Source: Actinomycetota bacterium (lineage in GTDB: Bacteria; Actinomycetota; UBA4738; HRBIN12). From it: a stretch of DNA of 64,000 nt. Each line of letters opens with the position of its first letter. Position 1 is the first letter of the stretch. The notes beneath the pieces were generated by a model. That model made no database searches. It was given only the letters and a program-made list of their open reading frames with translations, and was not told where the DNA came from. Location of the stretch: positions 7,494 to 71,493 of the forward strand of contig JBBDHX010000030.1 of assembly GCA_040880745.1 (NCBI GenBank). Direction: 5' to 3'. This document shows positions 1 through 64,000 of this stretch, one piece after another. The translations under genes were made by a program, and so were the position numbers.

Positions 1-287
1 CGCCCCAGGCCTCATCGTTGCCGAACGTCCTCCACAGAGCCAATTGGTAGTAGGGAAGGTTGTCCTCGGTGAGCAGGTTGACCTCGAGCGCGGTCTTGGC
101 CATGTCGGGGAGGTCGCTGTCGGAGGGGACCCACGGCTCCTCGATGTAGTTTCGGCCGCGCTCGTACGGGACGTAGTCGTGCGGGAACCATTCGACGGCC
201 GCAGTCTGGTGACGGTTCAACGCCGTCTCAACCGTCGGAAGCAGCTGACGAAGCAGTTCTTCCTTGGCTATCGAGGGGTCCGACACG
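1..287 (-). CDS. acyl-ACP (stearoyl) desaturase, N-terminal part; the gene runs off the window start
   Basis: Reverse-strand translation from a GTG at 285-287 with GGAGGA upstream reads VSDPSIAKEELLRQLLPTVETALNRHQTAAVEWFPHDYVPYERGRNYIEEPWVPSDSDLPDMAKTALEVNLLTEDNLPYYQ. The NLLTEDNLP(S/Y)Y motif is typical of soluble acyl-ACP desaturases (DesA). It is not in the supplied ORF track because it is truncated. Confidence 0.55.
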
Positions 288-425
288 GTTCCTCCACTGG
301 GTCAGGCGGCTACTGTACCCGCGGACGACCCACGCAACCGCGGAGGAAGACCACCCGGCGATGGTCCACGCCGGCGGCGAAGCCCCACCCCCGTGCGAGT
401 CGGGCGCCGCCGTTACCATCGGGAG

Positions 426-1478
426 ATGCGCGAGCTCCGCACGTTGCCCAAAGCCGAGCTGCACATCCATATCGAGGGGTCGCTCGGCGCCTCGACGCTC
501 CGCGAGTGGGCTGAGCGCGGCGGCGGGACGCTCCCGCACGGGCTGCGCGACGATGACGGGTGGCGTTTCGACGGATCCTTGGACTTCATCGAGAACTACG
601 TCGAGATGTGCCGGCTCCTGACCGAACTGGATGACTTCCGCAGGATGGGCGAGGAGTTCTGTGAGGACCTGGCGGCCACCGGGGTCCGCTACGCGGAGGC
701 CGTCTTCAGCCCGGCGAACCACGCGGCGCGCCTGAGCGGGGACTGGTTCGGACCGATCGAGGCGCTGCTGGGGGGCCTGGATGCGGGGCGGCGCGCCACC
801 GGGGTCACGGTCGGGCTCTGCCCCGACATCGTGCGCGACCTCGGGCCCGAGGAAGCCGAGCGAACGCTGGAGGTCGCGTTGGCGTTCGCCGGGAAAGGCG
901 TCGTCGCGCTGAACGCCGCCGGGAGCGAACGCGCACCGGTGGCCCCGTTCGGACCGATGTTCCGCCGTGCGAAGGACGCAGGGCTCGGCAGCGTGCCGCA
1001 CGCCGGTGAGTGGGCCGGAGCCCGCAACGTCTGGGAAACCCTTGAGCATTACGCCCCGGACCGGATCGGGCACGGGGTCGCAGCGGCGACCGACCCCCGG
1101 TTGATGGAGCACCTCGCCGCCTCGGGCATCCCGCTGGAGGTCTCGCCGCTCTCGAACGTGGCCACCGGGGTCTTCGCAACGCTCGAGGAACACCCGTTCC
1201 GCACGCTCCGCGACGCGGGGGTCATGGTCACGCTCAACTCCGACGATCCGTCGATGTTCGGAGCGTGGCTGAGCGATGTCTACGCGGCCGCGAGGGACGC
1301 GTGGGCGTTCGACGACGGAACGCTCGCGGCGATCGCCCGCGACGGCGTCCGCGCGTCGTTCGCCGACGAAGTGACGAAGACGGCGCTCTTCACCGGGATC
1401 GACGCGTGGCTCGAGACTCAGCCGGAAGGTGAGGGATCGGGACCGGGCGTTTCGGCGATCGTGATCGACTCGATGTAG
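426..1478 (+). CDS. add: adenosine deaminase
   Basis: MRELRTLPKAELHIHIEGS... motif, full-length domain and HAGE zinc-ligand region; internal ATG of ORF 264..1478. Confidence 0.9.
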   Translation: MRELRTLPKAELHIHIEGSLGASTLREWAERGGGTLPHGLRDDDGWRFDGSLDFIENYVEMCRLLTELDDFRRMGEEFCEDLAATGVRYAEAVFSPANHAARLSGDWFGPIEALLGGLDAGRRATGVTVGLCPDIVRDLGPEEAERTLEVALAFAGKGVVALNAAGSERAPVAPFGPMFRRAKDAGLGSVPHAGEWAGARNVWETLEHYAPDRIGHGVAAATDPRLMEHLAASGIPLEVSPLSNVATGVFATLEEHPFRTLRDAGVMVTLNSDDPSMFGAWLSDVYAAARDAWAFDDGTLAAIARDGVRASFADEVTKTALFTGIDAWLETQPEGEGSGPGVSAIVIDSM

Positions 1479-2317
1479 ACCGCCTCCGCAGGGGTACCAG
1501 CCTGATCGCCGGTGCTCGCCGCCGCGATGAGGTCGAGCACCTCCAGCCCGGAGGTGACCTGCCCGAAGATCGTGTGCAGACCGTTCAGGTGCCCGGCCGC
1601 CTCGGCACCACCGAAGGTGATGAAGAACTGGCTGCCGTTCGTCCCCGGACCGGAGTTCGCCATCGCCAGTTGCCCCGTCTCGTCGAACAGCCGCTTGGGA
1701 TCGAACTCATCGCCGAACTGGTACCCGGGCCCTCCACCGCCGGTCCCCGTGGGATCGCCTCCCTGGGCCATGAACCCCGGGATGATCCGGTGCAACGTCT
1801 GACCGTCGTAGTACCCCTCGCGCGCCAAGAAGACGAACGCCGCGACGGTCTGTGGTGTGTCCTCGGCGTGCAGGTCGATCTCGAGCGTGCCACAGGAGGT
1901 CACCACCGTGGCCGAGTAGGTGGCGCCGTCCGCGAGCACCTTGCCTGGCTTCGGCGCCGCGTCGTACTGACCCTTGGGTTCCCCGAACGATGCCGGGGCC
2001 GTTCCCCCGCACGCAACCGTCGCGGGCGGTTGCACCTGCGGCGTCACCTCGCCGGTGCGCTGGGGGAGGCCGGGAGCGCCGCTGGGCGACGCGGGGTCCG
2101 TCGGGGTCGCCGAGACGGGAGCCGACGGGCTCCCTGAGGCCTGAGGACCGGGGTCGTCGCCTCCGAGGATCGAGAGGCCGAGGATGATCGCCGCGAGGCC
2201 CACGACGGCACCCACCATGGTGGCCCAGATGCGCTTGCGACGGGCGGCTCGCTGACGCTCCGCCTGCCGTTGGGCGTATCGCTTGGCGAGCTGCCGTTCG
2301 CGGGACCGGTTGGGCAT
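1418..2317 (-). CDS. membrane-anchored peptidyl-prolyl cis-trans isomerase (cyclophilin type)
   Basis: N-terminal TM segment; cyclophilin core HRIIPGFMAQGGDPTGTGGGGPGYQFGDEF. Confidence 0.9.
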   Translation of the reverse strand: MPNRSRERQLAKRYAQRQAERQRAARRKRIWATMVGAVVGLAAIILGLSILGGDDPGPQASGSPSAPVSATPTDPASPSGAPGLPQRTGEVTPQVQPPATVACGGTAPASFGEPKGQYDAAPKPGKVLADGATYSATVVTSCGTLEIDLHAEDTPQTVAAFVFLAREGYYDGQTLHRIIPGFMAQGGDPTGTGGGGPGYQFGDEFDPKRLFDETGQLAMANSGPGTNGSQFFITFGGAEAAGHLNGLHTIFGQVTSGLEVLDLIAAASTGDQAGTPAEAVYIESITIAETPGPDPSPSG

Positions 2318-2328
2318 GGTTGCTCAGG

Positions 2329-3711
2329 TTACCGGACGTCCAGCGCCTCCCGGGCCAGCGCGTCCAGGATGTCGGTCTCCGAGACGAGGACGTCGTCGAG
2401 CCCTGATCGGGCCATCACCGCGAGCAGGATCGAGGCACCCGCCACGATCACGTCACCGCGTCCCGGGGGCATGAACGGGAGGCCATCACGCTCCGCCGGT
2501 GTCATCGACGCCAGCGCCGAGCGAGCCTGCTCGACCCGCTCGCGCGTGAGCGAGCTGCCATGGATCACGTCGGGATCGTCGCGGTCCAGACCGAGGGCCC
2601 AGGCCTGCAGCGTCGCTGGTGTGCCACCCACCCCCACGAGCGTCCGCGCCCCGCCGTCCAAGATCATGGCGGCCTCCTGCAGGAGCGGGGCGATCTCGGC
2701 ATCGAGCGACGATAGGTCCGCCCCCTCCCCGAGCCGCTCACGGAGGCGAACCGAACCGACCTGCAGACTGACGGCCCGGTCCGGTGCCCCCGCAGGCTCA
2801 CGCCCCAACACCAATTCGGTCGACCCTCCACCGATGTCGACCACGAGGAAGGGCCCGTCACCCGGCTCGAGCGTTCGCGTACCGCCGTCATAGGACAGCA
2901 CGGCCTCCCGCACCCCGGCGATCACCTCGGGGTCCTCGCCCGTCAGAGCACGCACGGCCGCGACGAACAGATCGCGGTCGGCGGCGTCGCGGATCGCGCT
3001 GGTCGCGCCCACGGCGACACGAGCGGCGCCCAGGGCAGTAGCGCGCCGTACGTACCTGCGCAGCACCGCTTCGGTGTCCTGCAGGGCCTCGGGATCGAGT
3101 CGTCCCGTGGCGTCCACACCCCGGCCCAGGCGCGTGATCGTCATGTCCCTCGCGAGCTCGACCACGGCGTCACCGCTGCGCGCGAGCACCGACAGGCGCG
3201 ACGAGTTGGTCCCCTGGTCGATCGCAGCGGCCACCGCGTCCGGAGCGACGCCGTGGACCGGCTCCACCCGCTCGGCGACCCACCGTCCCACGACGTCGTC
3301 GCCGCCGCCGAGGTGGTTCGCATAGTGAGCGTGCAGGCACTTGAGACCGCGGCGCGTCCCCGCGACGCCGCCCCAGGCTCCCGATCCGGGTTCCACGCGC
3401 TCCCGCAGCTCCGCGGCCTCGGCGTGCGCCTCCTCGATGCCTCGTGCGAACGCGACGTCGGCGAAGGAGCGAACCGTGAGATCGGCGATCGCACCTGCGG
3501 ACTCCAGCCGTGCGATCGCACGGACCGCCTCGGGGCACGTGAGCCAGAACGTGGTGGGGAAGGGCGTGCCGTCCGCGTCCCGGGTCGCGTTGCGGATCAC
3601 GATCGGATGACCGGCGAGACATCGCGCCGCGACGGAGAAGGCCACGGTGGGCTCGCGGCCCAACTGCTCGCGAACCGCCGCGAGGTCAGATCCCCGCAGC
3701 TCCGGCGGCAC
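2329..3711 (-). CDS. ppx: DUF501 domain fused in-frame to Ppx/GppA exopolyphosphatase (or nested GTG start for ppx)
   Basis: N-terminal 157 aa resemble the DUF501 family, which precedes ppx in actinobacteria. The remainder is the Ppx/GppA domain (AAIDQGTNSSRL..., DIGGGSTE). There is no stop codon between the two domains. Confidence 0.8.
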   Translation of the reverse strand: MPPELRGSDLAAVREQLGREPTVAFSVAARCLAGHPIVIRNATRDADGTPFPTTFWLTCPEAVRAIARLESAGAIADLTVRSFADVAFARGIEEAHAEAAELRERVEPGSGAWGGVAGTRRGLKCLHAHYANHLGGGDDVVGRWVAERVEPVHGVAPDAVAAAIDQGTNSSRLSVLARSGDAVVELARDMTITRLGRGVDATGRLDPEALQDTEAVLRRYVRRATALGAARVAVGATSAIRDAADRDLFVAAVRALTGEDPEVIAGVREAVLSYDGGTRTLEPGDGPFLVVDIGGGSTELVLGREPAGAPDRAVSLQVGSVRLRERLGEGADLSSLDAEIAPLLQEAAMILDGGARTLVGVGGTPATLQAWALGLDRDDPDVIHGSSLTRERVEQARSALASMTPAERDGLPFMPPGRGDVIVAGASILLAVMARSGLDDVLVSETDILDALAREALDVR

Positions 3712-4155
3712 CTATCGACGCTTGTGATCGGTGGCGCGGCGGAAGTCGACCTGGCGCTCTTCGCTCTGCTTCATGAACTTCTTGAGCATCGTCTCGAACT
3801 CCGGATCCGAGCCGCGCCTCGGGCGGGGCGGTGCGGGGTCTTGGAGGGCTTTGATCGAGAGGTCGATCTTGCCGTCGTCCTTGATCGCCACGACCTTGGC
3901 TTCGACGGTGTCGCCTTCACGCAGGTGTTCCCGGACGTCCTTCACGTAGTTCCGGTCGATCTCGGAGATGTGGACGAGGCCCATGCGTCCGTCTTCCAGC
4001 TGCAAGAAGGCTCCGTAGTTCTCGATACGCGCGACGACTCCCTGCGTGGTCGCGCCGACCTCGATGGCGATCTGGCCTCTCCCTCCGTCCGTGGCCCGAG
4101 GCGTCGGTCCCCAGGCGAGGCACCAAGTGTGCGGGAGAGGCAACCCGCCCGTCAA
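3712..4155 (-). CDS. S1 RNA-binding domain protein (CvfD/YugI-like); true start probably internal
   Basis: S1 fold sequence GVVARIENYGAFLQLEDGRMGLVHISEIDRNYVKDVREHLREGDTVEAKVVAI. Confidence 0.75.
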   Translation of the reverse strand: MTGGLPLPHTWCLAWGPTPRATDGGRGQIAIEVGATTQGVVARIENYGAFLQLEDGRMGLVHISEIDRNYVKDVREHLREGDTVEAKVVAIKDDGKIDLSIKALQDPAPPRPRRGSDPEFETMLKKFMKQSEERQVDFRRATDHKRR

Positions 4156-5047
4156 CGCAGGCCGGGATATGCGATCATCTCCGGATGGAGGTCACGCGCT
4201 TCGGCGACCCGGCGGCGTTCCTGAGCGCGGCGACGCCGTTCCTGGGGCGTGACGAACCTCGCCACAACCTGCTGTTCGGTCTGACGGACACCCTGATCCA
4301 CCAGCCGGACGCCTACCCGGCGTTCCACCTGTGGCTCGCGCTCGAGTCGGGCGAGCCGGCCGGCGCGATGCTGCAGACCCCGCCGTACAACCTCGTCCTC
4401 GCCCGGCCGAGCTCGGATGCGGCGCTCGCGGCGCTCGTCGAGGCCGCGGTCGCCGACACCTCGCCCGTCCCCGGTGTGAGCGGCGCCCTCGGCGAGGCGG
4501 AGGCCTTCGCCGGAGCCTGGGCCGACCGGACGGGCGGCTCGTGGACACGACGCATGACCCAAGGCATCTACACCTGCCGGGCGGTCCGCGACGTCCCGAG
4601 CACGCAAGGCGCGCCTCGGGTGGGCGTCGCCGCCGACGCCGACCGGCTGCTCCCGCTGGTCGAGGCGTTCGCGGATGAGGCACTCATCGCACAACCGGTT
4701 CGCGATCGCGCACGTTCCGCGGCCACGACGCGGGCACGGCTGCACGACGAGCCTGGACGCGGAGGCTTCTGGCTCTGGGAGCACGAAGGAGCGATCGTGT
4801 CGATCAGCGGTCACGGCGGCCGGACGCCGAACGGGATCCGCATCGGTCCCGTCTACACGCCGCCCGAGCACCGCGGCCGTGGCTTCGCGACCGCGCTCGT
4901 GCGCGCCCAGACATCGTGGCTCCTCGAGAACGCGGTACGCAGCTGCTTCCTGTACACCGACCTCGCGAACGCGACCTCCAACGGCGTCTACCGGCGGATC
5001 GGCTACGAACTGGACTGCGAGGCCGTCGAACTCGCCTTCGAGGAGCC

Positions 5048-7571
<2,524 letters not shown>

Positions 7572-7596
7572 CGCGTCGCCGACCCTACCGCCGCGG

Positions 7597-8379
7597 TCAG
7601 TGGACGGTCGAGCCCGCGGGTGGGCGTGTGAACTGGCGGAAGTGGCTCACCTCGTCGAACCCGAGCTTGCCGTACAGATGTTTGGGCCAGTCCGCGTCAT
7701 CGGCGACGAGGAAGACGAGGTCGGCACCGCCCGCATGTGCCGCATCGATCGCCGCACCCACGAACGAGCGCGCGAGCCCTCGGTTGCGGAACTCCTCGAG
7801 CGTGCTGACGTTCTCCACCTGCGCGACGCCATCGTGCTCGAACAGCTGGCAACACCCGGCCGGGACCCCGTCGACGCGCGACCAGAAGAACCGCGCGCCC
7901 ACACGCTCGGCGAGCGCCCGGTCATGGTCGACCAGCATCTGGGCCTGCGGCGTGCTGAGGTTCGGGAACCCCTGCGCGGTGATGGTCATGAGCAGGCCGC
8001 TCACGTCTTCGAACGTGGCCTCCTCCCCGCCCGGCGGACCCGAGCGGTCGGCCTCGCGGTGGAGCACCATGTTCACGAGACGATCCGAGGTGTAGCCGAT
8101 GTCCACGAACGCCGCGGCCAGGCGGGCGCCTTCGGCGTCGTCTGCGAAGATGAACTCGCGGTGCTCCAGGTGGGCGCAGCGCCGGTCCGCCTCGGCGGCC
8201 AGTTCGCTGGCCGTCGCCTCCCCCACCGGTCGCTCCACGCGCAGGAAGTTCGCGTCCCACTTGTTCGGGAAGGCGTCATCGAACAGCGCCGTGCCGAAGC
8301 GCCAGGGCTCCGTGCGCTGTGCGGAGGCGTCCTCCAACCAACGGGAGAACGTCGCGATCCGCACCTCATCCTCGGGCAT
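7597..8379 (-). CDS. GNAT family N-acetyltransferase
   Basis: Acetyl-CoA motif EEFRNRGLARSFVGAAIDAAHAGG...LYGKLGF. Confidence 0.75.
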   Translation of the reverse strand: MPEDEVRIATFSRWLEDASAQRTEPWRFGTALFDDAFPNKWDANFLRVERPVGEATASELAAEADRRCAHLEHREFIFADDAEGARLAAAFVDIGYTSDRLVNMVLHREADRSGPPGGEEATFEDVSGLLMTITAQGFPNLSTPQAQMLVDHDRALAERVGARFFWSRVDGVPAGCCQLFEHDGVAQVENVSTLEEFRNRGLARSFVGAAIDAAHAGGADLVFLVADDADWPKHLYGKLGFDEVSHFRQFTRPPAGSTVH

Positions 8380-8408
8380 GGCCGCACGCTACCAAGGCTA
8401 GGCTGCGC

Positions 8409-9050
8409 GTCGTGCTCGATGCGCGGGGAGACCTCCGGGCGGCGCTGGCGATGCTCGCCACCGCCACCCTGTTCACCGCGCTCGTGTGGGCCGACCCGAC
8501 GCACCCGCAGAACCTGGCGCCGATCGATACGTGGTGGCACGACCTGGTCGTGGCACCGGGCTCGCTCGGACACGCGATCGCCCGGGGCCTCGGCGTCCTG
8601 GGCGGCGACGCCGTCTCGTTCGCCGTGCGCGCCGTGGTTGCCTCGTGGCTCGCCGTACGGCGGCGGTGGCGCGACCTCGCGATCTGGGTGGGGGCGTCGC
8701 TCGTCGCCGACCTCCTCGTCGCGGGTCTCAAGGGCGAGGTCGGGAGACTCCGTCCCGACGGCAGCGACCTGCGCTCCTTCCCCTCAGGTCACGCGAAGTA
8801 CGCGGGACAGATCGGGGTGGGGGTCGCGCTGCTGGTCGCGCCGGTCACCCGTCACCGCAGCGCCCTGTGGGGCGCCGCCGTGGGCTGGATCGCCCTGATG
8901 GCGTGGTCGCGGACAGCGCTCGACGTCCACCACCTGAGCGACACGATCGCCGGTGCCCTCATCGGAGCGGGGATCATGCTCGGCGTCTGGGGACTCGCGT
9001 ACGGTCGTGTTGCGTCGCCGGCCGAACCGGGTGCAGACTCACCCCCGTGA
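8409..9050 (+). CDS. PAP2 superfamily phosphatase (membrane)
   Basis: KxxxxxxRP / PSGH / SRxxxxxHxxxD motifs (LRPDGSDLRSFPSGHAKY...HHLSDTIAG) with multiple TM segments. Start approximate. Confidence 0.75.
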   Translation, partial: VVLDARGDLRAALAMLATATLFTALVWADPTHPQNLAPIDTWWHDLVVAPGSLGHAIARGLGVLGGDAVSFAVRAVVASWLAVRRRWRDLAIWVGASLVADLLVAGLKGEVGRLRPDGSDLRSFPSGHAKYAGQIGVGVALLVAPVTRHRSALWGAAVGWIALMAWSRTALDVHHLSDTIAGALIGAGIMLGVWGLAYGRVASPAEPGADSPP

Positions 9051-9718
9051 GCGAGGATCACGACGACTGCTGCTTCGACGGATGGGCGAAGGCAGGCGCG
9101 AAGCGCGCACGGCGCAAGGGCACGGCCGCCGCGGTCACGGCGTCGCTCTTAGCCGCGCTCGAGCACGCCGGGCTCCGTGGGCGGTCGCTCCTGGATGTCG
9201 GCTGCGGGACCGGCGACCTCGCGCTCGGCGCGATCGAACGGGGCGCCGAGCGCGCCACCGGTGTCGATCTGGGCGCCGGAGCGATCGAGAGCGCGAGGAG
9301 CCTCGCCCGGGAGCGTGACGTCTCCGACCGCGCCACGTTCGAGGTGGGCGATGGCTCGATCCTCGATCTGCCCCATGCCGACGTCGTCGTGCTCAACCGC
9401 GTCCTCTGCTGCTTCCCAGACGCGTCGGCCCTCCTGGCGAACACCTTGCCGGCCGCCGGTCAGGTGTTCGCGCTCACCGCCCCCGTCGATCACGGCGCGA
9501 TCGGCGCGTACAACCGCGTGATGGCCCGCTTGGGCAACGTCTGGTACGCGGCACGCGACGCGAAGTACCGCGGGTTCCGCGTCACGATCCATGACCTCAC
9601 CGACGCCGACGCACGCATCCGCGGCGCGGGGTTCCGCCCGAGCGCGCGCGAGCGACACCGCGTCGTGTGGGATCTCCGCGTCTACGAAAGGTCCGAGCCG
9701 GTACGCGCTTCCTCGTAG
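9048..9718 (+). CDS. class I SAM-dependent methyltransferase
   Basis: LLDVGCGTGDLAL motif I; starts at a GTG inside ORF 8486..9718. Confidence 0.75.
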
Positions 9719-10500
9719 AGGGCCAGCAATCCGGCCGGCGGCATCGACGCCATGTCCAGACCCCGGGCCTGCGCGAGAGCAGCGGTTGCCTCGAACCGCG
9801 CGGCGAACGTGCTCGTCGACCTCCGCAAGGCGGCCTCGGCGTCGAGACCGAGCCGGCGCGCCACCGCCACGACCGCCAGGAGCACGTCACCCAGCTCGGC
9901 TTCGGCTCGATCGGCGTCGCCGGCGGCTTCCTCCAACTCGCCCAACTCTTCGCGCACCTTCTCCATCGCCCGCTCGAGCGAAGGCCACTCGAACCCCCAG
10001 CCCGCGGCTCGGCGCTGCACCTTGGACGCACGGGCGAGGGCCGGCAGCGACGCCGGGATGCCCTCACCCACACCCGTGCGTCCCCCGGTCTCATCCGCCT
10101 TCAGGCGCTCCCAGTTCACGAGGACCTCCTCGGTCCCGGAGACCTCGGTGGTGCCGAAGACGTGCGGATGCCGATGGATGAGCTTGCGGACCAGTCCCCG
10201 CGCGACGTCGTCGATGTCCCAGCGTCCGTCCTCCGCAGCGATCTGCGCATGGAAGGTCACCTGCAGCAGGAGATCGCCGAGTTCGTCGCGCATCGCGTCG
10301 TCATCGCCCGCGTCGATCGCCTCCAGGAGTTCGTGGGTCTCCTCCAAGAGGTGGCGGGCCAGCGTGCGATGGGTCTGCTCCCGGTCCCAGGGACAACCGT
10401 CGGGGGCGCGCAGGCGAGCCTGGACCCGCACCAGGTCGAGCAGATGCTCGCCCCCGTGCGAGGACGGCACCGGTCCGGGCGGCACCCCGTCCTGGCTCAT
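9682..10500 (-). CDS. mazG: nucleoside triphosphate pyrophosphohydrolase MazG
   Basis: MazG EExxE signature (HLLEETHELLEAIDAGD) and second MazG repeat; start at MSQDG inside ORF 9682..10752. Confidence 0.85.
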   Translation of the reverse strand: MSQDGVPPGPVPSSHGGEHLLDLVRVQARLRAPDGCPWDREQTHRTLARHLLEETHELLEAIDAGDDDAMRDELGDLLLQVTFHAQIAAEDGRWDIDDVARGLVRKLIHRHPHVFGTTEVSGTEEVLVNWERLKADETGGRTGVGEGIPASLPALARASKVQRRAAGWGFEWPSLERAMEKVREELGELEEAAGDADRAEAELGDVLLAVVAVARRLGLDAEAALRRSTSTFAARFEATAALAQARGLDMASMPPAGLLALYEEARTGSDLS

Positions 10501-11516
10501 CCCTGGGGCGGGGCGACGTTGACCGGCCCCGAGGGCTCGGCCGAGGCGAGCGGGTCGGTGCTCGTGATCCGAACCACGATGAGGGTCTGCGGGTCGAGCC
10601 GTCCGAACCGCGGGTTGACCTGGATGTCGCCGTTGTCCAGGAGACCGCGTTCGTGCTCGGCGAAGGCCGGTCCCGCCCGGGAGGCGACCAGGTCGGCTCG
10701 AACGTCCTCGAACGGCGTGACCTCCTTCTGCACCATGTGGATCACATGCCACCCGAACTCCGACTGCACGGGTGGTGAGATCCGGTCGACCTCCAACTCG
10801 AGGACGGCCTCGCGGAGCCCCGGCGTGAACTGCGAGACCGGCGTCGAAGCGAGCGCACCGCCGTTCTGTTCCACACCCGGATCCTTCGAGACCTCCACGG
10901 CGAGCGCGAGGAAGTCCTCGCGGGTCGCCCCGGGTGCGGTGACCTCGGCGTAGACCGCGTCGGCCTCCTCGCGGGTTTCCACCAAGATGTGATCGGCCTG
11001 GACGATGACGTGGCTCGCGAGGTCTTCGTCGTACTGCGCGCGCAACTCGTCCTCCGAGACGGTGCTCTCGACGAGGGCTGCCGCAACCTCTTGCTGCAGC
11101 ATCGAACCGCGCAGGACCGTCACGAACTGATCGTAGGTCGCCCCGTTCGCGTCCAGCGCTGCCTGCAAGGCGCCCTCCCCGAAGTTCAACGCGAACCGAT
11201 CGGCGGTGTCGGTCACCTCATCGTCGGTGAGCACGATGCCGTTGGCCGCCGCGTAGTCCTCCGCGACCGAGAATCCGATGAGGGCTCCCAGGGTGAACCG
11301 GTTGCACGATGCCTCCTGCGTGTCGCCCTCGGTCGCGACCTCGCCGCACGGAGAGGTGGACAGTGACGCGACCGATGTGAATACGCCGGCGGCGGCGGCG
11401 ACTTCCTGATCGCTGATGTCGGCACCCGCGACGCTCGCCGCGGCGGCCGCCCCCGAGCACGCGGCCGAAAGGACCAGGCCACCGGCCGCGACGGATCGAA
11501 GCAAGGAGGTCCGCAT
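10497..11516 (-). CDS. SurA/PpiC(parvulin)-like lipoprotein, LpqU-position equivalent
   Basis: Signal peptide with lipobox LSAAC; C-terminal parvulin-like region (GGALASTPVSQFTPGLREAVLELEV...FGWHVIHM). Conserved position between mazG and mfd. Confidence 0.6.
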   Translation of the reverse strand: MRTSLLRSVAAGGLVLSAACSGAAAAASVAGADISDQEVAAAAGVFTSVASLSTSPCGEVATEGDTQEASCNRFTLGALIGFSVAEDYAAANGIVLTDDEVTDTADRFALNFGEGALQAALDANGATYDQFVTVLRGSMLQQEVAAALVESTVSEDELRAQYDEDLASHVIVQADHILVETREEADAVYAEVTAPGATREDFLALAVEVSKDPGVEQNGGALASTPVSQFTPGLREAVLELEVDRISPPVQSEFGWHVIHMVQKEVTPFEDVRADLVASRAGPAFAEHERGLLDNGDIQVNPRFGRLDPQTLIVVRITSTDPLASAEPSGPVNVAPPQG

Positions 11517-11526
11517 GGCTCCGAGT

Positions 11527-14500
11527 CTACGCGGCAGGCACCGATCCGAGGGCCGCGTGCAGACCCGCTCGCACCCACCGCACCAGATCGGCGCCGAAGA
11601 CCCGGCCGGGCGAGAGGTTGAGCGTCTGCTTGGCCATGTGGTAGGTGGCTCCTTCCACGCGGTCGGCCAGATCCACGCGCATCGCCTCGGGCAGATCCAC
11701 CGGCGAGATCCGGATCTGCTCCTTGAACGTCGAGATCTCTCGCACGCCCAGCCGCGCGGCCTCCAGGCGGAGGGACGCGATCGCGAACAGGACCTCCACC
11801 TGTTCAGGGAGCGCCCCGAAACGATCCACCGTCTCGGCGTGGATCGCGTCCAGCACGTCCTGCTCCGAAGCCATCGAGATACGCCGGTAGAGCTCGAGGC
11901 GGAGCGACTCCTGTGCGATCCACCCGGGCGGCACGTAGGCCTTCACGGGCAGGTCGATCCGGAGATCGCGATCGGGCTCCACCGGTGCGCCCCGGAGTTC
12001 GCCGACGGACTCCTGCAAGATGCGGGCGTACGCATCGAAGCCCACCGCCGCGATGTGTCCGCTCTGCTCGGCGCCCAGAAGGTTCCCCGCTCCGCGGATC
12101 TCCAGGTCACGCATGGCGATCTGGAAGCCGCTGCCGAGGGCCTGGTGCTGCGCGATCGTCGCCAGGCGCGCGTGCGCCTCCTCGGTCATCTCCCGCTGCG
12201 CGGGGAAGAACATGTACGCGAACGCGCGCTCGCCCGCCCTGCCCACGCGGCCGCGGAGTTGATACAGCTGGGCGAGCCCGAGCATATCCGCGCGGTCCAC
12301 CACGAGCGTGTTGGCGTTCGGGACGTCCAGGCCGCTCTCGATGATGGTGGTGCACACGAGCACGTCGGCCTCGCGCTGCCAGAACCGCATCATCTCGCGC
12401 TCCAGGACGTCCTCGTCCAGCTGCCCGTGACCGACGGCGATCCGTGCATCCGGCAAGGCCTCGCGGAGCCGGTGGGCCTGCCGCTCGATCGTGGCGACAC
12501 GGTTGTGGACCCAGAAGACCTGTCCCTCCCGCAACAACTCGCGCCGGACGGCTCCCAGAGCCAGGTCCTCGTCGAAGGAGCCGACGAACGTGAGCACCGG
12601 CTGGCGGTCCTCCGGCGGCGTGTCGATGGTCGACATCTGCCGGATGCCCGCGAGCGCCATCTCGAGCGTCCGCGGGATCGGCGTCGCCGTCATCGTCAGC
12701 ACGTCGACCTGGGCGCGCATCGTCTTCACGCGCTCCTTGTGGGCCACCCCGAATCGCTGTTCCTCGTCCACGACGAGGAGCCCGAGGTTCGCGAACGCGA
12801 CGTCTCGGCCGAGCAACCGGTGCGTCCCGATCACGACGTCCACCTTGCCGGCGGCCAGGTCGAGGAGGACCTCCTGTTGCTCGCTCGGCGAGACGAACCG
12901 GGAGAGCATCCGCACCGTGACGGGGAAGGGCCGGAACCGCTCGGAGAAGGTGAGGAAGTGTTGCTCGGCCAACAAGGTGGTCGGTACGAGCACGGCGACC
13001 TGTGTCCCGTCCATGACCGCCTTGAACGCGGCGCGGAGCGCGACCTCGGTCTTGCCGAACCCGACATCTCCGCACACGAGCCGGTCCATCGGCGTCACCT
13101 GCTCCATGTCACGCTTCACCTCGTCGATGACACGCAGCTGGTCGGGCGTCTCTTCGAATGGGAACGCGTCCTCGAGTTCCTGCTGCCACGGCGTGTCGGG
13201 GCCGAACGCGCGCCCGGGCACCGACATGCGGACCGTGTACAGGCGCACGAGCTCGCCGGCCATGTCGCGGACCGCGCGCTTGACCTTCGCCGTGGCACGC
13301 GCCCAATCCGAACCGCCCATCCGCATGATCCGCGGCGCGTCGCCGCCGATGTAGCGCGCCACCATGCCGACCGCATCAGAGGGCACGAAGAGCTTGTCCC
13401 CGGCCGCGTACTCGATCACGAGGTAATCGCGCTCGGCGCCGCCGATCTCCCGGTGCACGATGCCCGCGTACCGCCCGACCCCGTGGATGCGATGCACCGC
13501 GAAGTCACCGGGCTCGAGCTCGTCGGCAACCGCATCGGAGCGCCGCTGGGTGAACCGCGGCGCCGACCGCGTGTGACGCCGCGTCCCGAAGACGTCCTCC
13601 TCGGTGGCGACCGCCAGACGTCCCGGCGCGAAGACGAAGCCCGTCGAGAGCGAGGACTCCTGCGTCTGGGCCGACGTCGTCCCGATGACTTCCCGCACGC
13701 GAGCGAGCGACCCGTGAGCGCGTCCCGTGAGCGTCACGGCGTGCCCGGACGCTTCGAGCTCGCCGATGCGGCGCGCCATCTCGGCGGGGTTGGCCTGCGC
13801 CGTCCCCCACGAGCGCGTCCCCAGGTCGAGTCCATCGGTGAACTCGGTCAGGTGCACGGATGTGCGTTCCCCGATGGCTTCCTCCAGGTCGACGATCACC
13901 CGGGGTCCCGGCCAGCCCGTCGCCTCGGCGAGTGCGTCGGCGTCCGCCGCCGCGTGCGCGGCCCGACCCAGGGTCCTGGCGGCTTCGGTGATGACCACCC
14001 ACGCGCCGTCGGGCAAGCGGGCCGCGGGCGGGACCAACCGGTCGAACAGGAACGGGATGGCGGTCTCCATGCCTTCGGGGTGCAGGCCGTCGGCGATCCG
14101 CCGCAGGAGATCACCGATCCGCCCGGCGTGGCGACTCGCCTCGCCGTCCGCACGGGCGCGGACGGCCGCATCGGGGATGAGCTCGCGGACGGGACCGACC
14201 TCTTCGGCGCCCAGGCGCCCGGTCGAGAGCTGGGTCGACGGGGCGAACGTCCGCAGCGACTCCACCTGGTCGCCCCAGTACTCGAGGCGGACCGGGCGGC
14301 GCGCACCACCGGGGAACACGTCGAGGACCCCGCCGCGTACCGCGAACTCGCCACGGTGTTGCACCACGTCCGCTCGGGTGTAGCCCAGATCCACGAGCCG
14401 CTCGGCCAGGTCATCCGGCGCGAGGTCCAGCCCCTCGCTGAGCGCGAGCGCGGCGACGGCTCCGAGGGTCGGCGCCACCGCGTGCATCGCCGCCAGCGCG

Positions 14501-14853
14501 GGCGCGACCAGCACGAACGGCCCCCGAGCCGCCAAGAGCGCCGACATGGCGCCCGCGCGCCGGGCGGCGACCTCGGGTGACGGAGAGATCTGCTCGTAGG
14601 GCAGCGCCTCCCAGGCCGGGAGCAGGGCCGACCGTCCGGGCACCAGCGCCTCCACGTCGCGGTGCAGGTCCTCCGCCTCGTGCGGCCCGGCGGCGACCGC
14701 GAAGACCGCCGTGTCCAGGGCGAGAGCCGAAGCGGCGATAGCGACCGCTTCGCCCGCCTCGGCCCGGACCCGGATCGGACGCTCGCGAGCGAGCAGCAGC
14801 CGTTCGAACGGCTCGGAGGCCGCGATCGATGCGAGCGCCTCCTGCAGCGACAC
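11527..14853 (-). CDS. mfd: transcription-repair coupling factor
   Basis: 1108-aa ORF with UvrB-homology N-terminus, CarD/RNAP-interacting domain, DEAD/DEAH helicase motifs (GFGKTEVALRAAF, DEEQRFGV) and TRCF C-terminal domain. Confidence 0.95.
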   Translation of the reverse strand: MSLQEALASIAASEPFERLLLARERPIRVRAEAGEAVAIAASALALDTAVFAVAAGPHEAEDLHRDVEALVPGRSALLPAWEALPYEQISPSPEVAARRAGAMSALLAARGPFVLVAPALAAMHAVAPTLGAVAALALSEGLDLAPDDLAERLVDLGYTRADVVQHRGEFAVRGGVLDVFPGGARRPVRLEYWGDQVESLRTFAPSTQLSTGRLGAEEVGPVRELIPDAAVRARADGEASRHAGRIGDLLRRIADGLHPEGMETAIPFLFDRLVPPAARLPDGAWVVITEAARTLGRAAHAAADADALAEATGWPGPRVIVDLEEAIGERTSVHLTEFTDGLDLGTRSWGTAQANPAEMARRIGELEASGHAVTLTGRAHGSLARVREVIGTTSAQTQESSLSTGFVFAPGRLAVATEEDVFGTRRHTRSAPRFTQRRSDAVADELEPGDFAVHRIHGVGRYAGIVHREIGGAERDYLVIEYAAGDKLFVPSDAVGMVARYIGGDAPRIMRMGGSDWARATAKVKRAVRDMAGELVRLYTVRMSVPGRAFGPDTPWQQELEDAFPFEETPDQLRVIDEVKRDMEQVTPMDRLVCGDVGFGKTEVALRAAFKAVMDGTQVAVLVPTTLLAEQHFLTFSERFRPFPVTVRMLSRFVSPSEQQEVLLDLAAGKVDVVIGTHRLLGRDVAFANLGLLVVDEEQRFGVAHKERVKTMRAQVDVLTMTATPIPRTLEMALAGIRQMSTIDTPPEDRQPVLTFVGSFDEDLALGAVRRELLREGQVFWVHNRVATIERQAHRLREALPDARIAVGHGQLDEDVLEREMMRFWQREADVLVCTTIIESGLDVPNANTLVVDRADMLGLAQLYQLRGRVGRAGERAFAYMFFPAQREMTEEAHARLATIAQHQALGSGFQIAMRDLEIRGAGNLLGAEQSGHIAAVGFDAYARILQESVGELRGAPVEPDRDLRIDLPVKAYVPPGWIAQESLRLELYRRISMASEQDVLDAIHAETVDRFGALPEQVEVLFAIASLRLEAARLGVREISTFKEQIRISPVDLPEAMRVDLADRVEGATYHMAKQTLNLSPGRVFGADLVRWVRAGLHAALGSVPAA

Positions 14854-14940
14854 CCCGACCCCTCTCGCACACCACGAACAGCCCCTGCCGCGGCGCGACA
14901 GGGGTACGGAGCCGAGTCTACGGGTGTGCGCGAGCTGGGC

Positions 14941-17116
14941 TCAGACCGCGTGCAGCCGGCCGGGGGAACGCCTGTCCAGGTGCTCGGCGCTGCGGGCGCT
15001 CACGACCGACTCACGCTCGAGGTTGCGAACCGAGAGCCAGAGGGTGAACTCATCGACCGGGATGGGCCGGGAGATGTAGAAGCCTTGCGCTTCGTCGCAG
15101 CCGAACTCCGCGAGCCGGTCGAACGTGTCGAGATCCTCGACCCCTTCTGCCACCACGCGGAGGCCCAGGTTCCTGCCCAGCTCCACCGTTGCGCGCACGA
15201 TCATGAAGTCGTTCGCATCCACATGCATCTGCATCACGAACGAGCGGTCGATCTTGATCTCCTCGATCGGGAGCCGCTTCAGGTAAGAGAGCGATGAATA
15301 GCCCGTCCCGAAGTCGTCGATCGACAGACCGACCCCCACGTCGGAAAGTGCGTCGAGGACCGCCGTCGAGCGCCCCGAGTCGCCCATCAGGAAAGACTCG
15401 GTGAGCTCCATCCGCAGGAAGGCCGGCGGCACATCCCAACGCTCGAGCTGGGCGGCCACCAGATCCGGCAGATCACCGTCCAGCAGCGACCGGGGTGAGA
15501 TGTTGACGGCGACCGGGATCCGGATCCCCATGTCCGCCCACGTACGCCACTGGTGCAAGACCGACCCGATCACGAACTGGGTCAGTGGCCGGAGCAGGAC
15601 GGTCTTCTCCACCAGCGGGATGAACTCATCAGGCGGGAGCAGTCCCATCGCCGGATGCTGCCACCGGATGAGGGCCTCGGCGCCGGCGACCCGGCCGTCG
15701 GCCAACCGCACCTTCGGTTGGTAGTACATGACGAACTCCCCGGCCTCGATCGCCGGGCGGACCTGACCGATCAACGTGAGTCGCTGCGGGTTGTGCCGGT
15801 CCATATCATCGTCGTACACCTCGAAGCCGCGCCCGCTCTCCTTCGCGGCGTACATCGCGACATCGGCCCGGCGCATGAGCGTCTCCGCGTCGTGGGCCTG
15901 CGCAGGGAAGAACGCGACCCCCACGGAGCCCGACACATCCAGGGCCAGGCCCTCGACCGTCATCGGGTGCTCGAGCTCGGCGATCAGTCGCTCGGCGACG
16001 TGTACGGCGACCTCGTCGTTCGGCAGAGCCGGCAACACGATCCCGAACTCGTCCCCGCCCAGCCGGGCCATGAGGTCGTCGTCGCGCAGCACGCTCGAGA
16101 GCCGGGGGCCCATCTCCTTCAGGAGCATGTCCCCGAAGTGGTGCCCGAGGGTGTCGTTGACCTCCTTGAAGTGGTCGAGGTCGATGAGCATCACACCGAT
16201 CCGCCCGCCGGTCGCACGCGCCTGCGTGATCGCCTCCTCGAGCCTATGTTGGAAGAGCACGCGGTTGGGCAAACCCGTGAGCGAGTCGTGCAACGCCTGG
16301 TACTCGTTCTCGGCCTGCTTGACGGCGAGTTCGTTGGTGGCCTCCTGGAGCGAATGGGTGCGCTGGAACATCTGCCGCGCGAACGCGAGCGGCGCCGCGA
16401 ACACCAGGATGGAGAACGCACCCAGTTGTGCGAACGACGTGGCGACAAGGACCGCGAACATGGCCAAGCCCATGTACGAAAGGAGGAACTCCCCGAACAC
16501 CCCTTGATGCATCTCGCCGAGGATGGCCCGCACGCGCTTGCCCGACTGCAGCTTGTAGTAGAAGGCGACGATCACGGTGTTCGTCCCATAGCCAACGATC
16601 GCCGCGAGCAGGGTCGGCGGGATCAGGATCCAGGCGTCGATACCGTCGCGGACGGCTTGCGGATCGATCCAGAGCTTGAACAGGTGCGACTCCACGATCA
16701 CGCAGACGGCGATCTGCGACCGGATGAAGGCGGCCTTGAGGACCGGAAGATCCCCGCGCAGCTCCCTCGCATCCGCGGAACCGAGCAAGGCGATCGCGGC
16801 GGCGATCGGTGTCGGGAAGATGAGCGCCGCGGACAGCTCCAAAGGGAAGGACAGGCTGAACGCCATCGAGACGTTCGTCGCGACGGGGAGCAGTTCGGCA
16901 ACGGTGACTGCAACCGCCCACGCCAGCGGCGCCCATTCCCACTGCACGAACTGCCCCGGACGGTTCGCGAGCTCGACCAGGAGGTACAGGACCACGGGGA
17001 GACTCACCAACAGCTCGAAGGCGATGATGGCCGGACGCCGGTCGTGCACCGGACGGGCCCTTGGGACCCCTCCTTCGATCTCCGCCTCCGCCCCCGGGGC
17101 CTCAGGCGCCGGCATG
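14941..17116 (-). CDS. membrane-anchored diguanylate cyclase/phosphodiesterase (GGDEF-EAL) with N-terminal multi-TM sensor domain
   Basis: GGDEF motif in RLGGDEFGIVL and EAL motif in EALIRWQHP. About 280 aa of N-terminal TM region. Start taken at the ATG at 17116, which overlaps the upstream membrane-protein gene by 15 nt. Confidence 0.9.
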
Positions 17117-17677
17117 CGAGGGCTCCCGCGACCGCACGAGTCCGTCGGCGGGTCGGCTCCTGCGTCGCATCCCAGCCGCGACGACGATGGCGACGCCGCC
17201 GTAGGTGAAGATGTCACCGACGCTGATCGCTTGCGCCACCGGCGGTGGGATCGCGATCACGTCGCCCAGGAACAGCACCACGTCATCCGGCCCCGCGAGG
17301 TGATGCTTCACGTACCCGTCGGCCTCGTTCACCAGATCGCCGAGCGTGTCCACCTGTCCCGAGGCGATGAGAGCTTGTTTGGAGACCGGCATACCGTCGT
17401 TGGCAGCGATGACGAGGAAATTCAACGCGACGCCGATCACGATCAGGGCGAAGCCCGGTATCTCGACGTTCACGATCGCGAAGATCCAGAGGAGCACGAA
17501 CGATCCGAGGAGCATGAACAACGGCCACTGGCCGGGCGGGTTGATGAGCTGCATCGTGAACCCGATCAGCGCGAGCGGGGCGAGCCGGATGCGCAGCGCC
17601 GACAGGTGTCGCAGCCGCCCGCCCACGAGGTATCCCGCACCGAACGTCAACGCGAGGGTGATCGCGATCAGCTTCAT
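17102..17677 (-). CDS. polytopic membrane protein (DUF5317-like), translationally coupled to the GGDEF-EAL gene
   Basis: 191-aa hydrophobic ORF MKLIAITLALTFGAGYLVGGRL.... This family is commonly adjacent to c-di-GMP turnover genes. The DUF5317 assignment is from memory, not a search. Confidence 0.5.
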   Translation of the reverse strand: MKLIAITLALTFGAGYLVGGRLRHLSALRIRLAPLALIGFTMQLINPPGQWPLFMLLGSFVLLWIFAIVNVEIPGFALIVIGVALNFLVIAANDGMPVSKQALIASGQVDTLGDLVNEADGYVKHHLAGPDDVVLFLGDVIAIPPPVAQAISVGDIFTYGGVAIVVAAGMRRRSRPADGLVRSREPSHAGA

Positions 17678-17793
17678 AGGTCAGGTATCGGAACGGGACA
17701 AGTGAACTGAAGGTCCTCCGGACGTCACCACTGGAACGGCGAAAGGCTCGCGGTTCGGAGGGATCCGGACCGCGAGCCTTTACGCTGCAAGAC

Positions 17794-17886
17794 TCAGCCG
17801 TTCGCCCACACGGGCTTCCATCCGGCGCCAACCGCCATGGCCAGCGCCGCGAGGGTCGTGAGCGCGTACATGATCCTTCGGACCAT
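17794..17886 (-). CDS. microprotein A (30 aa, type 1): MVRRIMYALTTLAALAMAVGAGWKPVWANG
   Basis: AGGAGG RBS 7 nt upstream. Single TM helix. Paralog of microprotein C, with a 32-nt identical DNA core and diverged flanks while the protein is conserved. Not in the ORF track because it is under 60 aa. Confidence 0.55.
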   Translation of the reverse strand: MVRRIMYALTTLAALAMAVGAGWKPVWANG

Positions 17887-17906
17887 CTGGCTCCTCCTTC
17901 CTCGCG

Positions 17907-18011
17907 CTATCCCTTGTTGTTGGGCTTCCATCGTGCCCCAGCAGCCAAGAGCAGCGTGGCCAGGGTGGCAGCGGTGTACAGCAGGTGCTTCCAGTTGGTC
18001 GTTCGCTGCAT
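17907..18011 (-). CDS. microprotein B (34 aa, type 2): MQRTTNWKHLLYTAATLATLLLAAGARWKPNNKG
   Basis: GGAGG RBS. Paralog of microprotein D; many synonymous codon differences while the TM helix protein sequence is identical. Confidence 0.55.
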   Translation of the reverse strand: MQRTTNWKHLLYTAATLATLLLAAGARWKPNNKG

Positions 18012-18155
18012 CGTGCGCTCCACCTCCTTCGATCCGTTGCTCGACGATCATGGCGTCCGAGGGAGGACGACGCATCGGCCGGATCGGCCGTTCTCATGTC
18101 CCCCGGGGGGATAGGCCGGTGGGGTCGACGGGGTAGGCCGTTCGGTGGACGCAGG

Positions 18156-18190
18156 AACGCCCCACCGGCCCGAGGGTCGGCGGGGCGTTC
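18156..18190. terminator. near-perfect 16-bp GC-rich stem-loop between the two microprotein cassettes
   Basis: gaacgccccaccggcc-cgag-ggtcggcggggcgttc. No U-tract, which is common in high-GC actinobacteria. Confidence 0.4.
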
Positions 18191-18211
18191 TGGCTCAGCT
18201 GGGGCGCTGGA

Positions 18212-18310
18212 TCAGTTCCCGAGGTAGCCGGGCTTCCATCCGGCGCCAACCGCCATGGCCAAAGCTGCCAGGCTCGCGAGCGAGTAGATCACCTTACGAA
18301 GCATGTCCAT
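18212..18310 (-). CDS. microprotein C (32 aa, type 1): MDMLRKVIYSLASLAALAMAVGAGWKPGYLGN
   Basis: RBS-like aaGGAGag upstream; paralog of microprotein A. Confidence 0.55.
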   Translation of the reverse strand: MDMLRKVIYSLASLAALAMAVGAGWKPGYLGN

Positions 18311-18328
18311 CTCTCCTTCCCGTTCCGA

Positions 18329-18454
18329 TCAGTGGCCGCCGCCGCCTCCGCCCGAAGGCTTCCAACGGGCGCCGGCCGCGAGCAAGAGCGTGGCGAGCGT
18401 GGCAGCGGAGTAGATCACGTGCCGCCAGTTGACGCCCATCACCTTGTCGCGCAT
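18329..18454 (-). CDS. microprotein D (41 aa, type 2): MRDKVMGVNWRHVIYSAATLATLLLAAGARWKPSGGGGGGH
   Basis: AGGAGG RBS 8 nt upstream. Paralog of microprotein B. May instead start at the internal MGVNWRH. Confidence 0.5.
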   Translation of the reverse strand: MRDKVMGVNWRHVIYSAATLATLLLAAGARWKPSGGGGGGH

Positions 18455-18609
18455 CCCATCACCTCCTTCTTCCATTCCCCCGAGTCATCGGCCGGCCTGC
18501 CCTGTGGGCTCATCGGGCGACGGTCGATGATCCCGACCCCCCGGTACCCGGAGGCGAGTAGGACCGACGGATAGGTCCGAAGGCGGTGGCCGTCAGGGGG
18601 ACAGGGCGC

Positions 18610-19191
18610 TCAGGGGCCGGCGGCGCCCTTGTTGAACCGATCCTGGGACGCCGCGAGCCCTTCGGTGATCAGGCACTCCACGGCGTCGGCGGCTCGGTCG
18701 ACCCAGAGAGCGACGTCGGCCTGCTGCTGGCGGCCGATCGGCTGCAGGACGAAATCGGCCGGATCTTGCCGGCCCGGTGGGCGTCCCACGCCGACGCGGA
18801 CGCGATGGTAGTCCGGGCTCCGGAGTGCCTGCGTGAGCGACTTCAGTCCGTTATGCCCCGCCGAACCTCCACCCAGCTTGAGCCGCAGTTCGCCGGGCGC
18901 GATCTCGATCTCATCGTGGACCGCGACCACGTGGCCGGGGTCGATCCCGTGCCTGCGCGCAACGCCGGCGAAGGAGGTGCCTGACTCGTTCATGTACAGG
19001 GTGGAGATCACGAGCCAGACAGACACACCCTCGATGTGCACCTCCGCCACCTCGGCAGGCATGAAACGGGCCTTGCGGAAGCGTGCATCCGACCTCGCGG
19101 CCAGTTCGGCGACCGTCATCCGCCCTGCGTTGTGACGCGTGGCGGCGTAGCGCTCTCCCGGGTTGCCGAGGCCCGCGACGAGCCAGGCCAT
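18610..19191 (-). CDS. pth: peptidyl-tRNA hydrolase
   Basis: Begins MAWLVAGLGNPGERYAATRHNAGRM; catalytic His/Asp region and HNGLKS motif. Confidence 0.9.
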   Translation of the reverse strand: MAWLVAGLGNPGERYAATRHNAGRMTVAELAARSDARFRKARFMPAEVAEVHIEGVSVWLVISTLYMNESGTSFAGVARRHGIDPGHVVAVHDEIEIAPGELRLKLGGGSAGHNGLKSLTQALRSPDYHRVRVGVGRPPGRQDPADFVLQPIGRQQQADVALWVDRAADAVECLITEGLAASQDRFNKGAAGP

Positions 19192-19206
19192 GGTGGGGAC
19201 GGCGCG

Positions 19207-19887
19207 CTAGCCCTCGGCGGGGGCTTCGTCGGCGGCGGGCGCTTCCTCCACGGCGGGAGCGGCCTCCGCGGGCGCCTCCTCGGCCTCGGGTGCGGGCGCC
19301 TCGCCGGGGACCGAGAGATCCGCTTCGGTCCGCATCGCGGCCGGCGTGATCACCGAGACGATGGGAGTGTCGAGATCCGTGAGGATCGTGACGCCCGCGG
19401 GAGGCACGATGTCACCAACCCGGAGCATGTCGCCGATATCCAACGGGGTCACGTCGGCCTCGAGGGCCTCGGGCACGTCGCCCGGGAGGCATTCGATCTC
19501 GACTTCTCGCAGGTGACGCTCCAAGACGCCACCCTCCTTGACGCCGGCGGCCTCGCCCACGTCGCGTACCTCGACGGTCATCTTGACCTTCTCATCACGA
19601 CGGACCGCCAGGAAGTCGACGTGCACGTAGACGCTATGGATGAGGTCGCGCTGGACCTCGCGCGGGATGGCCAGGTGCGTCGCCCCGTCGACCTGAAGGT
19701 CGATCAGCATCGAGGCCCCGTGCGAGGCGTGGAACAGGTGCACCAGATCCTTGGCCGACACGCTGAGGGGCGTCGGGTCCATACCGTGGCCGTAGAGAAC
19801 GCCGGGGACGCGCCCGCCGGCCCGCAGACGGCGTCCGGCGCCCTTGCCGGTCTCGGTGCGGTGCTCAGCTTCGAGGATGGTTTCCAT
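19207..19887 (-). CDS. rplY: 50S ribosomal protein L25 / general stress protein Ctc
   Basis: Begins METILEAEHRTETGKGAGRRLRAGGRVPGVLYG. Ctc-form C-terminal extension with an acidic Ala/Glu/Pro tail. Confidence 0.85.
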   Translation of the reverse strand: METILEAEHRTETGKGAGRRLRAGGRVPGVLYGHGMDPTPLSVSAKDLVHLFHASHGASMLIDLQVDGATHLAIPREVQRDLIHSVYVHVDFLAVRRDEKVKMTVEVRDVGEAAGVKEGGVLERHLREVEIECLPGDVPEALEADVTPLDIGDMLRVGDIVPPAGVTILTDLDTPIVSVITPAAMRTEADLSVPGEAPAPEAEEAPAEAAPAVEEAPAADEAPAEG

Positions 19888-20040
19888 GGTCGCGAGGAGT
19901 CCTTCGAGGGGTCGTGGGAACCCGGGCATCCTAGCAACACGCTGGGAGGACCGACCGGCTGCGAGATCGTGGCGGCCCGAGCGCTACCTTCGGGGCACCT
20001 CGTGCGTCTTGGAGACACGATGCACGGAAGGACAGCCATC

Positions 20041-20559
20041 ATGACGGAGGCGACCTTGGTGGAGCCGGGCACGGATGCGATGGCGGATCTCTATGCCCGC
20101 CACGTTCCCTCGGCGATCCGCCTCGCCTACCTGCTCACGGGCGACCCCCATCAGGCTGAGGACCTCGCGCACGATGCGTTCGTGCGCTGCGTGGGCCGGT
20201 TCGGCCATCTCCGGGCGAAGGAGGCATTCGATGCCTACCTGCGGCGAGCGGTCGTGAACCTGCACACGTCCGGGCTCCGCCGCACCCGTACGGAGCGTTC
20301 GTGGCTCGCACGCGAGGGTGCCGCCGAGGTCCGCCGGACCACGGCGATGCCCGACGTAAGCGCGAAGGAAGATCTCTGGCGGGCGCTCGCGACCTTGCCG
20401 CAGCGGCAACGCGCCGCGCTCGTGCTCCGCCACTACGAAGACCTGTCCGAGCACGACACGGCCGACGTCATGCGATGCAGCGTCGCGGCCGTGAAGTCGC
20501 TCGTCGCGCGAGGGTCAGAGACCCTGCGCACCGCTCTTCACGAGGGAGGCATCCGATGA
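20041..20559 (+). CDS. ECF (sigma-70 family) RNA polymerase sigma factor
   Basis: Region 2 (AEDLAHDAFVRCV) and region 4 HTH (LSEHDTADVMRCSVAAVKSLVARG). Its stop overlaps the next gene in an ATGA arrangement. Confidence 0.85.
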   Translation: MTEATLVEPGTDAMADLYARHVPSAIRLAYLLTGDPHQAEDLAHDAFVRCVGRFGHLRAKEAFDAYLRRAVVNLHTSGLRRTRTERSWLAREGAAEVRRTTAMPDVSAKEDLWRALATLPQRQRAALVLRHYEDLSEHDTADVMRCSVAAVKSLVARGSETLRTALHEGGIR

Positions 20560-21776
20560 ACGACCTCGATCGCGAACTCAAGGATCTGTTCGAAACCAAG
20601 GCACGGAGCGTCGATGCGGGCTTGGTGGCCCCGGGAGCCGTGTTGCGCCGTGGGCGTCGCCGCCAGATCGGCATCGTTGCCGGCGGAGCGCTCGGTGGCG
20701 TCGCAGCGCTCATCGTCGCCGGCTCCCTCGCGCTCGCGCTGCTCGGCGACGGCAACGATGAGGTGCCCTCGAACCAGACGCCGAACGGTCCCTACGGCGA
20801 CCGCACCGCCATCATCGGAGGCTTCGGGGTGCAGGCCCCCGAAGGTTGGACCTTGATCGACCAGTGGCCGCTGGCCTCCATCATCTCGGTGGGGTCGACG
20901 TCGTGCACGGGATCGTTCAGCGCGGTCGGCGACCCGGTGGATGGAGCCAGCGAGCCCACGGTCGCGCGGTCCACGGCGCTCGGCGAGGAGGAGTGCACGA
21001 CCGAGCCCGCGTCGTTGCCGGCGGGCATCCCCGTCCTGCAGCTCTCGACGTATGACCCAGGACTCATGACGCCGGTGTGTGACGTCTTCGACCAGGGCAC
21101 CGGTGGGACGCTCCCTGCGGACGGGGTCGCGGTGTTCGTGACGGCCTTCCCGGGGACGAAGACGCCCGAGCAGGTCCAGCAGGCGCTGGCGGAAGCCTGC
21201 CCTGTGGCACCCGACATCGATTCGATCGTGCAGGGACCGTCGGTGACGTACGTGACCGCGACGTTCGCGGGATCGGACTCGGACCCGGCGCTGCTCGGGG
21301 CTGCCGCGAACGTCACCGACCTGGGCGGGCACGACACGCGCGAGTTGGCGCCGAGTCCACTGTCAGGGCCCGCCTACGTGATCGGCTCGGGCGTCACGGG
21401 CGGCGAGCGGTGGCAGGTCTCCGCCGGGGTCGACTTCAGCGAGGGCTATCTCTCCACCGTGTGGATGACGAGCTTCCGAGCGGATGGCTCCGTCACCGGG
21501 ACCCTTGCCCAGCCGTGGAGCGGCGGGAACGCCCCGGTCGCGTCGGCGCTCGACGTGGGCGACGCCGCCGTTGCGATCGCACTCATCCCCACGGGAAGCG
21601 GCGAGCCCCATTGGAAGACCGACACGGGGGTGGATGTGCCGCTCGATGAAGCCCCGTTCCCGAGCTCGCTCGCGGCGCTGACGTTGAAGCCTGTTCTCGA
21701 TGGCACGGCCGCGTGGGCTGAGGTGCCGGACGTGTCGGGAGCCGTCGTGACGGAGCTGGCATCGCCGACGGGCTAG
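20556..21776 (+). CDS. putative anti-sigma factor / single-pass membrane protein with large extracytoplasmic domain
   Basis: Translationally coupled to the ECF sigma gene. Cytoplasmic N-terminus of about 45 aa, one TM (IGIVAGGALGGVAALIVAGSLALALL), then an extracytoplasmic domain. Confidence 0.5.
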   Translation: MNDLDRELKDLFETKARSVDAGLVAPGAVLRRGRRRQIGIVAGGALGGVAALIVAGSLALALLGDGNDEVPSNQTPNGPYGDRTAIIGGFGVQAPEGWTLIDQWPLASIISVGSTSCTGSFSAVGDPVDGASEPTVARSTALGEEECTTEPASLPAGIPVLQLSTYDPGLMTPVCDVFDQGTGGTLPADGVAVFVTAFPGTKTPEQVQQALAEACPVAPDIDSIVQGPSVTYVTATFAGSDSDPALLGAAANVTDLGGHDTRELAPSPLSGPAYVIGSGVTGGERWQVSAGVDFSEGYLSTVWMTSFRADGSVTGTLAQPWSGGNAPVASALDVGDAAVAIALIPTGSGEPHWKTDTGVDVPLDEAPFPSSLAALTLKPVLDGTAAWAEVPDVSGAVVTELASPTG

Positions 21777-22753
21777 ACCTGGTTCGCGCCGCCGAAGATC
21801 TCCGAAACGCTCGAGTCCTCGAAGACCGCGCGGAGGGCAGACGCGATCAGCGGGGCGATCGAGAGCACCCGGAGCTTCGAGAACTGCTTCTCCTCCGGGA
21901 TCGGGACGGTGTTGGTCACGATCACCTGCTCGATGGGTGCATCTTCGAGGTTCTGGCGTGCCTTGCCGCTGAAGATCGCGTGGGTCGCGCCGGCGTAGAT
22001 CGGACCGGCCCCCATCGCCGCCAGCGCGCGGGCTCCCATCGTGAGCGTCCCCGCGGTATCGATCATGTCGTCGACCACCACGCAGGGGCGCCCGTCCACC
22101 TCGCCGACCACCGCGCTCTCTTCGATCTTGTGCGCCTCCTTGCGGGAGCGGCGCTTGTAGAGGAACGCCAGGTCCGCGTGCAGGTACTCGCGGAGTTTCT
22201 CGGCGGTCTTGATGCGACCGGCATCCGGAGCGACCACCACCAGGTCCTCCCCCTGCAGCCCGAGCTGGTCCTTCAGGTAGTTCGCGAGCAGCGGCAGCGC
22301 CGTCAGGTGGTCGAAAGGCGCGTCGAAGTACCCCTGGATCTGTCCCGAGTGCAGGTCGACCGACACGACGCGGTCGGCGCCGGCGGTGGAGAGCAGGTCC
22401 GCCACGAGCTTCGCGCTGATCGGCTCGCGTGAGACCGCCTTCTTGTCCTGCCGCGAGTAGCCGTAGTACGGGACGACCGCGCTGATCCGTTTGGCGCTCG
22501 CACGCTTCATCGCGTCGATCATGATGAGTTGCTCCATGATCGCCTCGTTGACCGGCTCGTAGTGCGTCTGGACGACGAAGACATCCGCGCCGCGGACGGA
22601 CTCGTCGGCGCGGAAGTAGATCTCGCCGCTCGCGAAACGGCGGAGCTCACCTTGGCTCACGGGGATGCCGAGGTTGTCGGCGATCTCGTGCGCGAGCGTC
22701 GGGTGGATGGTGCCGGAGTAGAGCATCATCCGCTTCTTGGTGATGATCTCCAT
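21773..22753 (-). CDS. prs: ribose-phosphate pyrophosphokinase
   Basis: Begins MEIITKKRMMLYSGTIHPTLAHEIADNLGIP. PRPP-binding motif VVVDDMIDTAGT. Confidence 0.95.
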   Translation of the reverse strand: MEIITKKRMMLYSGTIHPTLAHEIADNLGIPVSQGELRRFASGEIYFRADESVRGADVFVVQTHYEPVNEAIMEQLIMIDAMKRASAKRISAVVPYYGYSRQDKKAVSREPISAKLVADLLSTAGADRVVSVDLHSGQIQGYFDAPFDHLTALPLLANYLKDQLGLQGEDLVVVAPDAGRIKTAEKLREYLHADLAFLYKRRSRKEAHKIEESAVVGEVDGRPCVVVDDMIDTAGTLTMGARALAAMGAGPIYAGATHAIFSGKARQNLEDAPIEQVIVTNTVPIPEEKQFSKLRVLSIAPLIASALRAVFEDSSVSEIFGGANQV

Positions 22754-22756
22754 CGC

Positions 22757-24184
22757 CTAAGCCCCCTTCGGCTTCCGCGTGCTCTTGGCGTCCTTGCGCG
22801 TGCGGTACCCCGGCACGGTTCGCTGATCCGATCGCTCGACGGCGAGCGCGCCGTCGGGAACGTCGCTCGTGATCACGGACCCCGCTCCCGTCACGGCTCC
22901 CTTCCCGATCCGCACCGGCGCCACCAGCATCGTATCCGACCCGATCCGGGCTCCGTCTCCGATCGAGGTCTCGTGTTTGGCGTACCCGTCGTAGTTCACG
23001 GTGATCGAACCCGCGCCGATGTTCACGTTCTCGCCGATGGAAGCGTCACCGACGTAGGACAGGTGCGGGATCTTCGACCCGCGGCCGATCGTGGCCTCCT
23101 TCATATCCACGAACGCCCCGGCGCGTGAGCGGTCGGCCATGTCCACACCGGGACGGAGCCGCACGAACGGCCCGACCTGGACGTCGCGCCCGATCCTGGA
23201 GCCGAGCACCACGGAGAACCAGACCTCGGAGCGGTCGCCCACGGTGGAGTCCTGTACCACGGTCGACGGTCCGATCGTGCAGCCGCGACCGATGACGCTC
23301 GCGCCTTGGATGAAGGAGTTCGGGTAGATGACCGAGTCCGGCCCGATCCGGACCCCGACATCGATATAGGTCGCTGAGGGATCGACCAGGGTGACCCCGC
23401 TGGCCATGTGCCCGGCGTTGATGCGGCCCCTGTACAGCCGTTCGACGGCAGCGAGGCCCTCGCGGGAGTTGAGCCCCATCACCCCAGCGGTGTCGCACAC
23501 GACGGCTTCGATGCGCTCCCCGGAGGCCAGCAACATCGGGACGACACGGTTCAGGTAGTACTCCCGCTGACGGTTGCTCCTGTCCAGCTTCGGCAGCGCG
23601 CGGAACAGGTCGGCTCGGCGGAAGACCATCCAATTGGTGGCGACCTCCGTGATAGCGCGGATCTCGGGTGTGGCGTCGACGCCCTCCACGACGTCGACCA
23701 CCCGGCCACGAGGGTCACGGACCACCCGGCCGTACCCGCCCGGTTGATGCAGGTCCGCCGACGCGATCGTGACAACGGCGGCGGTCCGACGGTGGCGGCG
23801 GAGCAGAGCGCGGATGTCCTCGGGCCGCACCGGATCGAGGTCGCCGTTGGCCACCAGGACCTCGTCCACCGTTCCCACCGCCCGCTTCGCCGCGAGCACC
23901 GCGTGGCCCGTCCCCAACTGCTCCGCCTGCGTCACGAACACGGGAGCCGGCGTGAGCCCCCACGAGCGAACGGCATCTCGGACGTCATCGCCGCCGTGCC
24001 CGATGACCACCACGATCTTCGCCGGCTTGGCCGCGAGGACGAGCTGCAGGACGTGCCAGAGGGCCGGTTCGCCGGCAACGGGATGCAGAACCTTCGGGGT
24101 CCGGGAACGGAGACGCTTGCCCTTGCCTGCGGCCAGGACGACCGCGGCGAGCGTGCGTGGAAGTCGCGCTGCCATGAGGGATCC
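22757..24184 (-). CDS. glmU: bifunctional UDP-N-acetylglucosamine pyrophosphorylase / glucosamine-1-phosphate N-acetyltransferase
   Basis: Begins MAARLPRTLAAVVLAAGKGKRLRS, a nucleotidyltransferase GxGTRx motif. C-terminal left-handed beta-helix hexapeptide repeats. Start at the internal ATG of ORF 22757..24448. Confidence 0.9.
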   Translation of the reverse strand, partial: GSLMAARLPRTLAAVVLAAGKGKRLRSRTPKVLHPVAGEPALWHVLQLVLAAKPAKIVVVIGHGGDDVRDAVRSWGLTPAPVFVTQAEQLGTGHAVLAAKRAVGTVDEVLVANGDLDPVRPEDIRALLRRHRRTAAVVTIASADLHQPGGYGRVVRDPRGRVVDVVEGVDATPEIRAITEVATNWMVFRRADLFRALPKLDRSNRQREYYLNRVVPMLLASGERIEAVVCDTAGVMGLNSREGLAAVERLYRGRINAGHMASGVTLVDPSATYIDVGVRIGPDSVIYPNSFIQGASVIGRGCTIGPSTVVQDSTVGDRSEVWFSVVLGSRIGRDVQVGPFVRLRPGVDMADRSRAGAFVDMKEATIGRGSKIPHLSYVGDASIGENVNIGAGSITVNYDGYAKHETSIGDGARIGSDTMLVAPVRIGKGAVTGAGSVITSDVPDGALAVERSDQRTVPGYRTRKDAKSTRKPKGA

Positions 24185-24223
24185 GTATCGTCCCACACGA
24201 GACTCGCCTCGAGAGGTTCCGGG

Positions 24224-24300
24224 GGGAGGGATCCCGAAGAGCCCGACTGCGATGGAAACCTTGACAAGTCCGAGGGCGTGTGTTGATCGGTGCACTCCGG
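24224..24300. repeat. R0: direct repeat of the tRNA-Gln 3-prime end (putative distal att site of the island)
   Basis: ggttccggggggagggatc is identical over 19 nt to the tRNA 3-prime end at 32470-32488. It is followed by the family motifs ccgaag, cttgacaag and cgtgtgt. Confidence 0.6.
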
Positions 24301-24302
24301 GC

Positions 24303-25568
24303 CTAGGCATCGGTGAGGGCTCGTGCCGCCACCGTTTCGGCGTGCTCGAAAGCTGGGGCCATCTGCTCGATCTCCACCTTGGGGATGTTGCGTTCGGCGG
24401 CCAACTCACTCCAGCGGCTCGTCGCGACCAGAACCTCCCGGAGCACATCGACGCTGTCCTGTTCGTTCAACCGGAAGAGGGGCGCCACGGACATGAGCGT
24501 CTCGACGCTCGCCGTCGTGTCCGCCTCATCGATGGCGGTCGCCAGGTGCTTTCGGCCCGCGGACGGATCCGGGTTCAAGTCGAATGCGGGCGAGAGTCTC
24601 CATGCGCTACCGCCTGCGTGGAGGAAGGCGTGGTTCCGCAGGTGGTCGTCCGTGTTGGAGATCAGGATCGTGAACGCTATCCGTCTCCATAGTTCACGCA
24701 GGTCTTCGGTCGCCCGGGGGGAGACTTCCTCGATCGCAGAGGCTATCTCCAGATAGCTCCCTACGGCGCCGTGCTCGGCCTCCAGCATCGTCATCGCACT
24801 CACGTAACCGATCCGCCGGTGCCCTTCGCGGTCGAAGCGATGAACGATGAGGACGCTGCGGTCAGCCACCCGCAACAACTCCGACCTGGGAACGAGGATG
24901 CCTGCCAGGAGGGCAAGATCGAGCGCCACACTCTCCCAGGCCGTCACATCCCACGGATCGAACCTGGAACTGGGGAACTTCGCGATGGCGATGCGGCCTT
25001 CGTTGTCGATCACATGGGCCTTCGGGCGTGCCCCGCCAAGGGAGCTTCCTCCGCGAAGCAGGTCACGAAGCTCCTCTTCCGTCTCCGCTTCAGACTCGAG
25101 GTGTTCGGCTGCAAGGAGCAGGGTCCCGAGATCGGTTGCGTGTGGAACCCCCGAGTCCTCGTCGCCCAGGAAGACGCCGGTATCTGGATCGCGGAAGCGG
25201 AGTGCCCCCTGGCGGAGGTCATCTCTGACACCGAGTAGGAAGTCGATCTCGCCGAGCGAGCGAGCCGTTCCGCCTTCAGCGGTCGCCCGGCGCCGTTCTT
25301 CTCGCATGATCAGGTTGCGTCCCCAGCGGTCGGGAGCTGCGTCAGCGAATGCCCTGAACATGGAGAGACCTACTGGCGTCTGGAGTCCGCCCTGTACCAA
25401 CGGCAAGGACGGGTCGAGCGCGTAGGCGTCTGGGCGGGTCAGGTAAGCGGGGTCGTATGAGAACGAGGCGGACTCTCGACCTCCCCGCCGATGAGAGAAC
25501 AGGGATCCGGCGAGAACGTCCTCGCCGTCGATCGCGACGACGACCTGGGTCGGTCCCGCAGCCATCAC
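24303..25568 (-). CDS. hipA: type II toxin HipA-like serine/threonine kinase
   Basis: HipA N-terminal and C-terminal domains (VAIDGEDVLAGSL..., catalytic-loop region NTDDHLRNHAF). 4-nt overlap with the upstream HTH gene. Confidence 0.8.
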   Translation of the reverse strand: MMAAGPTQVVVAIDGEDVLAGSLFSHRRGGRESASFSYDPAYLTRPDAYALDPSLPLVQGGLQTPVGLSMFRAFADAAPDRWGRNLIMREERRRATAEGGTARSLGEIDFLLGVRDDLRQGALRFRDPDTGVFLGDEDSGVPHATDLGTLLLAAEHLESEAETEEELRDLLRGGSSLGGARPKAHVIDNEGRIAIAKFPSSRFDPWDVTAWESVALDLALLAGILVPRSELLRVADRSVLIVHRFDREGHRRIGYVSAMTMLEAEHGAVGSYLEIASAIEEVSPRATEDLRELWRRIAFTILISNTDDHLRNHAFLHAGGSAWRLSPAFDLNPDPSAGRKHLATAIDEADTTASVETLMSVAPLFRLNEQDSVDVLREVLVATSRWSELAAERNIPKVEIEQMAPAFEHAETVAARALTDA

Positions 25569-25888
25569 GAAGACCGGGGTTGCCGCACGCGGGTTGGGAG
25601 CCTCTCATCGGTTCTGAGGCGCCCAACGTCGGTGGCGTACGGGTCAAGGGCGGCGGCCAACTTGTCCAGCACGCCGAGAGCGCGGGCTACTCGCAGAGTG
25701 TTCTCGAGGCTGGTCGAGCCTTCTCCATGCTCCAGGCTGCGAAGGGTCTTCACGTCGACGCCCGCACGGTCCGCGACCTGTGCAGCGGTGAGCCGTTGCA
25801 GCTTGCGCCATGTGACGATGTCCTCCCCCAGCTGGCGGAGTGCGCGCTGCACCGGGATCGGTATAGGCCTAGTCGCATTCCTTACCAT
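25565..25888 (-). CDS. hipB: HipB-like XRE-family HTH antitoxin
   Basis: HTH segment LTAAQVADRAGVDVKTLRSLEHGE. Coupled to hipA by an ATGA-type overlap. Confidence 0.7.
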   Translation of the reverse strand: MVRNATRPIPIPVQRALRQLGEDIVTWRKLQRLTAAQVADRAGVDVKTLRSLEHGEGSTSLENTLRVARALGVLDKLAAALDPYATDVGRLRTDERLPTRVRQPRSS

Positions 25889-25906
25889 AACAGGGAGGAT
25901 ACTACC

Positions 25907-25923
25907 GCTTAGACGCTCTAAGC
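25907..25923. promoter_or_regulatory. perfect palindrome gcttagaCGCtctaagc about 19 nt upstream of the hipB start; candidate HipB operator
   Basis: 7-3-7 inverted repeat in the lower-GC divergent promoter region between hipB and the lipoprotein gene. Confidence 0.4.
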
Positions 25924-26091
25924 GCCGATCTATTCCCTCTTATTCACGTTCGGGCGTCGTAGGACGCGCGACGTTCAGAGCGCACGCGCCGCCCACTTTC
26001 GAGATACAAGGATCGCAGGAATTCGATCACGCCGAGAAGATCCCCGAGGAAGGGGAGTCACAGGCTAACTCGGCCACGGCATGATCTAGCG

Positions 26092-26907
26092 ATGGGAAGG
26101 CCGGGCCTCCTACTCATCGTCTCATCCGCCGTGAGGAGCCGGGCCTTCGTGCTCAGTCTCACGGTGCTAGCCGCAGCTTGTACGTCAGCGCGACCAGAGG
26201 GCTCGCAGCCTGCCTCCTCCGATCCTCTATCGGCGGGAACGACCGAGTCCCCCGCGCCATCGGGTCAGTATGGCTTCCTCGGAGTGAGCCTCCGCGTCCG
26301 GTACGAGGGCACGATCTTCACGGAAGGAGCTCTCGCCTTCGTCGAGGTGCGTGACCCCTCAGGAGGGGTCGTCGGCAGGGATCGCTCGAAACAAGCGCGA
26401 GTCGTCCTGCCCCTCCAACTCGCCTCTGGTGACTACGAGGTGAGGACGTATCTCCGACCCTGTGTGGGGTCATGTGCCGCCCTCGATCCGCCACGAGACC
26501 AGTGCCGCGTCCCTGTCGAGATACCCGACGACGACGCCCCGAGGTTCGTATCCATCGAAGTGGTGGCGGTGGTCGGAGACTGCCACGTGTCCGACGATGG
26601 CGCCGCGGTTTTCGAGGCGAGCCTTCCCGGTTCGCCCTCGGTCGAAGTCGGCCAGCCGAACCCGATCAAGCTCTTCACGCACTGCGGTATCGACCAAGCG
26701 GCCGTTGACTTCGATGGGAACTGGTGGGACCTCGTCCCCGCGTCGGTGAAGGGCGAGTTCAACGAACCGTTCACCGAGGGCACGCTGACCCTGCTGCCGG
26801 AGGGCACTGCCACCTTCGACGCGCCACCCCAAGGTCTGGCAACCAAGGGCGCCGAGGCTCGGTTCGTCAGACACGAAGGTCCCATCCAGCTGTCTGGCTG
26901 CTACTGA
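26092..26907 (+). CDS. hypothetical lipoprotein
   Basis: Signal peptide with lipobox LAAAC; no recognisable domain. Confidence 0.6.
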   Translation: MGRPGLLLIVSSAVRSRAFVLSLTVLAAACTSARPEGSQPASSDPLSAGTTESPAPSGQYGFLGVSLRVRYEGTIFTEGALAFVEVRDPSGGVVGRDRSKQARVVLPLQLASGDYEVRTYLRPCVGSCAALDPPRDQCRVPVEIPDDDAPRFVSIEVVAVVGDCHVSDDGAAVFEASLPGSPSVEVGQPNPIKLFTHCGIDQAAVDFDGNWWDLVPASVKGEFNEPFTEGTLTLLPEGTATFDAPPQGLATKGAEARFVRHEGPIQLSGCY

Positions 26908-26949
26908 GTGACGGCCGCCGGGACGGGTCCTCAGACGGTCGAGCACTCG

Positions 26950-27120
26950 TTCCGGGGGGAGGAGGAACGGATCGACCGACACACGCTCACCTGCATGTCA
27001 AGTTTCGATCCCACCGTGCGCACGCCTTGACAAGCCCTAGAACCGTGTGTCGCTCCGATCCAGGGGTCAGGAATGCTTACCGGCGCCTACCGCTCACACC
27101 GCCACCCTTTCCGTCCGGAC
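26950..27120. repeat. R1: member of the roughly 160-nt structured repeat family that starts with the tRNA 3-prime core gttccggggggagg
   Basis: Shares gacacacgctcacctgcatgtcaagtt...cttgacaag...ccgtgtgtcg...gcttacc with R2, R3 and R4. Confidence 0.6.
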
Positions 27121-27441
27121 CACCATCGAGTCGGGTAGCGTTCCGGACGTGAGCCAGACTTCTCCGAACGCACAACTTTGCGGATCGTTGACCACCATCT
27201 TGTGCGAATGTGAGCGGGAGCGTCTTGAGGGTGCCGTTGGTAGCGCGCCGCTGGGAAGGTTGACGCGCCAGTGAATGTCCCGAGTCTCCAACCGAAGGCG
27301 TCCGTGCGGGAAGGGAACTCGACTTGCGGACACGGCGACGGGCGAAGCGTCGGTTCGCCGTGAAAGGAAGGCGCGGTCTGTGAGCCTCGTGCAGTGCGCG
27401 AGGTCGGCACCAAGGCGAGTGCTGACGTGTAAGAGAACCCC

Positions 27442-27954
27442 GTGATGGACGAAACCGGCCGGCCTCTCGCATCCAGCGGCTCCGTCGAAGTCCGCGTGCT
27501 GACCGCGCCGACCCGTGCCGAGATCGACCAGCTCGCGGAGATCTTCGACCGGTATCGCCTCCACTATGGCGAAGCTGCTGACGCGTTACGGACGGCGAGT
27601 TGGCTGGAAGAGAACATCAGCAGCGGCCGCCTCGAAGCCTTCGTAGCGGAAGACAAAGGTGCGTTCGTCGGCTTTGCCATCACGATGACCGTTCCCGCAT
27701 CGCTGCGGCTCGGCCACTTCTGGCAGATCAGAGATATCTTCGTCTTGCCGAGCCATCGTCGCCTTCGCGTCGGTCGCACGCTGCTCGACTTCATTCGCGC
27801 CGCCGCAGTCAGAGCGGGTGCCTTACGCTTGGTCTTGCAGACGGAGGCCGACAACACCCCCGCCCTTCGTCTCTATGCCGAGAGCGGCTACACGGCGGTC
27901 GAGGGCTATCGCTCACTGACGCTGCCACTGACGCCTGATTCCCGGGGGAGCTAA
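27442..27954 (+). CDS. GNAT family N-acetyltransferase
   Basis: Acetyl-CoA binding motif RRLRVGRTLLDFIRAAAVRAGALRLVL...LYAESGY. Confidence 0.75.
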   Translation: MMDETGRPLASSGSVEVRVLTAPTRAEIDQLAEIFDRYRLHYGEAADALRTASWLEENISSGRLEAFVAEDKGAFVGFAITMTVPASLRLGHFWQIRDIFVLPSHRRLRVGRTLLDFIRAAAVRAGALRLVLQTEADNTPALRLYAESGYTAVEGYRSLTLPLTPDSRGS

Positions 27955-28136
27955 CCGGATTTCGTGTTTCTACGATGGCCGGCGGATCTACGACTCCTAC
28001 TCGCGACCACCGATCTTCGACTCGTCGATCCAACCGTACGAAGATCAGACGCACAAGGATCGGGTGCCTTGGTCGACGCGATGTTGTACCTCGCGAAACT
28101 CGAACTCCGATGAGCCCCTAGGGCCGTGATGCATCG

Positions 28137-28330
28137 TTCGGGGGGGAGGATAGGGCAAGCACGCCACACACGCTGACCTGCATGTCAAGCTGCACGTTCA
28201 GGATCCGATTTGAACTTGACAGGGTTCCGACCGTGTGTCGGGCGCTCAGGGCTTTCTGGACGCTTACTCCCGTTTACCAGCCAACGCGGCCACACGGATG
28301 GCCTCCGCCGTGTCAAGTCGGCCCCAGGAG
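28137..28330. repeat. R2: structured repeat family member (gttcgggggggagga...)
   Basis: ccacacacgctgacctgcatgtcaagct...cttgacagg...ccgtgtgtcgggcgctcagg...gcttactcccgtttacc. Lies between the convergent GNAT and VOC genes. Confidence 0.6.
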
Positions 28331-28460
28331 CCAGGTTCCTCGCGGTCACCTGGGCAGTCGCTCAAGCGGTGCTGGTCGCGACGGTTCCTCCGTCCGGCGA
28401 GCGGGCTGTTGGCCCGGCCCTGCACCGTGAGGTTGAGCCGCGGTCGGGGTGTCGGCGGGA

Positions 28461-28880
28461 TCAAGGGACGCCGGGACGGTGAGGCGCGTCGATCACCGGA
28501 TCGGGCGCATGCCATACGGCCTCGACGTTGTTCTGATGCAAGTCGTTCACGAATGCGGCGTAGTACCGCTCGGAGTACTGCGTCCACACGCCGGGCTCGC
28601 CCCGGATCGTGGCACCGTTCGCGACCGCGGCCTCGAAGAACGCGTCTACCTCCTCCCGACCCTCGGCGGAGAATGCAACATGAGCCGCCGTGGTCGCGGG
28701 CTCCCCCTGGCAGATCGTGAAGTCGTCCAGGTCCTCGGCCCCGTAGCTGACACAGTCGTCCTGAGCGTGAAGTTCTTCGTAGCCGAGTGGGGCGAGGGCT
28801 GCCGTATAGAACCGTCGGCTCGCGTCCAGGTCAGCCACGACGAAGAGCACGTGATCGACGATCACGCGCCGAACGCTCAT
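28461..28880 (-). CDS. VOC (glyoxalase/bleomycin resistance/dioxygenase) family protein
   Basis: Begins VDHVLFVVADLDASRRFYTAALAPLGY; paired beta-alpha-beta-beta-beta modules. Confidence 0.75.
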   Translation of the reverse strand: MSVRRVIVDHVLFVVADLDASRRFYTAALAPLGYEELHAQDDCVSYGAEDLDDFTICQGEPATTAAHVAFSAEGREEVDAFFEAAVANGATIRGEPGVWTQYSERYYAAFVNDLHQNNVEAVWHAPDPVIDAPHRPGVP

Positions 28881-28948
28881 CAGTCAACGCTATCAACACC
28901 GCGCATCCGACTCCAGCAACTTGACGTGCCAGAATGCCCTCTCAGAGT

Positions 28949-29110
28949 TGTTCCGGGGGGGAGGAAGTCCGAAGCAAGCGACACACGACCTCCTCGGTGT
29001 GAAGTTGGCAGTGGGACGCTAGCCACGACCCACGCCCGTGTGTCGAACGTTCAGCTGGTCTCGAACCGCTTACTGCCGCTTACCGGCAGCAACCTCCCCA
29101 CGTAAGAACC
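28949..29110. repeat. R3: structured repeat family member
   Basis: gttccgggggggaggaagtccgaagcaagcgacacacg...ccgtgtgtcgaacg...gcttactgccgcttacc, about 80 percent identical to R4. Lies upstream of the ECF sigma gene at 29210. Confidence 0.6.
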
Positions 29111-29209
29111 ATGCCGTGTCAAGGAGGATCGGTCCAGCGCCCTCGCTCGTGCGGAGGCTCCTGAGCCTGCCTCGTTAACCTTTCGAGGGCCTTCGGGCTC
29201 GTATGAGGC

Positions 29210-29701
29210 GTGAAGATGAGCGACCGCAGTGTGGTGAAGAACGAACGCAACTATGTGGCCCTGTACCGGACCACCGGCGTTGCGCTGTGGCGTGCCATCT
29301 ACGTGTACAGCGGGGGCTCGCGGGACATCGCCGACGATGCCGTCGCCGAGGCGTTCGCAAGAGCGATCCAACACGACGACGCTATTCGACGGCCTGAATC
29401 CTGGCTCTATCGCACGGCCTTTCACGTCGCGGCTGCTGAGCTTCGACAGAAGCGGTTTCTCGTTGACGCCCCCGAGCGTGCTGGGGACGAGGCGGTGGAC
29501 TTGACCGACCTCACGAAGGCTCTGCGCAGGCTGTCGCCGAATCAGCGTGCAGCCGTCTACCTCTTCTACCAAGCGGACCTCCCCATTCGAGAAGTGGCGG
29601 CTCTGATGGGGACATCGGTCACGGCCGTCAAAGTCCATCTACATCGGGGGAGACACCGGTTGCGTGACCTGCTGGGAAGTGAGGAGGCGGGAGATGACTG
29701 A
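29210..29701 (+). CDS. ECF sigma factor
   Basis: Region 2 (DDAVAEAFARAIQH) and region 4 (LPIREVAALMGTSVTAVKVHLHRGRHRLR). Stop overlaps the next gene. Confidence 0.85.
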   Translation: MKMSDRSVVKNERNYVALYRTTGVALWRAIYVYSGGSRDIADDAVAEAFARAIQHDDAIRRPESWLYRTAFHVAAAELRQKRFLVDAPERAGDEAVDLTDLTKALRRLSPNQRAAVYLFYQADLPIREVAALMGTSVTAVKVHLHRGRHRLRDLLGSEEAGDD

Positions 29702-30290
29702 GCGTTGGCTAGTGGAGATGCAGAAGGTCGACCGTTTGGAGCCGATCCCCGACCTATTGGCGAGGGCAGAAGTTGGTCCCTCGCTCGCCGAACCCAGCCT
29801 TCGTCCGGGGCGACGGGTAGCGGCGGGGCTCGTCGCGCTGGTGATCGCCATCGCGGGAGGGTGGCTGGCATTCAGCACTCTCAACGACTCGGGCGGGCGA
29901 CAGGCGACGGACGACGGCTCCTCCAGCGTCGTCGGATGGCCAGATGCCTCCGTCGCGGAGGCTCAGAAGGTTCAAGACAAAGTGGACAGCGGTGCGCCCG
30001 AGGTGCAGTGGCGTACAGACGCTGCTGCGGCTGCTCTACGCTATGGGCAGACGGTACTCGGATGGCCTTCCCCGTTGGCCGGGGTGAACGCAACGGACGA
30101 TCCCGATGTCGTTGTCGTTTCCCTGCACGGGCCGGACGCCTCGTGCGCGGCTCCCTGTTCTGGCTCCGTGTCACCAAAGTCCATCGCGATACTGACCTTG
30201 CAGCGACTCGTGCGCGAAGGTGACGGCGGAATCTGGAGCGTTACCTCGGTGGCGGACCAAGATGCCTTTCCGACCCAGCCTGCAGGCTGA
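29695..30290 (+). CDS. putative anti-sigma factor (single-pass membrane protein)
   Basis: ATGA overlap with the sigma gene; cytoplasmic N-terminus, a TM (AAGLVALVIAIAGGWLAF), and an extracytoplasmic domain with Cys pairs. Confidence 0.5.
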
Positions 30291-30348
30291 GCGTCCTCGG
30301 AGCCGACCGTCGTTCGGAGCCGTCTGCAGGGAGAACAGGCGGTTCGTT

Positions 30349-30555
30349 CGGTTCCGGGGGGAGGAAGGCCGAAGCAGGCGACACACGATCTCTTCGGTGT
30401 CAAGTTGGCGTTGGGAACTTGACACGCTTCGACCCGTGTGTAGAGCGCTCAGAGGGTTACGAGTCGCTTACTCCTGCTTACCGACGAAACACGACCCCAC
30501 CCCGGTCGTGAGCTGACACGTCAAGTGGCACACACACCCGCGCTCACGAGGATCA
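30349..30555. repeat. R4: structured repeat family member, with the clearest nested inverted repeats
   Basis: ggttccggggggaggaaggCCGAAGcaggcGACACACGatctCTTCGGTGTCAAGTTggcgttgggAACTTGACACgcttcgaccCGTGTGTag...gcttactcctgcttacc. Lies between two convergent anti-sigma genes. Confidence 0.6.
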
Positions 30556-31875
30556 TTCGATCGTGTTTGGTACCACCACTCGCGCCCAGGTCGCCCCATC
30601 CCAGTGCTCGACTAGAGGCATCGAGTGCCGCCCCCATTCCACTCCCACGATCCAAGCATCGTCCGCCGCAGCGACGAAGATCGACGACGCCGTTACATCG
30701 AAGTCGGTCGGGGGCACGATCAGGTCGCAGGTCGCCTCGGTGCAGCTTGCGACTGCCAGCGACGAGGTAGCCGGACTGCCAACCACCCATGCGGGGCCAG
30801 AAGCCGTGCCTCCGACTGCTTGGGCCGACCAAAGCGAGAGCCCGTTCACCTCGACCATCTCCCAAGTCCTACCGCTCCACCTGCGCATGAGCGCGTGCAG
30901 GTGGTGGTCCGACGCCCTGTAGTCCCCCAATGCCCAGACCGCGCCCGTGCCGTCAGCACCCATCCCCCAGATGATGTTGAGAGATCGGCTGGGGTCGGGT
31001 GCGGCCACGACGTCCCACGCTCGGCCATCCCAATGCATCGTCAACGTCGATCCTTCTCCGCTGCCCTGAGCGAGATCGACGGAATACCCACCGACCCATA
31101 CGTCGGTCGAGGACAGCGCGACGATCCCGGTGAGGTAGTTGTCTCTTGTCCCAGGATTCGGCGGCTGCATCACGGTCCAAGTGCTTCCGTCGAAATGCGC
31201 GACGGCGGACGAGAGACCTCGGGAGTTAGCTCCGATCAAGGGACCTGTCCGAGTGCCTGCCAGCCACACATCGCTTGGTCCGAGCGCCGAGAGCGCACCG
31301 TAGTTACCACGAGGCAGCGGCTCCGTCGTCCACTCCGCTCCGTTCCAGTGGAGGAGACCCCCGTAGCCAAGTGCCCAGGCGTCATCTGGCGAGGTGGCGT
31401 CCACGGCGATCAAGCGGCCGACATCGGGGACAGTCGTCGTCGTCCAGGAAGCGCCATCCCAATGAACGACCAGCGAGTGATCGTTCCCACCGTCGCCATG
31501 CGTCTCACCGACCGCCCATATGTCGGTCCCCCCCGCTCCGTCGATGGCTGCAAGCGATGAGCCTGGATGAGCGGCGACCTGGCCGTCACCCGGCCCGAAT
31601 CCAGGTCCAGGCTGCACGCCGTTCGCCTGGGAGGCTCGTGGACCCGTTTCCTGAGGAACCGTTCGATTGCTTAGGACCGCAGCGATCCCAAGAGAGACTA
31701 AGACGACGCCCGCGAGCGCGATCCATGCGCGATACCAACGAGCCGGAATGCGTTCTTGCCCGCGCACCAACTCGGAGGAGGCATGGAAGCGACGCAGTTC
31801 GGCGTCGGCGTCGATAGCCCAACCGCTATCAACCTCACGAAGCCATGATGCGACCAGTCGATTGGGCTCGTTCAT
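30553..31875 (-). CDS. anti-sigma factor with six-bladed beta-propeller-like HWDGxxW repeat ectodomain
   Basis: The N-terminus has an anti-sigma-like cytoplasmic segment plus a TM (WIALAGVVLVSLGIAAVL). Six repeats of about 45 aa are each centred on (H/R)W(D/N/S)G..W. 4-nt overlap with the upstream sigma gene. Confidence 0.55.
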   Translation of the reverse strand: MNEPNRLVASWLREVDSGWAIDADAELRRFHASSELVRGQERIPARWYRAWIALAGVVLVSLGIAAVLSNRTVPQETGPRASQANGVQPGPGFGPGDGQVAAHPGSSLAAIDGAGGTDIWAVGETHGDGGNDHSLVVHWDGASWTTTTVPDVGRLIAVDATSPDDAWALGYGGLLHWNGAEWTTEPLPRGNYGALSALGPSDVWLAGTRTGPLIGANSRGLSSAVAHFDGSTWTVMQPPNPGTRDNYLTGIVALSSTDVWVGGYSVDLAQGSGEGSTLTMHWDGRAWDVVAAPDPSRSLNIIWGMGADGTGAVWALGDYRASDHHLHALMRRWSGRTWEMVEVNGLSLWSAQAVGGTASGPAWVVGSPATSSLAVASCTEATCDLIVPPTDFDVTASSIFVAAADDAWIVGVEWGRHSMPLVEHWDGATWARVVVPNTIE

Positions 31876-32390
31876 AAGTGCGCCTCCTCGATCCCCTCAT
31901 CGAGAAGCAGCCGTAGTCGCCGCCGAGCCCGGGCTGTATGAGTCCTGACGCTCCCAGAGGGGATGTGCAGAATCCTGGCCACTTCTCGCGAGTCCATACC
32001 CGCGTAGTCGGTCAGAACGATGCAGGTGCGTTGGCGATCCGTAAGCGCTTTGAGCGCATCGACGATCACCAACCGGGTGGTCATCTCCTCACCCTCGAAG
32101 GGATGCCCCGCGTCGCGGAGGGATTCACTTGGATCGTTCGAAACCTTCTTACGCCGTCGAGATTCGGATCGAGCGAGATTCAGGCCGATGCGCATGACGG
32201 AGTTCCTGACGTGCTCTGGGGATTGGTAGCGGTCCCATCGAGCCCATGCGCGGGCGAACGCTTCTTGTGCCAACTCGATGCCATCCTCTCGGTTACCAAC
32301 CACCAACCCGAGGGACCTTGCAACAGTCGAGAACTGGGCTCGGAAGAGCTCGTCGAAGTCCTCCGTGCGGTTCCCTCCTCTACCGATCTG
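31872..32390 (-). CDS. ECF sigma factor; annotated ORF start at 32306 is a TTG and region 2.1 lies upstream of it with no canonical start
   Basis: Region 2.2-2.4 (GNREDGIELAQEAFARAWARW) and region 4 (LTDRQRTCIVLTDYAGMDSREVARILHIPSGSVRTHTARARRRL). The in-frame upstream segment TEDFDELFRAQFSTVARSLG looks like region 2.1, but it runs into a TGA at 32391-32393 with no ATG or GTG. Confidence 0.7.
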   Translation of the reverse strand, partial: QIGRGGNRTEDFDELFRAQFSTVARSLGLVVGNREDGIELAQEAFARAWARWDRYQSPEHVRNSVMRIGLNLARSESRRRKKVSNDPSESLRDAGHPFEGEEMTTRLVIVDALKALTDRQRTCIVLTDYAGMDSREVARILHIPSGSVRTHTARARRRLRLLLDEGIEEAHL

Positions 32391-32471
32391 TCATGTATAC
32401 GCATGGAGCGGCAACAGTGCACACAACACCGGGTCAATCCGTTCGACCCGGACGTCAGCCTCCGAGTGGGT

Positions 32472-32542
32472 TCCGGGGGGAGGGATCGAACCTCCATCTC
32501 AGGCTCCAAAGGCCCGCGTCTTGCCGTTAGACGACCCCGGAG
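32472..32542 (-). tRNA. tRNA-Gln(UUG)
   Basis: Manual fold: acceptor TCCGGGG/CCCCGGA; D arm GTCT-AACGGCA-AGAC; anticodon stem CGGGC/GCCTG with loop CTTTGGA (anticodon TTG); variable loop AGATG; T arm GGAGG-TTCGATC-CCTCC; discriminator A. Total length is 72 nt; CC is encoded after the discriminator. Confidence 0.7.
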
Positions 32543-33402
32543 GGCCGGTCCATCGTAGCCGGGGGCCCGGAGGTGACGAGGGCATCCGGCAGCGCCAGGG
32601 CGACCCGATCCGCGATACCGAGATGGGCGGCGAGCCCCACGACGGTGGGTCCGCTGCCCGTCATCACGACGCCCGCCGCACCGGCCTCCAGGAGCGCGGC
32701 GCGGGCGATGTCCACCTCGGGATGACGGCGCGCGACACCCGCTTCGAGATCGTCGGAAAGCGCCGAGGCGAGCACGTCGATGTTGCCGGTCTCCACGGCA
32801 GCGATCAGCGCCCCGGGGTCGGGGCCGGTCCGTGGATCCTCGTCCCACCAGGCGTAGGCATCCGGCGTGCTGACACCGAAAGGCTGGGGCACGACGACCC
32901 AGTGCGTCGTCACCGCGTGCACGGGGATCAGTCGCTCACCGCGACCCTCGGCGATGACGGGGCCGCCGTGCAACAACGCCGGCACGTCCGAGCCGATGGA
33001 AGCCGAAGCGTCGAGCAATCCTGCGGGGTCCAGGCCATGCATGGTGGCCAGCGCACGCAGGACCGCGGCGGCGTCCGCGCTGCCGCCCCCCATCCCCGCG
33101 CCGACCGGGATGCGCTTGTCGATCCTGATCGCGACCGGCGCCATGACGCCGGCCACCCGCTCGAAAACCGTCACCGCACGGGCGCACAGCGACTCTCCTC
33201 CCGCGCGATCCAGATCACCCGACCGCGGGCCCCCCACCTTGACGGACGTCACGTCCGCCGGCGAGACGGTCACCACGTCATGCAGGCTCACCGGCATCAC
33301 GAGCGTCTGGATCTCGTGGAAGCCGTCGTCGCGGCGACCCAGGACGCGCAGGAAGACGTTGAGCTTCGCGTAGGCCCGCCCGGTGATCGGATCCATCAGC
33401 CG
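32527..33402 (-). CDS. ispE: 4-diphosphocytidyl-2-C-methyl-D-erythritol kinase
   Basis: GHMP kinase motifs (KRIPVGAGMGGGSADAAAVL; MTGSGPTVVGL). Start at MDPITG inside ORF 32527..34473. The last 5 codons overlap the tRNA 5-prime end. Confidence 0.85.
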   Translation of the reverse strand, partial: RLMDPITGRAYAKLNVFLRVLGRRDDGFHEIQTLVMPVSLHDVVTVSPADVTSVKVGGPRSGDLDRAGGESLCARAVTVFERVAGVMAPVAIRIDKRIPVGAGMGGGSADAAAVLRALATMHGLDPAGLLDASASIGSDVPALLHGGPVIAEGRGERLIPVHAVTTHWVVVPQPFGVSTPDAYAWWDEDPRTGPDPGALIAAVETGNIDVLASALSDDLEAGVARRHPEVDIARAALLEAGAAGVVMTGSGPTVVGLAAHLGIADRVALALPDALVTSGPPATMDRPSGVV

Positions 33403-34229
33403 AGGGACTCCACGATGCGCGCGTACGCGGCGAGATCGAGTTCCTCGGGGCGCGCCGCCGGGTCGATGCCCGCTGTGGCGAGGATGGCCTCCGCCTCCTC
33501 TGCGGTGACCCCCAGCCGCCGAACGGCGTTGCGCATGGTCTTGCGCCGTTGGGCGAAGGCGGTATCGACCACACGCCACAGAGCCGCCTCGTCCACGTCT
33601 ACGGGCGGTGCGGTGAGACGGTCGAGCCGCACCACCACCGACCCCACGCCGGGGCGCGGCCAGAAGACCTCGGGCGGCACGCTGCGGACGATCCGAGCGG
33701 AGGCGCGGTAGGCGACGCGCAGGCTGAGCGCGCCGAACGCACCACGGTCGGCTCCCGTCGGGGAGGCGACCAGGCGCTCGCCCACCTCGCGTTGGAGCAT
33801 CACCACCACCCTCGTGACCGGCGCCCGCTCCAACAGGTCGATCACGATCGAGGTCCCGACGTTGTACGGGAGGTTGCCGCAGGCGATCCACGGTCCCTCC
33901 CCGAGCGCGCCTGCCCAATCCAAGGCGGTGGCGTCGGCGTGCAGGACTCGCACCACCGGGTGGCCGGCCACGGTCTCGCGCAGACCCGCGACCAGGCGGC
34001 GGTCGAACTCGATCGCCAGGATCTCGGCTGCCCCCGCGTCCACCAGCGCCGCGGTGAGCGACCCGAAGCCGGCCCCGATCTCCACGACGTGGTCCCCGGG
34101 TCCGACGCCGGCGTCGCGAGCGATCGCGCGCGCGAGGTTGGGGTCGAGCAAGAAGTTCTGGCCGAGGGCCTTGGACGGACGGACGCCGTGGCGGGCAGCC
34201 AGCTCGCGGACATCGACGTGCACGGGCAC
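33396..34229 (-). CDS. rsmA: 16S rRNA (adenine1518/1519-N6)-dimethyltransferase
   Basis: ALGQNFLLDPN..., VVEIGAGFGSLT and NLPYNVGT motifs. Confidence 0.9.
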   Translation of the reverse strand: MPVHVDVRELAARHGVRPSKALGQNFLLDPNLARAIARDAGVGPGDHVVEIGAGFGSLTAALVDAGAAEILAIEFDRRLVAGLRETVAGHPVVRVLHADATALDWAGALGEGPWIACGNLPYNVGTSIVIDLLERAPVTRVVVMLQREVGERLVASPTGADRGAFGALSLRVAYRASARIVRSVPPEVFWPRPGVGSVVVRLDRLTAPPVDVDEAALWRVVDTAFAQRRKTMRNAVRRLGVTAEEAEAILATAGIDPAARPEELDLAAYARIVESLG

Positions 34230-34553
34230 ACGGTAGCCGGACGGAGGGATCGAAACAGGTGCGGTTCCGGGTGAGGAGCGACGCGCGATCGCGCCGACCA
34301 GATCCCCATGGCCGAGAGGAGCCTCGGCGCCTCGCCGACCCGGTTGCTGCGCACCTTCCCCGACGCGGCAGCCTGATCGATGGTGCGGCCGAGGTGTCGC
34401 CGGTTCGATCCGCGGAAGCTTGCGCTCCGCCGATCCGGTGTCCGCCTTCCCAAACGAACGCCGTGCCGGTCACTCACCACCCGGAACCAGCGCGAACCGT
34501 AGCAAACCCTCAACCCTCACTGCAACCTTGAGAACGAACAGGCGTTCGATGCC

Positions 34554-35348
34554 TCACGGGAGGCCGACGAACGCAGCGCGCGCGTTCTCCGCGGTCCTTC
34601 GCACCAGATCGTCGACCGTCGTTCCGCGCACGCGTGCGATCGCATCGAGCGTGAGCACGATGTGCTCGGGTGCGTTGTCCCTGCCGCGACGAGATTGCGG
34701 CGAGAGGTACGGAGCATCCGTCTCCACGAGCAGCCGATCCGCGGGGAGGGCGGCAGCCGCCTGCCGGAGATGCTCGTTCTTGGGGTAGGTCACGTTCCCG
34801 GCGAAGGAAAGCCACCAACCCCGTGCGGCGCACTCGTTCGCGATGGCCACGTCACCACTGAAACAGTGGATCACGACCCGTTCGGCGTGCTGGGTCTCGA
34901 GCATGGACAGGGTGTCCTCCCATGCGTCGCGGACGTGCACCACCATGGGTTTGCCGGACTCGTTGGACATCGCGACATGGGCCGCCAACGCGCGCCGCTG
35001 GTCCTCGGCCGGCGAGTGCATCCGGAAGTAGTCCAGGCCACACTCCCCCACGGCGACCACACGAGGGTCGTGGAGCAACTCCTCGATCGCGCTCGAGGCC
35101 TCCGCGTCGAACGTCGCGGCGTCGTGAGGATGCACCCCCGCCGTGGCGAAGACACCCGGCAGCGAATCGGCCATCTCGAGCGACCGGCGGCTGCTCGCAA
35201 CGTCGACCCCGACGCAGATGATCCGATCGACGCCGGCGGCCCGCGCGGTCTCGACCGCCACTGCAGGTTCGTCCTGCATCAGGAAGAGGTGGCAGTGGGT
35301 ATCCACCGCCCCCCCCTGCACCCGTAGTTCAAGGTTGTCGTCGCTCAA
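34554..35348 (-). CDS. tatD: TatD family metal-dependent hydrolase
   Basis: DTHCHL, GECGLDY and ETDAPYL signature motifs. Confidence 0.9.
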   Translation of the reverse strand: MSDDNLELRVQGGAVDTHCHLFLMQDEPAVAVETARAAGVDRIICVGVDVASSRRSLEMADSLPGVFATAGVHPHDAATFDAEASSAIEELLHDPRVVAVGECGLDYFRMHSPAEDQRRALAAHVAMSNESGKPMVVHVRDAWEDTLSMLETQHAERVVIHCFSGDVAIANECAARGWWLSFAGNVTYPKNEHLRQAAAALPADRLLVETDAPYLSPQSRRGRDNAPEHIVLTLDAIARVRGTTVDDLVRRTAENARAAFVGLP

Positions 35349-35455
35349 CGGCGGCGAGCCTACACGGGTCTTGAGATACGGTCGAGGCGGGGGGCTTCAC
35401 GTGAAACATGGATCCGCGAACCCTCAGGATCGACTCGACATGTGACGGTCGGGGC

Positions 35456-36991
35456 TCAGTCGGTGAGAAGCCGCGGGAACAGCCCCTCGCCCTTGAACGT
35501 TCGCGAGCCCGGGGCCAGCAGCCCCCACGACGAGGCGGCCGGGAGCCGCTGTGCATCCACCTGGCCCGGCTGCCCGAGCTGGGTCCACAGAGTCTGCGCG
35601 GTGGTCGGCATGATCGGCTGGATGAGGACCGCGAGGACCCGGAGGGTCTCTGCCGACGCGTACAGCACGCTCTGCAGTTCGGCGAGGCGATCGGGATCCT
35701 TCGCCAGCTTCCACGGCGCCCGTTCGACCAGGTAGCCGTTCGCGCGGTCGACGACGGACCACACGGCATCGAGCGCCTGCTGGGGTGCGACCGCGAGCAT
35801 GTGCTCGTCGTAGCGAGCCGCCGCCGACGCGATCACCTCGGGGAGATCCGAGGCCGCCCCCTCCACGGACGGCGCGGGGATGACCCCGTCGAAGGAGGAG
35901 GCGAGCATCGCCAGCACGCGGCTCGCGAGGTTGCCGAGGCCGTTCGCCAGATCCGCGTTGTGCCGAGCGGTCATCGACTCGATCGAGTAGTCGCCGTCGC
36001 TGCCGAACGCGAACTGACGCATGAAGTAGTACCGGTAGGGATCGGTCCCGAACAGATCGAGCAACTCGTTGGGGTGCACCCCCGTGCCGCGGCTCTTCGA
36101 CATCTTCTCGCCGCCCACGTGCAGGAAGCCGTGACCGAACACGGTTCCCGGCACGGCCTCACCCGCCGCCATCAGCAGCGCGGGCCAGATCACGGCGTGG
36201 AAGCGGACGATGTCTTTCCCGATGATGTGCAGGTCCGCCGGCCAGAGCGACGCGAACGTCTCGTCGTCCGTCCCGAAACCGACGGCCGTTGCGTAGTTGA
36301 GCAACGCATCCACCCAGACATAGATGACGTGCTTCGGGTCCCACGGAAGCGGGATACCCCAGTCGGTCCCCGACCGCGAGATGGACAGGTCGTTGAGCCC
36401 TCCTTCGACGAAGCTCACGACCTCGTTGCGCCTGAACCCCGGCATCACGAACCCGGGGTGCTCCTCGTACAAGGCCAGCAACTGGTCCTGGTACTTCGAA
36501 AGCGGGAAGAAGTAGTTCTCCTCCTCGAGCATCTCCACGGGCGTCTCGTGGATGGGGCACATGCCGTCGATCAGTTCCTTCTCCTGTTTGAACTCCTCGC
36601 ATGAGGCGCAGTACGGCCCGGTGTACGTGCCGAGGTAGATCTGGCCACGGTCATGGAGCCGTTGCACGAACGCCTGCACGCGCTCGGCGTGGCGCGCCTC
36701 GGAGGTCCGGATGAAGTCGTCGTAGGAGATGTCGAGCCGGCGCCAGACGTCGATCCATCTCGGGACCATCTGATCGACCCACTCCTGCGGGGTGATCCCT
36801 CGCTCGGCCGAGGACCGCGCCACGTTGAGGCTGTGCTCGTCGGTGCCGGTGAGGAACCAGACGTCGTCGCCGCGAAGACGCCGGTACCGGGCGATGAAGT
36901 CGCACGCGATGATCTCGTAGGCGGTCCCCACGTGCGGCTCGGCGTTGACGTAGGGGATCGCCGATGTCAGGAAGTATCGATCGCGGCCCAT
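35456..36991 (-). CDS. metG: methionine--tRNA ligase
   Basis: Begins MGRDRYFLTSAIPYVNAEPHVGTAYE; HIGH-type and KMSKS (KMSKSRGT) motifs. Confidence 0.95.
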   Translation of the reverse strand: MGRDRYFLTSAIPYVNAEPHVGTAYEIIACDFIARYRRLRGDDVWFLTGTDEHSLNVARSSAERGITPQEWVDQMVPRWIDVWRRLDISYDDFIRTSEARHAERVQAFVQRLHDRGQIYLGTYTGPYCASCEEFKQEKELIDGMCPIHETPVEMLEEENYFFPLSKYQDQLLALYEEHPGFVMPGFRRNEVVSFVEGGLNDLSISRSGTDWGIPLPWDPKHVIYVWVDALLNYATAVGFGTDDETFASLWPADLHIIGKDIVRFHAVIWPALLMAAGEAVPGTVFGHGFLHVGGEKMSKSRGTGVHPNELLDLFGTDPYRYYFMRQFAFGSDGDYSIESMTARHNADLANGLGNLASRVLAMLASSFDGVIPAPSVEGAASDLPEVIASAAARYDEHMLAVAPQQALDAVWSVVDRANGYLVERAPWKLAKDPDRLAELQSVLYASAETLRVLAVLIQPIMPTTAQTLWTQLGQPGQVDAQRLPAASSWGLLAPGSRTFKGEGLFPRLLTD

Positions 36992-37021
36992 CGCGACATG
37001 CTACCGGCAGGTCCCCCGTGC

Positions 37022-37834
37022 TCAGCCGCCGGCGTCGGGGAGGCAGCCCGCGGAGCGGCCCACCGCCGCGAGCCCCTCGAGGTCACCGGTACCCCAGTCG
37101 ACCTGGTCGAGATCCGGCTCCTCGTCGGCCCCGGGGACCTCCGGGCTCCACATCAACTCGTCCCCGGAACGGACGTGACCGAGTCCGAGGATGTGTCCCC
37201 ACTCGTGCATCAGCACCTGTTCGAGGGAGAACGGCCCCCGGTCACCGGGCAGCACCCGGGCACCGGTGTTCACCACGATCATCCCGCTGCGATACCGGTC
37301 ATCGTCGCCGAACCCCACCCGGCGCGGCAGGCCGAGCGCCACGTACCGTCGCGGCGACGCCCACTCGCGGAACGCCTCGGCGGATACCCACGAGACGAGA
37401 ACGGGCAGGAGCTCGCGGTCGGGCCACGGCCCGATGAAATCGGACGCCTGCGTGGCCTGCGGGGTCCGATCGGTGGTCCCCACCTCGACGAAGTCGATCC
37501 CGGTCGCCGTGCCGACACGTTCGATCGCCGTGTGGACCGCGTCGAGCGCCCCGTGCGGTGACCCTTCCAGGTTCACCTCGTACCGGATGGGCTCGCACGG
37601 GTTCCACCTGACCGGCTCGCCGTCACGCCGCGTCGCCAGGAAGGCGTGCTGTCCTTCCGGTTCGGTGCCGACGACGGCCCAGACCGCCGCGCCGGTGGTC
37701 GCCACGATGATCGCCGCGACCAGGGCGATGACGCGGCGGCGGCGGCGGGGGACGCGGCCGGCCCCGTCCGGGCGAACAGGGATGTCCGGCCGGCCCGGGA
37801 GGTCGGGCCGTGCGGGGAAGGACGTCACATCCAT
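37022..37834 (-). CDS. secreted/membrane-anchored zinc metalloprotease (metzincin, matrixin-like)
   Basis: HEWGHILGLGH conforms to HExxHxxGxxH. N-terminal TM/signal segment. Confidence 0.75.
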   Translation of the reverse strand: MDVTSFPARPDLPGRPDIPVRPDGAGRVPRRRRRVIALVAAIIVATTGAAVWAVVGTEPEGQHAFLATRRDGEPVRWNPCEPIRYEVNLEGSPHGALDAVHTAIERVGTATGIDFVEVGTTDRTPQATQASDFIGPWPDRELLPVLVSWVSAEAFREWASPRRYVALGLPRRVGFGDDDRYRSGMIVVNTGARVLPGDRGPFSLEQVLMHEWGHILGLGHVRSGDELMWSPEVPGADEEPDLDQVDWGTGDLEGLAAVGRSAGCLPDAGG

Positions 37835-37843
37835 GGGCCCACG

Positions 37844-38671
37844 CTACGCCGGAGGCTCCAGCAGGAGCCGATAGATCTCGTTGGCCGACAGGGAGCGGGC
37901 GCGCGCGACGGTGCGCGCAGCATCGCGGGGCCGGGCGCCCGCTCCCACCAACGCGCGGGCTTCCGCGACAGCCTCCGCGGGATCGGCGGGCGCCTGATCG
38001 GCCGCTCCCCCCACCACCAGCACCACCTCGCCACGCAGTGGCGCGTCGCCGACGGCGGCCGCGACCACGCTCGCCGGACCGCGGATCGTGGCCTCGTGGA
38101 GCTTCGTCAGTTCGCGGCACAGAGCGACGGGCCGGTCGCCGAGCACGTCGATGATCGCGCGCAGGAGCGCTCCCACCCGGCGAGGGGATTCGAACAACAC
38201 GACGGTCCGCTCCTCCGTGCAGAGCGCCTCGAGTCGCCGCCGACGGTCGCCCGGCTTCTTCGGCAGGAACCCTTCGAACACCCATCGGTCGGTGGGCAGG
38301 CCGGACACGACCAGGGCGGCGATGGCGGCCGATGGCCCCGGTACGACCCGAGCCTCGAACCCGGCCTCCGCCACCGCGCGCACCACGCGGAAGCCCGGGT
38401 CGGACACGAGCGGCATGCCCCCGTCCGAGACGATCGCGACATCGATGCCATCACGGAGCGCCGCGATGACCTTGGGCGTGCGGGCGGCCTCGTTCGCGTC
38501 GAAGAGCGAGACCATCGGAACCGCGATCCCGAGCCCCTGCAGGAGCAGACCCGTCCGCCGCGTGTCCTCGGCGGCGACCAGACCGACGCCGGCGAGCGTG
38601 GTGCGCGCTCGATCGGTCAGGTCCTGCAGGTTCCCGATCGGGGTCCCCACGATGAAGAGCGTGCCGGCCAC
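37844..38671 (-). CDS. rsmI: 16S rRNA (cytidine1402-2'-O)-methyltransferase
   Basis: Begins MAGTLFIVGTPIGNLQDLT. Tetrapyrrole-methylase fold motifs. Confidence 0.9.
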   Translation of the reverse strand: MAGTLFIVGTPIGNLQDLTDRARTTLAGVGLVAAEDTRRTGLLLQGLGIAVPMVSLFDANEAARTPKVIAALRDGIDVAIVSDGGMPLVSDPGFRVVRAVAEAGFEARVVPGPSAAIAALVVSGLPTDRWVFEGFLPKKPGDRRRRLEALCTEERTVVLFESPRRVGALLRAIIDVLGDRPVALCRELTKLHEATIRGPASVVAAAVGDAPLRGEVVLVVGGAADQAPADPAEAVAEARALVGAGARPRDAARTVARARSLSANEIYRLLLEPPA

Positions 38672-38702
38672 GCCGCGATGGTCCCACGGTAGGCTCCGAT
38701 CC

Positions 38703-39179
38703 GTGGCGCCCTCCGATCACAAGGACTACTCCGGCACGCCGCTGTGGCGCAAGCTGGGGATCACCGAGGGCGCTCGTGTCCTGCTCGCCGGAGCGCCGGA
38801 TGACCTGGCGCTCGACGCGCTGGCGGCGCTGCCCGCCGGCGTCGAGTTCCTGGACCGCGCCGGCCGCGACGTGGACGTGGTGGTGCTCTTCGCCACCCGC
38901 GCGGCCGAGGTGCGCAGACGTTTCCCGTCGCTCACCCGCGCGATCGCGCCGGCCGGACGGCTCTGGGTCGCGTGGCCGAAGAAGGCAGCGAAGGTCGACA
39001 CCGATCTCTCGTTCAACGAGGTCCAGACGATCGGGCTCTCCGCTGGACTCGTCGACAACAAGAGCGGCTCGATCACGGACGTCTTCCAGGGACTGCAGTT
39101 CGTGCGCCGCGTGAAGGACCGGCCACACGGAACCGCAAGAGCAGCGAAGCCGTCCACCGCCGATGCGTCGGTACCCTGA
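38703..39179 (+). CDS. DUF3052-like conserved hypothetical protein
   Basis: GTG start. SGTPLWRKLGITEGARVLLAGAPDDL... resembles the small conserved actinobacterial protein found next to rsmI. Confidence 0.5.
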   Translation: MAPSDHKDYSGTPLWRKLGITEGARVLLAGAPDDLALDALAALPAGVEFLDRAGRDVDVVVLFATRAAEVRRRFPSLTRAIAPAGRLWVAWPKKAAKVDTDLSFNEVQTIGLSAGLVDNKSGSITDVFQGLQFVRRVKDRPHGTARAAKPSTADASVP

Positions 39180-40692
39180 GCCGGTGTCCCGCCTTCGCGC
39201 CATCCTCTCGCGGCCGATCGTCGCGATCCTGATCGTCACCGCGCTCGGAGGCGTGGTGCGCACCTGGCAGCTCGGCAGCCCCGGCGAGCTCATCTTCGAT
39301 GAGGCCTACTACCCCAAGGTGGGATGCATCCTCATCGGCGGCTCCGATGAGTACTGCCGGATCGACTCGAACGACGAGAAGTTCTGGCGAAAGGACAAAT
39401 GGGACGTCGGCTCATGGGTGCATCCGCCGCTCGGGAAGTGGTCGATCGGACTCGGCATCAAGGCCTTCGGGATGGATCCCTCCGGATGGCGTTCGGCGAC
39501 GGCGGCAGCGGGCACGGCCGTGGTGGCCCTCACCGCGCTCCTCGCGTGGCTGCTGTTCTCGAGCGTCGCCTGGACCTACGTCGCCGGCCTCCTGATGGCC
39601 GTCGAACACCTGAACGTCGTCCTGTCCCGTACCGCGCTCTTGGACATGCATCTGGAGCTGTGGGTGCTCGCCGGGTTCGTCCTGCTCGTCCTGGACCGCC
39701 GATGGCTCGAGCGCCGGCAGGCGCGCGTCGACCGAGCGGAGCCAGACCGGGACCCGGGACCCCGCATCTACTCCCCGCTCTGGCGGCCATGGCGATACGC
39801 GGCCGGCGCCGCCTTCGGGGCCGCGACGGCGGTCAAGTGGTCCGGGGCGATCGCCTTGGCCGCAGCGCTGCTGCTCACGCTGATCTGGGAGATCCAACGG
39901 CGTCACCGAAGCGGCACCGGCTGGGTGGGCGCGGCCGGGCGCGCGATGGCGCGCGAGGCACTCGGGGTCACGCTCGCCCTGCTCCTGCTCCCCGCGCTCA
40001 TCCACCTCGCGACCTGGCTCCCGTGGCTGCACCATTTCGACTGGGATTGGGCCAAGTGGTGGGACACGCAGGAAGGCGCCTACCGGTTCCACTTCGAAGG
40101 CGGCTTGGAGGAGTTCAAGACCGACCCGGAGTCAGGATCGCTCGTCGCCACGCACCCCTACTACGCACGGCCGTGGGGGTGGATCATCCTGTGGCGCCCG
40201 ATCTCCTTCTACTTCAAGGACGTGGGGCCCGAGATGCGTCAGATCCTGGCGATCGGGAACCCGCTGATCTTCTGGGCCTCTGCCTTCGCGCTCCCGTTCC
40301 TGGTGTTCGTGTGGAGACGCTTCCGCGACTGGCGCGCCGGATTCATCCTGGTGGCGTTCCTGGGGCAGTACCTGCCCTGGTTCCGCGTGAGCCGTCCCAC
40401 GTTCTTCTTCTACGTCGCGCCGCTCACGCCGTTCATGCTGCTGGCGGTCGTCGCGTTGCTCCAGCGGCTCTCCGATTCCTTCCTGGTGGTCCGCGAGCCC
40501 GACGGGAGCGTCGCGCTGCACCCGGATACCGGCGAGCCCGCGATCTCGACCGCCTACGTCTACCGCCCCTTCGTCTGGATCTACATCGCCGCCGCCGTGC
40601 TGGTCTTCGCGTGGTTCTGGCCGATCCTCACCGGCGGGCAGATCTCGGACCTGCGCTACCCCACCATCGTGTGGTTCCCGGGCTGGATCTGA
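39163..40692 (+). CDS. dolichyl-phosphate-mannose protein O-mannosyltransferase (PMT family)
   Basis: Polytopic membrane protein with the conserved DE motif region (LIFDEAYY) of GT39/PMT enzymes. Confidence 0.8.
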   Translation: MRRYPEPVSRLRAILSRPIVAILIVTALGGVVRTWQLGSPGELIFDEAYYPKVGCILIGGSDEYCRIDSNDEKFWRKDKWDVGSWVHPPLGKWSIGLGIKAFGMDPSGWRSATAAAGTAVVALTALLAWLLFSSVAWTYVAGLLMAVEHLNVVLSRTALLDMHLELWVLAGFVLLVLDRRWLERRQARVDRAEPDRDPGPRIYSPLWRPWRYAAGAAFGAATAVKWSGAIALAAALLLTLIWEIQRRHRSGTGWVGAAGRAMAREALGVTLALLLLPALIHLATWLPWLHHFDWDWAKWWDTQEGAYRFHFEGGLEEFKTDPESGSLVATHPYYARPWGWIILWRPISFYFKDVGPEMRQILAIGNPLIFWASAFALPFLVFVWRRFRDWRAGFILVAFLGQYLPWFRVSRPTFFFYVAPLTPFMLLAVVALLQRLSDSFLVVREPDGSVALHPDTGEPAISTAYVYRPFVWIYIAAAVLVFAWFWPILTGGQISDLRYPTIVWFPGWI

Positions 40693-40711
40693 CCCGCTAC
40701 GCTCCGCTGCG

Positions 40712-42691
40712 ATGTCCAGGACCGAGCACCTCATGCTGCGGGCTCCCGACGGCGCGCGTCTGGCCGCCACGCTGCATCTGCCCGACGGTGAGGGCCCGTG
40801 GCCCGCGTTGCTGGAGGCGCTCCCCTACCGCAAGGACGACCAGACCGCCGCCGACCATCGGGAGTACCTCCGGTTCGCCCAGGCCGGGTACGTCGTGTGC
40901 CGGCTCGACCTGCGCGGCACCGGGAGCAGCGAGGGCATCGCGACCGATGAGTATCCGGCCACCGAGCGGGACGATCTCCTCGCCGTCATCGACTGGCTCG
41001 CCACGCAACCGTGGTCCACCGGCGCGGTCGGCATGTTCGGCACCTCCTACAGCGGGTTCAACTCGCTGCAGCTCGCGATCGAGCAGCCGCCCGCCCTGAA
41101 GGCGATCGTGTCCATCTTCGCGAGCGACGATCGCTACGCCGACGACGTGCACTACTACGGCGGCGCGCTGAAGGCACTCGATCTGGCGGACTACCCCACC
41201 ACGATGATCGCATCCAACGCACTGCCGCCCGTGCCGGCGCGCTTCGGGGACGGATGGCGCGATGAGTGGGCGCGGCGCGTGGAGGAGACCGAGCCGTGGA
41301 TCGTGACGTGGCTCGAGCATCAGACCTATGACGACTACTGGAAGTTCGGTAGCGCCCGCGAGGCGTTCGACCGCATCGAGGCCGCCACCATGCTCGTGGG
41401 CGGCTGGTCCGACGGGTACACGAACATCTGCCTGCGCTCGTTCCCACACCTGCGATGCCCCAAGCGCGTGTTGCTCGGTCCCTGGCCGCACGCCTCGGTC
41501 GAGACCTGCATACCCGGTCCGAACATCGACCTGGTCCCGGAGATGCTCCGGTGGTGGGACCGGTGGCTCAAGGGCATCGACACGGGCGTGCAGGACGAGC
41601 CCCCGATCATGGTGTACCAGCAGCGCTCGACCGAGCCCGACCCCCTGCGTCCGGTGGTGGAGGGGACCTGGCGATACGAGCCGGCGTGGCCCCCGGAGCG
41701 GCTCCGCCCGAGGGCGCTCCGCCTGGCCGACGCCGTTCCCGGTGGACTGGCGTGGGGCGCCGGCCCCGAGGACCGCACCGCCATCCATGGCGACGTCGGC
41801 CCGTCGGCATGGATCTCCTGCGCCGCCTCGATGCCCTGGTGCCAACCCTCCGATCAGGCACCGGATGAGGCAGCGTCCCTGACCTACACGTGGGATCCGT
41901 TGCCGGATGAACTGGACATCCTCGGTCACCCGGTCCTGCGATGCCGCGTCACCACCGACGTGCCGGTGGCCTACCTCTCCGCGAAGCTCTGCGACGTCTC
42001 CCCTGACGGCTCGTCGGAACTCGTGGTCCGGGGCATGGCGAACCTCGCACATCGCGACTCGGCGACCGACCCGTCACCGCTGCAGCCTCGCTCCCCCACC
42101 GACGTCGTCGTGGACCTCGAGGCGACCGGACACACGTTCGCCGCCGGGCACAGGATCCGGCTCGACCTGGCCACCGCGGACTGGCCGAACGCCTGGCCGC
42201 CACCGTGGGCCGGAACGCTCTTCATCGACCGCGACGCCACGACCATCGAACTCCCCGTCCTCGAGGGGCCTTCACCCGCAGGCAGCGCCCCGGTGCTCCC
42301 CGGGTCCTCGCAACCGCAGGAGGACCCGCGGGCCGACGGGCCGGGAGGGTGGGCGCGCTGGCGCGTCGCCGACGACGTCCCCGGCGACACCCGGACAACG
42401 ACCGTCGAATATGGGGGGGCCTCAGGTCCCGATGGCGAGGTACCAGCGGTCCGCGCCGTGCATGAAGGCACGATCGGTGTCTCGCGGACCGACCCCGGCG
42501 TGGCGTTGGCCGACGGGCTCGCCGACCTGGCGATCGACTTCCCCGAAGCCTCCGTGAGGGCCGTGGCCCGTACCCGCATGGAGTCCGATGCCGAGACCTA
42601 CCGGTTGCACATCGACCTGGTCGTCAGCGAGGACGGCGAGGAGCGTTGGCATCGCACGTGGGAACGTTCGTTCCCTCGCGATCACCAGTGA
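40712..42691 (+). CDS. CocE/NonD family hydrolase (X-Pro dipeptidyl-peptidase S15-like)
   Basis: Alpha/beta-hydrolase nucleophile elbow GTSYSG and C-terminal jelly-roll domain. Confidence 0.8.
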   Translation: MSRTEHLMLRAPDGARLAATLHLPDGEGPWPALLEALPYRKDDQTAADHREYLRFAQAGYVVCRLDLRGTGSSEGIATDEYPATERDDLLAVIDWLATQPWSTGAVGMFGTSYSGFNSLQLAIEQPPALKAIVSIFASDDRYADDVHYYGGALKALDLADYPTTMIASNALPPVPARFGDGWRDEWARRVEETEPWIVTWLEHQTYDDYWKFGSAREAFDRIEAATMLVGGWSDGYTNICLRSFPHLRCPKRVLLGPWPHASVETCIPGPNIDLVPEMLRWWDRWLKGIDTGVQDEPPIMVYQQRSTEPDPLRPVVEGTWRYEPAWPPERLRPRALRLADAVPGGLAWGAGPEDRTAIHGDVGPSAWISCAASMPWCQPSDQAPDEAASLTYTWDPLPDELDILGHPVLRCRVTTDVPVAYLSAKLCDVSPDGSSELVVRGMANLAHRDSATDPSPLQPRSPTDVVVDLEATGHTFAAGHRIRLDLATADWPNAWPPPWAGTLFIDRDATTIELPVLEGPSPAGSAPVLPGSSQPQEDPRADGPGGWARWRVADDVPGDTRTTTVEYGGASGPDGEVPAVRAVHEGTIGVSRTDPGVALADGLADLAIDFPEASVRAVARTRMESDAETYRLHIDLVVSEDGEERWHRTWERSFPRDHQ

Positions 42692-42704
42692 GGGGTCCGG
42701 GGGA

Positions 42705-43433
42705 TCAGAAGCCGGGCAGGTGTTCCTCGAACAGCAGGAATCCCGCCGCGGCACCCACGTCCACCAGGACATGCGCCAGGACGAACGGCCACGCCCTGCG
42801 CATGCGAACGAACAGGACGCCGAACAACACGCCCATCGCGAGGTTGCCGAGGAACCCGCCCCACCCCTGGTACAGGTGATACGACGCGCGGAACACCGCG
42901 CTGGCGGCGACCGCCGCGGCGACGGACCATCCGATCCGCTCCAGCCGCGTGATGAGGTAGGCGAGCACGATCGTTTCTTCCACGAGGCCGGCGGCGACCC
43001 CGTGCATCAGCACGGCGAGCCATGTCCACCAATAGCCCTCCGGCGGCGCGGGTACGACGAAGCGATTCACGCCCAGCTCGACCGCGCCGAGGTACACCGC
43101 GATACCCGCGGCGCCCACCAGGAGGAACAACCCGACCCCTGCACCCGCGTCGCGGGCCAGGCGGTCACCGGAGAACCCGAACGCACGCATGCCGATCCCT
43201 TCACGGCGCACCAGATAGATCACGAGCCACACGGGCGCCAGGTCGAACACGAACGGCAACAGCTGATCGAGGAAGTTCTCCGAACGGTTGGCCGCCGCCA
43301 CGACGATGCCGGCGACCGGCGCGCGGATGAGGCTGCGGATCGCATAGACGGCCGACGGCAGGAACGACAGCGCGAGCACGACCCACACCTCCTCGATGAG
43401 GAGGCGCCGCTCCGGGGTCTCGATCCGATCCAT
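42705..43433 (-). CDS. CPBP family intramembrane glutamic endopeptidase (CAAX protease-like)
   Basis: Polytopic protein with an EExxxR-type motif (GLVEETIVLAYLITRLER) and a FxxxH region. Confidence 0.7.
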   Translation of the reverse strand: MDRIETPERRLLIEEVWVVLALSFLPSAVYAIRSLIRAPVAGIVVAAANRSENFLDQLLPFVFDLAPVWLVIYLVRREGIGMRAFGFSGDRLARDAGAGVGLFLLVGAAGIAVYLGAVELGVNRFVVPAPPEGYWWTWLAVLMHGVAAGLVEETIVLAYLITRLERIGWSVAAAVAASAVFRASYHLYQGWGGFLGNLAMGVLFGVLFVRMRRAWPFVLAHVLVDVGAAAGFLLFEEHLPGF

Positions 43434-43479
43434 CCGCGGAACAGCCTACGGGCGGGCTCCGCTAGGGTGTGGCCCCGAG

Positions 43480-44679
43480 ATGGCCAGTGAGACCGCGGAT
43501 CTGGTGGTGGTGGGCGCCGGCACGGTCGGCGGATGGGCCTCCGTGTTCGCTCGCGAGTTGGGCGCGGGACGGGTCGTCGTCATCGACAAGGACGTCGCCG
43601 GCTCGGGCGCATCGGGACGAGCGGCGGGGATGGTCCGCTCCCAAGGAGGCTCGCCCGACACGGTCCGCCTGGGGTCGTGGTCGATCGACTTCTACCGGCG
43701 CCAGGCGAGGCGATACGGCACCGACTCCGGGTTCGTCGGGCGGGGCTACGTCATCCTGGCCGCGACCGCCGCGGATGAGCGCGCGGCGCACGAGCGGATC
43801 GCGATGCAGCGCGGCGCCGGTCTGGACGTGCGATGGGTCGATCGCGAACAGGTCCGCGCCCTCATCCCCGCGATGGCGGCGACGGGGTATCGCGGCGGCT
43901 CCTACGTCGCGACCGACGGATGGGTCGACCCTCCTCGGAACGTTCGCGCTTACTGCCTGGCGATGCAGAGCGCCGGCGTCGAGTTGAAGGAACGAACGGC
44001 GTTCACCGGTCTTCGTCTGCGCGCCGGCCGTGTCACGGGGGTCCGCACCTCGAAGGGGACGATCGCGACCGAGCGCGTCCTGCTGAGCGGCGGACCGGGG
44101 CTGAGCGCGGTGGCACGGGCGGCCGGCGCCCGCGCGTGGGTCGGGTACGCGCGTCACCAAGTGGTCGTGACCGAGCCGAGCGCCGCGCTGCACCCAGACA
44201 CCACGGCGATGGCGTTCGACATCGGGGCAGGCATCTACTGGCGCCCCGAGGAGGGAGGGTTCCTCTGGGGCATGTCGAACCCGGCCGAGACGCCGGGGGC
44301 TGCGACCCGGATCGACTGGGACTACTTGCGGCGCATGGAGTCACGGCTGCATCGACTCGTACCCGCCACGCGACGCCTCGGGATCAAGAAGGCCTGGGCG
44401 GCCACCATCGAGTACACGCCCGACCACCTGCCGCTGACGGGGCCGCTCATCACACGCGAAGGCGACGAGACGGTGGGCGCATCGATCGCGAGCGCCTGTG
44501 GACACGGGATGATGTGGGGCCCGGCGGTCGCGCGCATCGCCGCCGACCTGGCGCTGCAGGGCCGCACGCGCGTGGTGCGGCGCGTAGAGGACCTCCGGAT
44601 GGACCGCTTCGACGAACAGGGGGGGTCCCCGTTCGTCGATCCGGTCGCGCTCCCCTTCCCCGTGCAGGTCCCGGACTGA
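43480..44679 (+). CDS. FAD-dependent oxidoreductase (DAO family, glycine/sarcosine oxidase-like)
   Basis: Dinucleotide-binding motif DLVVVGAGTVGGWAS at the N-terminus. Confidence 0.8.
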   Translation: MASETADLVVVGAGTVGGWASVFARELGAGRVVVIDKDVAGSGASGRAAGMVRSQGGSPDTVRLGSWSIDFYRRQARRYGTDSGFVGRGYVILAATAADERAAHERIAMQRGAGLDVRWVDREQVRALIPAMAATGYRGGSYVATDGWVDPPRNVRAYCLAMQSAGVELKERTAFTGLRLRAGRVTGVRTSKGTIATERVLLSGGPGLSAVARAAGARAWVGYARHQVVVTEPSAALHPDTTAMAFDIGAGIYWRPEEGGFLWGMSNPAETPGAATRIDWDYLRRMESRLHRLVPATRRLGIKKAWAATIEYTPDHLPLTGPLITREGDETVGASIASACGHGMMWGPAVARIAADLALQGRTRVVRRVEDLRMDRFDEQGGSPFVDPVALPFPVQVPD

Positions 44680-44913
44680 CTACAACTGCAGGATCGGGCA
44701 GGTGAGCGTTCGCGTGATGCCGTCGAGCTCCTGCATCGGCATCACGGTGCCCTTCGCGAGGACATCCAGGTCCGCAGCCTCGGCGCGGGCGACGATGTCG
44801 TAGGGACCGGTCACCGGATCGACGACCACCACGCCCTCGATGTCACGGATCTTCGCGGTCACGTGGCCGGCCTTGCCCACCTCGGTCTGGATAAGGATGT
44901 AGGCGCTCACCAT
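44680..44913 (-). CDS. stand-alone Lrp/AsnC ligand-binding (RAM) domain protein
   Basis: 77-aa protein MVSAYILIQTEVGKAGHVTAKIRDIEGVVVVDPVTGPYDIVARAEA..., AsnC_trans_reg-like. Confidence 0.6.
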   Translation of the reverse strand: MVSAYILIQTEVGKAGHVTAKIRDIEGVVVVDPVTGPYDIVARAEAADLDVLAKGTVMPMQELDGITRTLTCPILQL

Positions 44914-44925
44914 GCGGAGCCCTCC

Positions 44926-45255
44926 TCACTCGCCGGCGGCGTCGGCGCCACCGGGCTCGTCGTCCTTCTTGAAGAAAGCCTTGGCCCTATCGAACATGCC
45001 GCTCGCGACCTCGCCGGCCTTGTCCAGCGCGGGCTTGGCCTTCTCGGCCAGGTCTCCGGCTACCTCGCCGGCCTTGTCCAGCGCGGGCTTGGCCTTCTCC
45101 GCCAGGTCTCCGGCCATCTCGCCCGCCTTGTCCATCACGGGCTTGGCTTTCTCCGCCAGGTCGCTCGCCATCTCCTTGGCCTTCTCGACCGTGGACTCGG
45201 TGCCGGCCTCTTCCGAGGCTCCTTCGGATCGCTGATCTGCGTTCTCCTCCATGGG
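44926..45255 (-). CDS. small acidic protein with four tandem 18-aa repeats (AGDLAEKAKPALDKAGEV)
   Basis: Starts at MEENADQ inside ORF 44926..45594. Encoded by 54-bp DNA tandem repeats. Confidence 0.5.
   Translation of the reverse strand, partial: PMEENADQRSEGASEEAGTESTVEKAKEMASDLAEKAKPVMDKAGEMAGDLAEKAKPALDKAGEVAGDLAEKAKPALDKAGEVASGMFDRAKAFFKKDDEPGGADAAGE
45008..45190. repeat. about 3.4 tandem copies of a 54-bp unit within the coding sequence
   Basis: acctcgccggccttgtccagcgcgggcttggccttctc(g/c)gccaggtctccggc(t/c)a repeated at 45008, 45062 and 45116, with a degenerate fourth copy. Confidence 0.8.
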
Positions 45256-45319
45256 GCTGTCCTCCTTCACCGCGGATGACCATCGTCGGAAGGGGGAGGG
45301 GTTCGCGCAAACCCGCAGG

Positions 45320-46171
45320 TCACGCCGTGCGCGGCAGGCGTCTGCGCACGCCGTCGAGACCGCTCCGCACGAACGCCGGTTGCGCATCCTCGAGCCCGAA
45401 CGCCACCTCGTGCCACGGCATGAGCGCGTAGGTGAAGCGCGCGCGGTCGTGGAAACGCCGGTCGGGTGGGCCGCCGTAGGCCGCCAGCGCACGCCCCGCC
45501 TGATCCGGCATCTCGTGCAGCCACCATGCGAAGTCCCACGCGGGGTCGCCGATCGCGGCTTCCTCCCAGTCGATGATCCCCGCGAGGTCGCCATCGGCGC
45601 CCACGAGCACGTGCTCGGGTCCGAGGTCCCCGTGGGTCAGACACGGCGCGAAGATCCACAGATCATCCTCGTCCAGGTAGGAGGCCAGCATCCGCTCCGC
45701 ATCCGCGCGATCGAGCCCGTCCAGGAACGGGAGGACCTGCGCAGCGAGGGCGCTGCACACATCGCGCTGCCGCGCCCGCACCACCGCTGGCCGCACGGTG
45801 CGCATGCCGACGAACTCCGGCGGCACCGAGTGCAGGGCATACAGGAAGCGGCCGAGACGTTCGGGCCAGATGCCGCCGGGGGCGACGTCGCACGCAGCGC
45901 CGGGTAGGCGGCGGTAGGCCATCATCGGAGGGTCGTCCTCGAGGGACACCGACGCGGGCAGCGGGATCGGCGCCGGCACCTCGCGCGCCAACTCGGGGAG
46001 CAGCGCCACCTGTACGCGCAACCGCTCGGCGGCATGAGCGGTGCGCGGAACCTGCACGATCCACTCGCCGTTGACCTCGTAGGTGTCGCAGGTCCACCCG
46101 TCACCGATCGGCGCGACGGTGCGGATCTTCAGACCCGGGAAGCGCGCTTGGATCGACGCCCGGTGCGGCAT
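45320..46171 (-). CDS. aminoglycoside phosphotransferase (APH) family kinase
   Basis: Brenner motif HGDLGPEHVLV and IDWEEAAIGDPAWDF. Confidence 0.75.
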   Translation of the reverse strand: MPHRASIQARFPGLKIRTVAPIGDGWTCDTYEVNGEWIVQVPRTAHAAERLRVQVALLPELAREVPAPIPLPASVSLEDDPPMMAYRRLPGAACDVAPGGIWPERLGRFLYALHSVPPEFVGMRTVRPAVVRARQRDVCSALAAQVLPFLDGLDRADAERMLASYLDEDDLWIFAPCLTHGDLGPEHVLVGADGDLAGIIDWEEAAIGDPAWDFAWWLHEMPDQAGRALAAYGGPPDRRFHDRARFTYALMPWHEVAFGLEDAQPAFVRSGLDGVRRRLPRTA

Positions 46172-46172
46172 C

Positions 46173-47405
46173 TCAGGGCAACGGTCCGGCCTCGGGCTGC
46201 ACCGTCACGGGCTCGGCGGGGTGGGGATCTCGGAGCATGGGCGTGGAGAGAGCGAACCACGCGACCACGCTCGCCGCGAGCGCCAGGGCCGAGGCGGCGG
46301 CGTAGGTGGGGAAGGCACCGAGGTTCTCGTAGGCCCATCCGCCGGTGGAGCCGCCGATGATGGGTCCCAGTCCGAACGCGACCATCTGGCTGATCGATGA
46401 GCCCGTGGCGTACAGGTGCGCGGGCACCAGGCGTCCGACGATCACGACGCTCGTGGTGAACAACAGGCTGAACGCGACCCCTTCGACCATGGTGAGCATC
46501 GAAAGGATCGTCGGGTCACCGATCGAGCCCCAGAGCAGGAAGCCCGTCGCGTACAGCAGGCATCCGACGACGAACACCTTCCGCAGCCCGAAGCGTCCCT
46601 GCAGACGAGAGGACATGCGCATCGTCGGCACCTCGACGAGACCCCCGAGCGCGACACCGAAACCGATCAGCAGCGGCCCGCCACCCTCGTCCTCGATGCG
46701 AAGCGAGATGAAGAACCAGGCCGCGTTGAAACCCGTCCACACCAGGAGCACCGCGGCCAGGTACCCCCAGAACCGAGGCGCCTCCTTGAACACCGCGCCC
46801 ACCGCGCCCAGGCGGCCGCTCCCCTCCAGCGGGCGGCCACGATCGCGCCCGATCGTGGTGGACCACCCGAGCGCGAGGAACACCGACGCCGCGTAGAACC
46901 ACATCGCCCAGCGCATCCCGAAGGACTCGAGCATCGCGCCGAACGCCAGGCTGCCGAAGGCGTAGGTGACGCTCTCCCACGCGCGGATCCGCCCGTAATC
47001 GCTCTGGCGGCCCTCACCCAGATGCTCCAACACGATCGCGTCCAGGTTCGCCCCGTGCGCGACCATGAACGCCGAGTGCGCGGCGGTGGCGACGGCCACC
47101 AGGAACAGCCCTTCCACGGCGTTCAGCCACAGCGCGGCGATCGCGGCGCCCGCCAGACCGACCTGCAGCGCGGTCAGCCGCCCGAGCCGCGTATCCGCGA
47201 AATGCCCCCAGAGCGGATTCGCGACGGTCCGAGCGGCACCCGCCACCAGGAAGGTGATCCCGATCTGAGACTCGCTGAGACCGTGGCGCGACCGGTAGTA
47301 CAGGGCCAGGAACGGGAAGAACGCCGCGATCGAGAAGCCGAAGACCACGAACAGACCTTGCACGCGCGCGCGCTCGCCGAGCGTCTTGCCGCCGCGGATC
47401 GGCAT
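46173..47405 (-). CDS. MFS transporter
   Basis: 12-TM hydrophobic profile; starts at MPIRGGK inside ORF 46173..48104. Confidence 0.8.
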   Translation of the reverse strand: MPIRGGKTLGERARVQGLFVVFGFSIAAFFPFLALYYRSRHGLSESQIGITFLVAGAARTVANPLWGHFADTRLGRLTALQVGLAGAAIAALWLNAVEGLFLVAVATAAHSAFMVAHGANLDAIVLEHLGEGRQSDYGRIRAWESVTYAFGSLAFGAMLESFGMRWAMWFYAASVFLALGWSTTIGRDRGRPLEGSGRLGAVGAVFKEAPRFWGYLAAVLLVWTGFNAAWFFISLRIEDEGGGPLLIGFGVALGGLVEVPTMRMSSRLQGRFGLRKVFVVGCLLYATGFLLWGSIGDPTILSMLTMVEGVAFSLLFTTSVVIVGRLVPAHLYATGSSISQMVAFGLGPIIGGSTGGWAYENLGAFPTYAAASALALAASVVAWFALSTPMLRDPHPAEPVTVQPEAGPLP

Positions 47406-47407
47406 CC

Positions 47408-48346
47408 TCAGACGATCCGAACCTGCGCCTGCTCGGCCAGAGCCATGGCGCGCGCGGGATCCAGCCGCCCGGCGCCCGGCAGCTCCGCGTTCGCCGTAGC
47501 GGCGCCGAGCGCGAGTGCGAGCGCTTCGGGCCAGTCCGCGCCGGCGTCGAGCCGGGTGATGAGCCCCGCGAGGAAGGCGTCGCCGCTTCCCACCGGGTAT
47601 CGGCCGCGCACGTAGAGCATGCCCTCGAACAACGTGCCGTCCGGCGCTGCGAGCACGACCCCCTCGGCGCCGCGCGTGATCAGCCCGGCATGACCGTCGC
47701 CACCGGCGAGGTCGCGGAGCTTCTGCGCGGCAGCGAGCGCCTCCTCGCGGCGCGCGGTGGGCACGCCCAGCAGTTCGCGGGCCTCGGCCTGGTTCACCTT
47801 GACCACGTCCGGATGCGCTTCGAGGGCCAGCATGAGCCGCTCGCCCTCGGCGTCGACCGCCACGCGGAGTCCCGCCTGACGGCCCTCGGCCACCAGGTCG
47901 CGGTAGCCGTCGTCGGGGGCGCCGCGTGGCATCGAGCCGCTGATCGTGAGCCAGCGGGAAGCCTCGAACAGCGAGGCGACCGTGTGCATCAACTCGGTCC
48001 ACGACGCCGCCGGCATCACGGCACCGTGTTCGTAGAACTCGGTGAGACTGCCGGTCTCGCGGTCGGCGACCGAAAGCGACGAACGGCTCTCCCCGTGCGT
48101 CCACACATGCACGCCCGGGACGCCCTCGGCCTCCAACTGATCGGCGAGCCAGCGGCCGGCGTGCCCGCGCAAGAGCGCGACGGCGGTGACGTCGGCTCCC
48201 AGGGCGTGTGCCGAACGCGCGACGTTGAGGCCCTTGCCCCCCGCTGCCTGCACGAACCCCTGCGGGCGGTGGATATCGCCCTTCACGAGACGGTCGATCT
48301 CGAACAACTTGTCGATCGACGGATTGGCCGCGAGGCAGACGATCAT
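47408..48346 (-). CDS. PfkB family carbohydrate kinase (1-phosphofructokinase/tagatose-6-phosphate kinase-like)
   Basis: Begins MIVCLAANPSIDKL. Motifs GGKGLN and GSGDAFLAG. Confidence 0.8.
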   Translation of the reverse strand: MIVCLAANPSIDKLFEIDRLVKGDIHRPQGFVQAAGGKGLNVARSAHALGADVTAVALLRGHAGRWLADQLEAEGVPGVHVWTHGESRSSLSVADRETGSLTEFYEHGAVMPAASWTELMHTVASLFEASRWLTISGSMPRGAPDDGYRDLVAEGRQAGLRVAVDAEGERLMLALEAHPDVVKVNQAEARELLGVPTARREEALAAAQKLRDLAGGDGHAGLITRGAEGVVLAAPDGTLFEGMLYVRGRYPVGSGDAFLAGLITRLDAGADWPEALALALGAATANAELPGAGRLDPARAMALAEQAQVRIV

Positions 48347-48364
48347 GGGACCTACGATAGCCGC

Positions 48365-48877
48365 ATGGCTCTGCGCATCGACGTCGTTTGCGGCGACATC
48401 ACCCATCAGGCGATGGATGCCGTCGTGAACGCTGCGAACAGCTCCCTGCTGGGCGGCGGTGGCGTCGACGGTGCCATCCATCGCGCCGGCGGCCCGTCGA
48501 TCCTCGAGGCCTGCCGCGCGTTGCGACGGGCGAAGCATCCGGACGGCCTGCCGGCCGGCGAGGCCGTGTGGACCACCGCCGGCGATCTTCCCGCGCGATG
48601 GGTGATCCACACGGTCGGTCCGGTGTACACGGGGTCGAAGGAGGATCCGCGCTTGCTCGCGGCATGCCACACGAACGCGCTCCGTGTGGCCGACGAACTC
48701 GGCGCGCTCACGGTCGCGTTCCCTGCCGTCTCGACGGGCGCCTATGGCTATCCGATGCGCGAGGCCGCGCGCGTGGCGCTCGACGCGGTCCTCGGCGCCG
48801 AGACCCGGGTGGAGGTGGTCCGCTTCGTGCTCTTCGGGCAGGACGCGTTCGCGGCGTTCCAGGAGGCTCGGGCGTAG
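48365..48877 (+). CDS. macro domain protein (O-acetyl-ADP-ribose deacetylase, MacroD/YmdB-like)
   Basis: Begins MALRIDVVCGDITHQAMDAVVNAANSSLLGGGGVDGAIHRAGG. Also contains VSTGAYGYP. Confidence 0.85.
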   Translation: MALRIDVVCGDITHQAMDAVVNAANSSLLGGGGVDGAIHRAGGPSILEACRALRRAKHPDGLPAGEAVWTTAGDLPARWVIHTVGPVYTGSKEDPRLLAACHTNALRVADELGALTVAFPAVSTGAYGYPMREAARVALDAVLGAETRVEVVRFVLFGQDAFAAFQEARA

Positions 48878-48916
48878 ACGGTCGATCCCGACCCCGCTGC
48901 TAGGATTCACGACCTG

Positions 48917-49252
48917 ATGAGCGAGGACCTCGAAACCGTCGCGGGCGTCCACGGCAGGCTGGACGACATCACACTCGTCGACTGTCGCGAACTCTACGAA
49001 TGGGTCGCGGGGCGCATCGAGGGGGCCGTGCACCTCCCGGTGAACGCGATCATGGCCGGCGCGGGCTCGGACCTGCCGAAAGACAGGCCGGTCGCCGTGA
49101 TCTGCCGCACCGGCAACCGCAGCGAGCTCGCCACCATGATGCTGCGGGCCCGCGGCTACGACGCGCACAACGTGGCCGGCGGCATGGAAGCCTGGGCCAG
49201 CGCCGGGTACAGCTTCAGCGCCGAGGACGGCACCGAAGGCCGCGTGGCATAG
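48917..49252 (+). CDS. rhodanese-like domain protein
   Basis: Active-site CRTGNRS loop. Confidence 0.85.
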   Translation: MSEDLETVAGVHGRLDDITLVDCRELYEWVAGRIEGAVHLPVNAIMAGAGSDLPKDRPVAVICRTGNRSELATMMLRARGYDAHNVAGGMEAWASAGYSFSAEDGTEGRVA

Positions 49253-49255
49253 CGT

Positions 49256-49645
49256 TCAGACCCTGACGACCTCGAGCCCCGGCAAGCCATCGAAGTCCGC
49301 GTCCTGTGTGTACAGCGGCAAGCCGTTGACGACGGCTGTCGCGGCGATGACCGCATCGGCCGTGTTGAGGCGCTCGCGGCCGCGGCGTCGTGACAGCCTC
49401 TGGAGCTCGGCGCACCGCCGAGCCACGATCTCGTCGAACACGAGCGCGTCGAAGGCGTTCTCCACCCACGAGAGGGTGCGAAGCCGCCGAGCACGGATAC
49501 GCTCCCCGGGCGCCATGAGCACACCGAGATGCAACTCCGCCAGGGTCATCGCCGAGATAGCGCCGTCGTCCGGGAAGGAAGCGAGGGGCCGACCGGACTC
49601 GAGCGCGACGAAGATCGATGTATCGAGGAGAGCCGCTACGCCCAC
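49256..49645 (-). CDS. vapC: PIN-domain toxin VapC
   Basis: LDTSIFV... Conserved acidic residues across the PIN fold; overlaps the upstream antitoxin gene. Confidence 0.8.
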   Translation of the reverse strand: MGVAALLDTSIFVALESGRPLASFPDDGAISAMTLAELHLGVLMAPGERIRARRLRTLSWVENAFDALVFDEIVARRCAELQRLSRRRGRERLNTADAVIAATAVVNGLPLYTQDADFDGLPGLEVVRV

Positions 49646-49896
49646 GGGTCCTCCATCACGTCGTCGGGATCGCGAACGTCAGCCATGAAGCCCGGATCCA
49701 GGGGTGCCTCGCGGATGATCCGCTCGATGATGGGCCATGGGACGAAGGTGCGGCGCTCGCGGATGGGCACGAGGTCGGCCATCGGCCTTCCATCGACCGT
49801 GACGCGATAGGTCACCCCTGCCTCCACCTCCTTGAGGATCCGACTCACGTCGTTGCGGAGCTCCCGGAGGGGGATCGTACGCATCGGCTCTGACAT
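49636..49896 (-). CDS. vapB: Phd/YefM-type antitoxin VapB
   Basis: Begins MSEPMRTIPLRELRNDVSRILKEVEAGVTYRVTVDGRPMADLVP. Located at the C-terminal end of the chimeric ORF 49636..51531. Confidence 0.65.
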   Translation of the reverse strand: MSEPMRTIPLRELRNDVSRILKEVEAGVTYRVTVDGRPMADLVPIRERRTFVPWPIIERIIREAPLDPGFMADVRDPDDVMEDPWA

Positions 49897-49945
49897 GCGA
49901 CGACCGTAGCACTGCGTAGCACATGGGGCAAGTCCGGCCGGTCCG

Positions 49946-50377
49946 TCAGGCGCGCCAGCGACGGTAGACGGGCCGGTCACCCTCGTAGGTCGTCGACACC
50001 GCTTCTTCCACGGAGCACGCGTAGAAGACCTGCCCGCTCGGCCGGTACGGGGTCTGCACCACAGCCGGGTGGTCCGGGCCGACCTGCTCCATCCAGCCTC
50101 GCACCATGAACTCCCCCGCATCTCCCTCGTGATCCTCCGCGGCCTGCGCCGTGTGCATCGCGTAGCGCCCGTCGCGCGCGAACTCGGCGGCCTTCGGGCT
50201 GTGGGCCCGGATCCCGAACACGAGCAGGCCCGTGGCGATCCACGGCGAGACCGGATGCACGCGGGGCGAACCGTCCAGCCGCAGCGTGGCGTGATACACG
50301 ATCCTGCCGTCGATGCGCTCGCGGCCGAAGGCCCCGAGCGCCGGATCGGCGTTAGCCAACTCCGCCCATGTCGCCAT
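49946..50377 (-). CDS. pyridoxamine 5'-phosphate oxidase family protein (split-barrel, possibly F420-dependent)
   Basis: 143-aa PPOX-like split-barrel sequence. Confidence 0.65.
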   Translation of the reverse strand: MATWAELANADPALGAFGRERIDGRIVYHATLRLDGSPRVHPVSPWIATGLLVFGIRAHSPKAAEFARDGRYAMHTAQAAEDHEGDAGEFMVRGWMEQVGPDHPAVVQTPYRPSGQVFYACSVEEAVSTTYEGDRPVYRRWRA

Positions 50378-50397
50378 CGCGCGCGTAGCCTACGGCG

Positions 50398-51849
50398 GTG
50401 GCCGACCTCGATGCCGTGCACCGCGATCTGGAGCGAGCACTTGGCCCCGGGGCCGTCACGGCCGACCCGCTCACCCGCAAGCTCTACGCACGCGACGCCT
50501 CGCTGATCGAAGGCGATGCCGGCCTCGTCGTGTTCCCCGCCGATGCGGATCAGGTGATGGCGGCGATGAAGATCGCGGCCACGCACGGCGTGGCGGTCGT
50601 CCCCCGCGGGAGCGGCACCGGTCTGACGGGCGCCTCGACACCGCTGAACGACGCCATGGTCCTCGTCACGTCGAAGATGACGCGGATCCTGGAGATCCGT
50701 CCCGAGGATCGCCTCGCGTGGGTCGAGCCGGGCGTCTTCAACCTCGATCTCTCCGAGGCGCTCCGCCCCACCGGCTTCCACTACGCGCCCGACCCCTCCT
50801 CCCAGCAGGTGTCGACGATCGGCGGCAACGTGAACACGAACGCGGGCGGGCCGCACTGTCTGGCCTACGGCGTGACGAGCGCGCACGTGCTGGCGCTCGA
50901 CGTGGTGCTCGCCGACGGCTCGCTCGTGCGCCTCGGATCCGAAGGGCCGGCCGCTTCCGGCTACGACCTGCGCGGCTTCGTGGTGGGCAGCGAGGGCACA
51001 CTCGGCGTCGTGGTCGCGGCGTGCGTCCGGCTGACGCCGAACCCGCCGGCCGTCCGCACGATGCTGTTGGACTTCGCCGACGTCGAAGCGTGCGCGCGGA
51101 CCGTCTCGGCGATCGTCGCAGCGGGCGTCGTGCCGGCGGCCTTGGAGATGATGGACCGAGGGATCGTGCGCGCCGTCGAGGCGTTCGCACACGCCGGCTA
51201 TCCGGTGGACGCCGCCGCGGTGCTGCTCGTCGAGCTCGACGGGGGCGACGCGGCCGTGGACGCGCAGACAGCGGGGGTGCAGGCGGCCGCCCGTGCGAAC
51301 GACGTCGGCACCGTGCGCATCGCCGCCGATGACGCCGAGCGCGCGCTGCTGTGGAAGGGCCGCAAGTCCGCGTTCGGCGCCATCGCCCGGATCGCGCCCC
51401 ACTACCACCTGCACGACTGCGTGGTGCCGCGCACGAAGCTCGCGCCGATCCTCACCGGCATCTACGCCATCGCGAAACGCCACGGTCTGATCGTCACGAA
51501 CGTCTTCCACGCCGGGGACGGGAACCTGCACCCGCTCTTCTCGTTCGACCGCGCGGTCCCCGGGACGCTGGAGCGAGCATTGGCGGCCGCCGACGAGCTG
51601 GTGCGGCTGTGCGTCGACGCCGGAGGATCACTCTCCGGGGAGCACGGCATCGGTCTGGAGAAGCGGGATTTCATGCCCCTGGTCTTCAGCGAGGACAGCC
51701 TCGATGTGCAGGCGTGCCTGCGCGAGGCGTTCGACCCGAACGGACGGATGAACCCGTCGAAGGTGCTGCCCGACGGGGCGCGCTGCGGCGAGTTCGCGGC
51801 CGCGACCATCGGGCGCGAGGGAGCGCTGCCGGAGGGCACGTGGATCTGA
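50398..51849 (+). CDS. glcD: FAD-linked oxidase, glycolate oxidase subunit GlcD-like
   Basis: FAD-binding PCMH domain (VVPRGSGTGLTG) plus C-terminal FAD-oxidase domain. Confidence 0.9.
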   Translation: MADLDAVHRDLERALGPGAVTADPLTRKLYARDASLIEGDAGLVVFPADADQVMAAMKIAATHGVAVVPRGSGTGLTGASTPLNDAMVLVTSKMTRILEIRPEDRLAWVEPGVFNLDLSEALRPTGFHYAPDPSSQQVSTIGGNVNTNAGGPHCLAYGVTSAHVLALDVVLADGSLVRLGSEGPAASGYDLRGFVVGSEGTLGVVVAACVRLTPNPPAVRTMLLDFADVEACARTVSAIVAAGVVPAALEMMDRGIVRAVEAFAHAGYPVDAAAVLLVELDGGDAAVDAQTAGVQAAARANDVGTVRIAADDAERALLWKGRKSAFGAIARIAPHYHLHDCVVPRTKLAPILTGIYAIAKRHGLIVTNVFHAGDGNLHPLFSFDRAVPGTLERALAAADELVRLCVDAGGSLSGEHGIGLEKRDFMPLVFSEDSLDVQACLREAFDPNGRMNPSKVLPDGARCGEFAAATIGREGALPEGTWI

Positions 51850-52922
51850 TCCATCCGCACGCGGCGCACGACGTCCAGGAGGCGATACGCGACTGCGCCG
51901 CCGCGGGACGACGCCTGCTCGTGGTCGGTGGGCGCCAGCACCTGGACAAAGGCGACCAGACCGAGGTCGACGCCGAGCTGTGGACGACGCTCCTGGACGA
52001 CGTGGTCACGTACGACCCGGCCGAGATGCTCATCGTGGTGGAGGCCGGGATGCGCGTCGGCGAGCTGCGCCGGGCGCTGGCGCGCCGCGACCAGGAGTGG
52101 CCCATCGATGCACCCGATGACACGACCGTCGGAGGCATCATCGCGGCCGGCATCGAGCCAATCCGCCGGCTGCGGGTCGGCCTGATGCGTGACACCGTCG
52201 TCGAGATGGAGGCGGTGCTCGGTGACGGCCGGCGCATCACGAGCGGCGCCCGCGTCGTGAAGAACGTGAGCGGCTTCGACGTGCACCGGTTGCTGACCGG
52301 TTCGCTCGGGACCCTCGGCGTGATCACGCAGGTGGCCCTCAAGGTCCGGCCGATCCCGAAAGCGGCGGTGACGCTCGTCACGAGCGAAGGCGGGTTGGCG
52401 CTCGGAGGGCGGTTGCTCGACGCGCTGTGGCAACCGGCGGCCGTGCTCGCGGAACCGGGACGGGTGATCGTCCGCCTCGAGGGCTGGCCGGCCGAAGTGG
52501 CCGAGCAGTCGGCCACCGTCCGCGCGCTGGCGACCTGCGAGGAGGCGGACGACGGCGCGTTCACGGAGCCGCCGTTCGCTGCGTCGCCGATCCTGGCAGA
52601 GGTCGGTGTCGTCCCCTCGCGCCTGAGCGAGGTCCTGGACGGCTCGACCGCCTACCGCGCGCTGCTCGGCGTCGGGACGGCGTGGGTGCCGTGCACCGAC
52701 CAGGGCGAACTCGCGTCACTCCGGAGAACCGTCGTCAAGGCTGGAGGCATCGCACCGGTGATCCGAGGTCCTGGCGGCTTGGGCGACGCAGATCTCCCTG
52801 CCGTCGAGATCGACGCGAGGATCAAGGCCGCGTGTGATCCTTCGTCGATCCTCACACCCGGCCGCGGGTGGGGTGGATCCATGACGATCATCCGGGGGCG
52901 GCCTCCGGGATCTGATCGATAA
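51840..52922 (+). CDS. glcE: glycolate oxidase FAD-binding subunit GlcE-like
   Basis: FAD-binding PCMH domain. GTG start overlaps the glcD stop. Confidence 0.75.
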   Translation: MDLIHPHAAHDVQEAIRDCAAAGRRLLVVGGRQHLDKGDQTEVDAELWTTLLDDVVTYDPAEMLIVVEAGMRVGELRRALARRDQEWPIDAPDDTTVGGIIAAGIEPIRRLRVGLMRDTVVEMEAVLGDGRRITSGARVVKNVSGFDVHRLLTGSLGTLGVITQVALKVRPIPKAAVTLVTSEGGLALGGRLLDALWQPAAVLAEPGRVIVRLEGWPAEVAEQSATVRALATCEEADDGAFTEPPFAASPILAEVGVVPSRLSEVLDGSTAYRALLGVGTAWVPCTDQGELASLRRTVVKAGGIAPVIRGPGGLGDADLPAVEIDARIKAACDPSSILTPGRGWGGSMTIIRGRPPGSDR

Positions 52923-52947
52923 GCCCATCCGAGCCAACCAGCGTCGC

Positions 52948-54081
52948 TCAGGTACGTGAAAGCCGCTCCCCTGCCGCCTCCAGGGTCTCCAGCCGCTTGC
53001 AGAAGGCGAACCGCAGCAGGTGCTTGCCCAGGTCGGCGTTCGAGAAGAACGACGAGCCGGGAACCGCGGCGACGCCCATCTCCCGGACCAGGTGCATCGC
53101 CGCCGCCGTGTCGTCGGCGAACCCGAGCGATGAGACATCGGCCATCACGTAGTACGCACCCTCGGGTGCCACGGCCGCGAACCCGGCGGCTTCGAGGATC
53201 TGCATCATCAGCGCGCGCCTGGCCTCGTAGTCCGCGCGCATCGAAGCGAAGTAGTCCTCGCCGAGTCCCAGCGCGGTCACGCCGGCGTGCTGCAACGGGG
53301 TCGCAGCCCCGACCGTCATGAAGTCGTGCGTCGCGCGGATGCCCTTCATCAACGCGGGCGCCGCTATCGCCCAGCCGACACGCCAGCCCGTGACGCTGTA
53401 TGTCTTCGAGAGCGCGCTGACCGTCACCGTTCGCTCGCGCATCCCGGGGAGCGTGGCGATCGGGACGTGCTCGCGGCCCTCGTAGGTGATGTGCTCGTAG
53501 ATCTCATCCGTGATCGCGATGACGTCGTGCTCGACGCAAAGCTCCGCGATCAACCCCAGCTCTTCGCGCGTGAAGACCTTGCCGGTGGGGTTGTGGGGCG
53601 AGTTCACGACGATCGCTCGGGTCGCCGGGCCGAAGGCCGCGCGGAGCGCGTCGGGATCGAACGACCAGGCGGGCGGGCGGAGCGTGACGAAGCGACGGGT
53701 CGCCCCGGCAAGGATCGAGTCGGGCCCGTACGCCTCGTAGAAGGGTTCGAAGAGGATCACCTCGTCGCCGGGGTCGAGCAAGCCGAGGAACGATGCCATC
53801 ACGGCTTCGGTGGAGCCGCACGTGACGCAGATCTCGGTCGCGGGATCGATGTCCATCGCGTAGGCACGCCGGTATTCGGCGGCGATGGCATCTCGGAACG
53901 CCGGCACGCCCCACGTGATCGGATATTGGTTGTGATCCTCTGCGATCGCACGCGCGGCGGCGTCCTTCAGTTCCTGTGGCGCCGGGAAGTCGGGGAAGCC
54001 CTGGCCAAGGTTCACGGCGCCATGGAGGTTGGACAACCGGGTCATCTCACGGATGACCGATTCCGTGAACGATGACGCCTT
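52948..54081 (-). CDS. pyridoxal phosphate-dependent aminotransferase, class I (kynurenine/aspartate aminotransferase-like)
   Basis: NLGQGFPDFPAP, NQYPITWG and SALSKTYSVTGWRVGW (PLP lysine). Start at MPGLRSS inside ORF 52948..54309. Confidence 0.9.
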   Translation of the reverse strand, partial: KASSFTESVIREMTRLSNLHGAVNLGQGFPDFPAPQELKDAAARAIAEDHNQYPITWGVPAFRDAIAAEYRRAYAMDIDPATEICVTCGSTEAVMASFLGLLDPGDEVILFEPFYEAYGPDSILAGATRRFVTLRPPAWSFDPDALRAAFGPATRAIVVNSPHNPTGKVFTREELGLIAELCVEHDVIAITDEIYEHITYEGREHVPIATLPGMRERTVTVSALSKTYSVTGWRVGWAIAAPALMKGIRATHDFMTVGAATPLQHAGVTALGLGEDYFASMRADYEARRALMMQILEAAGFAAVAPEGAYYVMADVSSLGFADDTAAAMHLVREMGVAAVPGSSFFSNADLGKHLLRFAFCKRLETLEAAGERLSRT

Positions 54082-54103
54082 CGAAGATGATCGGAGCCCC
54101 GGC

Positions 54104-54682
54104 ATGTCGGCTGATGATAGTTCCGCGCGCAGGAAGGGCCTCGGTGGAGAATGGGCCGTGCGCCCGAACTGCAAGATCATCGCCTCGCTGGTGCTTGCCA
54201 CCGCTTCAGGCTTGGTCTTCACTGCTCCGGCGTCGGCGGCGCTGTGCGCGAGGTGGGATCCCCCACCGCAGGCCGACGAAGGGACACAGGTACTCGTCTC
54301 GTTCCGCACCTTCGTCCCGGTATCGACGACTGGAGACGACTACACCCTCGAACCCCATGCGTTCCCTGACTATCCGTTCAGGGTCCAGGCCGTCGCGCCA
54401 AACGGAACGATCTCGGTGATCAGGATGTACGCGCGTTCAGATGACGAGCGGGTGTGGACGGGTAGCTTCACACCCAGCCAGGAGGGAGCTTGGACTCTGA
54501 CGATCGCCAACCTCCAGGGCGGGGACGCAGCCTGCTCCATCGACGCGACGCTCTCCGTTGAGAAAGGATCCGGTATCAACGCGGCAAGCTACGTCCTCAT
54601 CGCACTGGGTGTCATCGTCGTGGGCCTTGCCGGATTCGAGTTGGTCAGAAGACGCCGCTCACATGCTGAGTCGCCGACCTAG
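54104..54682 (+). CDS. secreted hypothetical protein with C-terminal TM anchor followed by an RRRR tail
   Basis: Signal-like segment KIIASLVLATASGLVFTAPASAA. C-terminus is YVLIALGVIVVGLAGFELVRRRRSHAESPT. Start uncertain. Lower local GC. Confidence 0.5.
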   Translation: MSADDSSARRKGLGGEWAVRPNCKIIASLVLATASGLVFTAPASAALCARWDPPPQADEGTQVLVSFRTFVPVSTTGDDYTLEPHAFPDYPFRVQAVAPNGTISVIRMYARSDDERVWTGSFTPSQEGAWTLTIANLQGGDAACSIDATLSVEKGSGINAASYVLIALGVIVVGLAGFELVRRRRSHAESPT

Positions 54683-54748
54683 CGCGACGGAAACGAACCG
54701 AGTTCTCGTACAAGGAGGCCAGATACGAGGCGTGGCTGTGTGGTCCCC

Positions 54749-55411
54749 TTATGCGTGCACCGAGCGCGGAGGGCGCCGTCTCCTGGTCAGAATCGTTACG
54801 AACGTGACGGCCACCAGCGCCCCCGCGATCCACAGCGGGATAGTCAGGGAACCTCCTGGCACGGTGTTGATCGGGTCCCCCCTTACGTCGCTCCCGACCG
54901 CTGGCGACTGCGCTCCCGACAGGGGTGTCGCCGGGAGCCCCAACCCGATCAGCGTCTCTCTGAAGCCGACATTTCCGGCGAACCATGCGCCCTTTGTCTC
55001 GGCGTTGCCCCAGTACTCCTGGTTCGGAGGCATGTACGTGATCGGCCGGGGCTCAGCGTACGGGAAGACGTACTGGACGATGTCGCTCGAAGGGCGGTCC
55101 GCCGACGCTATCGTGTATGTGATGGTGTATCGGGGACCAAGACTCCCGGCCGGTCGGTGAGCCAGACGACCGTGCGCGTCAGTGCCGCCCCAGATGCCCA
55201 CAAAGAACCCGGACTGCGTCACCACGTTGGCAAGATCCGGCCCGATCGTCGACGAGCCCGGCTCCCTCAGTGTGATCGGATGTGCCAGTCCGGGTCCGGT
55301 AATGACTCCTTGCCAAGGTCCCTTCGCGAACGCCGAAGGCGCCGCGAAGATCGCCGCGATGAACGCGGCCATCGCAACCAACGCCACGATAAGTCCACGA
55401 CGATGCTTCAC
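54749..55411 (-). CDS. secreted hypothetical protein with C-terminal TM anchor followed by an RRRR tail
   Basis: Signal peptide MKHRRGLIVALVAMAAFIAAIFAAPSAFA. C-terminus is LTIPLWIAGALVAVTFVTILTRRRRPPRSVHA. Confidence 0.55.
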   Translation of the reverse strand: MKHRRGLIVALVAMAAFIAAIFAAPSAFAKGPWQGVITGPGLAHPITLREPGSSTIGPDLANVVTQSGFFVGIWGGTDAHGRLAHRPAGSLGPRYTITYTIASADRPSSDIVQYVFPYAEPRPITYMPPNQEYWGNAETKGAWFAGNVGFRETLIGLGLPATPLSGAQSPAVGSDVRGDPINTVPGGSLTIPLWIAGALVAVTFVTILTRRRRPPRSVHA

Positions 55412-55459
55412 AGGGCTGGTCTACCACTGGCAGCGACGTAGTGCCACCCTCAAAGGCTA

Positions 55460-55865
55460 GAGGGTGGAACTGAAGTCCCTTGTGCTCGTAGAAGGGCTCG
55501 AACAGGATCACCTCGTCCCCGGGGTCGAGCAAGCCCAGGAACGACGCCAGCACGGCTTCGGTGGAGCCGCACGTGACGCAGATCTCCGTGGAGGGATCGA
55601 TGTCCATCGCGTAGGCACGCCGGTATTCGGCGGCGATGGCATCCCGGAACGCCGGCACGCCCCACGTGATCGGGTACTGGTTGTGATCCTCGTCGATGGC
55701 TCGCGCAGCCGCGTCCTTCAGCTCGTGCGGCGCGGGGAAATCGGGGAACCCCTGGCCGAGGTTGATCGCGTCGTGATCCTGGGCGACCCGGGTCATCTCG
55801 CGGATCACCGACTCCGCGAACGACGATGCCTTCGTAGACGCGTGCGATCTGGACAGAGGGGTCAC
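55460..55865 (-). pseudogene. 5-prime fragment (about 130 codons) of an aminotransferase paralog; duplicate of 53690-54081 at about 88 percent nucleotide identity
   Basis: MTPLSRSHASTKASSFAESVIREMTR...DPGDEVILFEPFYE aligns with residues 1-128 of the full-length gene. It then runs into unrelated sequence, which is ORF 55179..55865. Confidence 0.7.
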
Positions 55866-56058
55866 ATGCCGGCACCTACTCGGGCTCCAGGAAGGCCAGG
55901 TTCACGGTCAGGGCCTCGACGTCGAGGGTCCAGATAACCCCCACGCTCGTCCCGGTGATGGTTGCCGAGAAGACACCAGCATCTCGAGCCAGATCAAGAC
56001 CCGGATCTCTTCGATGAGTGGCCGATGGCTGTTGAGGTAAGGGAGGAGATTCGCAGCC

Positions 56059-56256
56059 TCAGCCTCGAGGCCGAGCTCCCAGCGAGAGCCGGGCATCGAT
56101 GAGCTTCCGGATATCGTCGGCGTTCATGCCGGGGGTCGATCTGCCCTCGCGCGCTCTCCGGAGAGCAGCCTCGATGCTCCTCTGGACCTCCGGATCAACA
56201 CGGATCTTCCTGGATACCAGCGGCTCGGGCTCGATCGGCTGGGCTCGTTCGGTCAT
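56059..56256 (-). CDS. putative ribbon-helix-helix (CopG/Arc-like) small DNA-binding protein, orphan
   Basis: MTERAQPIEPEPLVSRKIRVDPEVQRSIEAALRRAREGR: a beta-strand followed by two helices. No convincing toxin partner nearby. Confidence 0.4.
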   Translation of the reverse strand: MTERAQPIEPEPLVSRKIRVDPEVQRSIEAALRRAREGRSTPGMNADDIRKLIDARLSLGARPRG

Positions 56257-56370
56257 CGAACACCTCGCTCTCGACGGGGGCAACATCGCAGTGAGTCATC
56301 ACGGAGTCAACCACGTGGCACTGACATCGCTCCGGCGGTTCCCCCCTCACCGGCCGTAGGATCGGAGGCC

Positions 56371-57627
56371 ATGGAAGAGGTGCTCGGCGCCGATCTGCCC
56401 GCGGGAGCGCGGTTCGTCGAACCCGCTGCCGGCGCCGAGCCCGGGTGGCGTCCGGGGCGTGCCGTCCCGACGCCGGCCGATCTCGACACGTGTGTCGCAT
56501 GCGGGTTGTGCCTGCCGCACTGCCCCACCTACCGGCTGACCGGCGAGGAGTCCGCGTCACCGCGCGGGCGCATCGCCGCGATGCGGCTCGTGAGCCAGGG
56601 CGTGGCGAGCCCTGATCGCACGTTCGCGTCGTTCATGGACGCGTGCTTGGTGTGCCGGGCATGCGAGGACGTGTGTCCATCGCACGCGCCGTTCGGGCGG
56701 ATGATGGAGGCCGCGCGCGAGCAGATCGAGCCCACGCGCGGACCGGTCTCGCGGCTCCTGCGGTGGATCGGGTTCGCGTGGATCTTGCCGCATCCCTCGA
56801 TGCTCCGCGCTGCCGCCGCGGTGCAGCCGCTCGTCAGGCCGATCCTGCCCCGGAGCGTGCGCGACCTCCTCCCCGGCACCGGGCACCCGTTCGCGCGTCT
56901 GCCGCGCGTCACCGAACCGCCGTTCGGCGTGCGCGAACGCGGCACGGTGGCGCTCCTGGCCGGGTGCGCGCAGGACCGATGGTTCCACGAGGTGAACCTC
57001 GCGACGATCCGCGTGCTCGCGGCGACCGGGTGGCGCGTGGAGGTGCCGAGGCAGCAGGCGTGTTGCGGGGCGCTCGCCGCGCACAACGGACGGCTCCCGA
57101 TCGCCCGGCGTCTGGCGCGGCGAGCGAACCACGCGTTCCGTGGTGCCCAGCACGTGATCGTGAACGCCGCGGGGTGCTCGGCGCACATGACGGGGTTCGA
57201 GGACCTGCGCGAGGTCCCCGCCGTGGATCTGATGCGCTTCTTGGCTGAGCAGGGGCCGGGCGAAGCGACGTTCGGGCCCGTCGAGACGACGGTCGCCTAC
57301 CACGACGCGTGCCACGCCTCCCGCGCCCAGCAGATCCGCGCCGAGCCCCGCACGGTCCTCGGCTGGATCCCCGGCCTGCGGACCGTGGAGATCCGCGACG
57401 GCGACCGCTGCTGCGGCGCCGCCGGGATCTACAACGTGACCCAGCCGGAACTCTCCGGTGCGCTTCGGCGCGAGAAAGCCGCGGCCGTCGTATCGACCGC
57501 CGCGAGCGTCGTCGCGAGCGCCAACCCCGGGTGCACGATGCAGATCGCGGCCGGCCTCGCGGCGAAGGGCGCGGCCGTCGAGGTCCTGCACCCGGTCCAA
57601 CTGCTCGACCGCGCGCTCCCCGTCTGA
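56371..57627 (+). CDS. glcF: glycolate oxidase iron-sulfur subunit GlcF-like (Fe-S/CCG-domain protein)
   Basis: Two ferredoxin-type CxxCxxC(P) clusters (CVACGLCLPHCP; CLVCRACEDVCP) and C-terminal CCG cysteine-rich domains. Confidence 0.85.
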   Translation: MEEVLGADLPAGARFVEPAAGAEPGWRPGRAVPTPADLDTCVACGLCLPHCPTYRLTGEESASPRGRIAAMRLVSQGVASPDRTFASFMDACLVCRACEDVCPSHAPFGRMMEAAREQIEPTRGPVSRLLRWIGFAWILPHPSMLRAAAAVQPLVRPILPRSVRDLLPGTGHPFARLPRVTEPPFGVRERGTVALLAGCAQDRWFHEVNLATIRVLAATGWRVEVPRQQACCGALAAHNGRLPIARRLARRANHAFRGAQHVIVNAAGCSAHMTGFEDLREVPAVDLMRFLAEQGPGEATFGPVETTVAYHDACHASRAQQIRAEPRTVLGWIPGLRTVEIRDGDRCCGAAGIYNVTQPELSGALRREKAAAVVSTAASVVASANPGCTMQIAAGLAAKGAAVEVLHPVQLLDRALPV

Positions 57628-57679
57628 GCGGCGCGCTCAGCGCGCTTCGCGGAACCGAGCCGCGATCCGAAGTATCCCC

Positions 57680-59092
57680 TCAACGAGCGAGTCTGAACCG
57701 CTCCGCGATCCGTTGGATCTCCGAACCAGCTCGGTAGCCGCCGCCGCTCAGACGAACCATGAGGTCGGCCAACCCGCCGGTGGAGCCTGCGTCGCGCATC
57801 GCGGCATCGATGGCCCTGGCGCGTGCGGCCCCGGTCACGACACCGAGGTCCCTGGTGAAGGACGTCCGCCCGCGAACGCTCCGGCCACCGACCAGCGAGA
57901 TCCGCTCACCGGCGTCCTGGCCGGGGAGCACGACGACGGCGTTGGTGACTGCGCGCTGATACCCCCCCGACGGCTGGTTCACGACCCCCAACCCGGTGAC
58001 CCACATCGTGGCGCCTCCGCCCCCGTCCAGGTTGAGCGCGTCGACGGCGCCCAGGTTGCGCATGTAGAGGGCGAGCTGCCGCGGATTCATGCCGATGGAA
58101 TCGCTCCGGCGTCCGTCCACGACCACCAACAGGATGGAGCCGCGAGCCGTCACACCGATCGCGGTCCGCGGATGGCGCAGGCAGATGTAGCCGCCGCATA
58201 TCGTCGCGACCACCCTGCCGTCCTGCAGCAGGAGCGGATAGCCCCCGATCACGTCCACGACCTGCGGCGTGCCCTGGCTCCAGCGAACGCGGACACTGCC
58301 TCCGGAAGACAGCGACTTGATCCACGCGGAACCCGTCCCGTTGCGCCGCGAGGAGAGGATCACGTTCCCGCTGTACACGTTCATGCTGCTCCCACCACAC
58401 ACCCGCGCCTTCACGTCATAGCTCCGGTACACGCCATCAGAGCCCCGGTCGAGGTGGATCCTGCTCGAGGGCACCAGACGCACCGAGCATGCGTCCGTGG
58501 GCGGGGTCACGCTCGTCGCCCCGAAGGAGGTGTAGGCGCGGATCTGGCTGGACTTGGGCACGCCGACGTTCCACTTCGCGACGCGGACGCCGCCGGATGA
58601 GCCCGAGAGATCCGTCGCGCGGATCCGGACGGCCGCGTCGTTGGCGGCCCCACCCTGCTTGTCGTGGCGCACGCCGAAGGTCGACCCCTTGAACATGCCG
58701 CTCGTCATGAGCGAACCGTCGTCCGCGAAGGCGTGGGCAGGCTCCCCGAATCGGCCGCCGAAGTCACCGTTGATCGCCGCGATGGCGCCAACGGACTGCG
58801 CGATGACGGAGGTCTTCGCGTACGAACCCATCGTGTTCCCCGCCAGGACGGGATCCACGGTTGGGGTCGATTCGGGGGCGATCTTCACCACGAAGATCTC
58901 CCAGGGGCCGGCGGGATCCACGATCTTCTGGTAGACGACCCCCGGAGCGATGGTCCGCCTGGTGACGGATGCCCCTGACGGGATCGCCGCCTGCGTCCCC
59001 ACCGCTCCACCGAGCACCGTACCCGTCACCAACCCGGCGACCATCGCCGCCTTCAGCCCTCGTGTGCGCATCGTGCATACCCCCGGATCCAT
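57680..59092 (-). CDS. secreted phosphodiester glycosidase family protein (NAGPA/DUF2233-like)
   Basis: Signal peptide. GYPLLLQDGRVV and LNLDGGGG motifs. Confidence 0.7.
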   Translation of the reverse strand: MDPGVCTMRTRGLKAAMVAGLVTGTVLGGAVGTQAAIPSGASVTRRTIAPGVVYQKIVDPAGPWEIFVVKIAPESTPTVDPVLAGNTMGSYAKTSVIAQSVGAIAAINGDFGGRFGEPAHAFADDGSLMTSGMFKGSTFGVRHDKQGGAANDAAVRIRATDLSGSSGGVRVAKWNVGVPKSSQIRAYTSFGATSVTPPTDACSVRLVPSSRIHLDRGSDGVYRSYDVKARVCGGSSMNVYSGNVILSSRRNGTGSAWIKSLSSGGSVRVRWSQGTPQVVDVIGGYPLLLQDGRVVATICGGYICLRHPRTAIGVTARGSILLVVVDGRRSDSIGMNPRQLALYMRNLGAVDALNLDGGGGATMWVTGLGVVNQPSGGYQRAVTNAVVVLPGQDAGERISLVGGRSVRGRTSFTRDLGVVTGAARARAIDAAMRDAGSTGGLADLMVRLSGGGYRAGSEIQRIAERFRLAR

Positions 59093-59176
59093 CTCAGCCC
59101 GATACCCCCATGCGAGCTGGTCGATCCGGGGGGATCGGGGCGGGAACTGAAAGGTGTGCAGGATAACCCGAAGTGA

Positions 59177-59662
59177 CTACCAGCGGAAGTCCTGAGCGAG
59201 AAGTCCTTGGCGGCCCGTACAGACCGTCCCCGTCCCGTAGGTCACCTCACCTGCCTCGATATGCACGTAGAAGCAGGCGCCCGGGCGCGCCTGGACCGCC
59301 GCCGCCCACTCGGATACGCCGGCTGCCACGCTGACCTCGTCCAGGGCCCCGGAGGCCTCCTCAGGACCGACGAACCGCAGGTCAGGGACCACTTCGGCCA
59401 GACCAGCCGGGTCTGCGGCCGTGAACGCCCCCCCGCGCTCCTCGATGGCCTCCGCGGCCTGCTGGGCTTCGGTGAGCGAAGACTGGGCATGGGCGATCGA
59501 ATCCTTGATCCCCAGGTTCGCGAAGATCTCCACGAGCACGAATGCGCACGCCACCGCGAACGCGGCGAACACGATCCAGGCCTTCCGGCCGTGCGGTGGG
59601 CCGAGCGGAGCCGGGCCCATCTCGTGTTCGTAGGCCTCGAGGATCTCGTCGTCGTTGGCCAT
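59177..59662 (-). CDS. hypothetical single-pass membrane protein downstream of the VWA gene
   Basis: MANDDEILEAY... with TM WIVFAAFAVACAFVLVEIF. Start at the internal ATG of ORF 59177..59941. Confidence 0.45.
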   Translation of the reverse strand: MANDDEILEAYEHEMGPAPLGPPHGRKAWIVFAAFAVACAFVLVEIFANLGIKDSIAHAQSSLTEAQQAAEAIEERGGAFTAADPAGLAEVVPDLRFVGPEEASGALDEVSVAAGVSEWAAAVQARPGACFYVHIEAGEVTYGTGTVCTGRQGLLAQDFRW

Positions 59663-59673
59663 CGGCGTCCAGG

Positions 59674-60840
59674 CTACCCGCCGAGCACCTCGGCCAGATG
59701 TTCCAGGCTCTCGAGGTTGTGCCCCGACAGGAACGCGTCCACGCTCGGCAGCGCCGCTGCCATCCCGCGCGCGAGCGGTTCGTACCGTGGGGAGCCCTTG
59801 AGCGGGTTCGCCCAGATCACGCGATGGGCGAGGCGGCGCAACCGGGCCATCTGCGAACGGAGCAGGTCGGGATCCCCACGCTCGAGGCCGTCGGAGCAGA
59901 GGACCACGACCGCGCCGCGGAGCGCGGCCCGCTGGCTCCATCCGTCCAGCAGCGCCTTCAGCGACTCGCCGATCCGTGTGCCGCCCTCCCAGTCCTGGAC
60001 CAGGCGGCCGATCTCGTCCAGCGCACGATCGGGGTCCTTCGTGCGCAGGACGCGGGTCACGCGCGAGAGCCGGGTGGCGAAGCAGAAGACCTCCACACGG
60101 CGGCCCGCGAGCATGGCGGCGTAGCCGAACTGCAACAGCGCCCGCGAGTACGGCGCCATCGATCCGCTGATGTCCAGGATGAGGACCAGCGGCCGGCGGC
60201 GGATCCGACGCGCGCGCCAGGCCCGGTCGAACGGCTCACCTTGGGTGCGGAGCGAGCGCCGCAACGTCCGCCGGATGTCGAACGTCGTTCCCTTGGGCGC
60301 GGGACGGGTCCGGCGCACGCGTTCGTGCGGGACCGCGATGGTGAGGTTGCGGATCAAGGCCGCCATCCGCGCTCGTTCGTCGTCGTCCAGGTGCGCGAAC
60401 GATTTCTGCCGGAGCACCTCCACGGCGCTCGCCACGATCCGGATGGCCGACTCGTCCTCGCCCTCCTCCGGCTCCTCGTCCCCGGCCCCACGCCACGAGG
60501 ACGCGGTCTGCCCCGTGTGGATGTCCATGCCCTCGGGAACCTCATCCCAGTCGGGCATCACCCCTGCCGGCAGGTCGAGTTCGATCGAGAGTTCCGGCTC
60601 TCCGGGGATCTCGGCGAGCGATCGGTACCAGGCCTCGAAGGCCTCATCGAACGCGTCGAGGTCGGGACGGCTGGCGACGAGCGTGGTTCGCCCCGCCCAG
60701 TAGAGCGAGTCCCTGTCGGTGAGCCCGAGCGCGGCCACCGCGCGGCAGAAGGTGAGGATGCGGCCCGTGCCTACGGGCAACCCGCGCTCGCGAAGGTCAC
60801 GGCCGAACGCGACGAGCGGCGGGAGCGGCCCCTCAGCCAT
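59674..60840 (-). CDS. VWA domain protein (CoxE-like)
   Basis: MIDAS motif LILDISGSM. Overlaps the upstream MoxR gene by 8 nt. Confidence 0.8.
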   Translation of the reverse strand: MAEGPLPPLVAFGRDLRERGLPVGTGRILTFCRAVAALGLTDRDSLYWAGRTTLVASRPDLDAFDEAFEAWYRSLAEIPGEPELSIELDLPAGVMPDWDEVPEGMDIHTGQTASSWRGAGDEEPEEGEDESAIRIVASAVEVLRQKSFAHLDDDERARMAALIRNLTIAVPHERVRRTRPAPKGTTFDIRRTLRRSLRTQGEPFDRAWRARRIRRRPLVLILDISGSMAPYSRALLQFGYAAMLAGRRVEVFCFATRLSRVTRVLRTKDPDRALDEIGRLVQDWEGGTRIGESLKALLDGWSQRAALRGAVVVLCSDGLERGDPDLLRSQMARLRRLAHRVIWANPLKGSPRYEPLARGMAAALPSVDAFLSGHNLESLEHLAEVLGG

Positions 60841-61708
60841 CGCGGCGCTCGCCGACGAGGTCGGCGAGGTGCCCGGTGACGAGGCGCTGGTCCTCGTGGT
60901 CCTTCACGACCGCGCCGAGGGTGTCGGCGGCGAGCGAGGCGTCCAACCGCTCGGCGCCCAGGAACGCCAGGGCGTTGGCCCAGTCGATGGTCTCGGCGAC
61001 GCCGGGGAACTTCGCCAGGTCCATCTCGCGCAGCCGCTCGACCGCGGCGGCGACGTCGCGAGCCAGGACCTCGCTCACGTGCGGGGCGCGCGTGCGCACG
61101 ATGGCCACCTCGCGCTCCAGGTCCGGGTGCTCGATCCAGTGGTACAGACAGCGGCGCTTGAGCGCGTCGTGCAGCTCGCGCGTGCGGTTCGAGGTCACGA
61201 CCACGGCGGGCGGCGTGGCCGCGGCGACCTGGCCGATCTCAGGGATGGTCACCGCGAACTCCGAGAGGATCTCCAGCAAGAACGCCTCGAACTCGTCGTC
61301 GGCGCGGTCCAACTCGTCCACGAGCAGGACGCAGCCGTCGCCCTGGCGGATCGCGGCCAGGAGCGGGCGCTCCACCAGGAACTCGGGGCCGAACAGGTCC
61401 TCGACGTGCTTCTCGGCCTCGGTGGCATCCATGGCGCGGACCGCGATGAGCTGGCGCGAGTAGTTCCATTCGTAGAGCGCCTGCGAAGCGTCGATCCCCT
61501 CGTAGCACTGCAGGCGGATGAGGCGGCGGCCGAGCAGCGTCGCGAGGGTCTTGGCCACCTCGGTCTTGCCGACGCCGGCCTCGCCTTCCAGGAGCAGCGG
61601 CTTGTTCAAGGAGAGCGAGAGGTGGATGGCGGTGGCGAGGCCCCGGTCGGCCAGGTAGGCGTGGGAAGCCAGCGCATCTTGCAGCTCATCGACCGTCGCG
61701 AAGGTCAT
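60833..61708 (-). CDS. MoxR-like AAA+ ATPase (CoxD-like)
   Basis: Walker A GEAGVGKT and Walker B LLVDELDRA. Confidence 0.9.
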   Translation of the reverse strand: MTFATVDELQDALASHAYLADRGLATAIHLSLSLNKPLLLEGEAGVGKTEVAKTLATLLGRRLIRLQCYEGIDASQALYEWNYSRQLIAVRAMDATEAEKHVEDLFGPEFLVERPLLAAIRQGDGCVLLVDELDRADDEFEAFLLEILSEFAVTIPEIGQVAAATPPAVVVTSNRTRELHDALKRRCLYHWIEHPDLEREVAIVRTRAPHVSEVLARDVAAAVERLREMDLAKFPGVAETIDWANALAFLGAERLDASLAADTLGAVVKDHEDQRLVTGHLADLVGERRDG

Positions 61709-62538
61709 GTCGGCAGCCTACCGGGCGGGATACGGATGCCTCGTTCGGTGATGCGTTGGGAGATCCGGCCGCGGAGCTCCCGCTCGGTGTCGACGCGATG
61801 GTTCGGCGCGGTCTCGGCGACGACGCGGATCACCTGAGCGAGGTCGGTCAGCTGGGTCACGCCGAGGACCTTCGGCGGCTCGCGGAGCCACTCGCCCAGC
61901 GGAGGTGCCGAGCGGATCTGTTCGAGGACCTCTTCGAGCACGTCCTTCACGCGGTCGGGGTCTTCGTCGAGCGCGACGCGGATGTCGACGATGGCGCGAC
62001 CCCATCCGCGGGTGCGGTTCGAGGTCACGTGGATACCACCGTTGGGCACGATCGAGACGGTGCCGTCGTACTGACGGACCGTTGTGATGCGCAGCGTGAG
62101 CCCTTCGATGGTGCCGGTCACGAGCCCACCCTCGGTCTGCAACTCGACGAAGTCGCCGACGTCGAACTGCCCTTCGAGGGCGATGAACAGACCCGCGAGG
62201 GTGTCGCGCACGATGGTCTGCGCGCCGAACCCGAGCGCGACGCCGAGCACGCCGGCGCTCGCGACGAGCGGGCCGAGCGGCACGCCGGCGGCGGCGAGCA
62301 CGACGGCGATCACGACGAACCACGACGCCGCTTGGACGGTGGTGGCGATGAGGCTCGCGACCGTTGCCCTGCGTTGGCGGCGCCCGATCTCCGCTTCGTC
62401 ACCGGTTCGCTGTTTCGCCTTGTCGCGGAGGCGATGGGCCCAGCGCCGGCCGAGCAGCGTGATCGCGAGCGCCGCCGCGACCGAGACGCCTGCGGCGATC
62501 CCGACCGTCGCCCAGTCCACTATGCCAAGGAGGGTCAT
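61705..62538 (-). CDS. small-conductance mechanosensitive channel (MscS family)
   Basis: TM3 pore helix region GFGAQTIVRDTLAGLFIALEGQFDVGDFV and beta-domain. Confidence 0.85.
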   Translation of the reverse strand: MTLLGIVDWATVGIAAGVSVAAALAITLLGRRWAHRLRDKAKQRTGDEAEIGRRQRRATVASLIATTVQAASWFVVIAVVLAAAGVPLGPLVASAGVLGVALGFGAQTIVRDTLAGLFIALEGQFDVGDFVELQTEGGLVTGTIEGLTLRITTVRQYDGTVSIVPNGGIHVTSNRTRGWGRAIVDIRVALDEDPDRVKDVLEEVLEQIRSAPPLGEWLREPPKVLGVTQLTDLAQVIRVVAETAPNHRVDTERELRGRISQRITERGIRIPPGRLPT

Positions 62539-62672
62539 CGCCCCGAACCGTAACAGTTGGGTTCGTCACGATCCTGACGACTGCGACCTACGTGTTCATC
62601 GTGAGGATCATGACGATCGGACGGGACGGGGAGGACCCGCATGACGCCAACCCCACTGACGATCGCGGAGCC

Positions 62673-63392
62673 CTATCGCGACTCCAGAACCACGGCGTAC
62701 TCGGGGCCGGGCCCGGCGATCACCTCACGCACCGCCCAGCCAGCGTCCGCGGTGATCGACCTCACCTCATCGAGCGACAGGAAGAGGTAGTCGAACCACG
62801 GCGTCGCCTGATGCTTGTAGCGCACGCGGAGTCGGACCTGCCCACTCATCCGGCCGCGCGCTCGGTTGCGGGAGTGGTAGGCAAGGTGGAGCGGATCGTC
62901 GGTGGCGTACGGATCGCGGTTCGACGCGACGACGCACCCGCCCGGCGTCAACACACCCCTGAGCCGTCGCAGGATCCACACCGCTCGCCGCCGATCGGCC
63001 AGGAGGCCAAGGTTGTTCCCGAAGAGCGCCACCGAGTCGAACGGCCCTATCCGGCTGATCTGCGTGACGGACCGCAACTCCACATCGCGGACACCACGCT
63101 CACGGCACACCTGGAGCACCCCGGGCGATACATCGATCGCGACGACCTCCTGGCCGCGCTCCTGCAGAGCCAGCGCGACACGACCCCCGCCGCATCCAAC
63201 ATCGAGAACGCGGCCGCGGAGCGCCTGGAATGCTTCACGCTCGATCGGCGACCACGCGCGGCGGTGAGCGAGGTAGCGGGCCGTGTCCTCCGGTTCGACG
63301 TAGCCGTCGTCCCGCTCGATGACGTCGTTGGCCGAAGGGTCACCGTGCAGGCGGTCGAGCAGGGCCCGCCCCAACGCGTCCTGCTCGGGCGA
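62673..63392 (-). CDS. class I SAM-dependent methyltransferase (start uncertain)
   Basis: Motif I VLDVGCGGGRVAL. The upstream part of ORF 62673..63692 is the alternate frame of coxM and is not coding. Confidence 0.65.
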   Translation of the reverse strand, partial: SPEQDALGRALLDRLHGDPSANDVIERDDGYVEPEDTARYLAHRRAWSPIEREAFQALRGRVLDVGCGGGRVALALQERGQEVVAIDVSPGVLQVCRERGVRDVELRSVTQISRIGPFDSVALFGNNLGLLADRRRAVWILRRLRGVLTPGGCVVASNRDPYATDDPLHLAYHSRNRARGRMSGQVRLRVRYKHQATPWFDYLFLSLDEVRSITADAGWAVREVIAGPGPEYAVVLESR

Positions 63393-63403
63393 GAGACCTC
63401 CGC

Positions 63404-64000
63404 TCAGGCCATCGCCTCTTCCAACGCTCGTTTCACCAGCACCTTCACCAGATGACGCCGGTACTCGGCCGAACCGAAGGCGTCGGAGGGCGGCGCCGTG
63501 CCTTCGTCGGCACGCTCCGCAGCCGTCGCCGGGTCGGCTCCCCCGCCCACCGCTTCCTCCACCGCGCTCGCCCGCAGCGGTGTCAGACCCATGTTCGTGA
63601 GCCCCACATGCACGCCGCCGTTCGAGCGCACCGCGGCAACCCCCACCATCGCCCAGTCCTGCGCGCGGCGGTTGAACTTCAGGTAGGACCACCCCGCGGT
63701 GGTCTTCGGGATGCGGATCTCGGTCAGTACCTCGTCGGGTGCGAGCGCCGTCTCCAGGAAAGAACGGAAGAAGTCGCCGGCCGCCACCTCACGAGAGCCG
63801 GCCGGACCCTGCGCCACGAACGTCGCCTCGAGCGCCAGGAGCACCGTCGGCATGTCCGCCGCGGGGTCACCGTGCGCCACCGACCCGCCGATCGTCCCCA
63901 TGTGCCGCACCGCCGGGTCGCCGACCTGTTCGGCCGTGTACGCCATGATCGGACACGACGCCTGCAACAACGCCGACCCGGCCACGTCGTGGTGACGCGT
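63404..64000 (-). CDS. carbon monoxide dehydrogenase medium (FAD-binding) subunit CoxM-like; N-terminal part lies beyond the window
   Basis: CO-dehydrogenase flavoprotein C-terminal domain (AYLKFNRRAQDWAMVGVA...). Confidence 0.75.
   Translation of the reverse strand, partial: TRHHDVAGSALLQASCPIMAYTAEQVGDPAVRHMGTIGGSVAHGDPAADMPTVLLALEATFVAQGPAGSREVAAGDFFRSFLETALAPDEVLTEIRIPKTTAGWSYLKFNRRAQDWAMVGVAAVRSNGGVHVGLTNMGLTPLRASAVEEAVGGGADPATAAERADEGTAPPSDAFGSAEYRRHLVKVLVKRALEEAMA

What the first reader, a model, noticed from the sequence alone, without database searches (positions are those of the whole stretch)
24224..32488. Integrase-less 8.2-kb island inserted at the 3-prime end of tRNA-Gln, delimited by a 19-nt perfect direct repeat of the tRNA 3-prime terminus
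The sequence ggttccggggggagggatc at 24224 reproduces exactly the acceptor-stem and T-arm end of the minus-strand tRNA-Gln at 32470-32488. The two copies bracket all the non-housekeeping genes lying between glmU and ispE: hipBA, lipoprotein, GNAT, VOC and two ECF sigma/anti-sigma pairs. This is the classic attL/attR signature of site-specific integration into a tRNA gene. No integrase, excisionase or transposase ORF is present anywhere in the interval. So the element is either a decayed or trans-mobilised island, or something more unusual such as a cassette array (see next finding). Intergenic tracts inside the island appear lower in GC than the flanking core genes.
Basis: seen in the sequence. 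Interest (0 to 1): 0.75.

Follow-up and report, generated by a model that had tools for sequence, protein, structure and literature searches.

The report
Integrase-less cassette array at tRNA-Gln
The "island" is a row of five small gene cassettes stacked behind a glutamine tRNA gene, each ending in a conserved ~145-base element plus a copy of the tRNA's last 15-19 bases; the same design recurs in many uncultured soil actinobacteria, never with a recombinase gene nearby, so it looks like an undescribed integron-like gene-capture site.

Summary
It is the 3' end of an intact minus-strand tRNA-Gln(UUG). A relative (L009) has the empty site: tRNA, a 39-nt spacer, then the glmU start. No recombinase was found in the interval or among the 30 larger ORFs scanned in the rest of the window, and GC is lower inside.

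The interval is not one 8.2-kb island. It holds five tandem units of 2119, 1400, 815, 1187 and 2733 bp. Each unit is cargo, then a conserved ~145-nt element, then a 14-19-nt tRNA-end core. Conservation stops right after GGAAC.

The same element turns up, whenever flanks are visible, only in the ispE-tRNA-Gln...glmU-prs locus of other uncultured actinomycetes: 3 genome contigs and 23 metagenome contigs. Units move as discrete pieces. The GNAT unit is 92% identical to one lying directly after the tRNA in a genome whose glmU is only 72% identical, with the same first bases at the junction.

About 120 ORFs from the window and some 40 related loci gave no integrase. The only mobility gene is one IS256-type transposase.

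Best reading: trans-mobilised cassettes inserted by site-specific recombination at the tRNA end. This resembles an integron or a CIME array but meets neither definition. The recombinase is unknown.

The parts
32469..32541 (-). tRNA-Gln(UUG), intact. Its last 19 nt (32469-32487) are the proximal repeat copy, and its 3' end is the acceptor site of the array. The ispE stop codon (32527-32529) lies inside the tRNA 5' part.
   Evidence: ARAGORN; Rfam RF00005, 61.4 bits; translation
30350..32468 (-). Unit 5, next to the tRNA, 2119 bp. It carries an ECF sigma (31872-32306, minus strand), a 440-aa membrane protein that is probably the anti-sigma (30553-31875, minus strand), and element E (30350-30492, core 30350-30364). 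A terminator-like hairpin at 32429-32451 follows the tRNA directly.
   Evidence: Pfam; nhmmer E=1e-36; terminator scan. The anti-sigma role is inferred from position and one transmembrane segment.
28950..30349 (-). Unit 4, 1400 bp. It carries an ECF sigma (29216-29701, plus strand), an overlapping 198-aa membrane protein (29694-30290, plus strand), and element D (28950-29092). The core of D has one extra C.
   Evidence: Pfam; nhmmer E=8e-36; gene calls of the Logan contig
28135..28949 (-). Unit 3, 815 bp. It carries a VOC/glyoxalase-family gene (28461-28880, minus strand) and element C (28135-28282). The core reads CCTCCCCCCCGAAC.
   Evidence: Pfam; nhmmer E=3e-35
26948..28134 (-). Unit 2, 1187 bp. 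It carries a GNAT acetyltransferase (27445-27954, plus strand) and element B (26948-27092). The stretch 27408-27960 is 91.7% identical to L001 7803-8355, which lies directly after the tRNA-Gln of that genome.
   Evidence: Pfam; blastn; junction comparison
24215..26947 (-). Unit 1, next to glmU, 2733 bp. It carries a lipoprotein-like 252-aa gene (26149-26907, plus strand), hipB (25565-25888, minus strand), hipA (24303-25568, minus strand), and degenerate element A (24215-~24311). Element A lacks the second palindrome half and ends in the distal 19-nt repeat (24215-24233).
   Evidence: Pfam; nhmmer E=6e-9 after iteration; alignment
24176..24214 (-). Native 39-nt spacer between the tRNA-Gln 3' end and the glmU start codon. 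It was displaced 8.25 kb from the tRNA by the array.
   Evidence: Homologous 39-nt spacer directly after the tRNA in L009
22757..24175 (-). glmU, a core gene flanking the array. prs follows at 21773-22753.
   Evidence: Pfam; the search for related loci

Best explanation
The interval 24215-32468 is a tandem array of five small gene cassettes without an integrase, inserted one after another at the 3' end of tRNA-Gln(UUG).

Read in the tRNA's direction, each unit is cargo (1-3 genes, either orientation), then a conserved ~145-nt element, then a core:
- The element has two GTAAGC direct repeats about 11 bp apart.
- It then has an imperfect palindrome: CGACACACGG-N10-TTGTCAAG, a loop, then CTTGACA-N10/11-CGTGTGTCG.
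- About 17 nt further on lies the 14-19-nt core, CCTCCCCCCGGAAC. This core is identical to the T-stem 3' strand plus the acceptor 3' strand of the tRNA.

Proposed mechanism: a cassette, presumably circular, recombines through its element and core with the identical core at the end of the tRNA, or at the end of a resident cassette. This inserts the cassette, regenerates the tRNA, and leaves element plus core at the distal junction. Repeating the event stacks the units. The enzyme is supplied in trans from elsewhere in the genome or from a helper element. It is most likely a tyrosine recombinase that binds the element as a one-sided arm.

Shown:
- the unit architecture;
- the sharp junction after GGAAC;
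- the empty site in a relative;
- confinement of the element to this locus wherever flanks are visible;
- movement of individual units between genomes and between positions in the array;
- absence of linked recombinases.

Inferred:
- a circular intermediate;
- the recombinase class;
- supply of the enzyme in trans;
- whether the system is still active.
For: - Five in-register copies of the element and core lie in the window, and none lies elsewhere in its 64 kb. The core occurs 5 times within 2 mismatches, against 0.56 expected; the fifth copy, D, has an extra C in its core and was found by repeat search and nhmmer.
- Information content is about 1.95 bits/nt in the core and 0.15 immediately after GGAAC. 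The 5' edge of the element is at CCGGTAAGC.
- L009 has the empty site with the same 39-nt spacer. L005, L033 and L021 have the tRNA 77-159 nt from the start of the glmU match.
- The element is present in L013, L019 and L024, with a remnant in L012, and in 23 of the 32 metagenome contigs recovered with a pattern search. It is always on the tRNA strand. Wherever flanks are visible it lies between ispE/tRNA-Gln and glmU/prs.
- The GNAT unit is 91.7% identical to its counterpart in L001, while glmU is 71.9% and ksgA 69.7% identical. In L001 the unit follows the tRNA directly (..GGAACC|ATGCATCATGG). In the window it follows core C (..CGAACG|ATGCATCACGG). In L001 it keeps the start of the same B-type element on its far side.
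- An SDR unit follows the tRNA in L102 and follows an element core in L084.
- A 2.3-kb OpuAC+cyclase module is 90-94% identical in six genomes, at different offsets.
- About 120 ORFs gave no integrase or recombinase.
- GC and GC3 are lower inside the array.
Against: - No recombinase was identified anywhere, so the central step is untested.
- No conserved sequence lies on the other side of the crossover: no shared motif was found in the 250 nt after 51 cores. This is unusual for a double-strand tyrosine-recombinase site.
- No circular or excised form, and no array variant from the same population, was seen. Exact-protein look-ups returned only one Logan contig, which is identical to the window.
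- Many related genomes have variable DNA in the same interval with no element at all. Part of the variability therefore has other causes, or the sites decay quickly.
- Copy A shares 19 nt with the tRNA, including GATC, while the internal copies share 14-15 nt. This difference is unexplained.
- Several pieces of evidence rest on short metagenome contigs.
Confidence: 0.6

Rival explanations
1. The array is made of ordinary decayed integrative elements (CIMEs). Conventional elements carrying an integrase, such as AICEs, IMEs or prophages, integrated repeatedly at tRNA-Gln. Each then lost its integrase and backbone by deletion, leaving cargo plus attR. The units never functioned as cassettes.
For: - Tandem accretion at tRNA 3' ends with decayed members is well documented (PMC5704250; the tycheposon preprint 10.1101/2020.12.28.424599).
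- Copy A is visibly decayed.
- L001 and L012 keep only remnants of the element.
- An IS256-type transposase interrupts one array.
Against: - No integrase, relaxase or replication gene, or recognisable fragment of one, was found in about 120 ORFs from some 40 loci.
- Units are only 0.6-4.2 kb.
- The GNAT unit has the same first bases right after the core in two genomes and in two array positions. Independent deletions would not produce that.
- No P'-arm remnant follows any core.
Confidence: 0.2
2. It is a true integron relic (CALIN). The ~145-nt elements are attC sites that fold as single-stranded hairpins and are recombined by an IntI-type integrase encoded elsewhere.
For: - The palindrome has an attC-like layout: two box pairs, unpaired spacers and a loop of variable length. 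It folds that way as ssDNA, and 93.6% of box positions are complementary.
- The cargo types are typical of chromosomal integron cassettes: toxin-antitoxin, GNAT, VOC, lipoprotein.
- CALINs without a nearby intI are common (PMC4889954).
Against: - The crossover lies about 32 nt beyond the hairpin base, at CCGGAAC. On the other strand this reads GTTCCGG, which does not fit GTTRRRY/RYYYAAC.
- There are no compensatory changes in 27 copies, and RNAalifold finds no consensus hairpin.
- ORFs show no common orientation.
- The sites imitate a tRNA end, which attC sites do not.
- In the 2016 survey no Actinobacteria genome carried a complete integron (PMC4889954).
Confidence: 0.07
3. The repeats are not recombination sites. 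The element is a locus-specific regulatory or structural repeat, for example a protein operator or a terminator-promoter module. It spread by duplication, and homologous recombination between conserved flanks (tRNA, glmU, the repeats) shuffled the genes.
For: - The boxes are conserved as sequence rather than as structure.
- TTGACA-like hexamers are present, and some copies carry a third CTTGACAC box upstream.
- The flanking housekeeping genes could serve as anchors for homologous exchange.
Against: - No -10 partner was found for the TTGACA boxes, and the promoter scan found nothing.
- The exact tRNA-end core at every copy, and the single-base-sharp junction shared between the tRNA and the elements, are what site-specific exchange predicts, not duplication.
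- A 92%-identical unit in a genome that is 72% identical elsewhere needs horizontal transfer.
Confidence: 0.08
4. It is a single 8.2-kb island, integrated once and bounded by the 19-nt repeat.
For: - The outer repeat is perfect and the longest (19 nt).
- The whole interval has a uniformly lower GC content.
Against: - Four internal element and core copies lie in register.
- Unit 2 occurs alone in L001.
- Related arrays carry different unit sets.
Confidence: 0.03

Closest known systems
Integrons, especially sedentary chromosomal integrons and CALINs (clusters of attC sites lacking an integron-integrase)
   Same: - Arrays of small units of 1-3 genes.
- Each unit ends in a one-sided, imperfectly palindromic repeat of about 60-150 nt that is fairly homogeneous within a lineage.
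- One fixed primary insertion point.
- Similar cargo: toxin-antitoxin, GNAT, VOC/glyoxalase, small unknown proteins.
- Arrays without a linked integrase exist (CALIN; PMC4889954).
   Different: - The insertion point is the 3' end of a tRNA gene, and every site ends in a 14-19-nt copy of that end.
- There is no intI and no attI/Pc module.
- The crossover motif does not fit GTTRRRY.
- The crossover lies about 32 nt beyond the palindrome.
- GTAAGC direct repeats are present.
- Genes lie in both orientations.
- The host phylum had no complete integrons in the 2016 survey.
Tandem accretion of integrative elements at tRNA genes, and CIMEs (cis-mobilisable elements; Pavlovic 2004, Bellanger 2011, reviewed in PMC5704250)
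   Same: - Direct repeats of a tRNA 3' end separate successive insertions.
- Members lack integration genes but keep their att sites.
- Mobilisation is presumed to depend on an integrase supplied by another element.
   Different: - CIMEs are decayed ICEs or IMEs, usually several kb to tens of kb. They are found beside functional relatives that carry the integrase.
- Here the units are 0.6-4 kb, and no integrase-bearing relative was seen in about 40 loci.
- Only one arm is conserved.
Tycheposons and the tRNA-anchored islands of Prochlorococcus (10.1101/2020.12.28.424599)
   Same: - Variable islands sit next to a tRNA gene.
- Partial tRNA copies lie scattered through the island.
- Newer arrivals push older ones away from the tRNA.
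- The cargo is mostly niche-adaptive.
   Different: - By definition, tycheposons carry a tyrosine or large serine recombinase and often replication genes, and they are 10-20 kb long.
- No conserved ~145-nt site element has been described for them.
IMEXs and pdif modules (elements that borrow the host XerC/D recombinases)
   Same: - Small modules without a recombinase, bounded by short recombination sites and moved by a host-encoded tyrosine recombinase.
   Different: - Those integrate at dif or pdif sites, which have XerC-spacer-XerD architecture.
- Here the target is a tRNA end.
- Only an 8-9-nt resemblance (ATGTCAAG) to the actinobacterial XerD arm was noticed. That arm was recalled from memory and the resemblance was not tested.

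Membership tests
Classical tRNA-integrated genomic island or integrative element | Direct repeat of the tRNA 3' end at the distal border, with the intact tRNA at the proximal border | tested here: met
   19/19-nt repeat at 24215 and 32469; the tRNA is intact
Classical tRNA-integrated genomic island or integrative element | An empty site exists in relatives | tested here: met
   L009 has tRNA, a 39-nt spacer, then glmU. L005, L033 and L021 have gaps of 77-159 nt to the start of the glmU match.
Classical tRNA-integrated genomic island or integrative element | It encodes its own site-specific integrase, usually next to one att site | tested here: not met
   No recombinase domain was found in any island ORF, in 30 further ORFs of the window, or in the related intervals
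CIME (cis-mobilisable element) | [quoted passage not shown] | tested here: met
   Each unit is bounded by cores and has no mobility genes
CIME (cis-mobilisable element) | It derives from an ICE or IME by decay, so that backbone remnants or intact relatives sharing the att site exist | tested here: not met
   No backbone remnants in some 40 loci. No match to the element in plasmids, phages or viral contigs. Whole genomes could not be searched.
Integron / CALIN | At least two attC sites recognised by the attC covariance model (R''-L''...L'-R' with GTTRRRY at the crossover) | tested here: not met
   The crossover-side motif is CCGGAAC, or GTTCCGG on the other strand. It lies about 32 nt outside the palindrome. 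The IntegronFinder model itself was not available, so only the consensus and geometry were tested.
Integron / CALIN | Hairpin structure maintained by selection (covariation) | tested here: inconclusive
   93.6% complementary but 0 compensatory pairs. No RNAalifold consensus. ssDNA fold z-scores, same-sense strand, from -0.5 to -2.5. Weak signal for a stem extension, p about 0.05.
Integron / CALIN | An IntI integrase adjacent to attI (for a complete integron) | tested here: not met
   The neighbours of the insertion point are ispE, ksgA, tatD and metG on one side and glmU and prs on the other
Tycheposon | It carries a tyrosine or large serine recombinase, with or without a replication module | tested here: not met
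   None found (calls as above)
MITE / REP-type dispersed repeat | Copies are dispersed at many unrelated loci | tested here: not met
   In the window the element occurs only in this interval. All 10 metagenome contigs with recognisable flanks are from the same locus.
IMEX / Xer-dependent module | A dif-like site of 28 nt (XerC arm, 6-nt spacer, XerD arm) at the junctions | not tested
   Only a partial 8-9-nt resemblance, judged against a consensus recalled from memory. No dif model was available.

The most novel reading that the evidence does not exclude
This is a gene-capture platform native to uncultured soil Actinomycetes that parallels integrons but evolved separately. The 3' end of tRNA-Gln serves as the fixed acceptor site, in the role of attI. 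Mobile cassettes of 0.6-4 kb carry a ~145-nt site that ends in a mimic of the tRNA 3' end, in the role of attC. A dedicated, unlinked and still unidentified recombinase moves them between genomes.
Probability: 0.45. Interest if true: 0.85.

Novelty: new variant of a known kind. Interest (0 to 1): 0.74.

Why it matters
Integrons are the textbook cassette-capture system, and the 2016 survey found no complete integron in any Actinobacteria genome. A cassette system anchored on a tRNA gene in this phylum, with precise units that cross between genomes only about 70% identical in their housekeeping genes, would add a second, independently built solution to the same problem.

It would explain one conserved hotspot of accessory genes: toxin-antitoxin pairs, acetyltransferases, VOC enzymes, ECF sigma pairs, transporters and cyclases.

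It also poses a clear, testable question: which recombinase recognises a one-sided site ending in a tRNA 3' end. Such an enzyme could serve as an integration tool aimed at a universally conserved target.

If instead the units prove to be ordinary decayed elements, the result is still a well-documented integration hotspot, but an unremarkable one.

Tried and rejected
- **Single-island model.** Rejected because of the internal element and core copies.
- **Recombinase search.** Pfam on every credible island ORF, on 30 further ORFs of the window, and on about 70 ORFs from related intervals found none. Short stretches where no ORF was called were not scanned: 4191-5425, 8388-9595, 17680-18562, 46204-47408 and 54339-55179.
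- **Known RNA family.** Rfam at E<=1 returned only the tRNA.
- **Promoter reading of the TTGACA boxes.** No -10 partner was seen, and the scan found 0 sites.
- **Conserved hairpin.** No compensatory changes and no RNAalifold consensus. A test for a stem extension was marginal.
- **P' arm.** No shared motif in the 250 nt after 51 cores.
- **Donor phage or plasmid.** The element gave no hit in viral contigs, PLSDB plasmids or GenBank phages.
- **Other strains of the same population.** Exact-protein look-ups for glmU and VOC found nothing. Those for GNAT, the 440-aa protein, the 252-aa protein and sigma returned one Logan contig identical to the window.
- **Primer-binding-site idea.** The core is complementary to the tRNA end on the other strand, as a retroelement primer-binding site would be. 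This was dropped because the CCA-complement position is not conserved.
- **Target-site-duplication or transposon model.** Dropped because the left ends of the units are not conserved.
- **dif/Xer resemblance.** Limited to ATGTCAAG, compared with a consensus recalled from memory. The literature search did not supply the consensus.
- **Prior descriptions.** Literature searches for an earlier description found none.

Full report
**Observation.** The 19-mer GGTTCCGGGGGGAGGGATC occurs exactly twice, in direct orientation, at 24215-24233 and 32469-32487. A third copy with 3 mismatches lies at 30350. With up to 3 mismatches 0.08 matches are expected by chance, and no shuffle reached three.

The copy at 32469 is the 3' end of an intact minus-strand tRNA-Gln(UUG) at 32469-32541 (ARAGORN; Rfam, 61.4 bits). 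It covers the last four T-loop bases, the T-stem 3' strand, the acceptor 3' strand, the discriminator and CC. The DNA between the repeats lies downstream of the tRNA 3' end, which is the geometry expected for integration into a tRNA gene.

glmU runs from 24175 down to 22757, so the distal repeat sits 39 nt upstream of its ATG. ispE ends at 32527, with its stop codon inside the tRNA 5' part.

**Empty site.** A scan with GlmU returned 80 loci from uncultured Actinomycetes and Actinomycetota MAGs at 40-72% protein identity. One fragment was 96% identical but truncated.

In L009 the orthologous tRNA-Gln is followed by 39 nt and then the glmU ATG. That spacer is homologous to window 24176-24214 (..GTGTGGGACGATACG.GTCCCTC ATG). 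L005, L033 and L021 also have the tRNA 77-159 nt from the start of the glmU match. The ancestral arrangement is therefore tRNA-Gln next to glmU, and the window carries an 8.25-kb insertion exactly at the tRNA end.

**Content and composition.** Pfam identifies these genes:
- hipA (24303-25568) and hipB (25565-25888);
- a GNAT (27445-27954);
- a VOC/glyoxalase-family protein (28461-28880);
- two ECF sigma factors (29216-29701 and 31872-32306).

Each sigma gene is followed by a protein with one transmembrane segment, and these are probably anti-sigma factors by inference. A lipoprotein-like ORF lies at 26149-26907.

No integrase, excisionase or transposase domain was found in the interval or in 30 further ORFs across the rest of the window. 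GC is 0.61-0.67 inside against 0.68-0.73 outside. GC3 is 0.68-0.81 inside against 0.83-0.93 outside.

**The interval is an array, not one island.** Repeat finding and a search for the core show that CCTCCCCCCGGAAC(C), read in the tRNA's direction, recurs inside the island at 30350, 28950, 28135 and 26948. The search found 5 matches within 2 mismatches against 0.56 expected; the 28950 copy carries an extra C and was picked up by the repeat search and nhmmer instead. Each internal copy is the 3' end of a repeat of about 145 nt (nhmmer E from 1e-35 to 1e-36). The copy next to glmU is a degenerate member that lacks half of the palindrome (E=6e-9 after iteration).

In the tRNA's direction the array reads:

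tRNA | unit 5 | unit 4 | unit 3 | unit 2 | unit 1 | spacer-glmU

The units measure 2119, 1400, 815, 1187 and 2733 bp. Each is cargo followed by the element and then the core.

**Anatomy of the element.** An alignment of 27 copies gives this order:
- (C/G)CGGTAAGC-N4/5-GTAAGCG;
- about 20 nt;
- CGACACACGG-N10-TTGTCAAG(T/G);
- a loop of variable length;
- CTTGACA-N10/11-CGTGTGTCG;
- about 17 nt;
- TCCTCCCCCCGGAAC.

Information content is about 1.95 bits/nt in the core and falls to about 0.15 at the very next base. The 5' edge is equally well defined. Nothing is conserved in the 250 nt after 51 cores.

The two box pairs are 93.6% complementary, but there is not one compensatory change. RNAalifold finds no consensus hairpin. 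As single-stranded DNA in the tRNA's sense the elements fold into a two-helix hairpin with an internal loop, with modest z-scores of -0.5 to -2.5. The data do not decide between a folded single-strand site and a set of duplex protein-binding boxes.

Rfam has no family for the element. The TTGACA hexamers have no -10 partner.

**Distribution.** The profile finds the element in L013, L019 and L024, and a remnant in L012. A pattern scan of metagenome contigs returned 32 loci. By nhmmer, 22 of these carry strong copies of the element and one more (L090) a weak match, and three of them carry two copies 1.3-1.7 kb apart.

In every contig that also holds tRNA-Gln, the element is on the tRNA's strand and downstream of it. 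All ten contigs with recognisable flanks come from the same ispE-tRNA-Gln...glmU-prs locus.

Distances from boundary to boundary are 0.6-4.2 kb. No copy was found in viral contigs, plasmids or phages.

**Units move as units.**
- Window 27408-27960, the GNAT unit, is 91.7% identical to L001 7803-8355. Between the same two genomes glmU is 71.9% and ksgA 69.7% identical.
- In L001 the unit follows the tRNA directly (..CCGGAACC|ATGCATCATGG). In the window it follows the core of unit 3 (..CCCGAACG|ATGCATCACGG). In L001 it is still followed by the first ~45 nt of the same element subtype.
- This fixes the unit as cargo plus element plus core, and places the crossover within or at the edge of the 14-15-nt core.
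- An SDR unit follows the tRNA in L102 and follows an element core in L084.
- A 2.3-kb OpuAC+adenylate-cyclase module is 90-94% identical in six genomes, at different offsets within the interval.

Cargo elsewhere includes AbiEii, a chromate transporter, NmrA, SDR, MerR/DUF433, a low-molecular-weight phosphatase, SnoaL, hydrolases, APH, MFS and RTX proteins.

**No linked recombinase.** About 120 ORFs were scanned, from the window and from some 40 related intervals. The only mobility gene is an IS256-type transposase that interrupts the L013 array.

**Mechanism.** The best-supported reading has three parts:
- Small cassettes are inserted by site-specific recombination between their element and core and the identical core at the tRNA end, or at a resident cassette's end.
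- This regenerates the tRNA and stacks the units.
- The enzyme is supplied in trans.

A tyrosine recombinase with an arm-binding domain would fit the GTAAGC direct repeats and the boxed palindrome, but that is inference.

The lack of any conserved sequence on the far side of the crossover is atypical for duplex sites. It keeps a folded-strand mechanism of the integron type open. Confidence in the trans-mobilised cassette model is about 0.6.

The main rival is an array of decayed conventional elements (CIMEs). The absence of backbone remnants, the small unit size and the identical unit boundary in two contexts weigh against it, at about 0.2. A true CALIN, a non-recombinational repeat, and the single-island model are each less likely.

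**Comparison with known systems.** The array works like an integron or a CALIN: small cassettes, one-sided palindromic sites, a fixed acceptor and similar cargo. It fails the membership tests that could be applied:
- there is no IntI;
- the crossover motif is not GTTRRRY;
- the crossover lies outside the palindrome;
- there is no orientation bias;
- the 2016 survey found no complete integron in any Actinobacteria genome (PMC4889954).

It matches the descriptive definition of CIMEs, which keep their att sites and have lost their mobility genes. It does not match their origin from ICEs or IMEs (PMC5704250). Tycheposon islands share the tRNA anchoring and the pushed-along partial tRNAs, but tycheposons are defined by their own recombinases. 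The literature searches I ran found no description of this element.

**Verdict.** The single-island interpretation is replaced by a tandem cassette array of a kind I could not find described. I rate it a new variant of a known kind: site-specific cassette arrays or tRNA-anchored accretion. There is a substantial chance that it is a separate integron-like system. The missing recombinase and the lack of direct evidence for current mobility are the main gaps.

Noticed in passing
window 32527-32541: The ispE reading frame runs 13 nt into the 5' end of tRNA-Gln. Its TAA stop is the TAA of the tRNA D-arm region.
   Followed up: partly
window ~20000-21776 (+): A third ECF sigma factor (Sigma70_r2/r4 at the C-terminal end of ORF 18985-20559) and a following 491-aa ORF without Pfam hits lie just beyond prs, outside the array. 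Relatives of this sigma occur inside or beside arrays in L087, L092 and L098.
   Followed up: partly
window 24215-24233 compared with the internal cores: The distal copy shares 19 nt with the tRNA, including the T-loop bases GATC. The internal copies and the terminal copies in other genomes share only 14-15 nt and read CTT, CTA or CTG at that position. Whether this reflects a different crossover point, a variant site or gene conversion is unexplained.
   Followed up: no
window 27102-27407 compared with L001 8351-8355: The GNAT unit of the window has 306 nt between the GNAT start and element B that are absent from the 92%-identical unit in L001. The 156-aa ORF called there (27094-27564) has poor coding statistics and is probably not a gene.
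   Followed up: partly
L013 4832-4945 and 4998-6245; L087 649-1112: A remnant of the hipA C-terminus (60% identity over 38 aa) lies next to the element in L013, separated from it by an IS256-type transposase. L087 has a distant HipA-like gene in the same position. A hipBA unit with this element subtype therefore seems old and widespread.
   Followed up: partly
30-45 nt upstream of the element in several copies (e.g. window 28283-28330, 29093-29130, 30493-30530; L024, L087, L092, L107): An extra CTTGACAC box lies upstream of the GTAAGC repeats, sometimes with a GTGTG partner. Some elements may therefore have three half-sites rather than two.
   Followed up: no
L013, L015, L020, L030, L035, L071 (e.g. 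L013 2467-4833): A 2.3-kb module (OpuAC-type binding protein plus adenylate cyclase) is 90-94% identical across genomes whose glmU regions are 80-87% identical. It sits at different distances from the tRNA and mostly has no recognisable element beside it.
   Followed up: partly
L113/L114 (Logan contig SRR27977663_333774): A public short-read assembly contig is 100% identical to window 24384-32532. It breaks inside hipA and inside the tRNA. This names a sample in which reads could be mined for array variants.
   Followed up: yes
window 52948-54339 and 55179-55901 (-): Two neighbouring ORFs both hit the class I/II aminotransferase family. The second covers only the N-terminal ~100 profile positions and has lower GC3 (0.75), so it may be a gene fragment or pseudogene.
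   Followed up: no

What the first reader, a model, noticed from the sequence alone, without database searches (positions are those of the whole stretch)
26950..30555. Family of roughly 160-nt structured repeats, each beginning with the tRNA-Gln 3-prime core and followed by conserved nested inverted repeats, partitioning the island into five gene cassettes
There are five copies: R0 at 24224, R1 at 26950, R2 at 28137, R3 at 28949 and R4 at 30349. All are in the same orientation, and all start with (g)gttccgggggg(g)agg. The ordered motifs are CCGAAG...CTTCGG, GACACACG...(about 55 nt)...CGTGTGTC, an inner TGTCAAGTT...AACTTGACA hairpin, and a GCTTAC-N5-GCTTACC direct mini-repeat. R3 and R4 are about 80 percent identical. 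R1 and R2 form a second subtype. Each repeat sits at a cassette boundary. The intervals are 2.7, 1.2, 0.8, 1.4 and 2.1 kb, and each carries one or two genes in either orientation. This looks like serial acquisition, with every event leaving an att-like scar plus a folded element. The elements recall integron attC sites, which are imperfect palindromes of variable length bounded by a conserved core, but not canonically. No intI is present and the cassette genes are in mixed orientation. Alternatives are a tRNA-end-derived MITE or SINE-like element, or a structured ncRNA or regulatory element duplicated with each module. The embedded TTGACA motifs could also act as sigma-A -35 boxes. R3 lies directly upstream of an ECF sigma operon.
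Basis: seen in the sequence. Interest (0 to 1): 0.8.

Follow-up and report, generated by a model that had tools for sequence, protein, structure and literature searches.

The report
Integrase-less gene cassettes at tRNA-Gln
Downstream of a tRNA-Gln gene in an uncultured soil actinobacterium, five small gene cassettes are each bounded by a copy of the tRNA's last 15 bases plus a conserved 150-base DNA module, an integron-like arrangement with no recombinase gene in sight, and it recurs in dozens of related genomes.

Summary
The reverse complement of the tRNA-Gln 3' end (GTTCCGGGGGGAGG) recurs five times in one orientation between glmU and tRNA-Gln. Four copies carry a full ~150-190 nt module and R0 carries a truncated one. 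The 8.3-kb stretch has lower GC and holds unrelated cargo: HipBA, GNAT, VOC and two ECF sigma pairs. The same module occurs in about 25 soil metagenome contigs and 9 Actinomycetota MAGs. It always lies at a fixed distance from the tRNA-Gln core. Wherever the contig reaches far enough, it lies between glmU and tRNA-Gln. One relative shows the empty site. Modules are 82-93% identical across genomes whose prs/glmU genes are only 70-78% identical, and the cargo is unrelated. Thirty-six copies show no compensatory change in the inverted repeats, so this is not a selected RNA or hairpin fold. It is a set of conserved motifs with fixed spacing, which fits protein binding on double-stranded DNA. Nothing is conserved on the other side of the core. 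No integrase or transposase was found in the window or in any locus. Best reading: serial site-specific insertion of non-autonomous cassettes, with the module as a one-sided attachment-site arm and the recombinase acting in trans and still unidentified. This works like integron or CIME arrays but is a member of neither.

The parts
32469..32541 (-). Intact tRNA-Gln(ttg) gene. Its 3' end (32469-32483) is the primary attachment site, the attB or attL core.
   Evidence: ARAGORN; Rfam tRNA at 61.4 bits.
24215..24285 (+). R0, the junction furthest from the tRNA and next to glmU. It holds a 19-nt copy of the tRNA 3' end (24215-24233) and a truncated module: CTTGACA at 24260-24266 and CGTGTGT at 24277-24283. 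The left arm and the direct-repeat pair are missing.
26949..27125 (+). R1 module. Core 26949-26962; CGACACACG 26977-26985; TGTCAAG 26996-27002; CTTGACA 27026-27032; CGTGTGTCG 27044-27052; GCTTAC/GCCTAC 27075-27090. Homology with other genomes runs to about 27125.
   Evidence: 86-93% identical to copies in L017, L029, L045, L013, L052, L087 and L105
28136..28317 (+). R2 module. Core 28136-28149; CCACACACG 28164-28172; TGTCAAG 28183-28189; CTTGACA 28215-28221; CGTGTGTCG 28232-28240; GCTTAC/GTTTAC 28262-28277; third TGTCAAG box 28311-28317.
28950..29123 (+). R3 module. Core 28950-28964 with an extra G; CGACACACG 28979-28987; degenerate inner repeats TGTGAAG 28998-29004 and CTAGCCA 29019-29025; CGTGTGTCG 29037-29045; GCTTAC x2 29068-29083; third TGTCAAG box 29117-29123.
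30350..30519 (+). R4 module. Core 30350-30364; CGACACACG 30379-30387; TGTCAAG 30398-30404; CTTGACA 30418-30424; CGTGTGTAG 30435-30443; GCTTAC x2 30466-30481; a GTCAAG box near 30514.
24286..26948 (.). Cassette E1 cargo: HipA-like toxin (24303-25568, minus), HTH/HipB-like (25565-25888, minus) and a 271-aa protein with no Pfam match (26092-26907, plus).
   Evidence: Pfam
27126..28135 (.). Cassette E2 cargo: GNAT acetyltransferase (27442-27954, plus).
   Evidence: Pfam
28318..28949 (.). Cassette E3 cargo: glyoxalase/VOC-family protein (28461-28880, minus).
   Evidence: Pfam
29124..30349 (.). Cassette E4 cargo: ECF sigma factor (29210-29701, plus) and an overlapping 208-aa protein, likely an anti-sigma factor (29664-30290, plus).
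   Evidence: Pfam; ECF sigma homologues are also cargo in L029, L044 and L098
30520..32468 (.). Cassette E5 cargo, next to the tRNA: a 440-aa protein (30553-31875, minus), an ECF sigma factor (31872-32390, minus), and a terminator-like hairpin just downstream of the tRNA (32429-32451, minus).
   Evidence: Pfam; terminator scan
21773..24175 (-). Chromosomal left flank: prs (21773-22753) and glmU (22757-24175). In the empty-site relative, glmU directly follows tRNA-Gln.
   Evidence: Pfam; blastn synteny; empty site
32545..36991 (-). Chromosomal right flank: ispE, rsmA, tatD and metG. No recombinase.
   Evidence: Pfam

Best explanation
The 8.3-kb stretch between glmU and tRNA-Gln is an array of five small (0.8-2.7 kb) non-autonomous integrative gene cassettes. 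They were stacked by repeated site-specific recombination at the 3' end of tRNA-Gln.

In its free form each cassette would carry an attachment site made of two parts. The first is a 14-15-bp copy of the tRNA 3' end, which is the crossover core and restores the tRNA on insertion. The second, on one side only, is a ~150-190-bp module. After insertion the module and the displaced core remain at the end of the cassette furthest from the tRNA. The next insertion at the intact tRNA pushes the older cassettes towards glmU, so R0 is the oldest junction and E5 the newest cassette.

The module is a protein-binding arm of the attachment site on double-stranded DNA. It has two inverted bipartite sites (CGACACACG-N10-TGTCAAG), a pair of direct repeats with a 10-bp period (GCTTAC-N4-GCTTACC), and often a third TGTCAAG box. 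All are at fixed distances from the core, as in the arm of a lambda- or L5-type attP. The recombinase is not encoded in the cassettes and must act in trans.

Shown: the anatomy, the family, the locus specificity, the empty site, the unrelated cargo, the absence of covariation, and the absence of a recombinase nearby. Inferred: site-specific recombination, crossover within the core, protein binding, supply in trans, and the order of acquisition.
For: 1. Direct repeats of the tRNA 3' end at every boundary, all in the orientation of the tRNA gene.
2. Low GC across exactly this stretch.
3. An empty site, with tRNA-Gln directly followed by glmU, in a relative.
4. About 34 further loci carry the module: 25 metagenome contigs and 9 MAGs. 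The module always starts with the tRNA-Gln core. Wherever the contig is long enough, tRNA-Gln lies on one side (7 loci) and glmU/prs on the other. Arrays of 2-3 modules occur in L011, L027, L029, L039 and L073.
5. The search pattern did not include the core, yet no true copy was found at any other tRNA or locus.
6. Modules are 82-93% identical between genomes whose prs/glmU are 70-78% identical. No cargo gene of the window has a DNA match in any locus. At the protein level only the ECF sigma factors match.
7. In L027 against L073 the left flanks are unrelated and identity starts exactly at the core.
8. Nothing is conserved in 38 distinct left flanks of the core. Identity to the tRNA ends raggedly at the tRNA 3' end, as expected if the element must restore the tRNA.
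9. The geometry is fixed. Core to arm is 14 nt in 29 of 31 copies. N10 holds in 30 of 31. The loop is bimodal at 14 or 23-26 nt, a difference of about one helical turn. The right spacer is 10 or 11 nt. A third GTCAAG box lies at +34 nt in about 10 of 33 copies.
10. No compensatory changes in 36 copies.
11. Small cassettes inserted at tRNAs and marked by tRNA-fragment direct repeats are a described phenomenon in Ca. Actinomarinales (PMC7771536). Tandem accretion at att sites is described for CIMEs (PMC5704250) and tycheposons (bioRxiv 10.1101/2020.12.28.424599).
Against: - No recombinase was identified anywhere: not in the window (motif scans; Pfam), not in any of about 45 related loci, and not in viral contigs carrying the core.
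- No autonomous parent element with this module was found.
- No excised circle was seen.
- The module and the cargo to its right are not always linked. The same cargo sits next to different modules in L028/L084 and L027/L090. The R1 subtype sits next to a different first cargo gene in different genomes: GNAT in the window, a DinB-like gene in L045/L052/L105, and a methyltransferase in L087.
- Chimeric modules (L105, L048, L039b) and truncated modules (R0, L089, L139) have breakpoints clustered at the inner-left TGTCAAG. This could mean that strand exchange also, or instead, occurs inside the module.
- A one-armed attP is unusual for arm-binding tyrosine integrases.
Confidence: 0.55

Rival explanations
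1. A folded single-strand recombination site, working like an integron attC or the CTX-phage attP(+). One strand of the module folds into a hairpin. The outer stem is CGACACACG/CGTGTGTCG, followed by a 10 x 10-11 unpaired bubble, the inner stem TGTCAAG/CTTGACA and a variable terminal loop. A tyrosine recombinase would bind the two stems and exchange one strand inside the module. The array would then be a true functional analogue of an integron with tRNA-Gln as its primary site.
For: The layout of stem, unpaired central spacer, stem and variable loop copies the layout of folded attC (my own knowledge of attC anatomy). The cassettes are integron-sized, the cargo is unrelated, and module subtypes are shared by unrelated cargo. 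Breakpoints of three chimeric and three truncated modules cluster at the inner-left TGTCAAG. A toxin-antitoxin cassette is present, as in chromosomal integrons.
Against: There is no compensatory change in either stem across 36 copies, and one-sided changes leave mismatches (7/36 and 6/36 at two outer-stem pairs). Folding energies are not exceptional, with z from +0.7 to -2.5. The duplicated tRNA core lies 14-16 nt outside the palindrome, and this model does not explain it. The junction at the real tRNA has the core only. No IntI-like gene is present. Clustering of breakpoints at a palindrome is also expected from hairpin-provoked deletion, or from exchange in the longest shared identical stretch (ACCTGCATGTCAAG).
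Confidence: 0.12
2. No dedicated site-specific system. The glmU/tRNA-Gln gap is simply a hot spot where DNA is swapped by homologous recombination. Conserved modules and flanking housekeeping genes act as homology anchors. The tRNA fragments are relics of a few old integrations that were later copied along with the modules.
For: Modules recombine with each other: chimeras exist with breakpoints in shared identical stretches. Module and cargo are separable. The near-identical strains L045 and L052 diverge at a point that is not a clean core. No recombinase was found.
Against: Every module keeps the tRNA core at a fixed distance. Homology between shared cassettes starts exactly at the core. The left side of the core is never conserved. 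Module geometry and motifs are conserved far better than neutral non-coding DNA should be between genomes with 70-78% identical housekeeping genes. Homology anchors do not need inverted bipartite motifs in helical phase.
Confidence: 0.15
3. A structured non-coding RNA or RNA regulatory element, such as a processing signal, terminator or stabiliser, with a tRNA-like 3' end and duplicated with each gene module.
For: The inverted repeats can be drawn as nested hairpins. For cargo on the minus strand the module lies at the 3' end of the genes, followed by a tRNA acceptor-like end.
Against: There are 0 compensatory pairs, and the covariation score is below the shuffled mean (0.016 against 0.024). 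RNAalifold gives a covariation term of +0.4. There is no Rfam match even at E<=1. No terminator-like site was found in the modules. Cargo orientation relative to the module is mixed. Loop length changes by about one helical turn, which is a feature of double-stranded DNA phasing.
Confidence: 0.04
4. A transposon-like unit bounded by terminal inverted repeats, or a MITE. The 26-bp inverted sites would be the ends of elements lying head to tail, or a small palindromic MITE that targets the tRNA end.
For: The inverted bipartite 26-bp sites resemble terminal inverted repeats. The abutted arms resemble a circle junction.
Against: No transposase is present in any locus. No copy exists away from the tRNA-Gln core in a 64-kb window or in three public collections. 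A MITE inserting at the tRNA would not place cargo between itself and the tRNA. The unit next to the tRNA has no right-hand repeat.
Confidence: 0.04
5. A regulatory DNA element, such as an operator, promoter or insulator, bound by a host or cassette-encoded regulator (for example the ECF sigma factors that recur as cargo) and carried along with each cassette.
For: The conserved palindromic boxes look like operators. ECF sigma/anti-sigma pairs recur as cargo. R3 lies upstream of one such pair.
Against: Most cassettes with the module carry no sigma factor or regulator. There is no sigma-70-like promoter. The module's position is fixed relative to the tRNA core, not relative to any gene start. 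Gene orientation and distance vary.
Confidence: 0.05

Closest known systems
Integron gene-cassette arrays (attI, attC, IntI), especially sedentary chromosomal integrons and CALINs
   Same: Arrays of small cassettes (0.8-3 kb, 1-3 genes) with unrelated cargo. Each ends in a ~150-bp imperfectly palindromic site whose last bases equal the core of the primary site. Site subtypes are shared by unrelated cargo and are better conserved than the host genes. A toxin-antitoxin cassette is present. As in CALINs, no recombinase gene lies in the array.
   Different: The primary site is the 3' end of a tRNA gene, not attI beside intI. No IntI was found. No R/L boxes (GTTRRRY) are present. The arms are conserved in sequence with no maintained complementarity. 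The shared core lies 14-16 bp outside the palindrome. Cargo orientation is mixed. The host is Actinomycetota, a phylum in which, to my knowledge, integrons have not been reported.
CIMEs (cis-mobilizable elements) and tandem accretion at att sites of ICEs and IMEs (PMC5704250)
   Same: Elements bounded by att sites, without integration or transfer genes, stacked in tandem at the 3' end of a tRNA gene by site-specific recombination. They depend on a recombinase supplied by another element.
   Different: CIMEs are decayed ICEs or IMEs, usually many kb long with gene remnants. These cassettes are tiny, their cargo is unrelated, and they share a well-kept 150-bp module. No ICE, IME or integrase remnant is seen in about 45 loci.
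Additive flexible genomic islands at tRNA genes (Ca. Actinomarinales, PMC7771536) and tycheposon-shaped islands of Prochlorococcus (bioRxiv 10.1101/2020.12.28.424599)
   Same: tRNA genes act as hot spots where small cassettes are added. [quoted passage not shown]
   Different: Tycheposons carry their own tyrosine or serine recombinase, and often replication genes. The passages I read from the Actinomarinales paper mention tRNA-fragment repeats but no conserved module next to each fragment. I did not read the whole paper or its figures.
attP arms of lambda- or L5-type tyrosine integrases that target tRNA genes
   Same: A short core identical to the tRNA 3' end, plus a flanking arm of 100-200 bp with paired direct repeats (arm-type sites have a period of about 10 bp) and intervening sites for bending or accessory proteins at fixed phase.
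   Different: Only one arm is conserved. There are large inverted bipartite repeats between the core and the direct repeats. No integrase gene is adjacent. The comparison rests on my own knowledge of attP anatomy and was not tested.

Membership tests
Integron (attC cassette array) | An IntI-type tyrosine recombinase gene next to the primary site (complete integron), or at least attC sites recognisable as such (CALIN) | tested here: not met
   No tyrosine-recombinase box II motif in any frame of the window or of about 45 loci. Pfam on cargo and flanks shows none. The flanks are ispE/rsmA and glmU/prs.
Integron (attC cassette array) | attC anatomy: R''(RYYYAAC)-L''...L'-R'(GTTRRRY), with the crossover in R' at the base of the hairpin and complementarity maintained between the arms | tested here: not met
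   The arms are CGACACACG/CGTGTGTCG and TGTCAAG/CTTGACA. The shared core (GTTCCGGGGGGAGG) lies outside the palindrome. There are 0 compensatory changes in 36 copies, and one-sided changes break pairs. No attC-specific model (such as HattCI) was available.
Integron (attC cassette array) | Cassettes of one or a few promoterless genes, mostly co-oriented | tested here: inconclusive
   Size and gene number fit at 0.8-2.7 kb and 1-3 genes. Orientation is mixed, with 4 genes on the plus strand and 5 on the minus strand.
CIME / accretion array at a tRNA att site | Bounded by attL- and attR-type direct repeats derived from the target gene's 3' end | tested here: met
   14-19-nt tRNA-Gln 3' repeats at every boundary. 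Homology between shared cassettes starts at the core.
CIME / accretion array at a tRNA att site | Lacks its own integration and transfer genes | tested here: met
CIME / accretion array at a tRNA att site | Derived by decay of an ICE or IME, and mobilised in cis by a related ICE or IME whose integrase recognises the same att sites | tested here: inconclusive
   No ICE, IME or integrase remnant in any locus, and no parent element found in genome, metagenome or viral scans. Absence of a parent cannot be proven from 8-20-kb loci.
Tycheposon | Carries its own tyrosine or large serine recombinase, usually with replication genes | tested here: not met
   None present in the window or the loci.
Structured ncRNA family | A conserved secondary structure supported by covariation, or a match to a curated family | tested here: not met
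MITE / TIR transposon | Dispersed copies at many sites, flanked by target-site duplications | tested here: not met
   All true copies lie at the tRNA-Gln/glmU locus.
Site-specific integrative element (general) | Demonstrated excision and integration: circular form, empty site within a population, dependence on a recombinase | not testable with these tools
   An empty site was seen only in a different lineage. No circular contigs. No reads or experiments were available.

The most novel reading that the evidence does not exclude
A gene-capture platform in Actinomycetota that is functionally equivalent to an integron but built from different parts. The 3' end of tRNA-Gln serves as the primary site. 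A ~150-190-bp module serves as the cassette-borne recombination site and can be joined to arbitrary genes. A still unknown recombinase, host-encoded and not linked to the array, inserts, excises and shuffles the cassettes.
Probability: 0.25. Interest if true: 0.85.

Novelty: new variant of a known kind. Interest (0 to 1): 0.66.

Why it matters
Serial insertion at tRNA genes is well known, but it is normally tied to elements that carry their own integrase.

Here there are integron-sized cassettes with unrelated cargo, each tagged by a shared and strongly conserved 150-bp site. No recombinase lies nearby. The phylum is one where, to my knowledge, integrons have not been reported.

If the cassettes are mobile, this is a second, independent solution to modular gene capture. 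It also gives a concrete handle on how 'additive' genomic islands at tRNAs grow when no integrase is visible, namely a defined DNA site with a fixed motif architecture. The motifs and the core give a direct search key for the missing recombinase. They also allow arrays to be found in metagenomes. ECF sigma/anti-sigma pairs, toxin-antitoxin genes and small enzymes are the traded goods.

Tried and rejected
- Rfam at gathering and at E<=1: only the tRNA matched.
- RNA and DNA folding of each copy on both strands: ordinary z-scores.
- Covariation on 36 copies: none.
- Sigma-70 promoter scan, to test TTGACA as -35 boxes: 0 sites.
- Search for a recombinase, all negative:
  - box II motif of tyrosine recombinases and the catalytic motif of serine recombinases in all six frames of the window and all loci;
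  - Pfam on cargo, flanks and 35 further window ORFs.
- Five viral-contig scans, all negative. These covered the full palindrome, core plus arm, right half, core plus direct repeat, and core alone. The hits were low-GC promoter-like chance matches or coding sequence.
- Xer/dif idea (TGTCAAG resembling an XerD arm): I could not confirm an actinobacterial dif consensus. A literature search by sequence string returned only unrelated papers. It is dropped as untested speculation.
- Excised circles among short metagenome contigs: none.
- Strain-level comparison through identical IspE proteins. The window's own protein is on one contig only. The prs look-up failed. The lineages I looked up either had an empty site or lacked the full module.
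- A conserved second arm on the other side of the core: nothing in 38 flanks.
- tRNA-primer (PBS-like) reading of the core: rejected. Complementarity to the tRNA is a trivial property of a partial gene copy, and no reverse transcriptase is present.
- Module as remnant of the tRNA body or of the tRNA's upstream region: no similarity by inspection.
- DinB-like remnant after R1 in the window: none.

Full report
**What is in the window**

A single tRNA gene, tRNA-Gln(ttg), lies at 32469-32541 on the minus strand. The plus-strand string GTTCCGGGGGGAGG is the reverse complement of the last 14-15 nt of that tRNA: the 3' strand of the T stem, the 3' strand of the acceptor stem and the discriminator. 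It recurs at 24215, 26949, 28136, 28950 and 30350, always in the orientation it has in the gene. That is 7 matches at up to 2 mismatches against 1.8 expected, and no shuffle reaches 7.

In R1-R4 each copy is followed on its right by an ordered set of motifs:
- a spacer of 14-16 nt
- CGACACACG
- 10 nt
- TGTCAAG
- a loop
- CTTGACA
- 10-11 nt
- CGTGTGTCG
- about 22 nt
- GCTTAC-N4-GCTTACC

All nine TGTCAAG in the 64 kb lie in or beside these modules. R0, next to glmU, is truncated: it keeps 19 nt of the tRNA end and the right half of the palindrome only.

The stretch from R0 to the tRNA has GC 0.63-0.65 against about 0.70 around it. Its cargo is:
- HipA with an HTH partner, and a 271-aa protein with no Pfam match
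- a GNAT acetyltransferase
- a VOC/glyoxalase protein
- an ECF sigma factor with a 208-aa partner
- a 440-aa protein with a second ECF sigma factor

The flanks are housekeeping genes. prs and glmU lie on the left. ispE, rsmA, tatD and metG lie on the right.

One point of geometry matters. Read in the tRNA's own direction, each module lies upstream of its tRNA fragment, in the place of the tRNA body. This is what the far junction (attR) of an element inserted into the 3' end of a tRNA gene looks like.

**The module is a family, and it is tied to this one locus**

I searched with a pattern that does not contain the tRNA core: ACACACG-N10-TGTCAAG-N10..40-CTTGACA. It found 79 metagenome stretches. 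About 25 are true relatives, all soil contigs with GC 0.64-0.69. The rest are unrelated: one conserved sequence from gut Clostridia, and low-GC chance hits. A slightly looser pattern found 26 stretches in the species-representative genomes, and 9 Actinomycetota MAGs among them are true relatives.

Nearly every true relative has the tRNA-Gln core at the same distance before CGACACACG. The exceptions are L089, which is truncated on the left and has no core, and L090 and L101, where the core is degenerate. In seven loci the contig reaches an intact tRNA-Gln(ttg), on the same side and strand as in the window (L011, L027, L045, L068, L081, L087, L090). In many loci prs/glmU lie on the other side. 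Arrays of two or three modules occur in L011, L027, L029, L039 and L073. Many genomes have a single module and one gene between glmU and the tRNA.

Three further contexts help:
- A relative with 64% identical IspE shows the empty site, with tRNA-Gln immediately followed by glmU, on ten contigs.
- Another relative has a core-only scar with no module (L138).
- Another has the core plus only the left half of a module, with a cox operon inside the island (L139).

Five scans of viral contigs found nothing related.

**Conserved module, unrelated cargo**

Between the window and these loci, prs/glmU are 70-78% identical at the DNA level. R1 is 86-93% identical to copies in eight or more other loci. 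R2 is 82-88% identical to a dozen copies. Within the window the modules are less alike than that.

No cargo gene of the window has a DNA match in any locus. At the protein level only the ECF sigma factors have homologues there, at 29-49% identity. Homology of the module starts at the core. It ends sharply a few bases to about 45 nt after the direct-repeat pair.

In L027 against L073 the sequences to the left are unrelated, and identity starts at the first base of the core. Across 38 distinct left flanks nothing is conserved, and none of the module's motifs occurs there. The conserved part is therefore strictly one-sided.

**Not a selected fold**

I tested the nested inverted repeats on 36 distinct copies (alignment A2).
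- No pair has a compensatory change.
- One-sided changes leave mismatches: 7 of 36 and 6 of 36 at two pairs of the outer stem.
- The percentage of paired cells (91.6) is not above that of shuffles (92.3).
- The covariation score is below the shuffled mean.
- RNAalifold gives a positive covariation term.

Single-copy folds, as DNA on the plus strand and as RNA on the minus strand, have z-scores from +1.5 to -2.5. Rfam finds nothing, even at E<=1.

The spacers between outer and inner repeats are not complementary. The left one (CTGACCTGCA) is conserved in its own right. The arms are therefore conserved sequence motifs. Their spacing is fixed: 14 nt from the core in 29 of 31 copies, N10 in 30 of 31, and 10 or 11 nt on the right. 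The only length variable is the loop, which is 14 nt or 23-26 nt, a difference of about one turn of the double helix.

A third GTCAAG box lies about 34 nt after the direct repeats in about 10 of 33 copies, including R2, R3 and R4. Fixed phasing, a bipartite inverted pair and a 10-bp-period direct pair are what a nucleoprotein complex on double-stranded DNA looks like. This is an inference.

**No recombinase**

No tyrosine-recombinase box II motif and no serine-recombinase catalytic motif occurs in any frame of the window or the loci. Pfam on cargo, flanks and 35 more ORFs of the window shows only housekeeping and cargo functions. Cargo elsewhere is varied, judged by reading the translations and not by a profile search. 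It includes lipoproteins, nucleotide-cyclase-like regulators, a methyltransferase, cupins, an alpha/beta hydrolase and ECF sigma pairs, and in L139 a cox operon by precomputed Pfam.

**Most likely mechanism**

The best reading is serial site-specific insertion of non-autonomous cassettes at the tRNA-Gln 3' end. The core is the crossover and tRNA-restoring segment. The module is a one-sided arm of the cassette's attachment site. The recombinase is supplied in trans. R0 would be the oldest junction and E5 the newest cassette.

Shown: the repeats, the empty site, the locus specificity, the boundary at the core, the conserved phased motifs, and the lack of a nearby recombinase. Inferred: recombination itself, the position of the crossover, protein binding, and supply in trans.

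**What does not fit neatly**

- The module can be separated from the cargo on its right. L028 and L084 share cargo at 92% identity but have different modules. L027 and L090 do likewise.
- The R1 subtype sits next to a different first gene in different genomes.
- Three modules are chimeras: the left half of one subtype joined to the right half of another (L105, L048, L039b).
- Three modules are truncated (R0, L089, L139).
- The breakpoints of these six cluster at the inner-left TGTCAAG.

This may reflect exchange in the longest shared identical stretch, or breakage provoked by the palindrome. It also keeps alive a model in which strand exchange occurs inside the module, as in attC or the CTX-phage attP(+). 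That model leaves the tRNA core unexplained.

**Comparison with known systems**

In logic this is closest to an integron cassette array, and to CIME-type accretion at a tRNA att site. It fails the defining tests for an integron: there is no IntI, no R/L boxes and no maintained complementarity, and the core lies outside the palindrome. It fails the test for a tycheposon because it has no recombinase of its own. It meets the descriptive criteria of a CIME array, but it shows no sign of descent from an ICE or IME.

Small cassettes added at tRNAs and marked by tRNA-fragment repeats have been described in Ca. Actinomarinales (PMC7771536). The passages I read there mention no conserved module. My literature searches turned up no description of this module, but they cover open-access papers only.

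**Verdict**

The feature is real and recurrent. It is best filed as a new variant of tRNA-targeted site-specific integrative elements: integrase-less cassettes with a shared one-sided att arm. The mechanism is only partly resolved because the recombinase is missing.

Noticed in passing
window 32429-32451 (minus strand): A terminator-like hairpin (9-bp stem, then a T-rich tail) lies immediately downstream of tRNA-Gln, inside the cassette nearest the tRNA. If cassettes insert at the tRNA end, each newcomer would have to supply the tRNA's terminator.
   Followed up: no
window 29210-30290 and 30553-32390; L011 6975-8517, L029 about 2430-2735, L044 2575-4219, L098 1858-4250 (coordinates of the oriented copies used in the scripts, not necessarily the stored locus coordinates): ECF sigma factor plus putative anti-sigma pairs recur as cassette cargo in several genomes. 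They are the only window cargo with protein-level homologues in the other islands, at 29-49% identity.
   Followed up: partly
window 24303-25888: A HipA/HTH (HipB-like) toxin-antitoxin pair sits in the cassette furthest from the tRNA, reminiscent of the stabilising toxin-antitoxin cassettes in chromosomal integrons.
   Followed up: no
L001-L004, L006, L008, L009 and about 40 further human-gut metagenome loci: One nearly invariant ~48-nt sequence (ACACACGACGGGGCATTTGTCAAGCCCCAACGTGTGCGCTGCTTGACAAG) lies upstream of an ORF in a gut Clostridia-like organism with GC about 0.62. It matched the search pattern by chance and is unrelated to the module. It looks like a promoter or operator region.
   Followed up: no
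L139 (ena:ERZ25039492 contig_37399), L028, L046, L100, L084: In one lineage an aerobic-type molybdopterin dehydrogenase operon (cox/xdh-like small, medium and large subunits) lies inside the island between tRNA-Gln and glmU. It is bounded by a tRNA-core repeat with a full or half module, so cargo can reach several kb.
   Followed up: partly
L027, about 1477-1620 in the oriented copy: A rearranged or diverged module variant: core-N13-CTTGACA-N45-CGTGTCAAG-N25-GCTTAT-N4-GCTTGC. The profile search missed it. The family is therefore more diverse than the 40 copies collected.
   Followed up: partly
window 15000-18000 and 54000-56000: Two further stretches with GC of 0.64-0.66, below the ~0.70 background. 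I did not examine them. No module, tRNA or tRNA-core copy lies there.
   Followed up: no
window 19036-21776: A long ORF with ECF-type sigma regions 2 and 4 in its C-terminal part (19036-20559, plus) is followed by a 491-aa ORF with no Pfam match (20301-21776, plus), just left of prs. The gene calls here are crude and the frames may be wrong.
   Followed up: no

Follow-up and report, generated by a model that had tools for sequence, protein, structure and literature searches.

A putative site-specific integration scar within an aminotransferase gene between glcE and glcF of an uncultured Actinomycetota bacterium

In the 64-kb stretch of DNA that we analyzed (the window), the gene of a class I/II PLP aminotransferase lies between glcE and glcF and is preceded by a second copy of its own 5′ end. 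We read this region, at a probability of about 0.6, as a scar left when a unit of DNA integrated site-specifically into this gene. What was originally its only 5′ end survives as the fragment at 55485–55865; the promoter and codons 1–124 of the inserted unit now drive the host's codons 125–385, and the enzyme is predicted to remain full length. An identical break, located just past the stretch that encodes the motif FEPFYE, recurs in many independent Actinomycetota lineages, together with a related short motif and with cargo that differs between them.

In the mechanism that we propose, a unit of 1,751 bp would have entered the gene at codon 124 (FEPFYE) and pushed the native 5′ end upstream, and the unit's surrogate codons 1–124 would have rebuilt a full-length, chimeric gene. 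The FEPFYE-coding stretch may act as the attachment site of a group of related, target-restoring integrative elements, and a large serine recombinase of the kind found on a phage-like element at another locus (L085) is the candidate catalyst. The unit in the window would then be either a deletion remnant or a small unit moved by a recombinase acting in trans. Its two genes, ORF-A and ORF-B, are probably passengers coding for cell-surface proteins and standing outside the recombination machinery, and the displaced fragment is most simply read as a non-functional relic, moved too recently to have decayed.

The repeated 5′ end and the unit between its copies

The features of the locus, in window coordinates, are as follows.

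50398–51849, plus strand: glcD-like FAD oxidase subunit (PF01565 and PF02913 for the glcD/glcE-like pair)
51846–52922, plus strand: glcE-like FAD oxidase subunit (same pair)
52948–54105, minus strand: class I/II PLP aminotransferase, full length, 385 aa, chimeric in our reading (PF00155, E=7e-60)
53734–54090, minus strand: repeat copy within the intact gene (codons 6–124), an ungapped match to 55485–55841
53734–55484, minus strand: inserted unit of 1,751 bp, equal in length to the repeat period, with the junction motif, ORF-B, ORF-A, the divergent promoter region and surrogate codons 1–124
54158–54682, plus strand: ORF-A, 174 aa (refined start, GTG at 54158), with a signal peptide, an Ig/filamin-like beta-sandwich, a TM helix and an RRRR tail; 95 cluster representatives
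54749–55411, minus strand: ORF-B, 220 aa, with a signal peptide, an alpha/beta ectodomain, a disordered linker, a TM helix and the basic tail TRRRRxRxSVxA; 96 homologues
55443–55467, minus strand: stem-loop with an 8-bp stem and an 8–9-nt loop, lying upstream of ORF-B, 18 nt into the unit (folding z −2.3 to −2.6)
55469–55484, minus strand: junction motif CACAAGGGACTTCAGT (minus-strand sequence), right after codon 124, a candidate element-side attachment-site arm
55485–55865, minus strand: displaced native 5′ end of the aminotransferase, starting from GTG at 55865 and homologous over 124 codons up to and including FEPFYE (PF00155, E=9e-12)
55908–56286, minus strand: two small overlapping ORFs between glcF and the fragment, of 75 aa (56059–56286) and 62 aa (55908–56096)
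56371–57627, plus strand: glcF-like Fe-S/CCG-domain subunit (PF02754, Fer4 families)

The two copies, 53734–54090 and 55485–55841, align in direct orientation without gaps over 357 bp at an offset of 1751, with 87–88% identity (88% across the best 300 bp and 87.4% across codons 9–124), and are unlike at 44 sites. The direct repeat named in the original prediction is therefore real, as is the insertion that it proposed, with the 1,751-bp unit standing between the fragment and the rest of the gene. The limits of 55460–55865 given there were about 25 bp too generous at each end, and the 130 promoter-proximal codons reduce to codons 6–124: similarity ends ~15 nt within the coding sequence, leaving the promoter outside the repeat. 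The start of the intact gene, formerly placed at 54081, was 24 nt short; the N terminus aligned with its homologues puts it at 54105. The best NCBIfam matches of the full-length protein are PRK07777 and methionine-aminotransferase-like models, under their equivalog cut-offs. The two-copy structure is not an assembly artefact, since an independently assembled Logan contig (L081, from run SRR27977663, 1718 bp) matches 53863–55580 at 100% across both junctions and 44 sites separate the copies.

As had been suggested, the insertion left a 5′ gene fragment that keeps its own start codon. Past FEPFYE its open frame continues out of frame to 55179 as a tail of non-coding character, with a GC3 of 0.57 against 0.89–0.90 in the homologous part. 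The hairpin at 55443–55467 exists as described, but the identity does not end there, since it stops at 55485, 18 nt before the hairpin. No U-tract follows the stem-loop, and the equivalent junctions in other genomes have no consistent hairpin.

The glcDEF domain set is present, with FAD_binding_4 and FAD-oxidase_C in GlcD, FAD_binding_4 in GlcE, and Fer4 and two CCG domains in GlcF. The aminotransferase also lies between glcE and glcF in L001–L004, L086, L090, L092, L128 and L129. The earlier view that the insert separates glcDE from glcF thus does not hold, as this synteny shows the aminotransferase itself to be the normal occupant of that position. No fragment is found in the closest relatives, L090 and L092.

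Several lines of evidence bear on which 5′ end is foreign. The differences between the copies are distributed 10/3/34 over the three codon positions, giving a dN/dS of 0.12–0.13 at a dS of 0.48, and the fragment contains no frameshift, indel or stop across 119 codons; an in-place duplicate with one neutral copy is expected to give a dN/dS of ~0.5. Four of the 13 changes on the fragment lineage are non-synonymous. The fragment is also nearer to the relatives than the intact 5′ end is, with a dS of 0.48 versus 0.68 to L090, 0.72 versus 1.34 to L092 and 0.71 versus 1.00 to L082, and the 3′ part of the intact gene lies at distances resembling those of the fragment (0.63, 0.69 and 0.77 to L090, L092 and L082, respectively). 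These values contradict the duplication of a resident gene that was first proposed. In a set of 119 reference aminotransferases, the closer a protein is to the 3′ part of the gene, the closer it tends to be to the fragment (Spearman rho 0.34, p=2e-4), and no such relation holds for the 5′ part of the gene itself (rho 0.02).

Where the copies differ, the relatives share the state of the fragment at 27 of the 44 sites and that of the intact copy at 13 (p=0.04). This polarity is strong only in codons 10–36, where it stands at 20:2 in favor of the fragment (p=1e-4), so that gene conversion or a mosaic donor must be invoked; in codons 37–124 the copies are ~91% identical and the sites split evenly, 10 versus 11. 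Composition differs along the intact gene as well, with a GC3 of 0.815 in codons 1–124 versus 0.908 in codons 125–385 (Fisher p=0.012), and its residues 22–31 are of the 'TRLSNLHGAV' type, like those of distant lineages and unit-borne copies and unlike those of close relatives. These sequence comparisons are best explained if purifying selection acted as the copies diverged, if the fragment represents the older, native-type 5′ end, and if codons 1–124 of the intact gene (53734–54105) are an import joined to native codons 125–385.

ORF-A, ORF-B and the small ORFs

The two convergent genes of lower GC noticed in the insert are real and conserved, as the numbers of homologues and cluster representatives given above indicate, and their GC3 is 0.76 against 0.87–0.92 in the glc genes. 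Both products have a predicted N-terminal signal-like helix and a C-terminal TM helix followed by RRRR, in agreement with the secreted, C-terminally anchored proteins that had been predicted. The AlphaFold2 model of ORF-B has a pLDDT of 83, and its comparison with the PDB gave no match with E<0.39 and thus no relative of the fold. A C-terminal TM helix is present in 95/95 full-size members of its family and a basic cluster in 89/95, and in the ORF-B of the window a GGS sequence stands immediately ahead of the helix. Homologues of ORF-B adjoin ECF sigma genes in L082 and L083. ORF-A, divergent from the aminotransferase across a 52-bp spacer, is modeled with a pLDDT of 91; its best Foldseek matches are filamin domains (E=6e-4), and 44 of 59 members of its family have the C-terminal helix.

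Homologues of ORF-A occupy the same divergent position in L090 and in the unit of L086. The ORF-A of the window is nearer to the unit-borne ORF-A of the distant L086 (56% identity) than to that of the closest genome, L090 (47% identity), which we count as evidence for mobility of the cargo. ORF-A stands beside an aminotransferase without a fragment in L090, so the pairing can also be native.

The shared TM-RRRR ending had been put forward as a possible sorting signal. Like the tripartite signals of the LPXTG/sortase, GlyGly-CTERM/rhombosortase and PEP-CTERM/exosortase systems, ORF-A and ORF-B end in a hydrophobic helix and an arginine cluster; unlike them, they have no signature motif that matches a model, and 6–7 more conserved residues follow the basic cluster. 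NCBIfam gave no sorting-signal match for either protein. Pfam Gram_pos_anchor matched ORF-A only, at E=0.036 and 14.5 bits against a cut-off of 20, and LPXTG is absent. The two families are unrelated and have no motif in common, and the retrieved neighborhoods contain no sortase-, rhombosortase- or exosortase-type processing enzyme. A helix followed by a basic cluster is what the positive-inside rule produces in any type I membrane protein and is not specific. ORF-A and ORF-B thus appear, from their sequences, to be ordinary membrane proteins with a single pass, each from a conserved family unrelated to that of the other, and the suggestion of a new sorting signal falls away.

The small overlapping ORFs, with a GC3 of 0.70–0.75, are absent from all related loci compared. 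The 75-aa ORF had been taken for a ribbon-helix-helix ("RHH") gene, an assignment that finds no Pfam, NCBIfam or PADLOC match at permissive thresholds.

Recurrence of the break and a candidate recombinase

The main advance over the original prediction is the presence of the same break in many genomes. Among 120 listed short aminotransferase proteins, homology ends after residue 124 in 16, after residue 127 in 6 and after residue 128 in 4, the other positions being represented mostly by one to three proteins each, and the short tails beyond the break are mutually related (NKG, YKV, NKV and others). At the DNA level, eight junctions break at the identical nucleotide, right after the FEPFYE codons. 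Their consensus is AACAAGGKnCnTTTC, with a mean pairwise identity of 48% in the first 16 nt compared with 23–29% farther out. This is a short motif, partly similar to native sequence, with which its first 8 nt agree at 6/8 positions. In all, we find the same break in at least 20 database fragments and in seven other genome or metagenome contexts, from uncultured soil Actinomycetota; a pattern scan of metagenomes added one further junction only.

The architecture elsewhere is always that of a fragment, a small cargo and a full-length gene in this order, mostly in the glcF/glcE context. Analogous units, of 888–2009 bp, occur in L086, L087, L128 (two) and L129. The cargo is a homologue of ORF-A in L086, an ECF sigma factor and a 295-aa protein in L087, Barstar in L128 and a 161-aa secreted protein in L129/L130. 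In L086 the fragment and the intact 5′ end are 77% identical (dS 0.96) and a third partial fragment is also present; in L128 a second, older, frameshifted fragment precedes. Some genomes thus have two or three displaced 5′ ends in series.

The link to a recombinase comes from one locus, L085, read from the fragment side of the element. There, a 428-aa large serine recombinase (Pfam Resolvase; PHROG integrase, E=4e-67; NCBIfam XisF/Ccr-like) begins 32 nt past the stop codon of the fragment and is followed by a head maturation protease, a small terminase and a Doc/Arc toxin–antitoxin pair, and the junction motif is of the same type as at the other junctions. Such features of a large-serine-recombinase prophage occur in L085 only and not in the window. 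The 1,751-bp unit holds only ORF-A and ORF-B and no recombinase, and no homologue of the L085 enzyme occurs in the 64-kb window; without an integrase, the unit is at most a remnant or a non-autonomous relative. Scans of IMG/VR with the aminotransferase fragment or the junction motif returned nothing relevant, and a scan with the L085 recombinase returned one 30%-identical homologue with no adjoining aminotransferase. Large serine recombinases normally tell attP arms from attB arms, and an attP arm consisting of near-identical aminotransferase coding sequence is unusual for them.

Alternative origins, related systems and implications

A doubtful but possible alternative is that the break was made once, for example by a phage insertion, and that the unit has since spread as a small circle or linear fragment by homologous recombination (Campbell-type or homology-facilitated illegitimate). 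Entry anywhere within the 372 bp of aminotransferase homology would automatically reproduce the same break. The units without recombinase genes fit this idea, as do the long homology arm that RecA-type recombination requires, the mosaic of codons 10–36 and 37–124, which resembles a crossover or conversion tract, and the serial direct-repeat arrays expected from repeated single crossovers. However, only ~16 nt past the break are conserved and the sequence beyond is unrelated, which points to constraint on the site more than to common descent of the whole end; if a Campbell crossover had occurred near codon 37, polarity should be reversed downstream of it, where an even split is seen; and a recombinase gene lies exactly at the L085 junction. 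It is also conceivable, though we think it unlikely, that the recombinase-less units of 0.9–2 kb form a working cassette exchange rather than debris. Each unit would carry one or two genes for surface or regulatory functions together with a promoter and surrogate codons 1–124, and would be inserted and stacked at one codon of a housekeeping aminotransferase by a serine recombinase that a phage or satellite provides in trans.

The remaining alternatives concern the locus itself. With the intact gene and ORF-A taken as native, the foreign block would comprise the small ORFs, the fragment and ORF-B (54683–56370), between glcF and ORF-A, and the fragment would be a passenger junction copied from another genome. 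In L090, glcF, ORF-A and the aminotransferase are direct neighbors in that order, the four ORFs of the block lie on one strand, and the small ORFs and ORF-B have a low GC3. This division is nonetheless improbable, as the fragment is native-like in GC3 and is the copy nearer to L090, L092 and L082, the intact 5′ end is the outlier in both sequence and GC3, fragment, cargo and gene are likewise contiguous in L086, L128 and L129, and the ORF-A of the window is not closest to that of L090. If the resident 5′ end had been partly duplicated in tandem, in place and around an old insert, with drift thereafter, this would account for two copies in direct orientation, each the best nucleotide match of the other (87%). 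We regard this origin as very unlikely in view of the low dN/dS and the uninterrupted frame at a dS of 0.48, the asymmetric polarity, the identical break in unrelated lineages and the two L086 copies, which have diverged like orthologues of different families. The source is a metagenome-assembled genome (P0312, a 91-kb contig), in which a chimeric contig could join alleles of two strains; this explanation is barely credible next to the Logan contig and to the same architecture in many assemblies of other projects, Mb-scale contigs included.

The integration scar that we favor has partial counterparts among known systems. In SXT, the subject of work by Hochhut & Waldor in 1999, the element reportedly keeps its target gene working by providing it with a new promoter and 5′ coding sequence. 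SXT relies on a tyrosine integrase carried on an element of ~100 kb, whereas the window has a 1.75-kb unit with no integrase and a 124-codon surrogate; here the only recombinase at the site is of the serine type, the hosts are uncultured Actinomycetota, and the displaced ends are stacked in series. Genomic islands at tRNA and tmRNA genes restore their target with an element-borne copy, and the displaced piece persists at the opposite end as a direct repeat; further rounds of integration yield serial repeats, and att-bounded units (CIMEs) can be without a recombination module of their own. The present target differs in being protein-coding, the part replaced being its 5′ third including the promoter, and the flanking att pair is not delimitable because the right-hand site is hidden within the reading frame.

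As with phiC31, TG1 and SPbeta-type prophages, the L085 serine recombinase lies beside the junction of a phage-like element in a conserved class I aminotransferase motif; unlike those prophages, the unit in the window encodes no recombinase. Actinophage TG1 has its attB within an aminotransferase gene as well, dapC, but at the PLP-lysine motif instead of FEPFYE. Phages of the phiC31, TG1 and SPbeta types generally split their target with no restoration, and their attP arm is not known to copy the gene that they enter. Serial displaced ends, one conserved break motif and small accessory genes in each module also recall the orphan toxin–immunity arrays of Rhs/CdiA, and one unit here carries the immunity-type gene Barstar. 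Those arrays consist of downstream 3′ ends of a polymorphic toxin and arise by homologous recombination, in contrast to the upstream 5′ ends of a metabolic enzyme found here.

These findings explain a pattern of "gene fragment plus full gene" that annotators will meet repeatedly in MAGs of Actinomycetota; at least 20 database clusters are such fragments, some of them named as complete aminotransferases. The chimeric nature of the intact enzyme matters for phylogeny and for its use as a marker. Should cassette exchange prove to be the mechanism, the aminotransferase gene of uncultured soil Actinomycetota would serve, much like an integron, as a platform on which accessory envelope genes are collected. 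The FEPFYE-coding stretch stands out as a hot spot of repeated integration for which a serine recombinase is a candidate, and the two might be developed into a new attB/integrase pair for those high-GC Actinomycetota that are now without genetic tools.

The repeated aminotransferase 5′ end and its glc setting

At the glc locus of the window, a class I/II aminotransferase gene encoding 385 residues is preceded by a second, truncated copy of its own start (the fragment).

Features of the aminotransferase locus, in minus-strand order

56371-57627, reverse relative to this order: glcF
56286-55908, minus: two small unassigned ORFs
55865-55485, minus: truncated aminotransferase start (fragment)
55411-54749, minus: ORF-B
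54158-54682, reverse relative to this order: ORF-A
54105-52948, minus: full-length class I/II aminotransferase
beyond the aminotransferase, reverse: glcE, glcD

Positions 53734-54090 and 55485-55841 form a direct repeat of 357 bp that aligns without gaps at 87-88% identity; its period is 1751 bp. The repeated stretch takes in codons 6-124, the last of them being those that encode FEPFYE; since the similarity ends about five codons past the start codon, the promoter lies outside the repeat. An independently assembled Logan contig (L081) matches 53863-55580 without differences and spans both junctions, so the structure is no artefact of one assembler. The alignment and this contig confirm, with refined coordinates, the direct repeat of the original prediction, whose interpretation stands only in part: neither duplication in place nor an insert that separates glcDE from glcF is upheld. 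We refer to the segment between the break and the rest of the gene (53734-55484, 1,751 bp in the window) as a unit. The joins expected are, for an excised circle, ...TTCTACGAG on the 53734 side to CACAAGGGAC and, for an empty site, the fragment to GCGTACGGGCCC. An Rfam scan of the window returned one tRNA and nothing else.

The supposed separation of glcDE from glcF fails because the enzyme gene itself natively occupies that place, lying between glcF and glcE in the related loci L001-L004, L086, L090, L092, L128 and L129. The interval that separates glcF from the aminotransferase is hypervariable: it measures 100 bp in L003 and 4.8 kb in L004, L090 has an ORF-A homologue there, and L092 has genes for NAGPA and an ECF sigma factor. 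The closest relative, L090 (aminotransferase 88% and glcD 89% identical), has neither fragment, ORF-B nor either small ORF. These two overlapping ORFs (55908-56286, minus strand; 75 and 62 aa), located between glcF and the fragment, have no family match and are missing at all related loci, and a third frame runs on and stops just a few bases short of the fragment start codon. They might be a degenerate toxin–antitoxin pair, though HMM support for that reading was nil, even after conceptual frameshift repair.

Several neighboring features also deserve record. A secreted NAGPA-domain (phosphodiester glycosidase) protein adjoins glcF in the window (57680-59092, minus strand) and occurs twice in L092 (5304-6629 and 8083-9240), once on each side of glcF. 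Just past glcD, a PIN-domain (VapC-like) gene preceded by an ORF of antitoxin size (49256-49900) has its counterpart in a PhdYeFM and PIN pair kept at the same place in L090 (9366-10006). Farther away, about 8 kb of lower GC (24400-32540; 61-66% versus about 70%) ends at a tRNA-Gln (32469-32541, minus strand); no integrase or recombinase was detected in this stretch.

Genes in the low-GC stretch

24303-25568: HipA-like kinase
27442-27954: GNAT acetyltransferase
31872-32306: ECF-type sigma factor, with a 440-aa unassigned protein as neighbor

The two predicted membrane-anchored proteins of the window unit

ORF-A and ORF-B are unrelated to each other, and each belongs to a conserved family. The ORF-A model (pLDDT 91) comprises a signal peptide, an Ig/filamin-like β-sandwich and a transmembrane helix; that of ORF-B (pLDDT 83) has a signal peptide, an α/β domain for which no PDB relative was found, a disordered linker and a transmembrane helix. 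The C-terminal helix is present in 44 of 59 ORF-A relatives and in all 95 ORF-B relatives, 89 of which also have the basic cluster, and ORF-B has a conserved seven-residue tail after that cluster. No curated sorting-signal model matches either protein. This result, together with their lack of relationship, argues against the earlier suggestion that the shared TM-RRRR tail is a sorting signal; on a plain reading, both would be type I membrane proteins whose basic tails follow from the positive-inside rule. An exact-protein look-up of ORF-B from its first ATG gave no match, and the recorded gene begins at Met14.

The GC3 of both families is low (0.71-0.80). We do not take this as proof of recent import, because the homologues are equally low in every genome; it fits accessory genes and gives no insertion date. 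ORF-A is a recurrent divergent neighbor of the aminotransferase, and ORF-B homologues often lie beside ECF sigma/anti-sigma pairs. ECF sigma factors recur at L082 (1877-4517), L083 (1980-4486), L087 (3556-4936) and L092 (9339-9872), where they either neighbor an ORF-B homologue or form the cargo immediately upstream of the aminotransferase. An unassigned protein of 286-381 aa adjoins the sigma gene at three of these four loci, none being called in L092. This recurrence hints at a traffic of envelope-stress modules through the variable region.

Recurrence of the break

When the fragment served as query in a protein search, the matches listed included numerous short "aminotransferases". Their homology to the intact enzyme ends after residue 124 in 16 proteins, 127 in 6 and 128 in 4, with other end points mostly represented by one to three proteins each. 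The residues past the break resemble one another (NKG, YKV, NKV, KKV or DNV, then a stop). Several 5′ fragments among database hits P0097-P0216 are named 'aminotransferase class I/II-fold pyridoxal phosphate-dependent enzyme' and carry no partial or pseudogene flag. Some fragments have FEPYYE, which could have marked the crossover point; this idea was dropped because 9 of 120 full-length genes also carry it. At loci with small units, the order is fragment, small cargo, full-length gene.

Units at related loci

L086: unit of 968 bp; cargo, an ORF-A homologue; a further partial fragment upstream
L087, L088, L089: unit of 2009 bp; cargo, an ECF sigma factor and a 295-aa protein
L128: units of 933 and 888 bp; two fragments in series, the older frameshifted; the newer unit carries Barstar
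L129, L130: unit of 987 bp; cargo, a 161-aa secreted protein
L112: junction only

The break falls at the same nucleotide in 8 of 8 DNA junctions. The 16 nt past it follow the consensus AACAAGGKnCnTTTC, with a mean pairwise identity of 48% versus 23-29% further out across the 8 junctions. Of 32 loci obtained by scanning metagenomes for the junction pattern, L112 alone was relevant. A conserved hairpin was rejected as part of the site, as notable stems occur only in the window, L085 and L128.

The L086 fragment shares just 77% identity with the intact 5′ end (dS 0.96), a distance like that between orthologues of different families. In L128 (9075-9448 and 10010-10381) and L086 (7174-7335 and 8007-8378), a single intact gene is preceded by two or three displaced 5′ fragments in a row, the oldest being frameshifted in L128 and truncated in L086; these arrays indicate repeated events at the same site. 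The 161-aa cargo protein of L129 and L130 also occurs upstream of the aminotransferase in L082. Near-identical secreted proteins of 161-165 aa lie directly upstream of the aminotransferase at L082:4654-5151 and L130:1953-2438, once within a fragment-bounded unit and once without any fragment.

Origin of the two copies and a candidate attachment site

The two copies in the window differ at 44-46 positions, split 10/3/34 across codon positions, and their 119 codons are free of indels and stops. Had the resident gene been duplicated in place, with one copy dead since the split, a dN/dS near 0.5 would be expected; the observed 0.12-0.13 at a dS of 0.48 contradicts this origin, as do the asymmetry of the copies and the foreign character of the intact 5′ end. 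The fragment is nearer than the intact gene's 5′ end to all three nearest genomes, with dS of 0.48 versus 0.68 to L090, 0.72 versus 1.34 to L092 and 0.71 versus 1.00 to L082, and the 3′ part of the intact gene gives distances matching those of the fragment (0.63, 0.69 and 0.77). At 44 differing sites the relatives' state is kept in the fragment 27 times and in the intact copy 13 times (p=0.04), a polarity that reaches 20:2 in codons 10-36 (p=1e-4). The fragment's N-terminal signature, TRVAQDHDAI, resembles those of L090, L092 and L082; that of the intact copy, TRLSNLHGAV, is typical of distant lineages and unit-borne copies. Across 119 reference proteins, the more similar a protein is to the 3′ part, the more similar it tends to be to the fragment (rho 0.34, p=2e-4); no such relation holds for the gene's own 5′ part (rho 0.02). 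GC3 is 0.815 in intact codons 1-124 versus 0.908 in codons 125-385 (Fisher p=0.012), and 0.89 in the fragment. From these sequence comparisons we conclude that the 3′ part of today's gene originally belonged with the fragment and that its present 5′ part was imported. In codons 37-124 the copies are about 91% identical and polarity is absent, which calls for either a mosaic donor or gene conversion at a later time.

A recombinase is found at the break in L085 (contig_31307, ERZ25039533). There, one side of the fragment abuts glcF, and on the other a 428-aa large serine recombinase begins 32 nt past the fragment stop codon (Pfam Resolvase; PHROG integrase, E=4e-67; NCBIfam XisF/Ccr-like). It is followed by a Doc-like toxin, an Arc-like repressor, a head maturation protease and a small terminase, and the motif at its junction, TACAAGGTGCGTTTCC, matches in type the motifs seen at small units. 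This element, at the same codon (L085:8428-16396), also includes a DUF4145 DNA-binding protein; the gene set of the retrieved part could be that of a prophage or phage satellite. A homologue of the recombinase is absent from the window. We also scanned IMG/VR for a phage-borne aminotransferase start, the junction motif and the L085 recombinase, using a single protein, an alignment, a degenerate junction pattern and the recombinase as queries; nothing useful emerged, the returns being low-GC matches due to chance and a single recombinase that is 30% identical.

The sequences show a break at a fixed position, an intact gene whose 5′ end is of foreign origin, recurrence, and fragments in serial arrays. 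Judged from sequence, the FEPFYE-coding stretch is most likely an attachment site at which an incoming unit would recombine. Because the unit ends in a promoter and homologous codons 1-124, the target gene would be rebuilt; the native 5′ end would be pushed upstream to decay there, and repeated integration would stack fragments. The main rival holds that the break arose once and that the unit spreads by ordinary homologous recombination via a 372-bp arm, which suits both the recombinase-less units and the mosaic pattern within the repeat, but fits poorly with a conserved junction motif that is very short and with the recombinase sitting at the junction in L085. Under site-specific integration, we infer that a serine recombinase catalyzes the event and that units without one are remnants or moved in trans.

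Islands that restore their target at tRNA genes, their tandem accretion and their recombinase-less derivatives form a general class, and the element of Hochhut and Waldor (1999) reportedly supplies a new promoter and 5′ coding sequence. Here, in contrast to tRNA-gene islands, the target is an aminotransferase in the glc locus of uncultured Actinomycetota; particular to it are the surrogate 124 codons with promoter, the small and diverse units and the serial relics. The window unit has no integrase of its own and is therefore at most a remnant or non-autonomous relative of a target-restoring element. The locus is a clean, recurrent integration hot spot, previously unannotated, of a type already understood.
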